Both the position numbers and the translations under genes were made by a program. From positions 132,246,001 through 132,310,000 of the forward strand of contig NC_043000.1 in NCBI RefSeq assembly GCF_006345805.1: DNA of 64,000 nt, written 5' to 3'. This document shows, one piece after another, positions 1 to 64,000 of this stretch. The notes under the pieces were generated by a model, which worked only from the letters and a program-made list of their open reading frames with translations, had not been told where the DNA came from and did not search any database. This DNA is from Octopus sinensis. Taxonomy: Eukaryota. The number at the start of each line of letters is the position of its first letter. The first letter of the stretch is position 1.

Positions 1-25
1 TGTTGTTGTTGTTATTGTTATTAAG

Positions 26-240
26 ACATCAAGCTGGCAGGATTGTTAGCATGCTGAGCAAAATGCTTAGTGGCATCTCATCTGCTTTCATTTTCTGAGT
101 TCAAATTCTGCTGAAGTCAACTTTGCCATTCATCTCTTTTGTGAGGTGGTCTATAAAATAAGTACCAGTTGCATACTGATTTCAATGTAACTGACTAGCC
201 ACTTCTCCCAAAATTTCAGACCTTGTGCCTATAGTAGAAA
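26..240 (+). mobile_element. SINE family A (tRNA-like head), old CpG-decayed copy
   Basis: aagctggcag..gttagca..aaatgcttag..ttctgagttcaaattc..tttgccattcatc..aagtaccagt..gtgcctatagtagaaa matches many copies later in the window. Confidence 0.8.
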
Positions 241-279
241 GGATTATCATTATTATTATCATTATTATTTTTCATTTTA

Positions 280-545
280 CCTCAGGTTTTGTTGTAACTC
301 CTGGAGTCTTGCATGCATAGTGGGTTTGCTGCTTGCAACCTACAGTGTCATGCTATCTGCTCTTTTCAACTATAATCTGCCGATTATTTTGGCCATGCCA
401 AGGAGGCAAACCTTTTGTACTGGGCACTCTATTCTGATTTCCTTTATATTCCTCCTGATGCTTTCTGATATTTTCCCCAAGGACCCAACAATAATTAGCA
501 CTATCTTCATCTTTTTCATTTTCCCGAGCAGGGCTACTTTGTACT
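280..545 (-). mobile_element. R4/Dong-type non-LTR retrotransposon 3' end
   Basis: IIVGSLGKISE...VQKVCLLGMAKIIGRL, the C-terminal motif of RLE-type LINEs; bounded by (TAT)n. Confidence 0.65.
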
Positions 546-588
546 TAATTATTGTTATTACTATTATTATTATTATTATTATTATTAC

Positions 589-654
<66 letters not shown>

Positions 655-655
655 G
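545..655. repeat. (TAT)n microsatellite
   Basis: Direct reading. Confidence 0.98.
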
Positions 656-659
656 TGAT

Positions 660-2055
660 GAAAACTCACAGCTTATTTTGCTGGGTATGATGGAAAGTGT
701 CAGCTGTCCACAGTCAGCAGACTTTGGTGACATTTGTTTACTGGTCATGCTTCAAAAACCCTGTGAAGAATTCTTGCAGTTCCAAGCAATGCTGATTTTT
801 GTAAGTGTTCTACTTTCACACTTGCACTTGGTAGTTGAGTGCTGATGCTTCCAAGTGCACCAATTACTATTGGTATCACATCTACTCTCTTCATTGATCA
901 CAACCTTCGTATATTCCACTTCAAATTGTTATAGTTGTTTACTTTTTCTTCTTCTGTCACCAGGGCATGCTATGTCGATTATCACACATGTTCTTTCTTT
1001 TTTATTCACCACAACAATGTCTGGTTTTTGACATCTGGTCACATTGAATAATTGCATCCCACAGGATTTTGCAATTCTCATTTTCAGTGACTCCTTCTGA
1101 AGTTTTCTCATACCATGTCTTTACTCTTTGTAGGCCGTGATTTCCACAGAGCTCCCAATGGATCATTCTTGCCACATTGTCATGGCATCTTTTGTAAGTG
1201 CGTTGTGCCAATTTCAGGCATTTGCTAATGATGTGCCATACCATTTCATCCCCCTCACAACACATTCTGCATTTGTTACTTTCTGTAGTGTTGTCTATTC
1301 TGCACTTCTGATCCTTAATGCTTGTTCTTGAGCTGTGCATATGAGTGCTTCTATCTCTATCTTCAGGTCACTCCTCCTCATCCATAGCCATCAGTCCTCT
1401 GCATTTGTCTTGGTGTTCACTCTGGAAAATTGACCATACATTTTTTTTCTCCCATGCTTTTTCTTTTTTTTTTTTGTTCATTTCTTGTTTAAATTTTCTT
1501 TTGTTGCATAATTTTCAGTTTTGATGACACTAGCCTTCTTCGTGTGTTTCAACAGCGGCTCCACTGCATTATTTTACATGCCACCCTAGGCTGTTTTCCT
1601 CTGCTTTGATACAGCCCTGGAAACTAATGAAACCTCTTCCAATCTTTCTTGTGGACAAGTACAACCTATTGGTGTCACTCTTTGGGTAGAAGGCTATGTG
1701 TACTGTCAACATTTTTCTGGTCTTGTTATCCATTTTCTTCCCTTCTCTCTTTTGCCATTTTATAATTCCTGCTCCATACTAAAGTGATGCTATCACCCAC
1801 ATATTAACTGCTTGGATTTTATTCTATCCTGTCAATTTTGAGTGCAACACCAACCTCAGTCTTTGGAAATGCTTCATCCTCAGTTGCTCTTTCATTTTCT
1901 TTTCCATTATCTCATTGAACTCTAGTACACCAAGGTATTTGTATCCTTCCGTTTCAATTTGTTTAATCATGTCTCTATTCGGTAATGCTATCCCTGCAAG
2001 GGACTGTACCTTGTCTCTATTTAGGTAGATTATTCCACACTTCTTGAGTCCAAAA
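660..2055 (-). mobile_element. Degenerate R4/Dong-clade LINE (RT end, zinc knuckle, restriction-like endonuclease)
   Basis: FGLKKCG...EGYKYLGVLE (about 1915-2055, RT domains 6-7); KCRMCCEGDEMVWHIISKC...HDNVARMIHWELC (CCHC knuckle); KPDIVVVNKKERTCVIIDIACPGD (PD..D RLE motif). Frameshifted. Confidence 0.85.
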
Positions 2056-2104
2056 TTATTATTTTTACTATTACTATTATTATCATTATTATTGTTGTTG
2101 TTGT

Positions 2105-2415
2105 TGCCTTTGCACAGCTTCTAACGCTGAAGATGTACTACAGTGTCAGCTGTTCACTAGCAGTGAACTAAGGTAACACCTCTTATTTTTCGAGCACCTT
2201 CCGGAGTATTCAAGCGGTTCCAAGCAGTGCTGTTTTCTGCAAGTGCTCCACCCTTATTGCAGCCCCTATTTGTTCCATGTTCTTCTCGAGATTTTTGCTC
2301 ACTGTTCCCAGGGCTCCGACAATTATTGGTGCTACTGCTACCTTTTTCATCGACCACAACTGCTTAACTTCCCAAGCTAACCTGTTATATTTCTTGACTT
2401 TTCTTTCTTTCTTAT
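2105..2415 (-). mobile_element. 5'-truncated R4/Dong LINE copy in (ATT)n
   Basis: KYNRLAWEVKQLWSMKKVAVAPIIVGALGTVSKNLE...LQKTALLGTA; flanked by ATT/GTT repeats. Confidence 0.8.
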
Positions 2416-2426
2416 TATTTTTTATA

Positions 2427-2487
<61 letters not shown>

Positions 2488-2494
2488 GGAAAGA

Positions 2495-2790
2495 TTAGAT
2501 TCTATTAACCTGATATATTTGATAAACTGAAGGAGGTTCTTCACAAAAGGTATCAGCTTTTTGTTTATAAGTAGGTTCTTGTAGGATGTTTGAGTTAAAT
2601 TTTTCAAATTTTGCTTGGTCAAAGAAGTGAGCCCTCAATATATGTGTTCTCATAAAATCAACTGCCTTCTGCATTAAGCATTTGAGGTATATTTTCTTGG
2701 TGGAGAGAGGAATAGGAATATTCTTAGCTGAGATGTCTAGTTTTTGAGTGATCAAAGTGTATAAGCAGTTTGTGAGCATGCTTGCTGAAG
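2495..2790 (-). mobile_element. Penelope-like element N-terminal ORF fragment
   Basis: SAKNIPIPLSTKKIYLKCLMQKAVDFMRTHILRAHFF resembles the KNIPIP...EKxExFxRRMRWKAxFF motif recalled for marine-invertebrate PLE ORFs. Confidence 0.55.
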
Positions 2791-3839
2791 GATAGCATTG
2801 AGTACACCAGAGTATTACTAATTCATAGAAAGATGGTCAGGCTACTTTGAATAAAGAACTCCAAGTGAAAAGTCTGAGTATTAATAAGTTTCATTTATAA
2901 TATTGTTTAGAAGTATATAGTTAGCACCAACTTTTCTTCTAAAGCCCACATTGATATGACAGCCAACCCTTTTAAGTTACAGTACAATTCTCACACTTAC
3001 TCCTTTAGATACTTTAATATATCTAATCAAACCATTTTATCTGACCACAGCCATGATCAAAAAAGCAAATCCACATCATACAACCTCCGATGGCAAATCC
3101 TTTCTTGATCTAGATCCAATTCTGGGAGCAGAAAAATGTGCAACTTGTACCTACAAGAAAGCTTGGAAATATTCTTCTTCTGACATCCTTCTGAACAGAA
3201 TCACTGAAAGGACTCTCTCATGCATTCAAAGAATCCATAGGACATACAGACAATTCGACTTCTCTGATTACACCAATTGATTACCTACACTATTCCACTG
3301 TCCTCCCTATTCCACCTCCTTTCTTCACATACTGTTCCTTCATAAATCTTTCTCTCCATCTACCTAATTCTCTCAGCTGCCAACCCATTTCCACCTTCTT
3401 TGTTCCCCTGCATCTTTCATTAATCCTTACGCTACTGCAGCAATTCCATCTTCATTTGCACTGATATCATACTTACACCTATTTTGTCAACATCTGTTTA
3501 CACATAGCATTCATCTCCAAACACCTGTCATTGTCTATTGTCACAACACTATGAGACATTCTTAAGCAATTTCCTCTCTCATACTTGTATGTACCACATT
3601 TTACTTACTAACTTTTATTTTCTTTCACCTCTATTTTACTTTAATAATTTTTTCCATACCTCATCTATCCCTATCGCATTATTACCTTCCTTTATTTTCT
3701 TCTTCTTCTTAACATCATCATTATTAATATTAACACCCTCATTATCATTGTCATCATCATCGTCTTGTCATCATTATCCTCATCACCAACATCATCATGA
3801 CTACTTCATTATTGTTGTTGTTATTAGTATTATTATTAA

Positions 3840-4445
3840 GGTTTGGCTCAGGTTTAGTCTTATTCCTGGTAGAATTTATGTGGGTCATATCATAAAGAAA
3901 GAGGAAGGAAAACAAAAAGGAATACAATCCCTTAAAATTTGAAATAGGAAGAATTTGGAGCATGTGAACAGTAAAGGTTGTGCCAATAATAACTGGTGCA
4001 TTGGAACAGTAAGCAAAGATATAGACAAATGGCTAGGTATCCACAAATTTTCAGCAGTCTTTCAAGTGCTTAGAACCTTCCTGATAATCTTTGCTGTCCC
4101 TAAGAGATAAACTTTCTGTAGGATTTTACCAAGCATTCTATTTCAATCTCCTTCAGCCATTTGTCTATACCTTTGCTTACTGTTCCCAATACACCAATTA
4201 TTATAAGCATGGCCTTCACTGTTCACATTCTCCAGATTCTTTCTATTTCAAATTCTAAGGGTTTGTATTTCTTCCTCTTTCTTTATGATTCTGGAATCAA
4301 ACTGGCATGGTGGGTTGATTAGGAAACACATTTGCTTTGCCTTATCTATAATTGCTATGTCATTGTTATTTTGGTTTGCCTCAGGTTCAGTCTTATTCTC
4401 AGTAGAATTTATGTGAGTAGTGGGTTACTACCTTTAACCTAGGCT
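3840..4445. mobile_element. Two facing R4/Dong 3' fragments, one internally inverted
   Basis: Minus strand 4040-4440 reads DIAIIDKAKQMCFLI...SLGTAKIIRKVL. 3890-4030 is a + strand copy of the same segment. Confidence 0.7.
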
Positions 4446-4452
4446 GTCCACA

Positions 4453-4503
<51 letters not shown>

Positions 4504-4589
4504 GTTATTATTATTATTATTACCATCATCATCATCATCACCATTACCATCACCATCACCATCATCATCATCACCATCATCATCATCAT

Positions 4590-5117
4590 TGAGTGAGAGA
4601 GCAGTGCATGCCAGCAAAGTGACACTGGGGTAAAGTATACAAAGCCCAGTATACCCACCATGACTACCCGTCTAATAAGGGTACACCAGGAACATGCATC
4701 ATAACCATGTGCGTGCGACATGGTAATTTCATGTCAAGATAAACAGTGCATGACCTTGCAGGTGGGGCCCAGTTAGAATTTTCTTCATGTCAAGTAGTCC
4801 ATCCCGCTCAAAAGGTCCCTGAAAAAGGACTGTAAAGGATGTTGAATGAAACACCCATGTTTCCACAGGTGAATTATCCAAATCTCAAAGAAGTCTTCTC
4901 AACACATGAGTATGATGCTCGTGATCAGAGATGCACATATCATCAGCCATTAAGGGACATGCGCAAATGGTTAGGGTCAAACAATTGACAAGCAAATTTG
5001 TGGTTCTGAGCAGAATATTTGCTGTAGCCCATGTTTTATACCAAGACAAAACAATGTACATGATAACACTTCCAATCAGTTAAGATCAGAAGCCATGAGA
5101 GCCACTGCCTGGTACTG
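4590..5117 (-). mobile_element. About 520-bp interspersed repeat with (GAT)n tail, probable non-autonomous retroelement
   Basis: Non-coding segment between (CAT)n and (CTT)n; recalled as a common octopus repeat, not verified. Confidence 0.45.
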
Positions 5118-5119
5118 CT

Positions 5120-5216
5120 GCTGCTTCTTCTTCTTCTTCTTCTTCTTCTTCTTCTTCTTCTTCTTCTTCTTCTTCTTCTTCTTCTTCTTCTTCTTCTTCT
5201 TCTTCTTCTTCTTCTT

Positions 5217-5286
<70 letters not shown>
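5120..5286. repeat. Compound (CTT)n-(TTA)n microsatellite
   Basis: Direct reading. Confidence 0.98.
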
Positions 5287-5287
<1 letters not shown>

Positions 5288-5289
5288 GA

Positions 5290-5745
5290 AAGCCTCTTGG
5301 ATAGTTCTTAATTACTGGTTATTCCTTACTTAAAAGCAGGTAATAACAAATCACCAAAGGTTTCAAATAGTGCCTTTTCCTGTAACTCAAAGAGACAACA
5401 GCGTTCTTGAAATGTGAGCTCTACCCAACAATGCTGTCTTCTGGATCACCTTGAGCCTGACAGCAGCTCCAATATTCTTAATATGTTTTTAAAAGCCCTT
5501 GGAAACTGCTGCTAATGCTCCAATTACCACTGGTATTACCATTACCATGCCCAAGAAGTTTCCTATCTTGTCTGGCAGTGGCTGGTATTTCTCAATATCT
5601 TGTTATTTTTTACATTTCATCCTTGAATCTCCTGATATTGCATCTCACCTCTATGATTCGGATGTACTGTATGTTAAAATCCTAGAGTATTTTGTAATGT
5701 TCATTTTCCATTACTCCCTCTGGCTTGTGTTCATACTCTCTCAAC
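5290..5745 (-). mobile_element. Degenerate R4/Dong 3' fragments
   Basis: VIQKTALLGRAHISRTLLSL* on the minus strand; bounded by (TTA)n on both sides. Confidence 0.65.
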
Positions 5746-5751
5746 TATCTA

Positions 5752-5796
<45 letters not shown>

Positions 5797-6958
5797 TCAA
5801 TTATTAAGTTGTCTTATTTCTATTGTATGTTCTCATTTCATTATTGAGTTAGCTGAATGTGCTTTGGGTATGTGTAGTGTTTTGTTTTGGTTTAGTCATT
5901 TTTACTGTATTGAATGTACCTCATGCAATACTTGTGTAACGTCTAACCATGTCATGATTCTGTACTAAATGTTTTAGTAGTCCAAGAGTGGATATTTTGC
6001 ACTAGTGTTCTAATTGCATAAGAGCCCTACCACCTTGTATTAATGATGAATATAATTTTGCAATGTCAAGATTTTGGGTAGAGTGTCTATTCTCATTATT
6101 CTCACTGTTTCCCTGCTAGCTGATCTAATATGTTTAGTTTTCAATTGAAAATATCAACATTGCAATTTATTACTGGGACAGCTAGTGTGTTGATGCATAT
6201 TAACTTGTTTTTTTGCATTAAGCTTGTTTTAAAGTATTGATCTAATGCATCTGAAATATTCCTTCCCTACCTTTTCTTTCATTTGTGTGTCTTGTATATA
6301 TGTATATAAATATACATATTTGTATATGTGTGGTGGTTGTCACCTTCTGTACCTACACATTAGAACCATCAAGGCATCTGATGTGGCTTTTTAAACCAGA
6401 CGATATTTTGAAAAGACACCCACATAGATTGCATATATAATTTGGACCATCAAGAGCAGCAGTTAAGTTCTGATCTTTGCTATCCATTTGTGACCAAGGA
6501 CCATCGCTGACCATTCCACATGCAAAATGTCAACAATGCCTGTGGAAAATGTTAGGTTCAATAAGACTTGCACAACACCTCATAGACCCTCTCCAAGCAA
6601 TTGACATGATCTAGAGACAAGCCAACACAAAATATTTAGTTACAATATGGGCTGCAGGCTCAGGAATGTGAGAGCACCTTGATCTCAAGTGCAAGCAAAA
6701 TGTTCCTAAAATGTCCAATGTCATTCCCTGCATATCAGAATGACCTTCCTCTACTCCTTGTGGTCTTCCAACATACCAGACACCAACCCAAAATTTCTGG
6801 GTGCCCATGCTATTGCTAGATAGTTGTTGAACCTACACTGGGTTTGTAATTCCTTTTGATAGGTCTTATATAGGTCCAGCTCATACCAGCATGGAAGACA
6901 GACATTAAATGATAATGATGATGATACACACATATTTGTTTATCTATATTATCTACGC

Positions 6959-6959
<1 letters not shown>

Positions 6960-7023
<64 letters not shown>

Positions 7024-7046
7024 AGCTTATGTAATGTATATGTGAT

Positions 7047-7086
<40 letters not shown>

Positions 7087-7296
7087 GCAAATATATAGTA
7101 GTGAATTAAATTGATTTATCTAGTAAACGTCAAAAGACTAAGTCCATTAATTTCAAAGCTACAAATTGGAATTATATTAAATGGAGCCAATCTACAATCA
7201 AAAGATAAAGTTAAATGATAAGGTGCGTCAAAAGTAACGTAGTAAAAATGTTATGAAAGGAAATTAGGGTAAAGATAAGTAAGTCAAATAAGTGAC

Positions 7297-7346
<50 letters not shown>
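6960..7346. repeat. (AT)n, (GT)n, (GA)n and (GATA)n microsatellite cluster
   Basis: Direct reading. Confidence 0.95.
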
Positions 7347-7347
<1 letters not shown>

Positions 7348-9169
7348 GAGTGACAAAAAGAGAGGAAGTGAGAGAGTGAGTGAGATGGAGGGAAAGTGAA
7401 AGAACAGTCGTAGTTTAACTAGTAATATCCTTGTCATAGGATATCGTGTGTGGCATGCTTCCTACTTCCTTACATACATGAGATATATCTATGCCCCAGT
7501 TAGAATGTTTACCTATTACTTAATAGAAAGCCCGGTAATTTTTCTCCAGCTGAGTAAACTGAGGTTGTTGTTATTGTTGTTTAACAATAAGTTTGCATGA
7601 TAGATCTGATCTATGACCAAAGGAATTCTGACCATAGCCATACAGTATCAATTCCCTATGATTACATTATGCATTGTGAACTCCTGTTTTAAAGGCTGCA
7701 GGTTTTAATTTGAGGGAGATTTCGTGAGAATTAAAAAGTTTTTCTAGGAAGTGGAGTGGTTGTTTTGAAGATCACTACCTGAAGTAAAAAGGTTTCACTA
7801 TCCATTAGCCCAATATGAAGTGTTATCATTTATAGGAAAATTATTAATACATTGTTAATGGTCATCTCTTTAATTTTCAGAAATAAAACTTTAATCCCCA
7901 CCCCTGTTGTTAATGTTTTTGCTATGTTATATATTTTTTTATCCGAGAAGTTTACAGGGTGATTTCGTCGACTGATATTTCCTCCTAAAGAAATATAACT
8001 TGAATTATTAATATTCTATGTAAACATAAATCTATAAATAGATTTCCTGGAATAAGAGGGATAACTCTAAATAACTGGTCAAAATAATATCAGTAATTCT
8101 TCAAAACTAGCTCGGTAATTACAAAATTCGATTTATTAACAGGATGCAACGTTTTACATCACTTGGCTTTGTTAAGCTAATTTCAGTTTCGGGACTTGCC
8201 AAATTATTCGATTAAATATAGCGTAAAAGCATTATAAATTATGCTTATCAATCAAGAAAAGTATTAAAAAAATATATTGATTATAATTTATTATGCAACG
8301 ATATCAATGTAAGATCATGACATTGTTTTGTTCAATATTATTGTTTTGTAATAGCCATATTGCTAATGATTTTATACACGAATGAGAGATTCAGTTCAGT
8401 TTTGAAAAAAAAACAAACCCCAAATTTATTATCTTTTTTGATAGAGAATTGTAAATTAGTTATAAAGATTTTTATCGATATATAATACTCGTTTATATAT
8501 ATTACATTTCGTACTTGTATACAAACAGACATTTTGCATTTATGTTCGTATAATTGTCAAAGTGAAAATAATGCATAATTATTTCCTAAATTCATAATTT
8601 TATGAACAAAAATAGTAAGTTTATTAAAATAAGTGAAGTAATAATATTTTTTATATAAAAAATATTTATTATATTGTTTGTGTAAAATATAAAAGAAAAA
8701 TTATAAAAAGTAATTCAATAAAAGGTATTGGATTATCTGCCCATTATTTAGGTTTTCTTTCATTTTATTTTGAAAAAGCCATGCAACACAAGGGAGATAA
8801 TTATCGAACACTAGTGTCTTTGTTTGTGATGCATTATTATTGCATCATTGGTGGACATTAAAATTTTTTAAAATTAAAATATTGTATGATTATTTTTCAT
8901 CTACATGTTAGAAATTCAGAAACATGCTCAAGAATGATATTTATTGTTGTAATTACATGTTTTTTTAAAAAATATTTTTTATTATATCCTATTCAATAAA
9001 ATCTTATAATGTTCCTTGGAATGAAGTATATTAAAAAACTAATTGAAAATATCTAAGAAAACTTAAAAAGTATTCATTAAAGTGTATTTATGAAGAAAAA
9101 AAAACAAATTCGAAATATTTGAAGGGACATAATCGATTCTAGTTTGTTGAGTTTATTATTCATAGTGTA

Positions 9170-9299
9170 CTTATGGTTGCTTCTAAAAGTTGGCACCGGA
9201 CTAGGTTTTCGGTGACGGAATAAGAGCGATTATTTGATTCCTGCGCAGTTTCAGGCTGACAGCTTCACTAAAGTGTTGTTGAGGTGTCAAATCGGCAGC
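9170..9299 (+). promoter_or_regulatory. AIMP2 core promoter / 5' UTR region
   Basis: CpG-retaining, locally GC-richer segment just upstream of the first ATG, after a very AT-rich tract (8.2-9.1 kb). TSS not determinable. Confidence 0.5.
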
Positions 9300-9452
9300 A
9301 TGTCTTCTTCGGAGCCGTCGTTTCCGTCTGTAGCCGATAGCGGCGAAATGTACCATGTAAAACCATACCACTCTTTTAATAATATGAATCTGAAGACGTC
9401 TGAAGATATGTATTATGTTAAACGAATTACCAAAGCTCATGAAAAAGCCGAT
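9300..9452 (+). CDS. AIMP2: AIMP2 coding exon 1 (51 aa)
   Basis: MSSSEPSFPSVADSGEMYHVKPYH...EDMYYVKRI resembles the AIMP2 N-terminus (human MPMYQVKPYH...CMYRL). ATG at 9300 has A at -3. Phase-0 donor GAT|gtgagt at 9452/9453. Region is CpG-rich. Confidence 0.85.
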
Positions 9453-12432
9453 GTGAGTAAATTTCAATTGATGTTCATTTTAGATGATACTTTTGGTTTC
9501 AGTATTTATTAGCACGTGTCACTTTTCTATTTTCTGTGACTCGTCGTCAATACTCGAAGCTCGAGATGCTGTGTTTTTAAACAGATTTGATTCAACTTTA
9601 ACTTTTACATATAATACAAGAATAAATTTGGTCGTAAGATCACCTAAATTTGTTTCTGAAATTACAAACAACGCAGTACTTTAAACATTTTCGAAAGAAA
9701 CTGTTCTTAATCTCAACCAACAGACATTTTGTTGTGACATGTTTGTTTGTAAAGGAATTCACTTTCATTAATTGTTACGTCATCCGTCTTGTTAAAAACT
9801 ATTTTACATTTGGTTTATCCCATTTCTTGTGAATATGATCCAATAATGCATTGATTATGAAAAACTTCTGGCCGAAGCTATTTAGCAAAACATGCAGCGA
9901 AGCAAACAAGATGTTAGTGTACATGTCTAACATATTTCATCATCCTACTAGTATTTTCATGTTCTAGCATAAAAATCAACACTCACTTCCTCTCTGCCTA
10001 TATATTTAGTATATATTATATATATATATATAAATTTATGTTCTAAAAATTTATTTAAAACAAAATTTATTCGTCATTTTATTTGATATCACTTGTAGAA
10101 ATCATGAAATCATGTTCTAGTTAATCATTCAAGCAGAACCACACTTAGACTCATGATCCATGAAAATTACTACCAAATAATGCTATTTAGCCTCAATGTA
10201 GTTTACAGTCTACACTAAAGTTAGTTCTGTTATGTTTCTGACGTCTTGGTTATAATTTTAAATTCAATTTCACTTTGTAACCACTGCTACTATTATGGCT
10301 AGTATCCTAAGAAATGGCGCTTCAAAATCAATTTGCACTACTTTCCACAAGCCCATGGCAATCAGTATCAGAGCGAATGAATTTTTATTCGCTTAGTGAA
10401 AACAGGAATAATTGTCATGGCCTTTGTAGGCCCAGTCTACTGGTGGCATTGATATCGTTAATATTCTGCTTCAACTGTTGCAAGCCGGCAGTTGCAGGGA
10501 AGACGTGCAGGAAGTAGAATTGTAAGGGACGATGTTCTGGATGGAAAAACTTGGGTGGAGTGAGGTTTCGAGGTGAGTGAGTGTAATCGATACATATGAG
10601 AAGAGATGAGAGCCGAGAATGAAACGAAGAGCTTTGGATGCGATTTTGTGTCTTCGAGCATCAATATTTATTTTTGTATTAAAATTAGTTATTGAATCAG
10701 GGTGCACTGGAGGTGTTGGATTTTTTAAACGGATTTCTGAAAGTAATTTCATGTTACGTGAAAAGAATCGAATAAATAATTCACTCAGTATCTTTACTTT
10801 CATCACGACCTCCTTAAGGGACTGTCTTTTTCCTTACAGGAAATCAAAGAATTAACTTGTTTATTTATCTCATAATGGTTAAGTGGGGGATGGCAGACTG
10901 CAAGTACTGTTCTATGATGTTGGAATGGACACTTTAGTTTGTCTTCAATTTGCCTGGGTAGTTAGATAAAGGATCACCTCCTTCCAGATTGTGCCTAACT
11001 CCTTGTCACCCCATAGACGAAGCATCTATAGAATTTTCTGGAGAGATATAAAGATGGGTTACCTTGCCAAAGCATACAACAAGAATTAAACTCAGTACTG
11101 CAAACGAAGGAACAGGATGTTTTGGCTATAATTGACTGTAAAAATGAAAGGATATTAAATCATTAACCCTCATCTGACGCTGTATTATCTAGGTTATGTT
11201 TCATGTTTCAGACTTAAATAATCAATACAATTTGGAAAACAGCAGAATTTGATAGGTTGCATAAGTGTCTTAAGAACGAAAAAATGTTTGGCAATACATT
11301 TTGTTGATGCAAGCATGGCTGTGTAGTTAAGAAATTTGCTTTGCAACTACAGGTTTTGAGTTTGAGCCGACTGTGTGAACCTTGGACGCTTTTCTTCTGT
11401 CATAGTTTCAGGTTAAAGCTGTCTGAATGTAAGTTGGTAGACAGAAACACTGGATGCCTGTTGGAGGGAACCATTCCTGTTCTGATATGGTCAGCAGCTG
11501 ACTGACTGCTCTTAGCAGAGTCCACTCTGTTGCAAGCATTTGGGCCCAGTCTTCAGTCATGGCAGCCTCTGACTAACCCAGTAAAAAAACAAAAACACTA
11601 AAGGAAATGGGTTCATCTCCACTTTAATCTTCTGGAAATAGTTTATCTTGGGTAGGAAATTTTCAGATAGTCTTACCTGTGGAATAACTAAACTCATATT
11701 CAGGAGTGAAATGTTCTTTATCTGCCTAACATTATTAAACCTTCACAAATCTCTGGCCAATAGTCACATACCTCCGAAATGGTTCAGTTAACCTAGCTGT
11801 TAATATTCTTGTAAGGTGCTTTAATTCACAGTAAATAGCATTAGCACTGTAAAATTTACAGTGTAAAACTTAGCATGTAATTTCATTTTAAACTCAACAT
11901 GACATGTTAAACTGGTTGTCCTCATATATGACATAAATGTGAAGTATTTCTTTGCTCAAGGACGCAGTGAGTTATTAGACACACCAGAATACCTCATAAT
12001 ACTTACAAAGCAATACATTATATTTAGATCATTGCTAGAATACTTAAGATATAAATTTTGAGATCTAGATATCGGAAGCTTTTTAGTAATAAAGCTGTCA
12101 AAAGGAGTAAATTTACTATTTTCTGTGCTTGCATGAAAACATAGAATAAGGAATCTGATATATTGCTTAGTTCTGGTTTACTGTTGAAACTTAATTAAAC
12201 TTAATTTCAGTAGGACATTAGAATCATCTCTGATTCTAGTATGTGGCAGTGTGGTAGTGATTATCTAACTCTTATGGAATTAACAGCTGCGACATTTTCT
12301 TTTCCTGGATAGAAACACCTATTTAACCAGGTATTGTCTGACAAAATATTTCTTTTTCACATTACTGTTTGAAGTAGTGAACTGAATCACCTTATGGTAT
12401 TTGTCTTCAATAAAGAACAAAAGTATCCAATT

Positions 12433-12810
12433 AGGCATAGGAGTGGCTGTGTGGTAAGTAGCTTGCTTATGAACCATATGGTTCCAGGTTCAATCCCACT
12501 GCATGGCTCCTTGGGCAAGTGTCTTCTAATATAGCCTCAGGTCGACCAAAGCCTTGTGAGTGGATTTGGTAGACGGAAACTGAAAGAAACCCGTTGTATA
12601 TATGTGTGTGTATATGTTTGTATGTCTGTGTTTGTCCCCCAACATTGCTTGACAACAGATGCTGGTGTGTTTACGTCCCCATAACTTAGCAGTTTGGCAA
12701 AAGAGACCCATAGAATAAGTACTAGGCTTACAAAGAATAAGTCCTGGTGTCGATTTGCTCAATTAAAGGCAGTGCTCCAGCATGACCACAGACAACAAAA
12801 GAGTAAAGAG
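12433..12810 (+). mobile_element. SINE family B (CORE-SINE, octopus OR-like), full length
   Basis: Head ggctgtgtggtaag..ggttcaatcccactg, CORE-like ccttgggcaagtgtcttc, internal (TG/TA)n, tail ggtgctccagcatg..gagtaaagag. OR assignment is from memory. Confidence 0.85.
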
Positions 12811-13619
12811 TAATAGTGAAAAAGTTTATGAAAGTATTTAATTGAAAGGTTTTTCACTTTGTGTTCCTAAAGTCTGCCCTTTTTTCATTTTAATCTGTGG
12901 TCCCCAAAATTGATGACTCTTAAAAAGAATTAAGGTTGTAGACAAGTAAATCTGACCTCTTTTGTGACCATGTTTCTAGTTATATCCATCATCATCATCA
13001 TTTAACATGTCTTTTATGCTGGCATGGGTTGGATGACTCCAATATCTGCTTTCGCATGGTTTCTATTGCTGAATGCCCTTTCTAATACTAACCACTTTAC
13101 AGTGTGTACTGAGTGCTTTTTTTTGTGGCAATGACACTTGTGAGGTCACAAAAAATCCCCCTTAATTGCATGGAGGTTTAGTAGGTGACTGAGAGACTAA
13201 AATTTTGATAGAGACTGGAACAGGTGTTGTAGGGGAGCTATATGCTACCTCATATTATATAAAGGTGTGTGGGAATAGCTGTAAAGGGAGATAAAGGTAG
13301 CAGTGACAAGGTGTCAGGGCTTACTCTTAAGGTACAAGAAGTATAAGAGAGTCGACAGAGGATTGGGTAGGGTGGATGGGTAAGAGTGTTAGAGGGGAGT
13401 AACAGATGATTAGAGACAGGAGTAGGTATATGCAAGCATTTGGTGGGGGATTTTATCAAATAATTCAGTTCGTCATTATTTAGCTGGTTTTTGGAACATA
13501 AAATATTTCTTGCATAAAAGTAATGGAGAGTTTAGTTTGAATATGAATACATAAAAATGGACAGTTTTGTATCATTGAACCAGCGGCAGTGAATATTGAA
13601 AGGATTAAAGAAGCTTCTT

Positions 13620-13910
13620 CATCATCATCGTTTAACACCCACTTTCCATGCTAGCATGGGTTGGACGATTTGACTGAGGGCTGGCAAACCAGATGGCTGC
13701 ACCAGGCTCCAATCTGATCTGGCAGAGTTTCTACAGCTGGATGCCCTTCCTAACGCGAACCACTCCGAGAGTGTAGTGGGTGCTTTTACGTGCCACCGGC
13801 ACGAGGGCCAGTCAGGCGGTACTGCCAATGGCCATGCTGAAATAGTGCTTTTTATGTGCCACCTGCACAGGAGCCAGTCCAGTGGCACTGGCAATGACCT
13901 CGCTCGAATG
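13620..13910 (-). mobile_element. Family D retroposon with (GAT)n tail and internal ~65-bp subrepeats
   Basis: catcatcatcgtttaac..ccatgctagcatgggttggacg..ggatgcccttcctaacg; also seen at 17985-18432, 18972-19060, 25470-25980, 26640-26800, 30600-31130. Confidence 0.8.
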
Positions 13911-16255
13911 TTTTTTTGTTTCCTCTTTTCATTTTGATCAACTTTGAAATCAGTTTCAATTATAAAAAAAGTGGAAAATGTATTCGTTAGGTTTTGAGAT
14001 GTTTTATAACATTTATACACTGGATTGACATGTACAGCCATTGAGGAAGTGGTATCATAATCACAATGGATGAGAAGCAGAGCATTGAATTGGATGCTAG
14101 AGTTGCAGGTGCCAGCTCCAGCATTTGGTCCCCAGAAGATGAGAGGTTGGCATAAAAGCCTAACTTGTTAATCTTCAATTTAATTTTCATGCTTATCCTC
14201 ACCTATGAATGGTCATGAATGTTGGGTAATGACCGAAAGAGTATGACTGCAAATACAAGTAGCCAAAATGTGGTTCTTCAATGGATATCTGGAGTAACAT
14301 TACTTAGAGATCATGGAGTCTCTCTAGGCTGAGCCTCTACTTCTCCACATTGAGAGGTTACAGCTCTGGTAGTACATGTGATGTGTGATTAGCATGTCAC
14401 TGGAAAGGATCATAAGACAGGTTCCTCAAGCCAAGCCAACTGGCAAGAGACCTAGGAGTAGACCAAGAACAAGAAAGTTGGATATCTATAGTCTTAGTTG
14501 GTTGTGCTTAGGAATCCAGCCAGAAAATCTATTGACAGTTATTTCTGATAGCACTCTATGGAGGAGATGCCTGAGGACTCTACTCCCATGACCTTTCCAG
14601 GAATAGCAGGCAGAGAAGATGGATGAATGAAATGTATTTAGCAACTGACAGTGAGAAATGAATTAATATATTCTTTTCTGGCACAAGGCCCGAAATTTTA
14701 GGGGAGGGGGCCAGTCGATTAGATCGACCCCAATATGCAACTGGTACTTAATTTATCAACCCCAGAAGGATGAAAGGCCAAGTCGACCTCAGTGGAATTT
14801 GAACTCAGAACATAAACAGACGAAATATCGCTAAGAATTTTGTCCAGCGTGCTAACATTTCTGTCAGCTCACCACTTTAATGAATTAACATATTACCAAT
14901 ATTTAAATATTCTCCATAGGAAACACAAAATCACTAGGCATGGCTGTGTGGTTAAGAAGTTAACTTCTCTGGTTCAATCCCACTGTGCTGTAATGGCTTT
15001 GTCATCACTTCTGTCAACAGATTGTCTATTCTCTGTCTACCTTTGATGATGTGTGACATAAGAGGTTCTTTACTTGAAGAACTGATGTTAGCAATGGCAA
15101 AAGCTTCCAGCTATAAAAATTGCTTCAGTAATATACTTGTCTAACTCATGCTAGCATGGAAAATTTAACATAAAACAAGCAAAATAACTGTATTGCAATA
15201 ATTGAACCAAAAGGTTAGTCTGAGCTTCAATATAGACTCATCATGATATGGGTGTGTCTGCTAGAACAAATCTTGTACCACTGGCTTTAAAGGGTACTGC
15301 TGCCAAGCAAAGTATAGCTATTATGATGTGACATCATACAGGCAAACTGCCATTAAATCTAAGATGGAATGGTTGCATTCTATGAAGATTAGATAAAAAT
15401 TCTTTTGTTGCTATATGTGAAATGAATCTATTTTTTTTTTAAATTTAAGGTTTTTTCCAAATAATGTACTGCAGCACACTAATTTGTCTCAATCTGTTGT
15501 GATTGTTCTATAAAAAAAAAAAAAAAAATTAGCTCTTTAAAAATTAGAATGCTGTAATGAAATCCTAAATGTAAAGTCTTCATATCTATATTTAATATAT
15601 TTATTGAATAAAAAAACACCTGATAATTTTTCTGTTTCTTTTTTTAAAATTATTTATAAATTTATTGATTAAAATATATAATTTTTTAAATAAAAATATA
15701 TATGTTGGCTTTATGCACAATGTGTGCTATTGGTAACCAAAAAATGCTTAAGAACTACTGCTTCAATTCTTTTGCTGGTTTCCACTTTCTTGAATCTAGT
15801 CAAAATGTGTTTTCTTTGGGGAATTTATTCACATGATAAGCATTTAAATATTAAAGAAAATTTATTGGAAATAATTATGTAGTAAAGAAAAACAGTAATT
15901 AATGACCAATAGTATCTTAATTATTTTAGCAAATCTGAGAGAGAACTCCAAAGATGTCTTATCTTATGATCTCATCAGCAAAGACCACTTGTCAAAATAG
16001 TGACAAAAGAATTACTGAGTAAATAAGATTGCACAATGGTTAAAGAAATGCTGAAAAAATGAAATAATATTAGTTATTAGTATTGTTTATTTTTCCTCAC
16101 CACATATTTTTAATTAGCTTTTTGATATGATTGATTTCTCTGAATTATACATTTCCTGAGCAATTCTATTTTCCTACCCCAATAAATATACAGTCATATA
16201 TATAGATATTGATTCTTTCATATTACTTTGATAGTACAGTAAAGATTAAGCTTTG

Positions 16256-16297
16256 CTGATGAAGTCATAATTAAACTGAAACAAGTTCAGAATTGTC
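16256..16297 (+). ncRNA. Partial hammerhead motif (core, stems II and III, no stem I)
   Basis: CTGATGA-AGT..ACT-GAAA, ACAA/TTGT, GUC. Stem I does not pair. Confidence 0.4.
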
Positions 16298-17582
16298 TCC
16301 CATGCCATGCAAAAAAAAAGTGTAAATAATATTGGTTATTAGTATAATTCTTTTTAGTTAGCTTTTCAATGCTTCCCACATACGTTAATACTAACTGTAT
16401 TATTTTGTGTTTAGACTTTAACTGGTCTATCTCTGTTTTGGTTGTTTGCTGAATATTCATAACCTGGTTCTCATTGTAAAAGAACTGCATAAGTAATTTG
16501 AAATTTAAACAAAATCTATTATGACCGAATTTCACATGAACATCATACTCCAGCATGCTTACGGATGAGTTGCTACAAACAGTGTCTTTTAATGCCACTG
16601 GTCAAATTTAAAACACAAATATAGGCTCAGAATATTTATCAAATTTACATAAGCCTCTAACCTGAAATAAACTAGGTGACTGGAAGGTGAAAAATATTGA
16701 AATTATAGAATAGCAGGTAGAAACTATGTTTGCTATATATGACCCAGCTTGCCTGAAACTCTGATGTTTATGCACAAAATCTTCCATTGTAATTCTATGT
16801 ATGGGTATTTTGTTAAGTTGTGACACCAAACAACAATGTATAGGATCATCCACATGGTTATTTGGCCTGCTAGAAATTGCAGCCAAGTCTTCAGTTGATT
16901 CCTTATAACTTCACATTGGACATTATCATCCAGGGTTCACTTTGACTGCCAAAAGAAGAAAATAAAATAAAACAAATAAGTAAAGGGAATTCGATAGGAT
17001 GATCTTGATCAATGGTCTGTTCAGTCAGGGCTGACTTATAGCTAAAAATCAATTTCAACCACTTAATGAAAATACTTCCTAATTCTTGATTATTAATGTA
17101 ACTACTTGAAACATAGGCAGTATATTTCATTAGAAATATGATGACCAAAATGTTAAGCAATGCACACAAGAAAACATAGTGACTTTCCTTGTAGTTTAAG
17201 GAATTAGTGTGTCCATACTATCAGTAACAAAAGATTAAGAGTCCCAAGAAATTAGATTGCTCTTCATGACAGATCAGATGGTAATGGGAACCAGCTACAA
17301 GCTTTTCTCTTGAAATATCTGTCTATTGTGAATTCTTTTATTTCACAGAGGACATTGGAGAAAGGGCTTTTCACAATGTTTTATAGGTGTATGTATGACT
17401 GCGTGATTGAAAAATTTACTTCCCAATCACAAAGTTTCATGTTCAGTCCCATTTATGTGGCATCTTAGGCAAGTGTTTTGTACTACAGTCCTTGGTGGAC
17501 CAAAGCCTTGTGAGTGGATTTACTACATGGAAACCGAAAGAAGCTCATTGTGTATATTTAATGGAGCTGTTGTATGTGTGTA

Positions 17583-17975
17583 CTCTTTTTCTTTTATTTG
17601 TTTAAGTCATTTGACTGCAGCCATACTGGAGCACTGTCTTTAGTCAAACAAATCAATTCCAGGACCTATTCTTTGTAAGCCTAGTACTTATTCTATCGGT
17701 CGCTTTGACTGAACTGCTGAATTATGAGGACATAAACACACCGGCATCGGTTGTCAAGCAATGATGGGGTGACTCATGCATGCACAGACACACACACACC
17801 TATGTATATATATATATATGATGGGATTCTTTCAGTTTCCGTCTACCAAATCCACTCACAAGGCTTTGGTCAGCCCGAAGCTATAGTAGAAGACACTTGC
17901 CCAAGGTGCCATACAGTGGGACTGAACCTGGAACCATGTGGTTGGTAAGCAAGCTACTTACCCAACAGCCACTCA
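17583..17975 (-). mobile_element. SINE family B
   Basis: Reverse complement of the 12433-12810 family. Confidence 0.85.
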
Positions 17976-17984
17976 TATATATCA

Positions 17985-18432
17985 TCATCACTTAATGTCT
18001 GCTTTCTATGCTGGCATGGGTTGGATGGTTTGATAGGAGCTGGCCAGGCAGAAAACTGCACCAGACTTTTGTGTCTGTTTTGGCATGGCTTTTATGGCAG
18101 GATGCCCTTCCTAACACCAGTCACCCAGCAGAGTGGACTGAGTGCTTTTTATATGGCAGAAGCACAGACGAGATCAGTTTTGACATGGTTTTTAGTTGGA
18201 TGCCTTTCCAAATGCCAGCCACTTTACTGTGTGGACTGGATGCTTTTCGGTGGCATGTAAAAAGCACCCACTACACTCATGGAGTGGTTGGCGTTAGGAA
18301 GGGCATCCAGCTGTAGAAACATTGCCAGATCAGACTGGGCCTGGTGCAGCCTTCTGGCTTCCCAGACCCCAGTTGAACCGTCCAACCCATGCTAGCATGG
18401 AAAGCGGACGCTAAATGATGATGATGATGATG
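17985..18432. mobile_element. Two family D copies in opposite orientation
   Basis: Minus copy about 17985-18250, plus copy about 18250-18432 ending in (GAT)n. Confidence 0.75.
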
Positions 18433-18456
18433 ATATATATATATATATATATATAT

Positions 18457-18587
18457 ATTTATTTTATAGAAGGAGCTTCTACAGGACTAGAACTGTTTCA
18501 TTCAAAAGAAATCATCAGGAGCTTCCTGATGATTTCTTTTGAATGAAACAGTTCTAGTCCTGTAGAAGCTCCTTCTATAAAATAAAT
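18457..18587. repeat. Perfect palindrome, 64-bp arms with 3-nt spacer, in (AT)n
   Basis: 18457-18520 is the exact reverse complement of 18524-18587; spacer GCT. (AT)n lies directly left and from about 18656 on the right. Confidence 0.97.
18518..18572 (+). ncRNA. Type I hammerhead ribozyme (Penelope-like/retrozyme type)
   Basis: Stem I GGAGCTTC (18518-25)/GAAGCTCC (18565-72). Core CTGATGA (18526-32). Stem II TTC-tttt-GAA with a T.T at 10.1/11.1. GAAA (18545-48). Stem III ACAG/CTGT, loop TTCTAGTC. Cleavage triplet GUA, cut after 18564. Confidence 0.7.
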
Positions 18588-18652
18588 TAATTTACTCTGC
18601 TATGTATTGAGTACCTTATTTACTGTGGTTAACCCCGACTCAACCCGGGACC

Positions 18653-18708
<56 letters not shown>

Positions 18709-19897
18709 GTGTGTGTGTGCTTGTATGTATTTGTTTGTGACTTCTTGTCTTGATATCATATGATAGTTGTAAACGAGTGTCACTGTTATACAAGCAATGT
18801 CATTCATTTCTAATATTCTGTAAAATATTTGGCCAGGTGGGGGAGCATTACCTTGCTTGGAAACAAGCTGGTGGTTTGAAAGGCAATCTGTCCTTAGAAA
18901 ATCTGCCTCAGTAAACTGTTCAACCCATGATGCATCGAAAAGTGGATATTAAAATGATGATGATTATGGCATCATCATCATTGTTTAACGTCCGCTTTCC
19001 ATGCTGGCATGGGTTGGACGGTTTGACTTAGGAGTGGCAAGCCAGATGGCTGCACCAGACTCTGCTAGTAAACTGCTTCAGACTATTTTAAAATTAAAGC
19101 CAATAGAAATAACTATAGTTGAGCCAAGACAAATTGATTGAATTTATGTGTAAAAAATTATTTTATTTCTGTATTCAGAATACATAAAATGAAGTGTGTG
19201 TGTGATGTTTTTCTTTTCTTCAAACTGCATTCAGCTTGAGTTAGTTAAGATTGTATAGAACTCTTACCAATCACTGTGTCAATCTTTGAAACATTTTCAG
19301 TAATTTGGGAAAGGGATGTATATGTCATCATTATTGTCATTATCATCATCATCATTTAAATCCTCTTTCCATGCTAGCATGGGTTGATTCCAGTATTTTG
19401 AATGAACTCGGTTTATTAAGCCTACAACAAAAAATAAATAAAAATATCAATCAGTTTAGCTCTGTATTACTTTTCTTTAGTTATGAGCTTTAGAAAATAT
19501 CACAGAATCCCAATAATTATTTCCCACTTATATTGCTCTCAAGACTTAGTATTTTTGCATGTGATTAATAAAAAGGTTTTATAATGAAAATGTTAATATC
19601 ACTGGCATCCAAAATAAAGTGGAACACCGTGTACTTGGTGAATAGAACAAGGTATATGACTAGTACTTGTGAGCAATAGAATAGAAAAAGGCAAAGTTGA
19701 TCCTTTTTGGTCAAAAGCTAAGTTGATTCTACTTACAATATTTATAATATTTGTAAAGTTATGCTTGAGTTGGCTGACATTTCATAGTTCTGTACATAAT
19801 TGTGAGATAGAGACAATACTATACATCCAAAGCCAGCAGCTGAAGGCAGAGGTAAATCTTCTGGTAAACTGTGTCTCATCTGTTTGCAGTACCAAAT

Positions 19898-20286
19898 TAT
19901 ATACTATGAGCAAAACGCCCCCCTGTCCAATGGACGGTGCTGAGTTGTCAAACATTTAAACCAAATTTTCTCGAAACAACTTGTCCAACCGTCCCATAGG
20001 CCTCCCCTTTGAGAAACACTGATTTAACATAAAATTTGAGACACCAGCAAAAGAAGAAATAAAGATAGACTTTTTTTCTATTCCAAGAAAAATGATTTTA
20101 CAAATGCACGTTCCCGTGGCTTTATCAATCGCATTCTCACCTGGAATTGATTTTTATAACTTTTTCAAGATTTATACACGCCCTGATATCATCGGTATCT
20201 ACATATCAAATTTGAGCGCAATCGGATGGAGGATGCCCGAGATCCTAGAAGACACAGACAGACAGAACGGATTTTATATAATAGAT
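19898..20286 (+). mobile_element. Non-autonomous Helitron/Helentron-like element (Lep1/DINE-1/pearl type)
   Basis: 3' end aaatttgagcgcaatcggatgg..gagatcctagaagacacagacagacagaacggattttatataatagat, with the (ACAG)n stretch typical of these elements. Confidence 0.55.
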
Positions 20287-21552
20287 ATTTACTTGAGTAC
20301 AATGCAGTCTCAAATATAATGTGATACCAAGACAAAGTGACCATAATTATGTAAATTTTTCAGAGAAACTAACATGATATTTTGGTTTCAAATTTTGGCA
20401 CCAAGCCAGCAACTTTGTAGAAGTGGGTATTTCGATTACACTGACTCCAGCAGTCAACTGGTATTTATTTTATCAACCTCAAAGGATGAAAGATAAAGTT
20501 GACCATGGTGGAATTTGAACTCAGAACATAAAGCAAATGAACTGCAAAGCGTTTTTGCCTGGTGTGCTAAAGTTTCTGCCAGCTCACTATCTTAGCAATT
20601 TATATGATATTGCCAGGGTCTCTGGACTCGTGAGATCAGTATGGTGGATATTTAGTTTTAATGTAGGTTAAAATTTACATGAAAAAAATTTGGGCAGAGA
20701 GGAAATTCCAGTAGGATGGCCTTGTGAAGAAGAAGGATTGGGCAGAATAATTATTGTGGAGGCAGCGAAACCCAATAAAGATAAAGTGGGAAGGAGAAAC
20801 AAGTCTATTGTGTGCTGGTAGGTGATATACTAGAATTAGATAGTACAGAGAATCATATCAGAGACTGAGTAGCAATAAAATAAGTAGAAAGAGGTCACAT
20901 ATGTTGTAGTAAGGCTTGAATTTGTAACCGCCAAGTGTGTTTCATGTTTTTACCTCTCTCACTCACTCACGTGCATGTACACACACACACACACAAACTC
21001 ACACAAAATCATGCACACACAAACTCACCACACACAAACACACACTTACAAACTCACACACGCATACAAACTCACCTCCACATACACAAACTCATACACA
21101 ATTTAATAATGTATTTATTTTACTGACAGGTTGACAGTTTGAATTATGAAATCTTCAGGTTTGACTTTTAAAAAAAAAGTGTATATGTGTGTATCTTTAA
21201 ATTTATAGAAAGTTTTCCTTGTTCAAATACTTAACAAGAGTTGGTTCTAAATTATTGTTTCCTTCATATTTTGGAAAAGTAGAGATTCATTCAAACTATT
21301 AAACCTCTTCACTTTATCTCAAATATTCCCTCCAAAATGGTACGAACTATACTGAAAAATTAGTATAGCTAGAACTGGTTTCATAAGAATGAATAGATTG
21401 AATCAACCCAAGTGATGCCTTTATAAAGTTCTGCATTGCTGACTCACTGTTGTGTAAGTCTATTTTGGTTACACACCTCAACTCTTCTCTTTCAGTCTTT
21501 GAAAGTCAGTTATTTTTCTGTTGTCAGTGTTAGTTAGCTGCTGACTGCTACA

Positions 21553-22104
21553 ATGGGAAATACTGCTTCTAAAGCTGCAGAGCAGTTTCTTCACCGAGTT
21601 ATTGCATGTGGAGCTAAGAAGAAAAAATCACGAAAATCTGACATGTGCTCTGATAAAACTCCTTTAGAACAACCAACAACTATTAAAAATTCTTCAACTG
21701 CTGTTACCAAATCTTTTGTAGCTAATCAAGATAGAATGGAAAATATTGATGCTTGTGAAAACAATGGGAATATTGAGACAGCTTTAGTTGAGGACTATGT
21801 TTTAGTTTCATCCCGTAATCAACAGAAAGAAGATACAGCTATGTCTGTGGAGAATGTAACTGAGATGAAACCTTCATCAGATATGGATAAATATACCTGT
21901 GAAATTAAACCACAAAACTCTCCTACAAAACTACTTCATTCTATAGAAGATATTCCTCATTCAGACAGCACTTGTGTAAATCAAAAGTCCTGTAGTATTT
22001 CATCAGAAATATCTGCTTCCAAATCTAACCCATCTTTCACTCATGTCAGCCAAGATGCGACGAGTCATGTGGATTTATTAAAAAATGTTGATGAAAATAT
22101 TCAG
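21553..22104 (+). CDS. Putative alternative first (or cassette) coding exon of AIMP2, 184 aa, with N-myristoylation motif
   Basis: 552-nt stop-free frame in AT-rich intron, no recognisable TE motif. Kozak ACAATGG. Phase-0 donors CAG|gtaaaa (22104) and CAG|gtattc (22116) match the phase-0 exon 2 acceptor. Acceptor tcttctctttcag ends at 21495. Link to AIMP2 is inference. Confidence 0.6.
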
Positions 22105-22426
22105 GTAAAAGTACAGGTATTCTCAAATAACAATAACAGCAAAATAATTCTCTTTAATTTAATTGACATACATTTTATTACTAGTAACTATAATAGTGGC
22201 TGTTGTTACTATCTGGTTTGTATAACTGATTGAAGTGCATGCACCTTTATTTTTAAGTGGGTCATATATTATATGAGAATCACAAGGAAGAGAGCCTGTA
22301 CACCATGCTGCTTTTGTTAAACAGTTTTTTTATTCATATCCTTGAAATTCTCTTTGGTTATTGGTTTGTTACAACAATATAGGAATATTTAGTGGATGTT
22401 TTAAAAAGCGATTAATAATTACTTAA

Positions 22427-22620
22427 CCCTTTAGCATTTAAACTGACCATATCCAGCCAAAATATTCTACCTGTTTTATGTTCAAACTGACCAGATCCAG
22501 TCTCTCATATTTACAGTTTTATTCTAGAAATAAGCAATCATGTCATTGAAATCTCAAAGTTACAGGATAATGCATGACTGGTTCAAATAAATGCAAATAA
22601 CTAATCTGAATACTAAAGGG
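22427..22620. mobile_element. piggyBac-type MITE, 194 bp
   Basis: TTAA|CCCTTTAGCATT ... AATACTAAAGGG|TTAA; TTAA TSD and 12-bp TIR with 1 mismatch. Confidence 0.85.
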
Positions 22621-22878
22621 TTAAATATGTTTTTTAATATTGGCATAACATCTGAAATTTGGTGTGTTAGGGATGGGGGCAGGGTATTGGTTGATTACAT
22701 CAACTATGGTACTTATACTTTGTTTCATTGATCCTAGAGGGATGAAAGGTAAAATTGATCTCAGTGAGATTTGAACTCAGAATGTAAAGAGCTGTAACTG
22801 AATACTGCAAGGCTTTTTATTTAATGATTCTGCCTATCCACTATTCTTATATTTCTGTGTGTGTGTATGTATGTATGT

Positions 22879-22909
<31 letters not shown>

Positions 22910-24215
22910 TATATATATATATAATAAAATGTTCCATAGCTCATGGGGTGCCATTGAAACATTTGTTTACATGTATTGATTCATGCACAATACACTGGAG
23001 TAGTTTGTTGTTATCCTCTCCAAGCCCCTAAAAGGGTTTTGAGTTCAAAATTGGGAGCAAATGTAATAATTCTTAATTATGCAACAATGCTTTTGTTGCT
23101 TACAATAATAAACAGAGCTTGTTATTTATTCAGCTAAGAGGACCTAGTTTATTGAGAATTAAGTACATTTTCCAAGGACTCGACACTCTGCAGGTACAAT
23201 ATAAACTATCAACTTACCTGTATAACTTGTAGTCTATTAACTTAGCTGTCATTCTGCCTCTAAGTGTCAATAGATGAATAGAAGTGTTCAGTTGGTGTTG
23301 TTTAGTATTGACTCAGTGTGATAGGATAGATTTCTGATCAATACTGTTCCTCTTCCTAAGTATTTTTTTTTTTGCACACACCAGGATTACATTATCCTAT
23401 GGCTCCCTTTTTTTTTTAAAGTGTGTAGATGTGACTTAACTGTTTTTTTAGCAGATAAGTTTTCAATTAACATATATATAAAGGATTAAACTAGTTTGTG
23501 CTGATTTCTTGCTCCAATTCTATAATGGTCTGTTTCTTCAATTAATTTCTCGATAATTAACGACTTTGATGGGGAAATTAATTGTTTTTTTAATTTAATG
23601 AAACTTTTCTGTTTAAGACATTATTGTTCTTTTTTTTTTTTTTTGCTGAGTGATTTTATTTCCAACATTTCCTAATTATATTTCTTCTTTTAAAGAAACT
23701 GGTGACTATTTCAGTTCTTATTAATGTTCAGTAAGTTTCAGCTGACCATGTCAATAGTGCTGGTATTATCACAGTAGTGTTGTTGTCAATGGCTGGTACC
23801 TTATCACAGTAGTGTTGTTACCAAAACAAAGGCATTTGTTGTTTAGCTTCAGATCAGCCTGACTGAACAGGCATATGATTAGACATTCCAACTGCGACTA
23901 TCCCAGCTTGTTTTCAAGGAAGGACATTGTATCCAGTACTAAATTATCTATGTCCTTCCTTATTTCTCAAGATGGTTGAAATCTTATTTGGGTTAGATTT
24001 GGCTGCTATTCATAGCAGACCCAGCAACCACATGAAGCTACTTTGTTACTTTATCTTGGTATAGACTATGTAGCTTTAATAATGAATCATAGCGGGGTAC
24101 AATATGCCATTGAAAATTTTAGGGAACATTGTAAAATTGGTGACTTTTATTAGCTTACATAGCATAGTTAAAGTTCTCCTTTTGCCTTGATTCCATCACT
24201 GTGAAGTATATTTAC

Positions 24216-24443
24216 CACTTAAATGTGGCTAACCCCTAAGGGTGGATGCTATTGTAGCTTGTAACCCCAGGAGGACACCTCCTCCAGCTGGCTATTGATA
24301 CACTTTCTGTGCCCTATCAGTATTTGCAAAGGGAAGCCATCCTTCCCGTCTTCAACCTATGTCAATAGCCAGCTGGAGGAGGTGTCCTCCTGGGGCTACA
24401 AGCAACAGTAGCATCACCCTTAGGGGTTAGCCACATTTAAGTG
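24216..24443. mobile_element. Foldback MITE with ~83-bp TIRs
   Basis: cacttaaatgtggctaacccctaagggtg...cagctggctattga is mirrored by tcaatagccagctgg...ggggttagccacatttaagtg. Confidence 0.85.
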
Positions 24444-26264
24444 ACATACTTACTTCACAATGTATTGCAGCTACTGTTTATATCTTGTTCAGAGATTTAT
24501 AATTCCATCACCATCAGACCAAAATAAAGCAAACAATTTAAACAAACTCAGTACAGCTTTTTTTTTTTATATAACTTAAGTCTATGTAGACAGTATCATG
24601 ATATTGCAGGGTCCCCATGGCTAGTAAGGAAAATGGAAGATAAAACTGTAGTCTCATATGCAAAAAACCCAAAGCTATGTGATTGTAAAATTCTTAATCA
24701 CAGTCATTCAGCATTCCACATTCCAGCAAGTCATTCTCCATTCTGGTTTGAGGAATATCTTGATTTCATACCACTGTCATTTTAATGGTTGACTGGGTAA
24801 GATGTGATTTGGTGATCCTTATGAAACCTAAAACTTGCCAGCTTTAAAGTACAAGGAAACTTGGCACCAATTCTCTTTCATGCCTACGGAAAAATATTGT
24901 GTCATATATTATGAGTGATCTGTTTTAATACCGAGTACTCTCATTTGATGAACTGGATTCTCTTTCCTGTCATAAATGACAGATGAGGGTTTTGCAATGT
25001 CTTGCTGAACAACTTGCACAAATGCTTTGTTTATAGTGATCAAATGTTTGTGCCATACATGACCTCACTCTCCATCAACTCGACATTGTCAGTACACGGT
25101 GTATCATGCTAACTGTTGAGGTTATTACAGAGCAACATGAAATGGGATGCTTTATTTTTTTTTTTTTTTTACTGAGTGATTATATTTTATTGTCATTTTT
25201 CTGCTTGCTTTTTCTTACAAGCGAGAGTCTATTTACTGTTGAGAACATTTCTTGCTGGTTGGCTTTGAGAACAATTCTTGCCTTAGGCAGTAGGTGTTAA
25301 AACACCAACAGTCATTTCATGGTTACCCTCTATGCTGAATGCATTTCTAGCTTCTTGGCTATCATCCCTATGTACCACAAGAGGAACAACCTTCAAATAA
25401 CTCTGGAAGCTTTTACTTCCTTATACTAAATCAGTTTCAAAACACAAACTTATTATATCATTATCATCAACATTTAACATCCATTGTCCATGCATTGGAC
25501 AGTTTGACTAGGGCTGGGAAGCCGAGGGGGCTGTGCCTGAAACCAGTCTGATTTGGCATGTTTTCTAATGCCCTTCCTAATGCCAACCACTCCGAGAGTT
25601 TAATGGGTGCTTTTATATGCCACCGGTATGGGTACCAGTTGCGTGACACCAGTATCTGACATGACTACGATTTCATTGCCTCCGTGAGGCCCAATGCTTG
25701 AAAGGTGCTTTTTATGTACCACCATCACAGATGCTGCTTACATAATACCAGCATCAGCTGCATTGTCTCCATGAGGCCCAACGCTTGATAGGTGGTTTTT
25801 ACATGCCACCAGCACAGGTGCCACATACATGACACCAACATCAACCACAACAATGATTTCATTTGGTTCGACAGGTCTTCTCAAGCATGGCATATCACCA
25901 AAAGTCTCAGTCACTAATCATTGCCTCTGTGAGACCCAGTGTTTGTAGATCAAGCTTCACCACTTCTTCCCATGTTGCATTGTTGCCTTTATTGAACTCA
26001 TAAAGCAAAATATGCCAAATATGCTCCTTTGTCACTTCCATTATAGCTTTGAAAAAATAATGGTTAAAATCGAACTACACTCTTCAAAACTTGCACTTAG
26101 AATAAGGACATGGTAAAATTACTACCTGCTTTTATAGCGAGTTGATGCAGGTAGTTTATCCCATTCCCCTTCCAACTTTTAGTTCATGCAATTGAAAAAA
26201 ATCACATTAGTTATGGGATGACCCAACACACACACACATGCATATATATATACAAGGCAGCAAG

Positions 26265-26464
26265 CTGGCAGAAATGTTGCCGTATTTCGTCTGCCGTTAT
26301 GTTCTGAGTTCAAATTCTGCCGAGGTTGACTTTGCCTTTCATCCTTTCGGGGTCGATTAAATAAGTACCAGTTACGCACTGGGGTCGATATAATCGACTT
26401 AATCCGTTTGTCTGTCCTTGTTTGTCCTCTCTGTGTTTAGCCCTTTGTGGGTAATAAAGAAATA

Positions 26465-26465
<1 letters not shown>
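26265..26465 (+). mobile_element. SINE family A, young-tail subfamily, in AIMP2 intron 1
   Basis: Tail ttaatccgtttgtctgtcc...gtaataaagaaata followed by (AT)n; several CpG>TpG/CpA changes. Confidence 0.85.
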
Positions 26466-26499
<34 letters not shown>

Positions 26500-28117
26500 C
26501 AGAGACAGAGTAAACAAGAATAAACTATTGTATATTTCAGGGCATCACTACACACATGTTTCAGTAGCATGTTTATTCTAATTATGAGTATTTGCATAAC
26601 AGGTAACACTATATATATATATATATATATAGTCATGTAAAAAGTATCCAGTCCAGTGTGTAAAATGGTTGTCATCAGAAAGTGCATCCAGCTGTAAAAA
26701 CCATGCCAAAGCAGTTGGCGTAGCTTGGTGCTGTCCCCTGGTTTACCAGATCCTGTCAAACCAACCCATGCCAACATGGAAGACTGACATTAAATGATGT
26801 AAATGATGAGTACCTGTGTATGTACACACAGACACACAAACATGATGTTTGTTGTTGTGGCACTGTAGTTAGAGTATTGAACTTTTGACCAAAGTTCACT
26901 GGTTCCAACTATAAGATTCTCTTGAAATTGTTTATTTTATTTGTAATCTTTCATTCATTAAATATGTTAATACTATGGCACAGGCACAGCTGTGTGGTTA
27001 AGAAGTTTTCTTTGAAACTTAATGGTTTTCAGGTTCAGTCCCATTGCATGGCACCTTGGGTAAGCGTCTTCAATTATAGCCTCAGGTTGACCAATACTTT
27101 GTGAGTGAATTTGGTAGATGGAAACTGCAGAAAACCTATGGCTGTTTAGTGAAGAAATTTGCTTCCCAAACCATTCAGTTTGGGGTTCTGTCTTACTTCA
27201 GGGAATTTTGGACAAGAGTCTTCTACCATAGCTTTTGGCCAACTGAAGCCTTGTGAGTGGATTTAATTAACAGAATTGAAAGAAAATTGCTTTGTGTGTG
27301 TGTGTGTGTATGTGTGCGTTATAGTTGTAAATGTGCATCACCATCATATAAGTACTGTCACACACTTCCAATCTTCTGTGAAAACAAGTCCAGCTACGGT
27401 TAAATACTGCTTTGTTTAGAAGAGTATGAAGTTTGCAACAGGATGGGTATCCTCCATAAAAAAATCTACCTCAGCAAATTTATTCTGATTCTGCAAGTAT
27501 GGAAAAGTGGGCATTAAAATGATGTACATGTATATAAATGTTGATGAATGTTGATATTCCACACTTGTCCCTACTTGAGCAAAATGGTGGTGATAGTACT
27601 GAGATGGACCAGCTGTATTAAGTACAGCTGACTGAGGTAAATAGCACAGATAATAGTTTATTTAGTTTTGTTATCCTGGAATGTTTAGTTTGTGGTAGAT
27701 TGCTGCTAGTCTGTCCAGGTAAAGAGATGTTTTTCACTTATTGAAAGAAAAGTATTAAAGATAATCTCTAGCAAATTGTGGTGGATAAAAAGGGAAAATA
27801 AAATGAAAATGTTTGTGATCAAGAAGGGCGTTAGCTTTTGTTGAATGGTTTCATATGTGTGGTAGCAGGATTCGGCTATTTGCCACAACTCCAATAAAAG
27901 TCAGAAGTGGTTGTTGCAGAATTTCTACAACTTCACCAGCTTTAGGATACAGTTGAGAAAGACACAGATCACTCTGCCTGCAACATCCCCTGTGTGTGTG
28001 TGTATGCACACATTCAAACATATACATGTATATCCTTGTGATGTTTTCTCTAAGAATGCAAAACTGACCTAAGATTTTTGTGTAAAAACAACAGTAAAAT
28101 TCGCTTAACCCTCTTAA

Positions 28118-28338
28118 CCCTTTCATTACTGTATTTATTTTGAGATGCTCTGTGTTTCTTTCAATTATTTTAAATATAACAAAGAATTTAGTAAATTAAC
28201 TTCGTTATCATTACGCTAGTGTTAGGAACACAAATTTTAACTAAGATTTGGAGGAAGATTTGAATTCAAAACTTATGAAAACAAGATATTTATACTAAAG
28301 AGCCAGAGCCGGTTTCAGCTGGGTTGGTAATGAAAGGG
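28118..28338 (+). mobile_element. piggyBac-type MITE, 221 bp (copy 1)
   Basis: TTAA|CCCTTTCATTAC ... GTAATGAAAGGG|TTAA. Confidence 0.9.
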
Positions 28339-29578
28339 TTAATATCAATCTGCCTGAGACTACTTCTGGTTCTATAATACAAATTCTCAGGTTCAAAGTA
28401 ATCTAAATTAAAAAAATTCCTTCAAAATGTAATGTCAATTTATGTTCCTGACATCAGATTGAGAAACACAAAATTATTTTACTAAATTTTTCATTATTTT
28501 TCAAATTGATTTGAAACAGGGGCAGTGTATAAGTGCATGGAGACACTATGTTGTAATGGAAGTTCATAAGTTTAATCTTTACCCCATTTTAAAAGGTGCT
28601 ATGGATTAGAAAGCATGCTCGATAAACTGTCAGTATCCCAGTTTTTATTATCTGTTAAAGCTAATTTTATTTCATTTATATCACAAATGATCTCATTATT
28701 TATGGCTTTTCATACCCATATTCCCCCCTCCCCTGTAAAATATTAGGGGCTTATGGTTACTTGGTGCAGGCAAAGGGAAACTACTCCAGTTTACTTGTTC
28801 TAATGTGTTTCTAAAAATTTCATTTACTTATGAGACTCAAAGTGAGATCAGTCTTGCAAACTATTATCATGGAATTAGTTGCAGTTGAGTAATATATCTG
28901 CTTGGTTGTTAATACCTTTGTGGGATGAATTTAATATGGAATTTACCATTACCGTTTCTCAACACTCATCACCTACAACCCTTAATCAGGACTTCAATAT
29001 CGATAATGGAGAAGAAATACTTAAAGCTAAGAAAATATGTGTTAATTTTTGTAGTATTCTCCTATATAGTGAGGAAGTTACTATCATGTTTATTTGCAGC
29101 TTGGTTGAATGAAAAGTCATAAGTATTAAGTGGTGGACAGATTATAGCACAATATGAGGGAGCCTCTACGTAGTATTCAACCTACCAGAAAGAGGAGTCA
29201 AATCTTCAAATACATTCTATTGGCTTTAAAAAAAAAAAAAGAAGAAAACAGTGGTTATGGTTATGGAAATACTGTCAGGTATAAAGATGGTCATATTTGG
29301 AATGCTTTTGATCATAGATATGGTTGATCGGTTAATCATGTTGGACCTGGGGCTATAAACTACACAAATTACAAGAATGTGATCAACATTCTGGATGGCA
29401 ATTGTACACTTTTTGTCCAGTTTTTGTGATATTACTCTGAAATATTGAAGTGTAAGAATTAATACAAAAGGAATTGTTTATTTTAGTTATCTTTTATCTT
29501 GATTCTGGACTTAACTTTCAGATGCTTTCTTAGTTTTGATTTATTTCTGTTATATTTTCTTTCCTTTTCAACATGAAG

Positions 29579-29722
29579 ACACTGAATAACCCAATTTCTG
29601 ATCTTGAGAGGCAACAAGCTGCTATCTTTGCTCGACTCAAAAGAATACAAGATGAATTAGATAAAATGTCATGTGGAAGTGAATGCCAGGAGAGCAGTCA
29701 GACATTGGGCCCTGTTCTAGAT
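29579..29722 (+). CDS. AIMP2: AIMP2 coding exon 2 (48 aa, coiled-coil/leucine zipper)
   Basis: ISDLERQQAAIFARLKRIQDELDKMS parallels human [26 protein letters not shown]. Pyrimidine tract then gaag|ACA acceptor; donor GAT|gtaagt; phase 0-0. Confidence 0.9.
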
Positions 29723-30599
29723 GTAAGTACAGTTTCAATTTGGCTCTTTGATGTCTCTTTTCTATATAAAAAAAAAAGCTACAAAACATTGTCATGGATA
29801 CTATTTGTGTGAAATGTTAGAACTAAGTTTTGCAATGGTATTCTTTGTTTAATGATTAATCTTTGAAATGAGTTGACTGAGGAAAATAAAATTATCTCAT
29901 TCTGGAGATGGTTTCTGTGTTAACAGACATGGCTGTGTGGTTGAGAAGTTTATTTTTCAGCCATGTTTTAGGTTCAGTCCTGCTGTAGAGCACCTTTAAA
30001 AGCCTTGTAACTGGTTTTGGTAGACAGAAACAGAGAGAAAACTGTTGTGTGTGTGCATGCATGTGTTTAGATATGAAGTTATTTGTGCCAAATTGTAGTT
30101 TGTGGTGTGTGGTGTTGTCAGTTTCTCCTGTCAGCAAATTGTCTGGGCACTTCATGCCTTTGAAACTGTAGAATAAGTGATCTCTAAAACTATTTAGGGT
30201 TAGTGTCAGGAAGGGCATTGAGCTGTAAAGCATTGCATCCATCACATTACATTTTCATTTAACTCATGCTTGCAAGGAAAAACTGGACATAAAAAGAATG
30301 AAGTAGTAGAGCATTGATCTTTAACCATACACCAATCACTTATCTTTCTCTTCTCTCTTTATATATGGATATGAGAAAAAGGAAACAGAAAAAAATTGAT
30401 GCCTTATCAACATATGACCTCTGTTTCTGTGAAAGAAAACATGCAATGATAACTTCATGTAAGGGTTTTTCTGATCATTGTCATCATCATTGCTCTTTGG
30501 TCTGCTTTTTCTCTGTTGGCTTGTGTTGGATGACACCTCTTCAAGTAGTATTCTAGGGATGGATATCTTTCTTGGTGTTAACATTTACTTTCTTTTCAA

Positions 30600-31130
30600 G
30601 TAAGATTCTTTATTCCACATCTTTGTATGTTGAACTATCAAGCTGCCAGACATGTTGATTATGCAGGAAATGAATGTCACTGTTGCCCAAGCCGGGTTGA
30701 TGCAAAGATGCATGGAAACACACACACCTCATCATGACCATCATCATCATGCTGGTGGCACATAAAAAGCACCATTTGAGCGTGATCGTTACCAGCGTCG
30801 CCTTACTGGCACTTGTGCTGGTGGCACATGAACAAAACATTTGAGCGAGTTCGTTGCCAGTGCCGATGGACTGACTCCTGTGCCGGTGGCACGTATAAAA
30901 CACCATTTCGAGTGTGGCCGTTGCCAATACCACCAGACTGGCCCTCGTGCCAGTGGCACGTAAAAGCACCCACTACACTTTTGGAGTGGTTGGCGTTAGG
31001 AAGGGCATCCAGCTGTAGAAACTCTACCAGATCAGATTGGTGCCTGGCACAGCCATCTGGTTCACCAGTCTTCAGTCAAATCGTCCAACCCATGCTAGCA
31101 TGAAAAGCGGACGTTAAATGATGATGATCA
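30600..31130 (+). mobile_element. Family D retroposon with tandem subrepeats
   Basis: Repeated gtgc(c/t)ggtggcac(a/g)t units, then the conserved 3' end aaagcggacgttaaatgatgatgat. Confidence 0.8.
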
Positions 31131-31407
31131 TTCTTATAATGCCCATTTTTTTTCATACTTTCATGGGTCAGATGAAAATCGTTGAAATAGATTTTCTGTG
31201 GCCACATGCTGTTCCTGTCACCAACCTTCACTTGTTTCCAAGCAGGGTAATATTTTCCTATGGCTGAAAATGCCTCACGTTTTATTTTTCATTTGAATTA
31301 TGGTTACAAACGGATAACCTAATAACTACAGAATAATAAACTAAATAATGATCTGTGATTTCTTTTTCTTGTATTTATATAATTTTAATTTTTATTTTAT
31401 TCTACAG

Positions 31408-31651
31408 AATGTTAAATTTCAAGATTTAGTGATTGGTGTTGACCCGAATTCAGTCCCGTTGTCTGTACTTATTCTATATCAAGAACTCTCACGAAGTTTG
31501 AAAGTGAAGCCTACTGTATATGTTCATTCTTCTGTTGAGAAGAAACCTTCACCAAAATTACGTAATTTATTTGACTTTGCCTCACCTTTGAAGAAACCGG
31601 AAGACAGTCGGCTGTCAAACGATCTGCTGCTCACAATTATTTACAAAAATG
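31408..31651 (+). CDS. AIMP2: AIMP2 coding exon 3 (thioredoxin-like N part of GST-like domain)
   Basis: FQDLVIGVDPNSVPLSVLIL...VYVHSSV...LLTIIYKN matches AIMP2 (DIVINANPASPPLSLLVL...HTHSSV...LIWKN). Acceptor tctacag|AAT; donor G|gtaaaa; phase 0-1. Confidence 0.93.
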
Positions 31652-31689
31652 GTAAAAGAACCATTATAACTACTTTTCTATTTGTCTTT

Positions 31690-32070
31690 TGTCTTTTACA
31701 TGTTTCAGTCATTTGACTGTCTTGAAGGGTTTTTGAAGAACAAATTGATCCTGGTACATATTTATGAATTTGGTACTTATTCTATTGGTGTCTTCTGCCA
31801 AACTGCTAAGTTACAGGGAGATATACAAATCAACACTGGTTGTCAAGTAGTGTTGTTGGACAAATACAAAGACATGCATACACACACACACACACACAAA
31901 CACACATGCATACATATATATACATGGTGGGCTTCCACACAGTTTCCATCTAGCAAGTTCACTCACAAGGCATTTTTGGGCTTGGGGCTAACCCATGGTG
32001 CTGTGCAGTGGAACTGAACCTGAAATCGTGTGATTGCAAAGTGAGCTCAACCACGCAGCCATGCCTGCAC
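31690..32070 (-). mobile_element. SINE family B, decayed
   Basis: Reverse-strand match to family B. Confidence 0.7.
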
Positions 32071-32357
32071 TATTTATTTGCCTTTTTTTAAAAAACTGTT
32101 TCCTATAAATCTTTCTTTGTTTTATTGGTAGGGTGGTGGTTGTAATTTAAAGTTTGCAGCTTCAAGGATTTGACTGAATGTCTTTTACTACCACTTATAG
32201 CATTAGAACTTGCTGTCACTTTTGTGAACTGAAAGAATTAGAATTATTTACCTGTGGGTACAATATAATAGGGTGCTGGGATGGGTAGTTTCTGTGTGGT
32301 TGCTTAGCTTGTTAGAAATAACAAAATCTCCTTTGAATCATATCCTACTCTTATTAA

Positions 32358-32577
32358 CCCTTTCGTTACCAACCCGGCTAAAACCGGCTCTGGCTCTGAG
32401 TACAAATGTCTTGTTTTCATAAGTTTTGAATTAAAATCTTCCACCAAATCTTAGTCACAATTTATGTTCCTAAAATTAGCTGAATGATAACTAAGTTATG
32501 TTACTGAATTCTTTGTTATATTTAAAGTAATTGAAAGGAACATAGAATATATCAAAATAGATACAGTAATGAAAGGG
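32358..32577 (-). mobile_element. piggyBac-type MITE, 220 bp (copy 2, inverted relative to copy 1)
   Basis: TTAA|CCCTTTCGTTAC ... GTAATGAAAGGG|TTAA; the body is the reverse complement of 28118-28338. Confidence 0.9.
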
Positions 32578-33381
32578 TTAAAGAAAATAAGGACACATTA
32601 AATTAAATAGTCCTAGATATACTAAAACAAAGAGATAATGAGGGATGATCATGTCTGGAATGCCTTTGAACGTAGGTTCTGGAGATTAAACCTGTGACTG
32701 ACACAAAAGTGCCTTTATGTAGTTGTTACTTGTTAGAAATAGCAGGTATATTGCTCATATCATATACTACATTGGACATTAGCTTCTGATATACAAAAAT
32801 CCCATAAGCTACTTTTTATTTCTAACCACCTTGAATTTATGATTACATATTAAAGAGCTCATCTGTAATATCTACATTCATAATCTTCTGTTCTAATACA
32901 GTAAAAAAAATGCTACCATGTGAATGTTGAAGATTTAAGCTGATTCACCCGAAATTATCATACCATGTTTAGATGGATTGCTTTTGCCAAGTACTCAGAA
33001 AATTTTGGCTTGTTTGATGTTGAAGAAAACTTTACTAGTTGGTGTGTTGTGCATAACTTCTGCCAAATAAGTGTTTACTTCTCAATTAGATTAGTACTTA
33101 CCATCAAGTCAATCAAGATAATCAGAACAGATCATGATAAACACTGGATAAATCGTGGATATTGAACTGGCGGAAGACTAAAAATAATATAAATAGAAAA
33201 CGAGAGATCAGCTTTACGGGGGTTAACTGGCTATTTATTAATGGTTATTTTTTAATATTTGCTTCTCAAACATTGTAAAATTCGGGTTTCTTTTCATTCA
33301 CATTGTCAAATAGTCATTTTCATTGAAAATCAAATTATTATTTAATTTGTAATTTCATTTTCTATTAATTTTTACTTTCAG

Positions 33382-33782
33382 TTCGTCAAGGATGTTCGCT
33401 GATGGTCAATCCTGAGAAACAAACCTTTATCTATGGAGAAGTGAATGTTGCTCGATATTTTTCTAGATTGATAAACCCCTCATATGATAAAGATCCTGTT
33501 CAGTCAACGCTGATAGATGCTTGGGTAGATAAAGCCAGTTTATTACTTTATAATGGTAATGCTGAACAAAAAAATGAAATGATAAAAGATCTAGACTCAA
33601 CACTGTCAAAGAGAAAGTGGTTGGTTGGTCATGACTTGTCTTTAGCTGATATTGTTTCTTGGTCTGGTATCCAGAAAAACAAGCTTGCTAAACTTGTTTC
33701 ACCAAATGTTGAAGTTTGGATGAAAACTTGTGCAAGTCATCCCATGTTCAGTTTTGTTAATAAAGTATTATCACAACTCTGA
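33382..33782 (+). CDS. AIMP2: AIMP2 coding exon 4 (GST C-terminal-like domain, stop)
   Basis: IYGEVNVARYFSRL...IDAWVD...LDSTLSKRKWLVGHDLSLADIVSWS matches AIMP2 IEGEGNIARFL...IDSWVD...WLAGNELTVADVVLWS. Acceptor tttactttcag|TT completes phase-1 Val; TGA at 33780-33782. Confidence 0.95.
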
Positions 33783-33909
33783 AGTCAAAGCTTTTGCTAG
33801 ACTTAAACTGATGGTTTCCAATCAACTTTTATATTGAGATGTTGATGATATAGGTTTTTCTATTAAAGAAAAATGTTGTTTTAACTTTTCAGCTTTTAAC
33901 ATATTTAAC

Positions 33910-33915
33910 AATAAA
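33910..33915 (+). terminator. Candidate polyadenylation signal AATAAA of AIMP2
   Basis: AATAAA about 130 nt after the stop, followed by T- and GT-rich sequence. Confidence 0.55.
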
Positions 33916-36900
33916 TAAGCTGTTCTAACTATAGATTTTATTTAGAACGTGTGTGTTAAAATGGTAAGGGCCAGATGTATGGCAAATGAAGACATTCAGT
34001 CATCTTTTTCTCAACTCATTATCACAGCCAATGGATGGATTGTCTGAGATACTGATGTAGAGGGGTGAAGTATTATTAAATGAAACTAATTTGAAGAGGA
34101 TCTTTCATCACATATATTTGTATAATTCATTTTGTCGAGGACATAATGAGCTGTAGGTGAAGTGTACTTGAGTTTGGATCAACTGTCAAAGTACTGTGAG
34201 ACATTTCCTTACAAATAGGAACTCGGCTTTTATCACAGTTTTTTGCTCATAGAAGGATTCAACTCTGTATTACAATCGAAAGAAACAATTCTTAATATTA
34301 CCTATTTACTTCAACGTGGGTTGGACCATTGAATGTGATCTCTTCCAACGACTCAGTTCAGTGTTTGTGAGAGGATGTGCTTGTGTCTGTGTGTTGAAAT
34401 TTCCTCTTGCCAGTTTTGTTTTCTTAAATAAAGAAATGTACATTAGCTACTGTTATTGCCATAAGGAATCATGTCAGGTGGACTGAGAGCTAATTTGATA
34501 AATATGTAATTCTCCACCATTTTTATGCAAGTTCTTTATTTAAACCATAATTATATTCACTAGAACTAATTAATATATAAGATTGTTAATAACACTCTAT
34601 ACTTTTAATCTGATTCAGTAGTTTATAAAAATTCCTGTTGTACATTTCTCTTTTAAGTAAATTATATAAACTCTTAAAACTATGTCCATTTTGACATTTT
34701 CACCATAAGCTTTATATCTTTGAAAACCCATCAGCTGATTTCTTTTTAATTTAAAAAAATGAAATTGTAATGTCGAAGAATTGGAAAAATAAAATATATA
34801 TTTTAAAATAAATAAATAAAAAAGTTTTTAATTTAAAAAAATTATATTTTGTTACTTTACTAATATTTTTATTACTTCTTTTGGAGTTGAGCTTTTTTGA
34901 TGAGTGACTGTATATGAAATTGTGTTGAAACTGAAGCAATTAATTATGGAATAACCGTTTAGGAACACAAGGACTATATTATTTGTTTTTTTGAGGAGTG
35001 AAAATTTTCGTCACACTTCTGTAACCTTGTCACTAGGAATTCCATTCAGAGAAGTACAGCAAAACTTTGGACACTAAGAAGTGAAAAGAACATAAAACAG
35101 TTTTAGTGTTTTCTTAAATAGTTAAAATGGTTCTTTCATGATATAATTGTTTATTAAAAAGTTATTTTTCAACCTTTCTAATTTTCTTAATTCAAATAAT
35201 TTCACTCTATATTTGTTTCTGCAAATTGACATATTAGATTCATTTGTATGAATATTCCTGTTTAATCTTAGATCAACCTTGGTCAATCACCTATGATTAA
35301 AAGGCTTTCAACGAGTAAATACCTTGCTTTAGTGATATCTAAAATTGCAATTATCTTATGTGTTCTAATTTTTTAAAAGGTGTAATTTGAGGGAGATTTG
35401 GCTGTTATTTTCAACAGCTTAGTGTGTTTATTTGTTTAATGACAAAGTAGCTTGCAACATAAAGGCATGTCTAATCTAAGAAATACACTTTATTCTCAGC
35501 TGGAACCATTTTACTTTGTGTATGTCTCTAATATGGATGAAATAGGATTATTGCAGTTCTATTTCTCCTAATATATAATTGCGAGGCTGATTAATATACT
35601 TGGCATTGTTGAAAGAAAAGGTTAATTTTATCTTATAAATGAAGGTACAGGCATGTCTGCATGGTTATGTTAGGGAAGTTCTTGGTTTGCAGGAACTCCT
35701 GGTTCGATTCCTCACTATTGCATAGCCTTCAGTTGAGTATCTTCTGCTATACCCTCCAATCAACTCAGAACTAGAGTGAAATTAGGTTGATGGAAATTGT
35801 GGAAGCTTATCTGACTACATCTGTTATTGGGAAGTAAATTTAAGCTATTACTCATTCTTTTGCAAGCATTTGGACCAGGTGTCCAGTCAGAAGAAAACTT
35901 GTACTTTCATTCTCCTTTTATTTCCCAACTGTCATGAAGGGACTGCTTCCCTTTTTTTTTTTTTTCTCACAGACTAAGCCCTTAAGAAAATTTGAAAAGA
36001 CAATTTATTTCCTATTGATTTTAGATATTTGATATGTACATAGGGGCAATAACTAAGATCGGATGGCTGGATGCTTTACTTCTGTGTTCACATTTCATTT
36101 GTTGACATCATTATTTATATTTGATAAAACAAATAAAGGCCTGCTTTAATAGAGTGTTCTCTTGTGTAAGCAGGATATGATATTTTGTTCCAGCCTGTGA
36201 CATGTCAATAAGAAAGAAAAAGAAAGCAATTTATTCAAATAGCTTGTTTTCTTCAAAGAATAACCCAGTAATGAAAGAAATTAACATATTCCTATAACCC
36301 TGCAAATATAAAGACTATCCAAGATAAGGCTATGTAACTACATCTATATGCGGAACATTATGTAAAAGTACTATGCAGAGTAGTCTCCCATTTAACAAAT
36401 TGGGGTATTTAATACAGCATCAGGGATAATTGAAAAAAAAGAAATCTCTTTCAATGAAAGAGGTAAGTTGGAAAAGCTTTATACATTTCAGGCACAATGG
36501 TCCATGGTCATCAGAAAAGTATGCGTTTAGAAATTCTGTGGAAATGTTTCGAAGAGGGATTTAAAGGAAAACTTTTTTTCTAACAATTGTCGTAAAATGT
36601 TAGTTTCATCTCTTAGTTCACTTGGTTTTTATAATATAATTTTTTTAACGCGGTCATGAAACTTATTTCTTACGGCAAACGAAGAGTTATCTCCCTTACC
36701 TTACTATACTAGCCGATTAAAAAAGTTTCATTCCATGTACCCCCTCTCTCTCTCATATATATATATATGTGTGTGTGTATAATATATGTTATATATATAT
36801 ATATTATCTACCACACACAAGTAATATAACAAAATATGTTATATATGCTTCAACACACGAATTCAAATGAAGAATCTTGCAAACCAAATTCAAAAACGAA

Positions 36901-36991
36901 ATATGTTATATATATATATATATAATATATGTTGTATATTATATATTACATGTATATATATATATAATATATATGTATTATTTATAATATA

Positions 36992-37372
36992 TTCTTTTAT
37001 TCTTTTGTTTGTCATTTGACTGCGGCCATGTTGGAGCACCACCTTTTAGTTGAGCAAATCGACCCCAGGACTTATTCTATCGGTTTCTTTTTGCCTAGCC
37101 GCTAAGTTACGGGGACGTAAACACACCAGCATCGCATGTCAAGCGATGTTGGTGCCGGGGTGGGGAGACAGACAAGACAGACACACACACACATATATAT
37201 ATACATATATACGACGGGCTTCTTTCAGTTTCCGTCTACCAAATCCACTCATGGCTTTGGTCGGCCCGAGGCTATAGTAGAAGATATTACCCGAAGGTGC
37301 CACGCAGTGGGACTGAACCCGGAACTCTGGTTGGTAAGCAAGCTACTTACCACACAGCCACTTCTACGCCTA
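36992..37372 (-). mobile_element. SINE family B
   Basis: Full-length reverse copy with CpGs intact. Confidence 0.88.
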
Positions 37373-37373
37373 T

Positions 37374-37724
37374 ATAGAAATGGTAAGACAACAAAAGAAA
37401 GAAAGACCTCGAAATTATGTAAATGTAATATGTGACAATTATTCGGCAACCATGATAAAACTCCGAGTTTCGGATGTCGGGGTGGAAATCCACGTCGCCA
37501 TCTCTTCAGTTATCCGGCCATCGGAAAAAATGCATTTTTTGTTTAACGGTAATTTTCATAGCATTTTTTTGGAGATGCCGGCGTGGGTTTCCGCCTCGAC
37601 ATCCGAAACTCGGAGTTTTATCATAGCTACCGAATAATTGTCACGTATTATATTTACAGATAAGTTCCTCTATTTACGTAATATCGAGGTCTCTTTCATT
37701 CTTTTGTTGTCTTACCATTTCTAT
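37374..37724. mobile_element. Foldback MITE with ~130-bp imperfect TIRs
   Basis: atagaaatggtaagacaacaaaagaa...ccatctc is mirrored by gagatg...ttcttttgttgtcttaccatttctat; about 20-bp extra segment in the right arm. Confidence 0.85.
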
Positions 37725-38209
37725 CAATATATATATGACTCCAACGCCGAAACCACTAAGCCATGCACCTCCACAAATTTGATATGCCGTTAAAGAAAAG
37801 GAAGCCTGTCTGAAGACAAGAGGGGAACTGTAAACATGTGTTCGCGTCTAAATAGGGTTCATATTTTTCCTTAATGGCATATCAGTTTTGAAGATTATAG
37901 CAGTCTTGAGATTATCTTTCTTTATCATTTAGAATTGGTATCTGTTAGCACCAAGCAATTAATCTGAGCCCAGAAGCCGTGATAATTTCAATAAATGAAA
38001 AATTAAATTTGTATGATATTTGATATTCATTTATTAATCTCTATTCTTTCAAAATATACCATTGTTATCCTTACATTATTTTTCTACACTCATTTTTGTT
38101 CCATTCATTCATATAAATAAGAACGAAGATCCTAAAGTTTCCGCACACCAAAATATTATTATTCTCTACCATGGTATCGAGTACTCTTTTCTCTGACAGT
38201 CTGTGCGTG

Positions 38210-38253
<44 letters not shown>

Positions 38254-38279
38254 TATATATACGTGTGTGTGAAGTTATA

Positions 38280-38770
38280 TTTAACGCGTTCGAATATATT
38301 CAGACACGAGAAGAGCTTTCGCTGCGGAAATAGTCCCGGATGAAAATTCTTCGTATAGATAACATGTGTTAAAGCACATAGTGGGCTATGAATGATATCA
38401 CTGGATCGTAAAGGCATGCGTTTCTGCGTTCTTTTGTATCATCAGTTACGAGCACCAAATCTATCATTCACAGCCCGATAAGAACGAATTCATTATTATC
38501 AGAACAATATACAGTATGCGTGTAAAACTAGTCAAGCTAGAATTAAATAAATAATGTCGCACGAAGCAGCAATGAGTAAAATATATTCATACACAGTCAT
38601 ATTTAACCTGTTCGAGAACATTCGGAAATGAGAGCACCTACCATTGCAGAAATAGTTCCCGGGTGAAAATTTTCTCTTAGACAACATGTACGAAAATACA
38701 TTTAGAGCTTTAAATGAAATCACTGGATTGTAGGACGGTTGCGATTTTGCGTCCTTCCGCGTCTTTCGGT
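38280..38770. repeat. Diverged tandem duplication (about 38280-38440 and 38600-38770)
   Basis: Shared anchors ttaac..gttcga, gaaatagt(t)cccgg.tgaaaatt, aacatgt, tgaa/atatcactggat.gta. Confidence 0.65.
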
Positions 38771-39089
38771 CAACCAATCAGCAAGCTAAGTTTGTTAAAA
38801 TCCTTTCGCCTCAATTTTGACCCCATCAATGACATTCCGCCTCTACTCCAACTTAGCCATTTGATTGATAAACTAAACAATTAATCAGGCAATGGATTTG
38901 TTAATTAGTTAAATGTTAAATAAGTAACTAATAATAATGAAAGAAGTCAAATAGAACAAGTGTGTGTATTGTATTGAGAGAGAGAGAGAGAGATACAATA
39001 TATTTGTGTGTGTGTGTGTGTGTACATACACACACACACGTATATATATTTCATTCCGAGTAATTGCAATTATATAAGATTTAGAAGGC

Positions 39090-39475
39090 GGCGGGGGCGG
39101 GCGAAAGGTGTAGCCGTATTTCGTCTGCCGCTACGTTCTGAGTTCAAATTCTGCCGAGGTCAACTTTGCCTTCCATCCTTTCGGGGTCGATTAAATAAGT
39201 ACCAGTTACGCATTGGGGTCGATATAATCGACTTAATCCGTTTGTCTGTCCTTGCTTGTCCCCTCTGTGTGTAGCCCCTTGTGGGTAGTAAAGAAATAGG
39301 TATTTCATGTCTTTACGTTTTGAGTTCCAATTCTGCAGAGGTCGACTTTGCCTTTCATGCTTTCGAGGTCGATAAATTAAGTACCAGTTGCGTACTGGGT
39401 CGATCTAATCGACTGGCCTCCTCCCCCAAAATTTCGGGCCTTGTGGCTAGCGTAGAAAAGAATTATATCAGATTT
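39090..39475 (+). mobile_element. SINE family A nest: young copy followed by remainder of an old copy
   Basis: Young tail aaagaaata is joined directly to ggtatttc + body + old tail cccccaaaatttcgggccttgtg. Confidence 0.8.
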
Positions 39476-39760
39476 AGAATTTCTGGCAATTTGTATAACT
39501 TTTTAGTCATTTCGTCTTTAATTTTTACGTGATTCATATTTTCGTTTGTATTTCAAGAATTTTTGATTTCTGCCTTAATATTGAACCACAGATTCATTTG
39601 AAATAATTTAATACTGATTTGTTTTTAAAAAAGTAATTGTATCGCGAATTTGGTGAAAAGATTATAAGTGTGGATCGAAACCTCGACATGACTACACAAT
39701 CCAGAAGCTTACTTCAACCCGTTGTGTTTTTAAACTGTCTAGGGAATGAAGTGATCTTTT

Positions 39761-40163
39761 ATCTTTTACTTGTTTCAATCATTAGACTGCAGCCTTGCTG
39801 TGGTGCCGTATTGAAGCATTTTAGTCGAACGAATCAACCTCAATAACTTCTTTCTTTAAAGCCTGGTACATATTCTATCGGTTCTTTTACCGAAACGCTA
39901 AGCTACTGGGACGTAAACATACCAATACCGGTTGTCAAGCTGGTGATGGGGAACAAAGAGACACACATACACACACACACACACACACATATATATACGA
40001 TAGGCTTCTTTCAGTTTCCATCTACCAAATCCACTAAAAAGACTTTGGTCGCCCCGAGGCTATAGTGGAAGACACTTGCCTAAGATGCCACGCAGTGGGA
40101 CTGAAACCAGAACGATGCGGTTGGGAAGTAAACTTCTTACCACACAGCAACGCCTGCGCCTAT
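39761..40163 (-). mobile_element. SINE family B
   Basis: Full-length reverse copy. Confidence 0.85.
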
Positions 40164-40437
40164 GATCGATGACAGTTTCGGTAAATAGTGTTACCTGTAT
40201 CTCTTTATCATTTTTATTTTTGCTTTTTCTTTGTCACTGGACTGCGTGGAGTACTGCTGTAAAGTGTTTAGTCGATCAAATCGACCCTAGTACTTATCTT
40301 TTAAAAAGGTGACATTTATATCGGCGAATTTTATCGAACCGCTAGATTACGGAAACGTAATCAAACCAACACCTGTTGTCAAGCGGTGATGGACAAACAC
40401 ACACGACGATCTTCCAGGCAATTTCCGTCTACCATAA

Positions 40438-41072
40438 AGGCGGCGAGCAGGCAGAAACGTTAGCACACCGGGCGAATGCGTAGCCGTATTTCGTCTGCTG
40501 CTACGTTCTGAGTTCAAATTCCGCTGAGGTCGACTTTGCCTTTCATCCTTTCAGGGTCGATTAAATAAGTACCAGTTACGCACTGGGGTCGATATAATCG
40601 ACTTAATCCGTTTGTCTGTCCTTGTTTGTCCCCTCTGTGTTTAGCCCCTTGTGGGTAGTAAAGAAATAGGTATTTCGACTGTCTTAAGGCAGCGAGCTGG
40701 CAGAATCGTTAGCACGCCGGGTGAAATGCCTAGCGGTAGTTCGTCTGCCGCTACGTTCTGAGTTCAAATTCCGCACAGGTCGACTTTGCCTTTCATCCTT
40801 TCGGGGCCGATTAAATAAGTACCAGTTACGCACTGGGGTCGATATAATCGACTTAATCCGTTTGTCCCCTCTGTGTTTAGCCCCTTGTGGGCAGTAAAGA
40901 AATAGGTATTTCGTGTGTCTTTACGTTCGGAGTTAAAATTCAGTCGACGTCGACTTTGCCTTTCGTTCTTTCGGGGTCGATAAATTAGGTACAAGTTGTG
41001 TACTGAGTCGGTCTAATCGACTGACCCCCTTCCCCCAAATTTCAGGCCTTGTGCCTAGAGTAGAAAATAATT
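40438..41072 (+). mobile_element. SINE family A triple nest
   Basis: Two young copies and one old remainder; ~17-bp near-duplication ggtatttcg..gtctt at 40669-40685 and 40905-40921. Confidence 0.85.
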
Positions 41073-41402
41073 TCCTTCTACCAAGTCACTCACAGGGTAT
41101 TGGCAGTTCCGTGGCTATACTAGAAGGCGCTTGTCCACGGTGCTGCACTGTGGGACTGAACTCAAAACCGCGTGGTTGAAAAGCGAGCTTTTTAACCACT
41201 CAGCCGTGTATATATAAGTGTTGGATATCTATTTACAAATTAATTATTTCCAACATAAGTGCAAGGATAAAAATTTAGGTTGATGGAGCAGAGCTAGTCT
41301 ATTAAACACCACACTACTTGATCTCATCTACCACTGAAGAGTAAGAATGACTTGACCTGGTAGGGAATTGAACTCAGAACTTAAACATTTGGAACAAATA
41401 CC

Positions 41403-41635
41403 TATTTCTTTATTACCCACAAGGGGCTAAACATAGAGGGGACAAACAAGGACAGACATAGGTATTAAGTCGATTACATCGACCCCAGTGCGTAACTGGT
41501 ACTTAATTTATCGACCCCGAAAGGATGAAAGGCAAAGTCGACCTCGGCGGAATTTGAACTCACAACGTAACGGCAGACAAAATACCGCTAGGCATTTCGT
41601 CCGGCGTGCTAACGTTTCTGCCAGCTCACCGCCTT
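41403..41635 (-). mobile_element. Full-length young family A SINE inserted in an older family A copy
   Basis: TSD AATACC at 41397-41402 and 41636-41641 (GGTATT on the minus strand); flanks rejoin into an old family A head. Confidence 0.85.
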
Positions 41636-42543
41636 AATACCGCTAACCAATCCACTGTCCTGTCTATACACAAAATGATGATACCACCAGTTTGGTTTAT
41701 TTTCCCTTCAAATATTGATAATTTGTTTATCCAAATAGATTAAGCATCAGACCACCAGCTCATGGCTGGTGAGTTCATACAGTGCAAGCGTTTCTTCATC
41801 TCAGTGCGTTGTATACTTTGACATAGGTATATATCTGAGTTTAATATAGCTGTCGCAAACATCCTATTCGTACTAGCATCCTGTTCAGATGTATTTTCTT
41901 AAGCTGCTTAATTTTGTACCAACCGGAATTAAACTCAGATTCGATGAATACTAGAGGCTAAGAAAATTGATTAACATAACCAATCAGATACTGCTTAGTA
42001 AGATCAATGCAACACCTTCTACAATAATTAATGTATATGGCCGCTTTGTTAAGGTATGGAGATAGCTGAAACAGCAGAGTTTATAACTACCGTGTTTACT
42101 TGAATACAATGCAATTTCGAATATAATGAGATGTCCACATTTTGTACCTAAAAAATCAATAACAAATTTTATTCTCTTATCACTTTTTTTGCACTCGAGT
42201 ACAATGCTATCTCCAGTTTTGAATTATTAAATGTCTTGCATTATTCACGAGTAAACATGGTAATTATTTTACAGAATTTCATTTTGTCTCTTATGTTTTT
42301 GAGTTCATATCCGGTTATGACCAACACCGTCTTTGATTTCGTCGATGTTGATAAAATAAATGTACTTCTTTCGTTTCCACTGAAAAATGTCCTCTTGTTT
42401 TATGTTTACATGACCTTGTACTGATTCAAAAGAAATTATGTTTTGTGTTGGCAAATTGAGAGAGGATCCGGTTTCAGTTTATGCTTGAAGACATTTTTCG
42501 CTATCCATAAATGAAACAGAAGAAAATTGCCGATTCCCACCAT

Positions 42544-42577
<34 letters not shown>

Positions 42578-42778
42578 CTCTTTTACTTGTTTCAGTCATT
42601 TGACTGCGGCCATGCTGGAGCACCGCCTTTAGTCGAGCAAATCGACCCCGGGACTTAATCTTTGTAAGCCTAGTACTTATTCTATCAGTCTCTTTTGCCG
42701 AACCGCTAAGTGACGGGGACGTAAACACACCAGCACCGGTTGTCAAGCAATGCTAGGGGGACAAACACAGACACACAA

Positions 42779-42811
<33 letters not shown>

Positions 42812-42986
42812 CATATATACGACAGGCTTCTTTCAGTTTCCGTCTACCAAATCCACTCACAAGGCATTGGTCGGCCCGGGGCTATAGCAGAAGACACTTG
42901 CCCAAGATGCCACGCAGTGGGACTGAACCCGGAACCATGTGGTTGTTTAGCAAACTACTTACCACACAGCCACTCCTGCGCCTATA
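42578..42986 (-). mobile_element. SINE family B, near consensus
   Basis: Full-length reverse copy with CpGs intact. Confidence 0.9.
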
Positions 42987-43660
42987 TAGTTTTCATTTTT
43001 CTTAAAAAATTCCAAATAATAGATTTAAATATTTGCAACTATTCTTACTCAACTTCAGATACACCGTTCTCAAAATTAACTTTCTCCGGCTATCCATTTT
43101 GTGGCACTTCATCAGCATCATCGTCTACAACAACAATAACTATAATCCCTGAACATTACTGTCATGAGCCAGAAGACTCACACGACCAGATACTCAATTT
43201 CTGGGACGTATAAGCAACTGAAACCACAACATATTCCCCTAAACAAAACGTCAGTCCATTGCAGTATCACTAATAAACAGCAGAGTAGACTGGAGCGACG
43301 TGAAATGGAGAATTTTGCCCAAAAACACAACGCATCGTTCTGTGCAGGATTGAAACCACGTTTTTGCTATCGCGAGTGGAACACGTTAACTACTAGGCTG
43401 CTCGCTTTCACTACAATAACGCTTTATTTATCTATTTTTTTGCTTCATTTAGACCCGAAAACTTATGGCAGATGTATTTGAAAAAGTCTCCATATTTGTT
43501 AAGAGTTTCAACACTTTTTCATGACTCCTATATTTAAGTAAAATAATAGTTAAATAAAATATAACAAGTCTTTTATGTGTCTACATGAAGACTTACAATA
43601 ATATTATTACATTCTGGCAAAATCTTATTCCTTGGCTGTTACTATTTTTTTGTATAAATA

Positions 43661-43880
43661 AAGCGGCGAGCTGGCAGAATCGTTAGCGCGCCGGGCAAAA
43701 TGCTTAGCGGCATTTCGTCCGTCTTTACGTCCTGAGTTCGGAATTCCGCCGAAGTTGACTTTACTTTTCATTCCTTCGGGGTCGATAAAATAAGTACCAG
43801 TTGAGTACTGGGATCAATTTAATTGACTTACCCGCTTCCCTGAACTTGCCGGCCTTGTGCCAAAATTTGAGATCAATACT
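43661..43880 (+). mobile_element. SINE family A, uninterrupted old-tail copy
   Basis: Complete head, body and ggccttgtgccaaaatttga tail. Confidence 0.8.
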
Positions 43881-44829
43881 TTCTATATAAATACGGCATA
43901 GAGGCTGAAGCACCGGAAGTAAAAGGGGAGTTAGTGGATAATGCGCCGGACGTGGGCAGGCATGTGACATTAAGTGACGAAGCAAGGTGGGGAGCGGAAG
44001 AGGCATGACAGATTTTTAAGACAGGTAACCGGCCAGAACGGATATGTTGACGGAGTTCTTAGCTTCTGGTCAGCAGTTGAGGGCAGAGAGAGAGAGAGAG
44101 AGAGTCTCTGGGTCGTACAACTGCTAGTCGACTGCCTTCTTCGTCAATTGAAATCACTTGACCTCTCACATCTGGTGCATCATCTACTGTACTACTATAA
44201 AATGACATACCTTAACTATTATAAACTTTAACCATAGACGACGTTTGTGTAATCACAATGAAACCTAAATAGGTGAGCTACTACTTTTTAATCAATGAAC
44301 TCGTTGCTGACAGCGTATCCATAAATGGTTTGCACAGTTCACACAAACCATTTATCTACACCTAGTTTCTTAGTGATCATTAAACTACAGAGCGTAGTAT
44401 TTCCTAATAACTTTCTCCGTGTTCATTAATTCTATGTATAATGGTTGTTCTTTGCTAAGAACTTTTGTAATTGTCTTATTAGGACGAGGGCATCAGTGGT
44501 AGTCCGTTCTGTCGCAGACCCAAGTTGTATCTCGTCTGTGGTGTATGCGGGAGATTTGAAATAAAGACACCTATTTCTATTCGTCGACGCAGACCTCTCC
44601 GGTGGTAACGCACCCTTTCACGTGGCCCGACCCGAACGCCAAAAATAGCAGCTGCTTTTCCCCTACCTTGACAAAGCCCTCACGCGTCCAGCTCTGTCAG
44701 CTACCCCGATCGAAAAAGCCCAATGCTCCCCTGCCTGCGTGTGCGACACTCCTGCCCCTTCCTTTTCCGGTCAGCTCCCCAGCTGCTGACGTCATCCTAC
44801 ATCGTCTAAATTTTTTTTTTCAAACTATT

Positions 44830-45345
44830 TGTGTTATAACATTCTATGTTATCTTCACAACCTGGTCCTCTGTAGATGCTTCTTTCAAATGTATTTATCC
44901 TTGAAGAAGTTGATGATGATACTTTTATGCCAGCTATTAGAAATGGTCCCATCTCTATACTCCCTGATAGACTATGCATGTGACTAATCCTTGACTCGTT
45001 TCGCTGGATACTTCTTGTATCTCAGCAACTATCCCTGGTGGTCTAACTCCTTTCACAAGCTTCAGAGCATTCTTGACATTCCGACGACAGCCAATTTCAA
45101 CAGCAGGTTCATCTGTTGGATCTACTGTGGGTAGTCTCTCTCTCTCTCTCTCTCTCTACTGTATATTCTCCTCATTCAGCAAGCTCTCGTTGTAGCATCC
45201 CTTCAACTCCTCGGCGTTTGTGAGGGCGACTGTGCCGCTGATTTATACTGAAACACTGTTTGCAATACGGAATACCTTACATCTCTGATCCTCACATCAC
45301 AGAATAGTGATAAATCTCTTCTTTCACTGCTAATCATATTTGATG
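44830..45345 (-). mobile_element. Degenerate RTE-clade LINE fragment (EN-RT linker and RT start)
   Basis: Minus strand reads ..ESLLNEEN..LPTVDPTDEPAV..VKNALK..GIVAE..GTISNSWHKSIIINFFKDK, typical RTE motifs; many stops. Confidence 0.7.
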
Positions 45346-47640
45346 GTTAGCTTCTCTTCTTTTTCTTTTTTCGGGGTCAATAAAATAAAGTACTTATCGA
45401 GTGCCGTGATAGATGTAATCGACTAAATCGTCTCCCTACAACTGTTGGTCTTGCGCCAAAACTTGAAACCATTAATTGCCCCGCTTATAAACTTCCTATT
45501 ACTTGGATCATATGTAAACCGGCTAGACCAGTTCGCACATAAACGCCTTCTTCGCAGCTAATTCTATTGATAGTGTAATTTTGTCTATCCAAATAGTATT
45601 TTGTAAGATTTGGTAGTAAATATGTAGCAGAATGCTGTGTTTCATATGACACAATGTATCTTGATAACGTCATTCAAATAAGTTAGTGTCTTGTTACTAA
45701 AACTGGCCCGTCAAATGACTTTACTTTCAATCGTTTGTACTTTTGATACCACATTGTCAGTTACTGATCAATCAATGATTAGCCGCAAATTTTAGAATTT
45801 AGGTCTGGAGCTTAGTTTTGACTGACTAAAATGTATTAATAGCGGCCAAATACATCATCTAACCAGCGGGCATTTGTATTTGAAAACGACTCCAAGCTGC
45901 TTGTCCTCTTAGTTCACATCTATCACTTAATCTCTTTATTTATCAAACAACAACCTCATAAACCAGATGCAAATGAAACATGTCACTGACCAGGTCGCAA
46001 TTGGTGCGACGAAAATTTTGATGCCAAATAATAAATGTTTAAATGAAATTAACAGTCTTTGTGTGTTTTTGAACAGCTAATCTGTATCTTCGACCCTGCA
46101 ATCGTCTTTATAATTTTATTATTTTTTACTTCTCACACACTATGCAAAAGAACCTTTTTACACTTACACTTTGAAATTACATTTCAACATGGTATTTTTT
46201 TAAAACAATAACCTTTGAACTCTGTCCTTCGAAACATAATCATTTCTCAGTTGTTTGCAAAAACAATTTTCAATATGTTTCTGGTATTTGAACATATTTT
46301 CTTTGACTGAACTTTCTGAATGTGGTCGGATTATTATATAAACCTCCGCATTAATATTATTTTAATGATATTAACATGCTTGCATTAAATAAATTTTGGG
46401 ATTCATTTCCTTATAAGAGCTATTTTTCTTTCTTATCATCATCACCATCATCATCATTGTTGCTTTATGAGAGTAACTGCATTGGTATGTTGTTTTTACC
46501 CAACTTTCGAATAAACAACCCAATTAACCTAAGCGCGTTTGCCCACTCCTTCATTTCGTCATACATTTTATCGTTTTACTTGCTTTTTTAAAAAAATTCT
46601 TCCTAAAATATGATTTAAATCAACTTTATTGGATGAAATAATAAAAAAAAAACGTCGGCAGTTTGCACTTTGGTGAAGCCATTTAGTAATTTAGGCAAAC
46701 CATTCGTATCAGGGGTGGTTATGAAATATGAATATTTGTGTCAGTAAAATAGTATTCTAGACAGGATTAGCATTTAAGCTAGCATTGCAGAGGGATTAAT
46801 ATTCAGCATGGAAAAAAAGTCTATTAAAAGAATTTTAAGGACACAATGTGTTTGTGTACTTAAAACTCATTCAATGAAAATAAAGAAAAACAATACAAAC
46901 ACACACACACAGCATACACTCACCTAACAAACATATGTTGTTCATTTTTAAGTGCTCAATACTCTCCTAGAAGTGTAGATTTTGAAACAAGTTTGTTATA
47001 TGTAAGGTAAAAAAAACTACACAACTGATCTACAGTTTTGTTCATCGGTCATTTACTCTACACATCAATAAATTGAGAAGTGACGATTGATAACATGTGA
47101 ACAGTTTAAATGACATTCGGCGTGTTTTCAGATAATCATGTTGTTTCTGAGAACATTTGCTGTTCATCATTTACCAGGAGAGTCTGCTTTGAAGTTCATG
47201 AGTAGAAACCTAGGCTTATCCTAGCATGTTGGAATAAGTTCAGTTGTTTTGTTTAGAATTGGACTGGGGATATGAATGATAGGGAATTTCTCTGTAAGAC
47301 CAGTCACAGTAGACCAATGCATTACTGAACGTTGGTGCCTTGTCTTGCAATTCCCAAGTAACGTTCGTGGTTCTCCCCAATTTCTTTAAGACTGGGCTTT
47401 CTCTTCATGGACATATCAACTCTGATCTGTTGTTAATTCATGACAAAATTTAAATATCTTTTTTGAGTACTTCTCATATAACTGAGATGATGTTATTGCA
47501 ACACAAACATCTTACACAGCTGATTTAAAAAAGCCATGTGGCTGACTGGCAAGGGTTCATTCTCCATTATGTTACAACTACTTGCCCAGAGGCGCCCAAC
47601 CTCTTCCATCGCAGTTACAGTAGAATTATTGGTATAGAGA

Positions 47641-47856
47641 GGCGGCGAGCTGGCAGAAACGTTAACACGCCGGGCGAAGTGCTTAGCGTTACGTTGTGAG
47701 TTCAAATTCCGCCGAGGTCGACTTTGCCTTTCATCCTTTCGGGGTCGATAAACTAAGTAGCAGTTTCACACTGGGGTCGATGTAATCGACTTAATCCGTT
47801 TGTCTGTCCTTGTTTGTCCACTCTATGTTTGGCTCCTTGTGGGTAGTAAAGAAATA
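47641..47856 (+). mobile_element. Young family A SINE with TSD
   Basis: GGTATAGAGA duplicated at 47631-47640 and 47857-47866; internal deletion of about 20 bp. Confidence 0.9.
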
Positions 47857-48600
47857 GGTATAGAGAGGCATGCTGTCCGTGTTTTCGGTATCAATAGACG
47901 TTAATTTCTCTAATGCTCCTCTAAACTAAGTTTTTGCTTGTCCTTGTCCACCTACTTAGAACATCTTGTTTCTCTTTCATCATTCCATTTGTGTATCACT
48001 TTGCTGATCTCATACTAAACATTTTACTTAATCATCCTCAATTAGAGATGCAGCCTTCTATAATTCCTTTCGCAACCAGGTTGTATTTTCTTGCAGATGC
48101 AGACACTGAAAAATAGATGTCCACTGGCTTAGTAAGGCCTACAAAGGTCATCTTTCAAGTATGTTTTTAAAAAAATGGTATTTTATAAAGCTGTCGTAAC
48201 ATGTTTGCTTGGTTATGAAACATATGCCTTATCTAGTGCAATACCAAGACCAATTACAAATCAACTAATAGCATAATAAGATTAAAATATAAGTATTAAA
48301 ATGCATAAATATGTAAATGGAACAATGTTTCTTCCAAGTTGGTGCATGTTTTGCAATCAGCAATGCACAAAATAAATTAAAAGGCGCACTGGAAATTAAT
48401 GCTAAACTAAGAAGTTAATTGCCTAAAATAATTTAGTAATTAATAATATTTTATCAGTTATTATTTATATTACTTATACATTAGCGCGCACATATTTCTG
48501 CCAGATAAGCAAAAATCTGTACTCCATAAGATTTTTTGTGCACATTGACTACTAAAAAGTTAGAGAAACATCAGGAACTACATATATTTAGTCACATTTG

Positions 48601-48692
48601 TGGAGGCGCAATGGCCCAGTGGTTAGGGCAGCGGACTCGCGGTCGTGGGATCGCGGTTTCGATTCCCAGACCGGGCGTTGTGAGTGTTTATT
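48601..48692 (+). mobile_element. SINE family C head (tRNA-derived), 3'-truncated
   Basis: A box TGGCCCAGTGG, B box GGTTTCGATTCCC; same head as 57700-57788. Confidence 0.8.
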
Positions 48693-49359
48693 GAAACTAA
48701 TAGATTCGATCCTCATGTCTGTCTGTCTCCGACCGACCGGACTCTTTTACCGAACCGCTAACAACCCAACAGTAGTTGTCAATCGGAGTGGGACACGGGG
48801 ACACGCACGCACACACGTGCACACAAAGACGCACGCACGCACACACAACAGATTTCCACACAATTTCCGTCTTCCAGATTCACTGACAAGGTTGCCGCGT
48901 TGTGGAACTGAACTCGAAATCACTTGGTTGCAAAGCGAGCTTCTTAACCACACTGTCAAGGCTGCTCCCATCTATTTATTCATTATTTTATGCCACTAGG
49001 ACTAAATGATCCATCATTACTTTTATTTCATAAGACATTTAGCATCACATTATTACCATAATAAATACGTGAATCAAGTGATTCGGTGAATACTGTCGCA
49101 CATTACTAGTTTAATTGGTTTGCTAGACTGCTGTTATTTAGGCTCGAGTTAGTTCTGATTGAGCAGATCTGTCATGAATGGTATTCCATCCGTGACAATG
49201 TGACATTTTATATTCTTTATATACATATATGATAAGGTATGATATGAGTGAGATTTGACTGCTCTTTCTGGCAGAATGAGTGACTTCATATTGTACGTCC
49301 ATGTGATATTGCGGAAGATAAGTAGGTTAAGCTATCTAGTAAACGTTATTTTATATACA

Positions 49360-49421
<62 letters not shown>

Positions 49422-49429
49422 TATATAAA

Positions 49430-49640
49430 GGTGAGTTGGCAGAAACGTTAGCACGCCGGGGGAAATGCGTTGCTGTATTTCGTCTGCCGTTACGTTCTGA
49501 GTTCAAATTCCGCCGAGGTCGACTTTGCCTTTCATCCTTTCGGGGTCGATAAATTAAGTACCAGTTACGCACTGGGGTCGATGTAATCGTCTTAATCCGG
49601 TTGTCTGTCCTTGTTTGCCCCCTCTGTGGGTAGTAAAGAA

Positions 49641-49642
<2 letters not shown>
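49430..49642 (+). mobile_element. Young family A SINE in (AT)n
   Basis: Head, body and young tail, flanked by (AT)n on both sides. Confidence 0.85.
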
Positions 49643-49677
<35 letters not shown>

Positions 49678-50229
49678 AACATATAGAAGTTATCGTTCAC
49701 TAGCGAGTTAATTAGACACATATACATATGTATGTATGTATGGCTGTATGTAGTAGTAGTTGTAGTAGTAGTAGTAGCACATAAGTAGGTTAAGTGGCTC
49801 TTTAGATATGGCAGTGTACATATGACTATGAGATAATGTTTTTATTGACGGTACTTAAAATAAAATAACTACTGATATTAGCTCAATGTCTATGAAGATA
49901 TTATCTTAACACAAACTGTATGTCTTTATATATGATGTATTTATTATACGTTCTCGTGATAACAGTACGAATTACACAGATAATTACTTCTATAAATAAT
50001 GTCTGTTAATAATGTTATTAGTTAGTAATGTTATTAGTTTTCGGACCATTAACCTCATCTTGGAAATGTACAATAATAACGGACTGGGTTCGAACTAAGA
50101 ACCGTTATTAAAAGAAAAAAAGAAAAAGAAAAAAAAATCAAAAGTAGAAGTAGTAACATTTGCATTCACTATATCACTGACGTAGCAAATTTTAGTTTTA
50201 CTTAATTTAATGATGTTTAATTGGTAAAA

Positions 50230-50790
50230 GCAGGCGAAACGCTTAGCGGTTATTTCGTCTGCCGCTACGTTCTGAGTTCAAATTTCGCCAAGGTCAACTT
50301 TGCTTTTCATCCTTTCGGGGTCGATAAATTAAGAACCAGTTACGCACTGTGGTCGATATAATCAGCTTAATCCGTTTGTCTGTCCTTGTTTGTCCTCTCT
50401 GTGTGTAGCCCCTTGTGGGTAGAAAAGAAATAGGTTATTTCGTCTGCCGCTACGTTCTGAGTTCAAATTCCGCCGAGGTCGACTTTGCCTCTCATCCTTT
50501 CGGGGTCGATAAAATAAGTACCAGTTACGCACTGGGTCGATGTAATCCACTTAATCCGTTTGTCTGTCCTTGTTTGTCCTTTTCTGTGTTTAGCCCCTTG
50601 TGGGTAGTAAAGAAATAGGTTATTTCGTCTGCCGCTACGTTCTGAGTTCAAATTCCGCCGAGGTCGACTTTGCCTTTCATCGCTTCGGGGATCGATAAAT
50701 TAACCACCAGTTGCGTACTGGGGTCATCTAATCGACTGGCCTCCTCCCCCAAAATTTCGGGCCTTGTGCCTAGAGTAGAAAAGAATAATA
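50230..50790 (+). mobile_element. SINE family A array: two young units and one old remainder
   Basis: About 185-bp period; junctions aaagaaata|ggttatttcgtctgccgctacg. Confidence 0.88.
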
Positions 50791-52484
50791 AACACACGCA
50801 CTGGTTCGGTATTATTGTTATTGTTCGTGTTGTTATTTCTTTTTCCTTTTTTTTTTGTCAAATAATTATTTCATCGCATTGTCCAATCTCTTCATTGAGA
50901 CATCTTTCTACTTCTATTTCTTTTAAACTTATGTTAACACGGATCTTTCTTGTTTTACTGCACCTGTGGAAATTTTAAAGTTTACCGAAAATTTTAAAAA
51001 AATTGATGCATTGATGTAATTTTCCACGCTGAATCTCAGGGGCTAATTTACTTACTCCAGAAAATTTTGAAAACAAGATACAGAGGTTTTGAGCTTGATC
51101 ATTTTTACCTAGTCAGAAAACAAGATTTGGGAGCTGTCATTTTGTCTGTTTCTGCACGTGTTGACTACTGTTAACAAATGAAATATTGGTGGAGTTCTGT
51201 TTTACGCACGCCATATATCACATCGTAACTTATTTCTTTTTTGGAATTTTCAGAAAATTTTTGCGAATTTATATTCTACACACGGGGAATTGGTACGTGA
51301 TTTATGGCCTATTTAGCTATTATTTTTAGCACATCTCCCGACCACCTCATACGTCATGTGTTTTAAGCATTTAATAAGCGAAAAATAACGTAGGTAAGCA
51401 ACTTGGTACCAGCTTGGCTTGTTACTATGGAGACAGGCACCTATATGTCTGGATTTCGATTGGTTAAAATTACCCCAAATTTCAAACTTTAAAAACCATT
51501 AACTCTTTATTTATCAATATATGGCGAAAATGAATTTCATGTCAATGATTACCATGCAAAACTACACCAATACACCAAACATGAATTCAATTGCAACAAC
51601 AATTGAAGAAACTGAAAGTGGTAACCCAACAAAAAGATCCATAAACATTTTATATACCAATCTTTCAATATGCCTACAGACATTTATACAATGTTCACAA
51701 ATTTAAACAAAGATTCTTGTCGAATTGCGTCCCTGTAATATTTACAGCCTCAACGTTTTATTGAGTCGGAATACTATTCCGCAATCTCGAGGTTTTGAGC
51801 TTAAATTTGTTCGAGATCAATAAATTAAGTTCCAGAGATATCGTAGTAGAATCCGGAATATCAAGGAAGATATTCACATTTATGGTGATTCCCTGTTTGT
51901 CAGAATTTTAATATGTGATTCTGTGTTTTACACGAACCTTCAAATGTGGCTGATAATCAGAAGCGGAAGAAAATCCATTGGAAAGACTCAAAAGATTTTG
52001 GACAGTAGTTTGCTATTGAGCACTGGAGGAACTTCTTGTTGCTTTGTCCGGACCCATAGAATACTTCAAATCACGCTGTAGCTAATGCAATCACTTAATT
52101 TTTAAACCATCTTAATACTTAGAGTAGTGAACAAAGTACAACTGCTGCAAAAAAGGAGGCTTGAACCATCGATAGTTAATTGTTTTGATTATCATAGACA
52201 AAGCGTCGAAACAGGGATAGGAACTGTAAATAAATTTGAAGAAGTTAATTAGTTACTAGCACTAACGTGGCAAAGATAAGGAAAAAATATTAGTTCAATG
52301 AAGATATTAATGTAATCTGAAATTGGCAAGTACAGACAATTTTGGATATGTTTCAGTATTATTATCGCTCTTCAGCGAAATACAGCCTTCTTCGTACTTG
52401 TCGGATTAGCGATTAGGGAATCACTATACTGAGATGTACTTGCATAGCGAGTGACTTGATCTGAGATCGTGTGCTGGAACGAAA

Positions 52485-52705
52485 ACAATTGCAGCGTGGA
52501 AGGTGTTTATAAGCCATTTAAGAAACACACAAAACCGTTAGATTCACTTCAACATTTAAATGCATCACGAAGCTTTGTCAGTGAACAGGTTGCGGTCTCA
52601 AAGCGACGAAAATATTTTGACAAATTAAATTTAAATGTTGAAGTGAATCTAACGGTTTTGTGTGTTTCTTAAATGGCTTATAAACACCTTCCACGCTGCA
52701 ATTGT
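52485..52705. repeat. Perfect 77-bp inverted repeat with 67-nt spacer
   Basis: 52485-52561 is the exact reverse complement of 52629-52705. Confidence 0.95.
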
Positions 52706-53262
52706 AATCACTATACTGATGTACAATAATGTAAATGAGTAGACGTAAAAAATGTCAAATTAAGTGAAGGAAAACTAGACAGGAAAAACATCTGCACGAA
52801 AAACAACAGTCAAGTTAATACCGTTATATTTCATATGATGGGGTAAAACTCAACTGAATTAGTAATAGATATAGGTTACAAGAAAAAAAAGAAGAAAAAC
52901 ATCAGCAACATAAGCTCAACGATTAATATTAGTTCGATTTGATATCAGGAAGTAGGGGTGACAATATTAGAGATGTTTTAGATATCCCCAGTAAAGCATT
53001 ATTTTATTTGCATTTACCAGATTAGTGATACTTGAGCCAATGATTTCTATCAACCATTTAATTAAATAGATTTGTTTCCTTATTACATTAAATATAACGA
53101 CCTTAACTAGAAAATTATTATTTTTTTTGTGTGGATCGTTACCCTTGATAATTTCCTTCACTCATTATGATGATCTTTGATGCTTAAGAGTGTACATTAT
53201 TGTACATTAATATAGTCTTTCTTTTTTCACTGACTTGACAAGGACGGAAAATTTTTATTTCG

Positions 53263-53300
53263 CTGAGGAGGTTTGATAAAACTGAAACACGTAGGTTGTC
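53263..53300 (+). ncRNA. Partial hammerhead motif
   Basis: CTGAGGA-GGTTT gata AAACT-GAAA, ACA/TGT, GUC. No contiguous stem I. Confidence 0.4.
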
Positions 53301-53439
53301 ATCCGTACATGCCAAGCTGAAACTGAATATTAGTCATTGAGCTAATATTTTCTTCTCTTCACCACATAAGTGTTATTAATTAGATTTTCCCGCACTTCAT
53401 TAACTATAATGGCGTTAAACCAATCTGGATACACTTACT

Positions 53440-53457
53440 GTATCAACAACAACTACA

Positions 53458-53492
<35 letters not shown>

Positions 53493-53499
53493 AACAACA

Positions 53500-53545
<46 letters not shown>

Positions 53546-53546
53546 T
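53440..53546. repeat. (CAA)/(CTA)n microsatellite
   Basis: Direct reading. Confidence 0.97.
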
Positions 53547-54271
53547 AAATACAAAACATCAAAACTACAAGTAAACAAACATAGAAATGGGTTTGTGGTT
53601 TTAATGGATAGTATTGTCCATAAATTACTCAAGTGTAACGGAATGCATCTCGTTCTTCTTGTGTGTGTCATGTTAGATGTTATTTTATACGTCCACGGGC
53701 GACTATGTCTTAGATCGTCAGCCATTGTTGAGTTTATTGTGAATATGATTTATAAATCTAGTTTATTACAGGATATAATTTATAGTTGCAAATAATTGAT
53801 TTAACAGTTGACCTGCACCTAGTTTAATGAAAATAGCTATTCAACTGTGTTGTAAAAACTTCAATATTTCCATCAAACATATGACCGAATTTATAGTCCT
53901 TTGATCTTAAGATCGTTTAATAAAAAAACGGAGAGAATAAAATTAAACAAACAAAAACCAACAACAGAAAGTAAGAGGCTAGTTTTTGTTGTTTTGTATC
54001 ATTTCTCAATTTTCATTCATTTTTTCCCTCCGTTAGTATCAAGGTTACTCAGTACAAGAATATTTTTATAATCAAATTTGAATACCTCATTTTCTCTATG
54101 TTGACTACTTGCTTTAGTTGAACGAGAGGTAAGTTACTGGGGAGTTGAGAACGCGCCATAGTTTCGATTTCTAGCTGAACCAATTTTGGTTAACTTAGAA
54201 TGTCAATATTTCGTTTTTGGATTTGGTTTGCAAGATTCTTTATATGAGTTCGTGTGTTGAAGCATATTCTG

Positions 54272-54454
54272 TTGTGTCTGGGGAGAGTCATTTTCTTTTT
54301 GTGCCTTATAATGTAACACACTCACCGGTAAAATTTCCACTTATTTCTTTTATTTTCAAGACTATTGAAAAGGTTGCAAGACGCAACGGAAATTTTACCG
54401 GTGAGTGTGTTGCATTATAAGGCACAAAAAGAAAATGACTCTCCCCAGACACAA
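54272..54454. mobile_element. Foldback MITE, 67-bp arms (1 mismatch), 49-nt spacer
   Basis: 54272-54338 is mirrored by 54388-54454. Confidence 0.88.
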
Positions 54455-54659
54455 TTAGAATGTTAATGTATTTTGAAAGCAAGAAGTTTTCAGTAATATT
54501 CTCTTCTTCTGTAAATCTAAATGTTAAAAATGATTTAGTCGGCGGAGAACAAACAGAGCGTATGATCTTTACATGCCACATAGTAAAGTGCATTAAATGT
54601 TCTTGACGATTGCAATAATGAAATAACAACGCAATAGGGAGGACACAGTTTGATTAGTT

Positions 54660-55050
54660 TTTATCCTTTACTGGTTTTAGTCATTGGATTGCGACCATGC
54701 TGAAGCACCGTCTTCAAGAGTTTCAGTCGAGCAGATCGTTCCCAGTACTCATTTTAAAAGCTAATACTTATTCTATTGGTCGTTTTTGTCACACCGCTAG
54801 TTTTAGGGACGTAAAGAAGCCAACAGCGGTTGTGAAGCTGGGAAGGGGTGTACAAACACGGACACAAACACACACGCACATGTTTAGACGACGGTCTTCC
54901 ACACAGTTTCGGTCTACCAAATTCATCCACAAGGAATTAGTTAGCCAGGCTGTATATAGTAGGACACACTCGCACAAGGTGTTGCATTGTGGGACTGAAT
55001 TCGAAACAACGTGGCTGCAATGCGAGCTGCTTAACTACGTAGCCATGTGT
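54660..55050 (-). mobile_element. SINE family B, diverged
   Basis: Reverse-strand match to family B. Confidence 0.7.
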
Positions 55051-55127
55051 GATAAAATGTGTTAATACTGACATCCTAAAATATATCTTTCTTTCGTTTA
55101 CAGTAAAAATTTCGGCGCTAATACTGT

Positions 55128-56125
55128 TGGCGAGCTGGCAGAAACGTTAGCACGCCGGGCGAAATGCTTAGCGGTTTTTCGTCTGCCGTTACGTTCTGAG
55201 TTAAAATTCCGCCGAGGTCGACTTTACCTTTCTTCCTTTCGGGGGTCGATTAAATAAGTACCAGTTACGCACTGGGGTCGATATAATCGACTTAATCCGT
55301 GTGTCTGTCCTTGATTGTCTCCTCTGTGTGTAGCCCCTTGTGGGCAGTTAAGAAATAGGTATTTCGTCTGCCGTTACGTTCTAAGTTCAAATTCCGCCGA
55401 GGTCGACTTTGCCTTTCATCCTTTCGGGGTCGATAAATTAAGTATCAGTTACACACTGAGGTGGATATAATCGACTTAATCCGTTTGTCTATCCTAGTTT
55501 GTCCTCTCTATGTTTAACCCCTTGTGGGCAATAAAGAAATAAGAATTGTTAGCACGCCGGACAAAAATTCTTTGCGGCATTTCGTCCGGCTTTACGCTGA
55601 ATTCAAATTCTGTTGAGGTCGACTTTGCCCTTTCATCCTACGGTGTCGATAAAATAAACGCCAGTTGAACACTAAGATCGCTGTAATTGACTAACCCCCT
55701 ACTACTGTGGTAGAAGGAATTATTAGGTATGTCTCGTTATTCATTATATTGGTTTCCAATTTTTGCACAAGGCCAGCAATTTCGGGAGACGGGTAAGTCG
55801 ATTACGTCGACCCAAATGCTCAACTGTACTTATTTTATCGACCTCGAAAGGATCAAAGGCAAATTTGACCTCGGTGAAATTCACAACGTAAGGACGGATG
55901 AAATGCCGCTAAGCATTTTGTCCGATGCGCTAACGTTTCTTATTTCTTAACCCACAAGGGGCTAAACACAGAGGGGACAAACAAGGACAGACAAAGGGAT
56001 TAAGTCGATTACATCGACCCCAGTGCGTAACTGGTACTTGATTTATCGACCCCGAAATGATGAAAGGCAAAGTCGACCTCGGCGGAATTTGAACTCAGAA
56101 CGTTTCTGCCAGCTCAAACCCTTAG
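55128..56125. mobile_element. Two facing family A SINE nests (55128-55730 +, 55750-56125 -)
   Basis: Young tails are joined to ggtatttcgtc, agaattgttagc and agaaacgttagc, all head sequences of older copies. Confidence 0.82.
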
Positions 56126-57494
56126 CTATTCATTATATTGTTCATTATTAAGTTCCAGCCGTGACCATTCCAGTGCAGTAAAAACATCTTATTCCTAGAT
56201 ATGCATTACTGAAATTGGGATATATCTAACGTCCCCATTGCATCTTGTATGCCATCAAATGCGGTAATTATTGTCAGTGGCGATTAACAAAATGGTGTTT
56301 AAATTCGTATTAATCCAGAAATTTGTATTAAATCACACCTAGTGAAACATCATGAGCAATAAATTTCTGTTACGATGAGTATTTATCACTAACCCCCAAC
56401 CCCACTCACAAATCAGATCCAGTAGGTTGCCAGCCTGGATATCGCTTCCCTCTCTTACACACCTGTACCTTCTGAGATAAGTTATATCTCCTCGGCATTC
56501 CTATAGTATAGAATTGGAAATTATCTAGTGCGCCGAAAACCGTAATTTCTTCCGATCTGTATGTTTCCAGTGTCGTAGATTAAAAATCTGCAGAAAGGGG
56601 GATGATTTGCTCCCTTTTTACCGTAAATTTTCTTTTGAATTCTGTTCTTTTTTCAGATTTATTTCTTAATCATCTGCGATTACGATTTCAAAAATTATAC
56701 GTATTACAAATCCGAAAACAAAAAAACAATCAAAAAATGTTTGTTATGGCATATGTCGCTATACTTCCATGGAATGGCTTTATCTGTCGTTTCTGTTGCA
56801 GAAAAACAAAACTACTCTGAAGTAGTGTATTTCTGCTGCTATATTTGTTTGTAAGTTCCCATTTCACTGCGATAGTTTTAGTTTTCTTTTTATCTCATTT
56901 CTGTTCAGTTCAATTGTCATATCTTCTGGTTTTCACTTTCATTTCTGTCGCATTTTAAACTATTTTTTTAAAGCTTAAAATAGTGCACGACCCAGCTTAT
57001 ATAAATCAACTACTATTCGGAATTGTGAATGATACTTAATTCCGATTTGACAAGCAAATATGCTAACATGTAGAATTATTCATGCGATCGAGCGTCTTCG
57101 GTTTACTGGTGATATGGCGCATGAACACACTGGGGCGTGAAGTACTCAGTACGTGCTACTCTTGCGCTTTCTATACATTTGTTACGGCATAAACATAGAA
57201 TATAAATTTACTTTCTTCCAATCTTACATTGTTAAGTAGCTTATATTATCTTCCTATTTAACTACTGAGCCGGCAATGCAGAAGATAAATTGTAAGGCAT
57301 TTGTAGAGTTTCATTCAATGATAAATATTGTATTAGCAACGAAACAGAAAGAAACAACTAGAATTATACGCTCCGTACTAACCGGGTAGCTGCATTATCA
57401 CTTGTTCGATTGTTTAGTCCATAACTTAGCACAAACACTAGACTTTGAAGAAGAAGCTTAATTCTACTTGTTTCAGAAGGTGAGATAACCTATA

Positions 57495-57788
57495 ACGATA
57501 AACGTGGCCCTTTTCAAGCCTAGCCAGGCTCATGGGCCCGGTTTCTGTGGCGTATGTGTTCCCCTCAGCTGGACGGGACGCCAGTCCATCGCAGCGTTAC
57601 TCAAGAAACAGGAAGAGAGAGTGAGAGAAAGCTGTGGCGAAAGAGTACAACAGGTCACCACCAGAGCCTCGTGGAGCTTTTAGATGTTTTTGCTCAATAA
57701 ACATACACAGCGGCCGGTCTGGGAATCGAAACCGCGATCCTCCGACCGCGAGTCTGCTGCCCTAACCACTGGGCCAGTGCGCCTCCAC
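57495..57788 (-). mobile_element. Full-length SINE family C (V-domain-like) with 13-bp TSD
   Basis: TSD GAGATAACCTATA at 57482-57494 and 57789-57801; tRNA-like head; ctgcgatggactggcgtcccgtccag resembles the V-SINE domain. Confidence 0.88.
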
Positions 57789-59108
57789 GAGATAACCTAT
57801 AGCAAACTGTAATAATACAAGGAATGGCTTGAACCGCAAACTTTTACTATTACTTTCTTTTACTTTCTACTGGAGGCACAAGGCCTCATTTGTTGGGAGA
57901 GGACTAGTCGATTACATCGACCCTAGTGTTTTACTGGCACTTAATTTATTGACCCCGAAAGGATTAAAGGCAAAGTCGACCACGGCGGAATTTGAACTCA
58001 GAAGTTTGCGACAGGTGAAATACCGCTAGTGTTAAATCTTTCGACAAATTGTTTTTCTCTTAAAAGTTTTAGCTTTACTTCGTGTGTAAGTTGCACTCCA
58101 GTTTTTTCAGTTAAAATCAAATATAAAATAGTGTAACTTATACACAATTGTTTCCTGTGTGGTTCTAAAAGGGCGAAGAATAATATATATTTGAAGCATA
58201 CGAATATGGTGTTTTTATTACTTCAGTGTTCAAATTTCCGGTTTCGCCGTTGTGTTTCATCTCTGAATTCGTTGAAATAAGCCCTATTGATATATCGATG
58301 GTTGCATTTGGTCAGAATCAGTTGAATATCATAATTGTTGACTTTGATTTTTCATTCATCAGTCTAGAGCAAATGTAATAAGCATCTGTTTTTTATTAAG
58401 AGCGAGTCGCTTGCCTATCTTCTGCCTCTTTATAAAATTAATCTTGTTTTTTCTTGACTTCACTAGATAGGATTGAAAACCGAATATTTTCCCCAAGTCT
58501 ATCCAGATTAGTTGTTTTGACATTCATGCCCTTTCTTATAACAAACAGCTGTTATAAAAGCATTATGAAACAACTTCTAATACTCAGCAGTGTTCAAAAT
58601 AATTGTATTCTTACAGTGACAGACGGACAGAAGATAAATTGGTTGAATCATCACCAGTAAACAACTAGTACGTGATTTAACGGTTTTGAGTGAAAGAGAA
58701 GTTAAGTCAACGCCAGCAGGATTTAAACTCAGAATGTGAATGACACAGATTAAATTTTGAAGCTTATTTAGTCTAAAGTTCTAGTTTTTGCTTTCCATTG
58801 AAAGAAATCTAACGTGAAGACAGCGGAGTGGACGAAGACGACGTGAAGACAGCGGAATGGAAAGGGACGACGAAAAATCGTTTCCTAGTAGCCAGAATTT
58901 CGCGACAAAATGTATGTTTATTAAGCACAAAAGCCTGCCGTGCATGTCGCTGGGCATTAAAAACCAATCGCACAAACCTAGAGGTACTCTGGGCCCACTT
59001 GAATCGATAAAAAATCACTTTTTTTGCCATAGCAACCACATGTTTCTAGCTTGCGAATTTTAACCATCGTCAAAGCAAAATGTGCATACAATTTTCGTCC
59101 AAGGACCG

Positions 59109-59145
<37 letters not shown>

Positions 59146-59282
59146 TGTATACACACACATATATATATATATCGAGTGAGAGAGTGAGTGAGTGAGAGAT
59201 TCTTACCTGAGGTAACAGGTTACTGGATAAGCGTAAAGACACGCGCACATACTTACATACATACATATATACATACATACAT

Positions 59283-59625
59283 CAAATGGAAGAACAACGG
59301 ACCTGAAATGATGATTTGGGATAAGAAAGAGAAACTGTGAACAGTTGTGGAAATTAGCTGCCCAGCGGATGCTAACATAAAGAGAACAGTGAAAAAGAGA
59401 ATACCTATGCTGAACTATTGAGAAATCTGCAGTTACTCTATCCAGATTACAAGTTCAGGTTTATACCTGAAATTATTGGGGCCCTGGGATATGTAACACA
59501 CTGCCTAAATACCAAGCTTGAGAAATTAGTTTCTCAAAACCAGAAAGGAGAAAGCTAATTCGAAGACTATAGATCCAGTCCATCGCTGGAACTTTCCAGA
59601 AGTTTATCATTTAAATATATATGAG
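59283..59625 (+). mobile_element. RLE-type LINE 3' fragment in a (CATA)n region
   Basis: PD..IWDKKEKL..VVEISCPAD and YAELLRNLQLLYPDYKFRFIPEIIGALG. Confidence 0.75.
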
Positions 59626-59867
59626 CATGTCTAGATATGCAACTATATGCATGAGAATACAAATATAAAACATACAAATCTGCACATACATATATACATC
59701 CATCCATCCATCCATCCATACATACTTACATATATATATATACTTACAAACAAAAGTACCGTGTTGTTGGTGCTGAAATTCCAATGAAGGAGCCTTGGAT
59801 CTAGGTTAGGAACCGGTTCTCTATTGGCAAGAAATCTCGAAATAAAATGAATAATGGCATACATACA

Positions 59868-59991
59868 TACATACATACATACATACATACATACATACAC
59901 GCATACATACATACACGTATACATGCATACATATATACATGTATGCTTGCATACATACATACATACATACATACATACATGTATGCTTGCA

Positions 59992-60027
<36 letters not shown>

Positions 60028-60130
60028 CTTACGTGCATACACCTATATACATATATATATGTGAGTCTGAGTGAGTATGTGAGTGTGTGTATGTGTGCTT
60101 GAGCGTGTGCTTGCGTGTGTGTGTGTGAGA
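59868..60130. repeat. (CATA)n / (TG)n microsatellite complex
   Basis: Direct reading. Confidence 0.95.
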
Positions 60131-60247
60131 CAATGAGCATTCCGAATAGACCAGCTTAAGAATAACAACGCGATCCTGCATCACAACTGTTATAGCCATT
60201 TCCGACAACTCGGAAAATTAATACGAAGTTGCAAACACACACACACG

Positions 60248-60287
<40 letters not shown>

Positions 60288-60360
60288 AACATACATACAC
60301 ATATCAACGCACACAAATACCCACACCAACATGCACGCAGACATACATACATGCTTTAAA

Positions 60361-60514
60361 AGGAGTGGCTGTGTGGTAAGTAGCTTGCTTTACAAACCAC
60401 ATGGTTCCGAGTTCAGTCCCACTGCGTGGCACTTTGGGCAAGTGTCTTCTTCTCGGACCGACCAAAGCCTTGTGAGTGGGTTTGGTAGACGGAAACTGAA
60501 AGAAGCCCGTCGTG

Positions 60515-60552
<38 letters not shown>

Positions 60553-60778
60553 TGTGTGTGTGTATGTTTCTGTGTTTGTGTTTGTCCCCTACCATCGTTG
60601 ACAACCGATGCAGGTGTGTTTACGTCACCGTAACTTAGCGGTTCGGCAAGGGGGACCGATAGAATAAGTAGTAGGCTTTCAAAAAAATGTCCTGGGGTCA
60701 ATTTGTTCGACTAAAGGCGGTACTCCAGTATGGCCGCAGTGAAATGACTGAAACAATTAAAAGAATTAAAAGAATAAA
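60361..60778 (+). mobile_element. SINE family B
   Basis: Full length, with an internal (CA)n-(TG)n mirror. Confidence 0.88.
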
Positions 60779-62554
60779 TTGGCGCACTCACACACAAATA
60801 CACGTGTCACATATACAAATGCACAAGCACACCTATAGATATACATATATATCATACACACACATATATGCACGCAAACAAACAAAGAAGCTCGTATATT
60901 CAACATAAGTCTTTTCGTATTTTTAATTGCATATATCTGAAAACGTTTTGTAATTTCATACACACGTATGGATATGAGCGCACATACGCACAAGATCCTT
61001 CGTCCTCTCTTACATACATCATCTTTTCTTTCATCTCTCTAAATCAGCCTACTTAGAAAATGGACTGGGTCCTTTCTTTGAGAATACATATTACCACGAA
61101 TGTTTTTCTCGTTATTTCGTAATGTAACTTTTGTAATTTGAAAAACATAATACTACATGTTTAGCGTCGAGATCAGATCTGTTTAACATTCGGGTGTGGT
61201 TTACAGTTTCTTTATATATAAGGTCAGATTTTTTTTTAAATCCCACCTCCTACACATCTCCAGTGAATTGTATTTCAGTTGTCTGTTTAAGGTGAATCAT
61301 AGCGAATATTTTGACACGTCTTTTCAAGTTTATAGTTTGGCAGTAATTTGTTGCTTGCTAGATAAATAATCAGATGGACAGACAGAGACACAGAGAATCT
61401 GTCATACTGTGTTTATAGCCAGGTCCTACTGATAGAAAAAACAGTGGAATAAGATAAATAGATGGTGTTCGCGCCATGTATTCACTTACTATTCACGCGC
61501 ATGCATACAGCTACGTAAGTTCACTCACTGGAAAGTACGTTTATATCCACAGAAACTCATTCATATAAATATGCTTACGCCCACACATTAACCACACAGA
61601 ATTTTTAATGAATCGATGAGGATAAGTAGTGGGAACAGGCGATGACTGCTAGCCTCTATCTTGAAACTGTAGAGACATTCTTCTTTGAGGTGTGACTGTC
61701 TAGTCTCAGGTTAGTTCTGATGGAGCAGACCTTCGATCAAAAGCATTCTATGACCAGTCTTCTTTTTAAAGTAGTAGAGTGTAATTTGCCTTGGCTTACA
61801 TTGGGGGATTCAACTCCTGATGGAGTCGTAGGTATGCAGTCTCCATATACTATGTACCTTGGGCATCTTTAAAGCTAGTGGAACCCACTTCTCACAAGGT
61901 TTGTCCACAATTTATATCGTAGAGAGAGGGAGGGGGAGAGGGGAGAGAGAGGGGAGGGAGAGACATTGAAAGAGAGAGAAGAGTTATCTCCAGCATAAGA
62001 CTACGATTTATTTATCAAACTCGATAACAAAAATAAAATGTCTTTCTCATTCGCAAAATGAACCCCCTTTAATTTTGCTCAGATTGCTTTCAATTTCGGT
62101 GTATCGATGCAACTCTGAATTTTGATTACGATCACCCAATTACTGTATCTCGTAAATTAAATAATCTGATGTTATTTAGAATTAAAGTTGGGAAATTTGG
62201 GTAATTTTTAGCCAATCAACAGGCAGCGTGCCATTAGCAGCTTATTACTACGACAACCGCACGCCGTATTGTGGTTCACTTCACTGTTGTCTGTGACACA
62301 CGTTGGTCTATGTTGATTTTTCATACTTGATTCTTCACACCACGAGATTCTTTTCACCCGCGTGTTTTGTTTTAATTTTTCTGTGTGTTAGTAAATTACA
62401 TATTTTTGAATTCTGCGTGCAAAAACATATAAGATACAGGTATTCTTTTCCTTGGGACAAATTCTTTGTTGACCAATGTTATTCTTATCGTAGTTTACAA
62501 ATACACACACCGTTTCTTTTGTCTCTCAATGAAGAGACGAAAGAAACATGTTAA

Positions 62555-63142
62555 TTTTATTCTTTTACTTGTTTCAATCATTTGGACTGCGGCCATGTTG
62601 GAGCACCGTCTTTAGTCGAACAAATCGACCCCAAGATTTATTCTTTGTAAGCATACTACTTATTTTATCGGTGTCTTTTACCGAACCGCTAAGTTATTTG
62701 AACGTAAACACACCAATATCGCTTGTCAAGCGATGGTGGGGAACAAACACAGACACACAAACACACGCGCGCGCACACACACACACATATACGACGGGCT
62801 ACTTTCAGTTTCCGTCTACCAAATCTATTCACAAGGCTTTGGACTTATACTTTGTAAGCCTAGTACTTATTTTATCGGTCTCTTTTGCCGAACCGCTAAG
62901 TTACGAGGATGTAAACACACCAGCATCGGTTGTCAAGTGATGTTGGGGGGACAGACAGAGATACACAAACATATACACACATATACATATGTATATACAT
63001 ATATACGACGGGCTTCTTTCAGTTTCCGTCCACCAAATCTATTCACAAAGCTTTGGTCGACCCGAGAAGACACTTGCCCAAGGTGCCACGCAGTGGGACT
63101 GAACCCGGAACCATGTAGTTGGAAAGCAAACTACTTGCCACA
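62555..63142 (-). mobile_element. SINE family B with internal ~220-bp tandem duplication
   Basis: The segment tttgtaagc..ccgaaccgctaag..ttccgtc..caaggcttt occurs twice. Confidence 0.8.
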
Positions 63143-64000
63143 GGTATTTCTGTTTATTTAGAAACCTACAATGAACAGGTCATGTCACAGACGCTAAACA
63201 ATAAATTTCACAGGATACAAGTTTAAAGTCGACACCACTCCGCTAAACGCAGAAAATTTCTGTCTCGCTATTGGCTAAAAATAGAGTGCTTTTCCGATTT
63301 TTAAACCTCTGTAATTTTTCCCTCCATTTTTTTCCCTTCCACAATATCATACCTTCATAGCAATGAGACTGGAAGACTACATTATTATAACCGATTTTCA
63401 GATTTTTCTTACTTCCTTTTAAAAAAATGCATATTTTGCGAATGAAAAAGCTAGATCCATAAAATGCGAAGTTGACTTTGGCGGGATTTGAACTCAGAGC
63501 GCAGACAGCCGGAAAGAACACAGTAAGGCAATGTATCTGAAACTTTAAAAACACGGTCAATACTGGAATTTCCCATTAAGCAATATGTCACCTACTTTGA
63601 GCAACAAGGAAGTTGGCCTAAGGTTAAAAGCGAAACCATGGAAAGCTGTATGGTGGATATGAAACTGCGGCAAAAGATTCATCTGCTAACGAGTTGCGAC
63701 ACTCACATCATGTTGGTCAGAGGGACCAAATCCCCGAAGTACGTTACAAATGACGTCAACAGACAGAGCGACCGTGGGCCGACCATGGATGCAATTAGGC
63801 AATGAAAGATCAATGTCTGTAAGCTCGATCAAATGATTCATTCATCGACTTTGGCGAATCTGACAGGTTAAGTCAACCCCAGCTGAATTCGAAACTCGGA
63901 ACGAGAAATAGCATGTAATAAATTATCACGTGGCATTGTGATATTTCTGCTATCACTACAAGATTCTTAGATGTCTTTGTTAGAAACCACTTTGTTGAAA

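What the first reader, a model, noticed from the sequence alone, without database searches (positions are those of the whole stretch)
21553..22104. Hidden in-frame exon could give AIMP2 a myristoylated, membrane-targeting N-terminus
Seen: a 184-codon open frame in the 20-kb AT-rich intron 1, with a strong Kozak ATG and phase-0 GT donors that fit exon 2 (predicted 446-aa isoform versus 313 aa). It begins MGNTASK, then a short helix, Cys19 and KKKKSRK (22-28), followed by a long S/T/N/E-rich, probably disordered linker. Established: G2-x-x-x-S6-K7 is the N-myristoyltransferase consensus, and myristate plus Cys palmitate or a polybasic patch is the two-signal membrane anchor. AIMP2 is the cytosolic scaffold of the multi-synthetase complex; I know of no lipidated isoform. 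Inference: an alternative N-terminus tethers AIMP2, and perhaps tRNA charging, to membranes, possibly relevant to local translation in cephalopod neurons.
Basis: partly seen in the sequence, partly recalled or inferred. Interest (0 to 1): 0.82.

Follow-up and report, generated by a model that had tools for sequence, protein, structure and literature searches.

The report
Lipid-anchor-type alternative start of AIMP2
The open frame is a real, already annotated alternative first exon of octopus AIMP2, conserved across cephalopods and probably a snail. It replaces the lysyl-tRNA-synthetase-binding end of this scaffold with a conserved predicted fatty-acid and positive-charge membrane anchor that nobody has tested.

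Summary
Window 21553-22104 is a 184-codon, phase-0 exon in AIMP2 intron 1, and it contains the longest open frame in the window.

It is not hidden. The window is Octopus sinensis, and the predicted 446-aa protein is letter for letter RefSeq XP_029635515.1. O. vulgaris carries both the 313-aa and the 447-aa forms.

The exon sits at the same place in O. vulgaris, O. bimaculoides, another octopus, Argonauta and a cuttlefish. In Sepia esculenta, RNA-seq assemblies join it exactly to exon 2 in 11 contigs, against 11 for the two 309-aa canonical forms. The 5'UTR is contiguous with the exon, so it is an alternative first exon with its own start site. A second decapodiform and the gastropod Hua wujiangensis express the same architecture.

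M1-G2-N3-T4-x-[S/G]6-K7, Cys19 and a basic cluster are conserved across coleoids. The roughly 150-190-residue linker evolves fast and is predicted disordered.

The isoform loses both MYxVK motifs of exon 1 that align with the N-terminus of vertebrate AIMP2. It keeps the leucine zipper and the thioredoxin-like/GST fold.

Myristoylation, membrane binding and any effect on tRNA charging remain predictions. I found no paper describing a lipidated AIMP2. Donor 22116 is not frame-conserved.

The parts
9300..9452 (+). Canonical AIMP2 first coding exon (51 codons, phase 0). It encodes the two MYxVK motifs (MYHVKPYH and MYYVK) that align with the N-terminus of vertebrate AIMP2. It is mutually exclusive with the alternative first exon.
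   Evidence: Translation and GTGAGT donor. 100% identical to O. vulgaris exon 1 and conserved in O. bimaculoides and Argonauta, with a weaker partial match in the cuttlefish. Motifs align with vertebrate AIMP2 N-termini.
21392..21552 (+). Conserved core promoter and 5' leader of the alternative exon. TATAAA lies at 21422-21427. The start site is inferred near 21445-21465.
   Evidence: Identity between O. sinensis and Argonauta is 77% over -175..-1 and 86% over -60..-1. It is about 42% further upstream, and the BLAST block starts at 21392. The TATAAAG is identical in all octopods. Cuttlefish and other decapodiform transcript 5' ends lie 115-125 nt upstream of the ATG and are contiguous with the genome.
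21553..22104 (+). Alternative first coding exon of AIMP2 (184 codons, phase 0).
   Evidence: ORF. Identical to residues 1-184 of XP_029635515.1. Syntenic ORFs occur in five other cephalopod genomes. Indels are 3, 51 and 3 nt only. dN/dS is 0.45-0.74.
21553..21636 (+). Codons 1-28: the predicted N-myristoylation site (G2..S6-K7), a predicted helix, Cys19 and the basic cluster K22-K28.
   Evidence: M1 G2 N3 T4 K7 C19 K24 are invariant in 8 coleoid sequences. All match PROSITE PS00008 at the N-terminus, with net charge +5 to +7 over residues 1-32. dN/dS of the first 30 codons is 0.2-0.3. AF2 predicts a helix over residues 2-27 at low confidence.
21637..22104 (+). Codons 29-184: fast-evolving S/T/N/D/E/K-rich linker, predicted disordered.
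   Evidence: pLDDT is 26-32 with no secondary structure over residues 28-188. Disorder-promoting residues make up 65%. dN/dS is 0.5-0.8. Whole-exon length ranges from 169 to 219 aa between species.
22105..22110 (+). Splice donor GTAAAA following the invariant last codon CAG.
   Evidence: CAG|GTAAA is present in all six genomes. Q184 is invariant. A 1-nt indel immediately downstream in L001 rules out 22116 as a conserved in-frame donor.
29579..29722 (+). AIMP2 exon 2 (48 codons, leucine-zipper helix), the common acceptor for both first exons.
   Evidence: The junction ..DENIQ|TLNNPISD.. is in XP_029635515.1. The same boundary is used in cuttlefish transcripts. AF2 predicts a helix over residues 189-215 with pLDDT 84-86.
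31408..31651 (+). AIMP2 exon 3 (thioredoxin-like part of the GST fold).
   Evidence: Pfam PF18569 matches at E = 1.8e-23.
33382..33782 (+). AIMP2 exon 4 (GST C-terminal part, including the stop codon).
   Evidence: Pfam PF00043 matches. Matches human AIMP2 in PDB entries 5A34 and 6IY6 at E about 1e-28.

Best explanation
The region 21553-22104 is an alternative first exon of AIMP2. It is transcribed from its own TATA-type promoter inside intron 1 and spliced from 22104 to exon 2 at 29579. The product is a 446-aa isoform, already modelled as XP_029635515.1.

In this isoform the 51 residues of canonical exon 1 are replaced. Those residues carry the two MYxVK motifs which, by alignment with vertebrate AIMP2, correspond to the LysRS-binding segment. 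The replacement has three parts:
- (a) MGNTASK, a substrate-type sequence for methionine aminopeptidase and N-myristoyltransferase.
- (b) A short amphipathic helix ending in the invariant Cys19, followed by the basic cluster KKKKSRK.
- (c) A disordered tether of about 155 residues.

The leucine zipper and the thioredoxin-like/GST domain are unchanged. In human AIMP2 these hold AIMP1, EPRS and AspRS.

The most likely mechanism is co-translational myristoylation of Gly2, strengthened by electrostatic binding of the basic cluster to acidic lipids and possibly by palmitoylation of Cys19. This would hold a fraction of AIMP2 on a cytoplasmic membrane face at the end of a long flexible tether, as a scaffold that cannot bind LysRS.

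Shown here: the exon, its splicing, its own transcription start in cuttlefish, its age (coleoids, probably molluscs), the selective conservation of the N-terminal motif, the disorder of the linker, and the loss of exon 1.

Inferred: lipid attachment, membrane localisation, which membrane, and what the tethered protein does.

My rough confidence by step: real expressed AIMP2 isoform 0.95; N-myristoylated 0.7; membrane-associated 0.6; recruits other synthetase-complex members to membranes 0.3.
For: Identity and annotation:
- Window 11553-43782 is 100% identical to O. sinensis CM016862.1.
- The AIMP2 cluster holds XP_029635515.1 (446 aa), whose sequence equals the 22104->29579 splice of the window, and O. 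vulgaris CAI9720823.1 (447 aa) alongside the 313-aa form CAI9720822.1.
- The coding range of the O. sinensis model corresponds to window 21553-33782.
- In the O. vulgaris annotation, alternative forms were added by PASA updates from Iso-Seq and RNA-seq (PMC10700109).

Transcripts:
- The 475-aa long form occurs on 11 Logan contigs, including SRR23936170 and SRR25097168, which are Sepia esculenta larval RNA-seq. The two 309-aa canonical forms in the same cluster sit on 9 and 2 contigs.
- These contigs map on the A. pharaonis genome as four blocks: alternative exon with contiguous 5'UTR, then exons 2, 3 and 4.
- A 451-aa form occurs in four runs of a second decapodiform.
- A 466-aa form starting MGSVLSRC..C19 comes from Hua wujiangensis RNA-seq.

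Conservation:
- Syntenic intact ORFs lie in AIMP2 intron 1 of O. vulgaris, O. bimaculoides, an unnamed octopus, Argonauta (39% aa identity, full length) and the cuttlefish.
- M1 G2 N3 T4 K7 C19 K24 and the last codon are invariant.
- All N-termini match PS00008.
- dN/dS is 0.2-0.3 for the first 30 codons, 0.5-0.8 for the linker and 0.09-0.22 for exons 2-4.
- Indels inside the exon are all multiples of three, and the CAG|GTAAA donor is conserved.
- The promoter and leader block is conserved between Octopus and Argonauta.

Structure and domains:
- AF2 predicts helix 2-27, a disordered 28-188, a zipper helix 189-215 and a confident GST fold.
- The retained domains are confirmed by Pfam and PDB matches.
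- Exon-1 motifs align with vertebrate AIMP2, and the long forms lack them.
Against: - No lipidation or localisation data exist, and I found no paper on a lipidated AIMP2.
- I could not inspect octopus RNA-seq junction reads. For Octopus itself the splice rests on two gene models.
- O. bimaculoides, Argonauta and A. pharaonis annotations list only the short form.
- PS00008 is a permissive pattern. By my own rough estimate about one in five sequences starting MG would match.
- Position 6 is Gly in decapodiforms, which is allowed but less favourable than Ser.
- The basic cluster starts 20 residues from Gly2, further than in Src or MARCKS. KKKKSRK also reads as a classical nuclear localisation signal.
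- The gastropod N-terminus has almost no net positive charge (+1).
- The linker is only weakly constrained.
- The profile search found no relatives outside cephalopods, and no Pfam family matches the exon.
Confidence: 0.7

Rival explanations
1. The isoform is real and translated, but its N-terminus is not a membrane anchor. The basic cluster would act as a nuclear localisation signal or a protein or nucleic-acid binding patch. Any myristate would serve as an intramolecular or protein-protein switch, as in c-Abl 1b. The isoform would then act as a LysRS-free, possibly nuclear or decoy form of AIMP2, functionally closer to the human DX2 variant.
For: KKKKSRK fits the classical monopartite NLS pattern (sequence). 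AIMP2 has nuclear partners in vertebrates (my own knowledge). The basic cluster is 20 residues from Gly2. The gastropod form lacks the basic cluster but keeps G2 and C19, so charge-based membrane binding is not universal. Loss of exon 1 alone could be the functional point.
Against: An NLS alone does not explain the invariance of G2-N3-T4 and [S/G]6-K7 at the extreme N-terminus across coleoids. It also does not explain the MG start with S6 in the gastropod. The combination of myristoylation consensus, nearby Cys and basic cluster is the textbook arrangement for membrane binding.
Confidence: 0.2
2. The exon is transcriptional or annotation noise. An intronic start site would give a spliced RNA whose ORF is not translated to any useful level, and the open frame would persist by chance or through constraint on the DNA or RNA.
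For: The linker dN/dS is 0.5-0.8. Three annotations omit the isoform. No proteomic evidence was seen.
Against: Intact ORFs of 169-219 codons persist from octopus to cuttlefish, although the protein sequences are only about 20% identical. The only detected cuttlefish match, from protein query to translated DNA, covers the first 25 residues. Indels are only multiples of three. The N-terminal motif is under purifying selection. The last codon, donor and phase are conserved. The long form is assembled about as often as the canonical forms in Sepia RNA-seq. 0 of 200 simulations give an ORF this long.
Confidence: 0.03
3. The exon is the first exon of a separate gene nested in AIMP2 intron 1. It would splice to other exons, and the AIMP2 fusion models would be artefacts.
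For: Phase-0 compatibility with exon 2 has a one-in-three chance expectation. There is an acceptor-like AG at 21495 in Octopus species.
Against: Assembled transcripts from three species join it directly to AIMP2 exons 2-4, with the stop at the AIMP2 terminus. No other gene is called within 10 kb of the O. sinensis coding range. In Argonauta versus O. sinensis, the conserved non-repeat blocks between the alternative exon and exon 4 are only that exon and AIMP2 exons 2-4. The AG at 21495 is not conserved in Argonauta.
Confidence: 0.02

Closest known systems
c-Abl (ABL1) isoforms 1a and 1b
   Same: Two mutually exclusive first exons with separate promoters are spliced to a common exon 2. Only one of them starts MG and is N-myristoylated, so promoter choice decides lipidation (my own knowledge). 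The AIMP2 locus has the same gene logic.
   Different: In c-Abl the myristate mainly docks into the kinase domain as an autoinhibitory latch rather than anchoring the protein. AIMP2 is a non-enzymatic scaffold, and its N-terminus adds a basic cluster, a Cys and a tether of about 155 residues.
NADH-cytochrome b5 reductase (CYB5R3) and methionine sulfoxide reductase A (MsrA) isoforms
   Same: Alternative first exons give a myristoylated form and a form with a different location from one gene. This is my own knowledge. One search listed an Msr review (PMC6316033) containing the search terms, but I did not read it.
   Different: These are enzymes, and lipidation relocates a catalytic activity. In AIMP2 the exchange also deletes a partner-binding segment, so both composition and location would change.
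Src / MARCKS-type myristoyl-electrostatic anchors and myristoyl-palmitoyl dual anchors
   Same: An N-terminal Gly2 consensus is followed by a lysine/arginine cluster (net +5 to +7 over residues 1-32) and a conserved Cys.
   Different: The basic cluster begins at residue 22 and the Cys is at 19, both further from Gly2 than in Src (basic residues 5-16) or in Gα/Src-family MGC motifs. The gastropod version lacks the net charge. Nothing has been tested biochemically.
Human AIMP2-DX2 splice variant
   Same: It is an AIMP2 isoform with an altered N-terminal region that keeps the GST domain and changes partner binding (my own knowledge).
   Different: DX2 skips exon 2, the zipper, and keeps exon 1. 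The molluscan long form does the opposite: it keeps exon 2, replaces exon 1 and adds about 184 new residues.
Canonical AIMP2 (p38/JTV-1) of the multi-synthetase complex
   Same: Exons 2-4 are shared. The thioredoxin-like and GST_C domains and the zipper helix are retained.
   Different: The long form lacks the two MYxVK motifs and has a predicted lipid anchor. I found no lipidated form in the literature.

Membership tests
AIMP2 (p38) scaffold of the multi-synthetase complex | Thioredoxin-like and GST C-terminal domain homologous to human AIMP2 | tested here: met
   PF18569 at E = 1.8e-23 and PF00043 at E = 3e-05 on the 446-aa form. Human AIMP2 chains 5A34_B and 6IY6_C match at E about 1e-28. 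AF2 pLDDT is 80-97 over residues 237-445.
AIMP2 (p38) scaffold of the multi-synthetase complex | Leucine-zipper helix upstream of the GST fold (L..LE.RQ..I..RL) | tested here: met
   Encoded by exon 2 and shared by both isoforms. L and E..Q columns are invariant from octopus to vertebrates. AF2 predicts helix 189-215 with pLDDT 84-86.
AIMP2 (p38) scaffold of the multi-synthetase complex | N-terminal LysRS-binding motifs (MYxVKPYH and a second MYxh motif) | tested here: not met
   The motifs are present in the 313-aa form (exon 1, 9300-9452) and absent from the long form in octopus, cuttlefish, the second decapodiform and Hua. Pfam PF16780 itself does not score on the molluscan exon 1. The assignment therefore rests on alignment with vertebrate sequences and on my own knowledge of the human complex.
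AIMP2 (p38) scaffold of the multi-synthetase complex | Physical assembly with EPRS, AspRS, AIMP1 and LysRS | not testable with these tools
   Needs co-purification of each isoform.
N-myristoyltransferase substrates | Gly at position 2 after an initiator Met, with a sequence matching G-{EDRKHPFYW}-x(2)-[STAGCN]-{P} | tested here: met
   All eight N-termini match, including Hua. The pattern is permissive, so this is necessary but not sufficient.
N-myristoyltransferase substrates | Evolutionary retention of Gly2 and the position-6/7 residues in orthologues | tested here: met
   M1 G2 N3 T4 K7 are invariant and position 6 is S or G in 8 coleoid sequences, while the rest of the exon is about 20% identical. 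Hua keeps G2, S6 and R7.
N-myristoyltransferase substrates | Covalent myristate on Gly2 | not testable with these tools
   Needs metabolic labelling or mass spectrometry.
Two-signal membrane anchors (myristate plus basic cluster or palmitate) | Second signal close to the myristoylated Gly: a cluster of Lys/Arg and/or an acylatable Cys | tested here: inconclusive
   Cys19 is invariant, including in Hua. Net charge is +5 to +7 over residues 1-32 in cephalopods but +1 in Hua. The signals lie 17-26 residues from Gly2, further than in classical cases.
Two-signal membrane anchors (myristate plus basic cluster or palmitate) | Membrane localisation dependent on Gly2 and the second signal | not testable with these tools
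   Needs localisation of wild-type, G2A, C19S and charge-neutralised fusions.
Alternative-first-exon lipidation switches (c-Abl 1a/1b type) | Two mutually exclusive first exons joined to the same second exon, only one encoding the MG start | tested here: met
   Both isoforms share the exon-2 boundary in octopus models, in Sepia and in the second decapodiform. Transcripts map as alternative exon-2-3-4 without exon 1.
Alternative-first-exon lipidation switches (c-Abl 1a/1b type) | Independent promoter for the lipidated form | tested here: inconclusive
   The transcript 5'UTRs (115-125 nt) are contiguous with the genome, and one contig runs into sequencing adapter. A TATAAA lies about 130 nt upstream of the ATG within a block conserved between Octopus and Argonauta. 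No CAGE or 5'RACE data were available.

The most novel reading that the evidence does not exclude
Molluscs have kept, for several hundred million years (my own dating; the Hua link is not proven homologous), a promoter-selected, lipid-anchored form of the multi-synthetase scaffold AIMP2 that cannot bind LysRS. It would assemble a partial synthetase sub-complex (EPRS, AspRS, AIMP1-linked enzymes) on a membrane at the end of a long flexible tether. That would give spatially restricted aminoacylation or signalling, for instance at synapses or secretory membranes.
Probability: 0.15. Interest if true: 0.8.

Novelty: new variant of a known kind. Interest (0 to 1): 0.5.

Why it matters
AIMP2 is described as a soluble cytosolic scaffold, and I found no lipidated form in the searchable literature. 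The locus encodes a second, evolutionarily old isoform in which promoter choice removes the segment that aligns with the LysRS-binding end and adds a conserved predicted lipid anchor.

That makes a concrete question testable: is part of the multi-synthetase machinery, or a non-canonical AIMP2 function, held at membranes in molluscs? Simple mutants (G2A, C19S, charge-neutralised) would answer it.

It also exposes annotation gaps. O. sinensis has no canonical 313-aa protein in the AIMP2 cluster I read. O. bimaculoides, Argonauta and Acanthosepion lack the long form although the exon is intact in their genomes.

The claim is limited, because the sequence is already public and the functional part is a prediction.

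Tried and rejected
1. The first protein search with the 184 aa returned only one genomic ORF from a related octopus. This looked like absence from annotation but was an artefact of 90% clustering: the 446-aa and 447-aa proteins sit in a cluster represented by the 313-aa form.
2. Separate nested gene: rejected.
3. Cassette or poison exon fed from exon 1: an in-frame TAG lies 24 nt upstream of the ATG, transcripts carry no exon-1 sequence, and the acceptor-like AG at 21495 is not conserved in Argonauta.
4. Second donor 22116: rejected because of a 1-nt indel in L001.
5. Repeat or transposon origin: there is no overlap with the window's repeat families, and the exon has a single syntenic copy in each locus.
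6. Pfam on the exon and on exon 1 gave nothing significant. PF16780 does not score on molluscan exon 1.
7. A profile search of 1.84 billion representatives with the exon alignment found only two cephalopod ORFs. This search cannot see long isoforms that are hidden behind canonical representatives.
9. A look-up of P0002 found no gene, because only the longest product per gene is on record.
10. tRNA and Rfam scans of the window were empty.
11. Literature searches for a myristoylated AIMP2, or for a lipidated multi-synthetase complex, gave only coincidental co-occurrences or nothing.
12. Accession-number searches identified only two of the six runs queried. The species of SRR11869385 (L001) and SRR276660xx (P0026) remain unknown.

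Full report
**1. The observation**

An ATG at 21553, in the context acaATGG, opens a 226-codon ORF that begins MGNTASKAAEQFLHRVIACGAKKKKSRKS. An in-frame TAG lies 24 nt upstream.

The first 184 codons end at 22104 with CAG|GTAAAA in phase 0. I rebuilt the AIMP2 gene in the window as follows:
- exon 1: 9300-9452
- exon 2: 29579-29722
- exon 3: 31408-31651
- exon 4: 33382-33782

All junctions are phase 0. The canonical product is 313 aa, and the exon joined to exon 2 gives 446 aa.

The ORF is the longest stop-free stretch in all six frames. None of 200 Markov simulations of the window reached 226 codons. It overlaps none of the window's interspersed repeat families.

**2. It is already a public gene model**

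The first protein search with the 184 residues returned one unnamed genomic ORF from a related octopus. That was misleading. Listing the 90% cluster of the canonical AIMP2 showed two longer members:
- XP_029635515.1, Octopus sinensis AIMP2, 446 aa
- CAI9720823.1, O. vulgaris, 447 aa

Both begin MGNTASK and read ..DENIQ|TLNNPISD.. across the predicted junction.

Window 11553-43782 is 100% identical to O. sinensis chromosome CM016862.1. The coding range of that model corresponds to window 21553-33782. In the cluster I read, the long form is the only O. sinensis protein, and the 313-aa form is missing for that species. O. vulgaris has both forms. Its annotation added alternative forms through PASA updates from Iso-Seq and RNA-seq (PMC10700109). 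So the exon is not hidden.

**3. Conservation**

tblastn of the exon against the AIMP2 loci of other cephalopods finds it on the same strand between exons 1 and 2:

| Species or locus | Amino-acid identity to the window exon |
|---|---|
| O. vulgaris | 97% |
| O. bimaculoides | 83% |
| Unnamed octopus (L001) | 76% |
| Argonauta hians | 39%, full length, 169 codons |
| Acanthosepion pharaonis (cuttlefish) | Only the first 25 residues score, but the ORF runs 223 codons (216 to the donor) |

Against L001, the three indels inside the exon are 3, 51 and 3 nt. The first indel after the donor is 1 nt. This argues for 22104 and against 22116 as the conserved donor. CAG|GTAAA is present in all six genomes.

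In an alignment of eight coleoid sequences, the invariant positions are M1 G2 N3 T4 K7 C19 K24, a few scattered residues and the last codon. Overall identity between octopods and decapodiforms is about 20%.

dN/dS values are as follows:
- first 30 codons: 0.2-0.3
- rest of the exon: 0.5-0.8
- exons 2-4: 0.09-0.22

So the N-terminal motif is the constrained part. The remainder behaves like a length-variable disordered spacer whose reading frame is maintained.

**4. Transcripts**

The cuttlefish AIMP2 cluster contains a 475-aa protein seen on 11 Logan contigs of 1.6-2.1 kb. The two 309-aa canonical forms in the same cluster sit on 9 and 2 contigs.

Two of the runs carrying the long form, SRR23936170 and SRR25097168, are Sepia esculenta larval RNA-seq (PMC10571815). 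The contigs map onto the A. pharaonis genome as four blocks: the alternative exon, then exons 2, 3 and 4. Up to 115 nt of 5'UTR is contiguous with the alternative exon, and there is no exon-1 sequence.

A second decapodiform, whose species I could not identify, gives a 451-aa form in four runs. One of those contigs runs into adapter about 124 nt upstream of the ATG.

The exon is therefore an alternative first exon with its own start site. It is used about as often as the canonical one in these whole-animal libraries.

In octopods a TATAAA at window 21422-21427 sits in a block of about 160 nt. That block is 77-86% identical between O. sinensis and Argonauta, whereas sequence further upstream is at random level, about 42%.

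**5. Beyond cephalopods**

A profile of the canonical cephalopod proteins retrieved a 466-aa protein from a 1.7-kb contig of SRR32833658. That run is RNA-seq of the freshwater gastropod Hua wujiangensis (PMC12222893).

The protein starts MGSVLSRCTQEVSSVLRNCLSK and continues with about 200 low-complexity residues. It then joins the AIMP2 zipper and GST fold at the same point as the cephalopod long forms, and it lacks the exon-1 motifs. It keeps G2, S6, R7 and Cys19 but not the net positive charge.

I read this as probable homology, which would make the isoform older than cephalopods. Convergence is not excluded, because I had no gastropod genome locus.

A profile search with the exon alone found only cephalopod ORFs. 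That search cannot see long isoforms clustered behind canonical representatives, and the word-indexed searches found no other invertebrate AIMP2 at all. The wider distribution is therefore unknown.

**6. What the isoform is made of**

Pfam and PDB comparisons confirm that the thioredoxin-like/GST fold of AIMP2 is retained. No family matches the new exon.

AlphaFold2 on a 26-sequence alignment gives these regions:
- residues 2-27: a low-confidence helix
- residues 28-188: no structure, pLDDT 26-32
- residues 189-215: a confident zipper helix
- residues 237-445: a confident GST fold

The canonical exon 1 carries MYHVKPYH and MYYVK. These align with the two motifs at the N-terminus of vertebrate AIMP2, and the long forms lack both. 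In human AIMP2 this segment binds LysRS, the zipper binds AIMP1, and the GST domain binds EPRS and AspRS. That is my own knowledge; only shows that PDB entries pair AIMP2 with EPRS chains.

**7. Mechanism**

All eight N-termini satisfy the PROSITE N-myristoylation pattern at the true N-terminus. Cephalopod versions carry +5 to +7 net charge in the first 32 residues and an invariant Cys19.

The best reading is a promoter-selected switch of the c-Abl 1a/1b or CYB5R3 type. One first exon gives the soluble scaffold with the presumed LysRS-binding motifs. The other gives a myristoylated form held on a membrane by myristate plus basic residues, possibly plus palmitate on Cys19. A tether of about 155 residues then leads to the unchanged zipper and GST domains.

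Lipidation, membrane binding and the consequences for the synthetase complex are inferences. The main rival is that the basic cluster is a nuclear signal or interaction patch, and that the point of the isoform is simply the loss of LysRS binding.

**8. Verdict**

The exon, the splice and the motif are right. "Hidden" is wrong. The second donor is unsupported. The isoform is probably not cephalopod-specific. The loss of exon 1 changes what "tethering tRNA charging" could mean.
- I found no report of a lipidated AIMP2. The functional idea therefore appears new, although the sequence is public.
- I rate it a new variant of a known kind, of moderate interest.

Noticed in passing
window 9300-9452: The canonical AIMP2 exon 1 is intact in this O. 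sinensis sequence and its translation is 100% identical to that of O. vulgaris exon 1. Yet the AIMP2 cluster I read holds no 313-aa O. sinensis protein, only the 446-aa form. Conversely, O. bimaculoides, Argonauta hians and Acanthosepion pharaonis annotations list only the short form, although the alternative exon is intact in their genomes (L003 22603-23205, L004 16879-17385, L005 32705-33352).
   Followed up: partly
window 21392-21552: A sharply bounded non-coding block upstream of the ATG, containing TATAAAG and two CTGACT motifs, is 77-86% identical between O. sinensis and Argonauta. Flanking intron sequence is at about 42%. The last 60 nt of the leader are more conserved than most of the coding exon, which suggests regulatory constraint on the promoter or 5'UTR.
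   Followed up: partly
window 22105-22265: The first 160 nt or so of the intron after the donor are 91-93% identical between O. sinensis and the L001 octopus, against roughly 70-83% further downstream. This may be an intronic splicing element. It is not conserved in Argonauta.
   Followed up: no
window 26271-26472, 39105-39306, 40475-40676, 47663-47864, 49464-49665, 50239-50625, 55164-55549: Ten copies of an interspersed repeat of about 200 nt (71-95% identical), plus several other families of 150-230 nt (for example 17590-17984, 42579-42985, 62562-63005). One of these families also matches Argonauta sequence (L004 6877-6985). They are probably SINE-like elements shared by octopods. No tRNA or Rfam match was found.
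   Followed up: partly
window 20935-21134, 59643-60701 and elsewhere: Long CA/TG-type microsatellite stretches create spurious ORFs rich in His-Thr or Cys-Val-Tyr repeats. These account for most of the other long ORFs in the window.
   Followed up: no
window 1002-1340 (- strand): A 112-aa ORF rich in Cys and His (..CRMCCEGDEMVWHIISKC..) looks like the zinc-binding tail of a retrotransposon polyprotein. Pfam gave no significant match.
   Followed up: partly
L021 (Hua wujiangensis transcript) 161-1561: A gastropod AIMP2 long isoform of 466 aa starts MGSVLSRC, has Cys8 and Cys19, and has no basic cluster. If it is homologous, the second membrane signal differs between gastropods and cephalopods.
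   Followed up: partly
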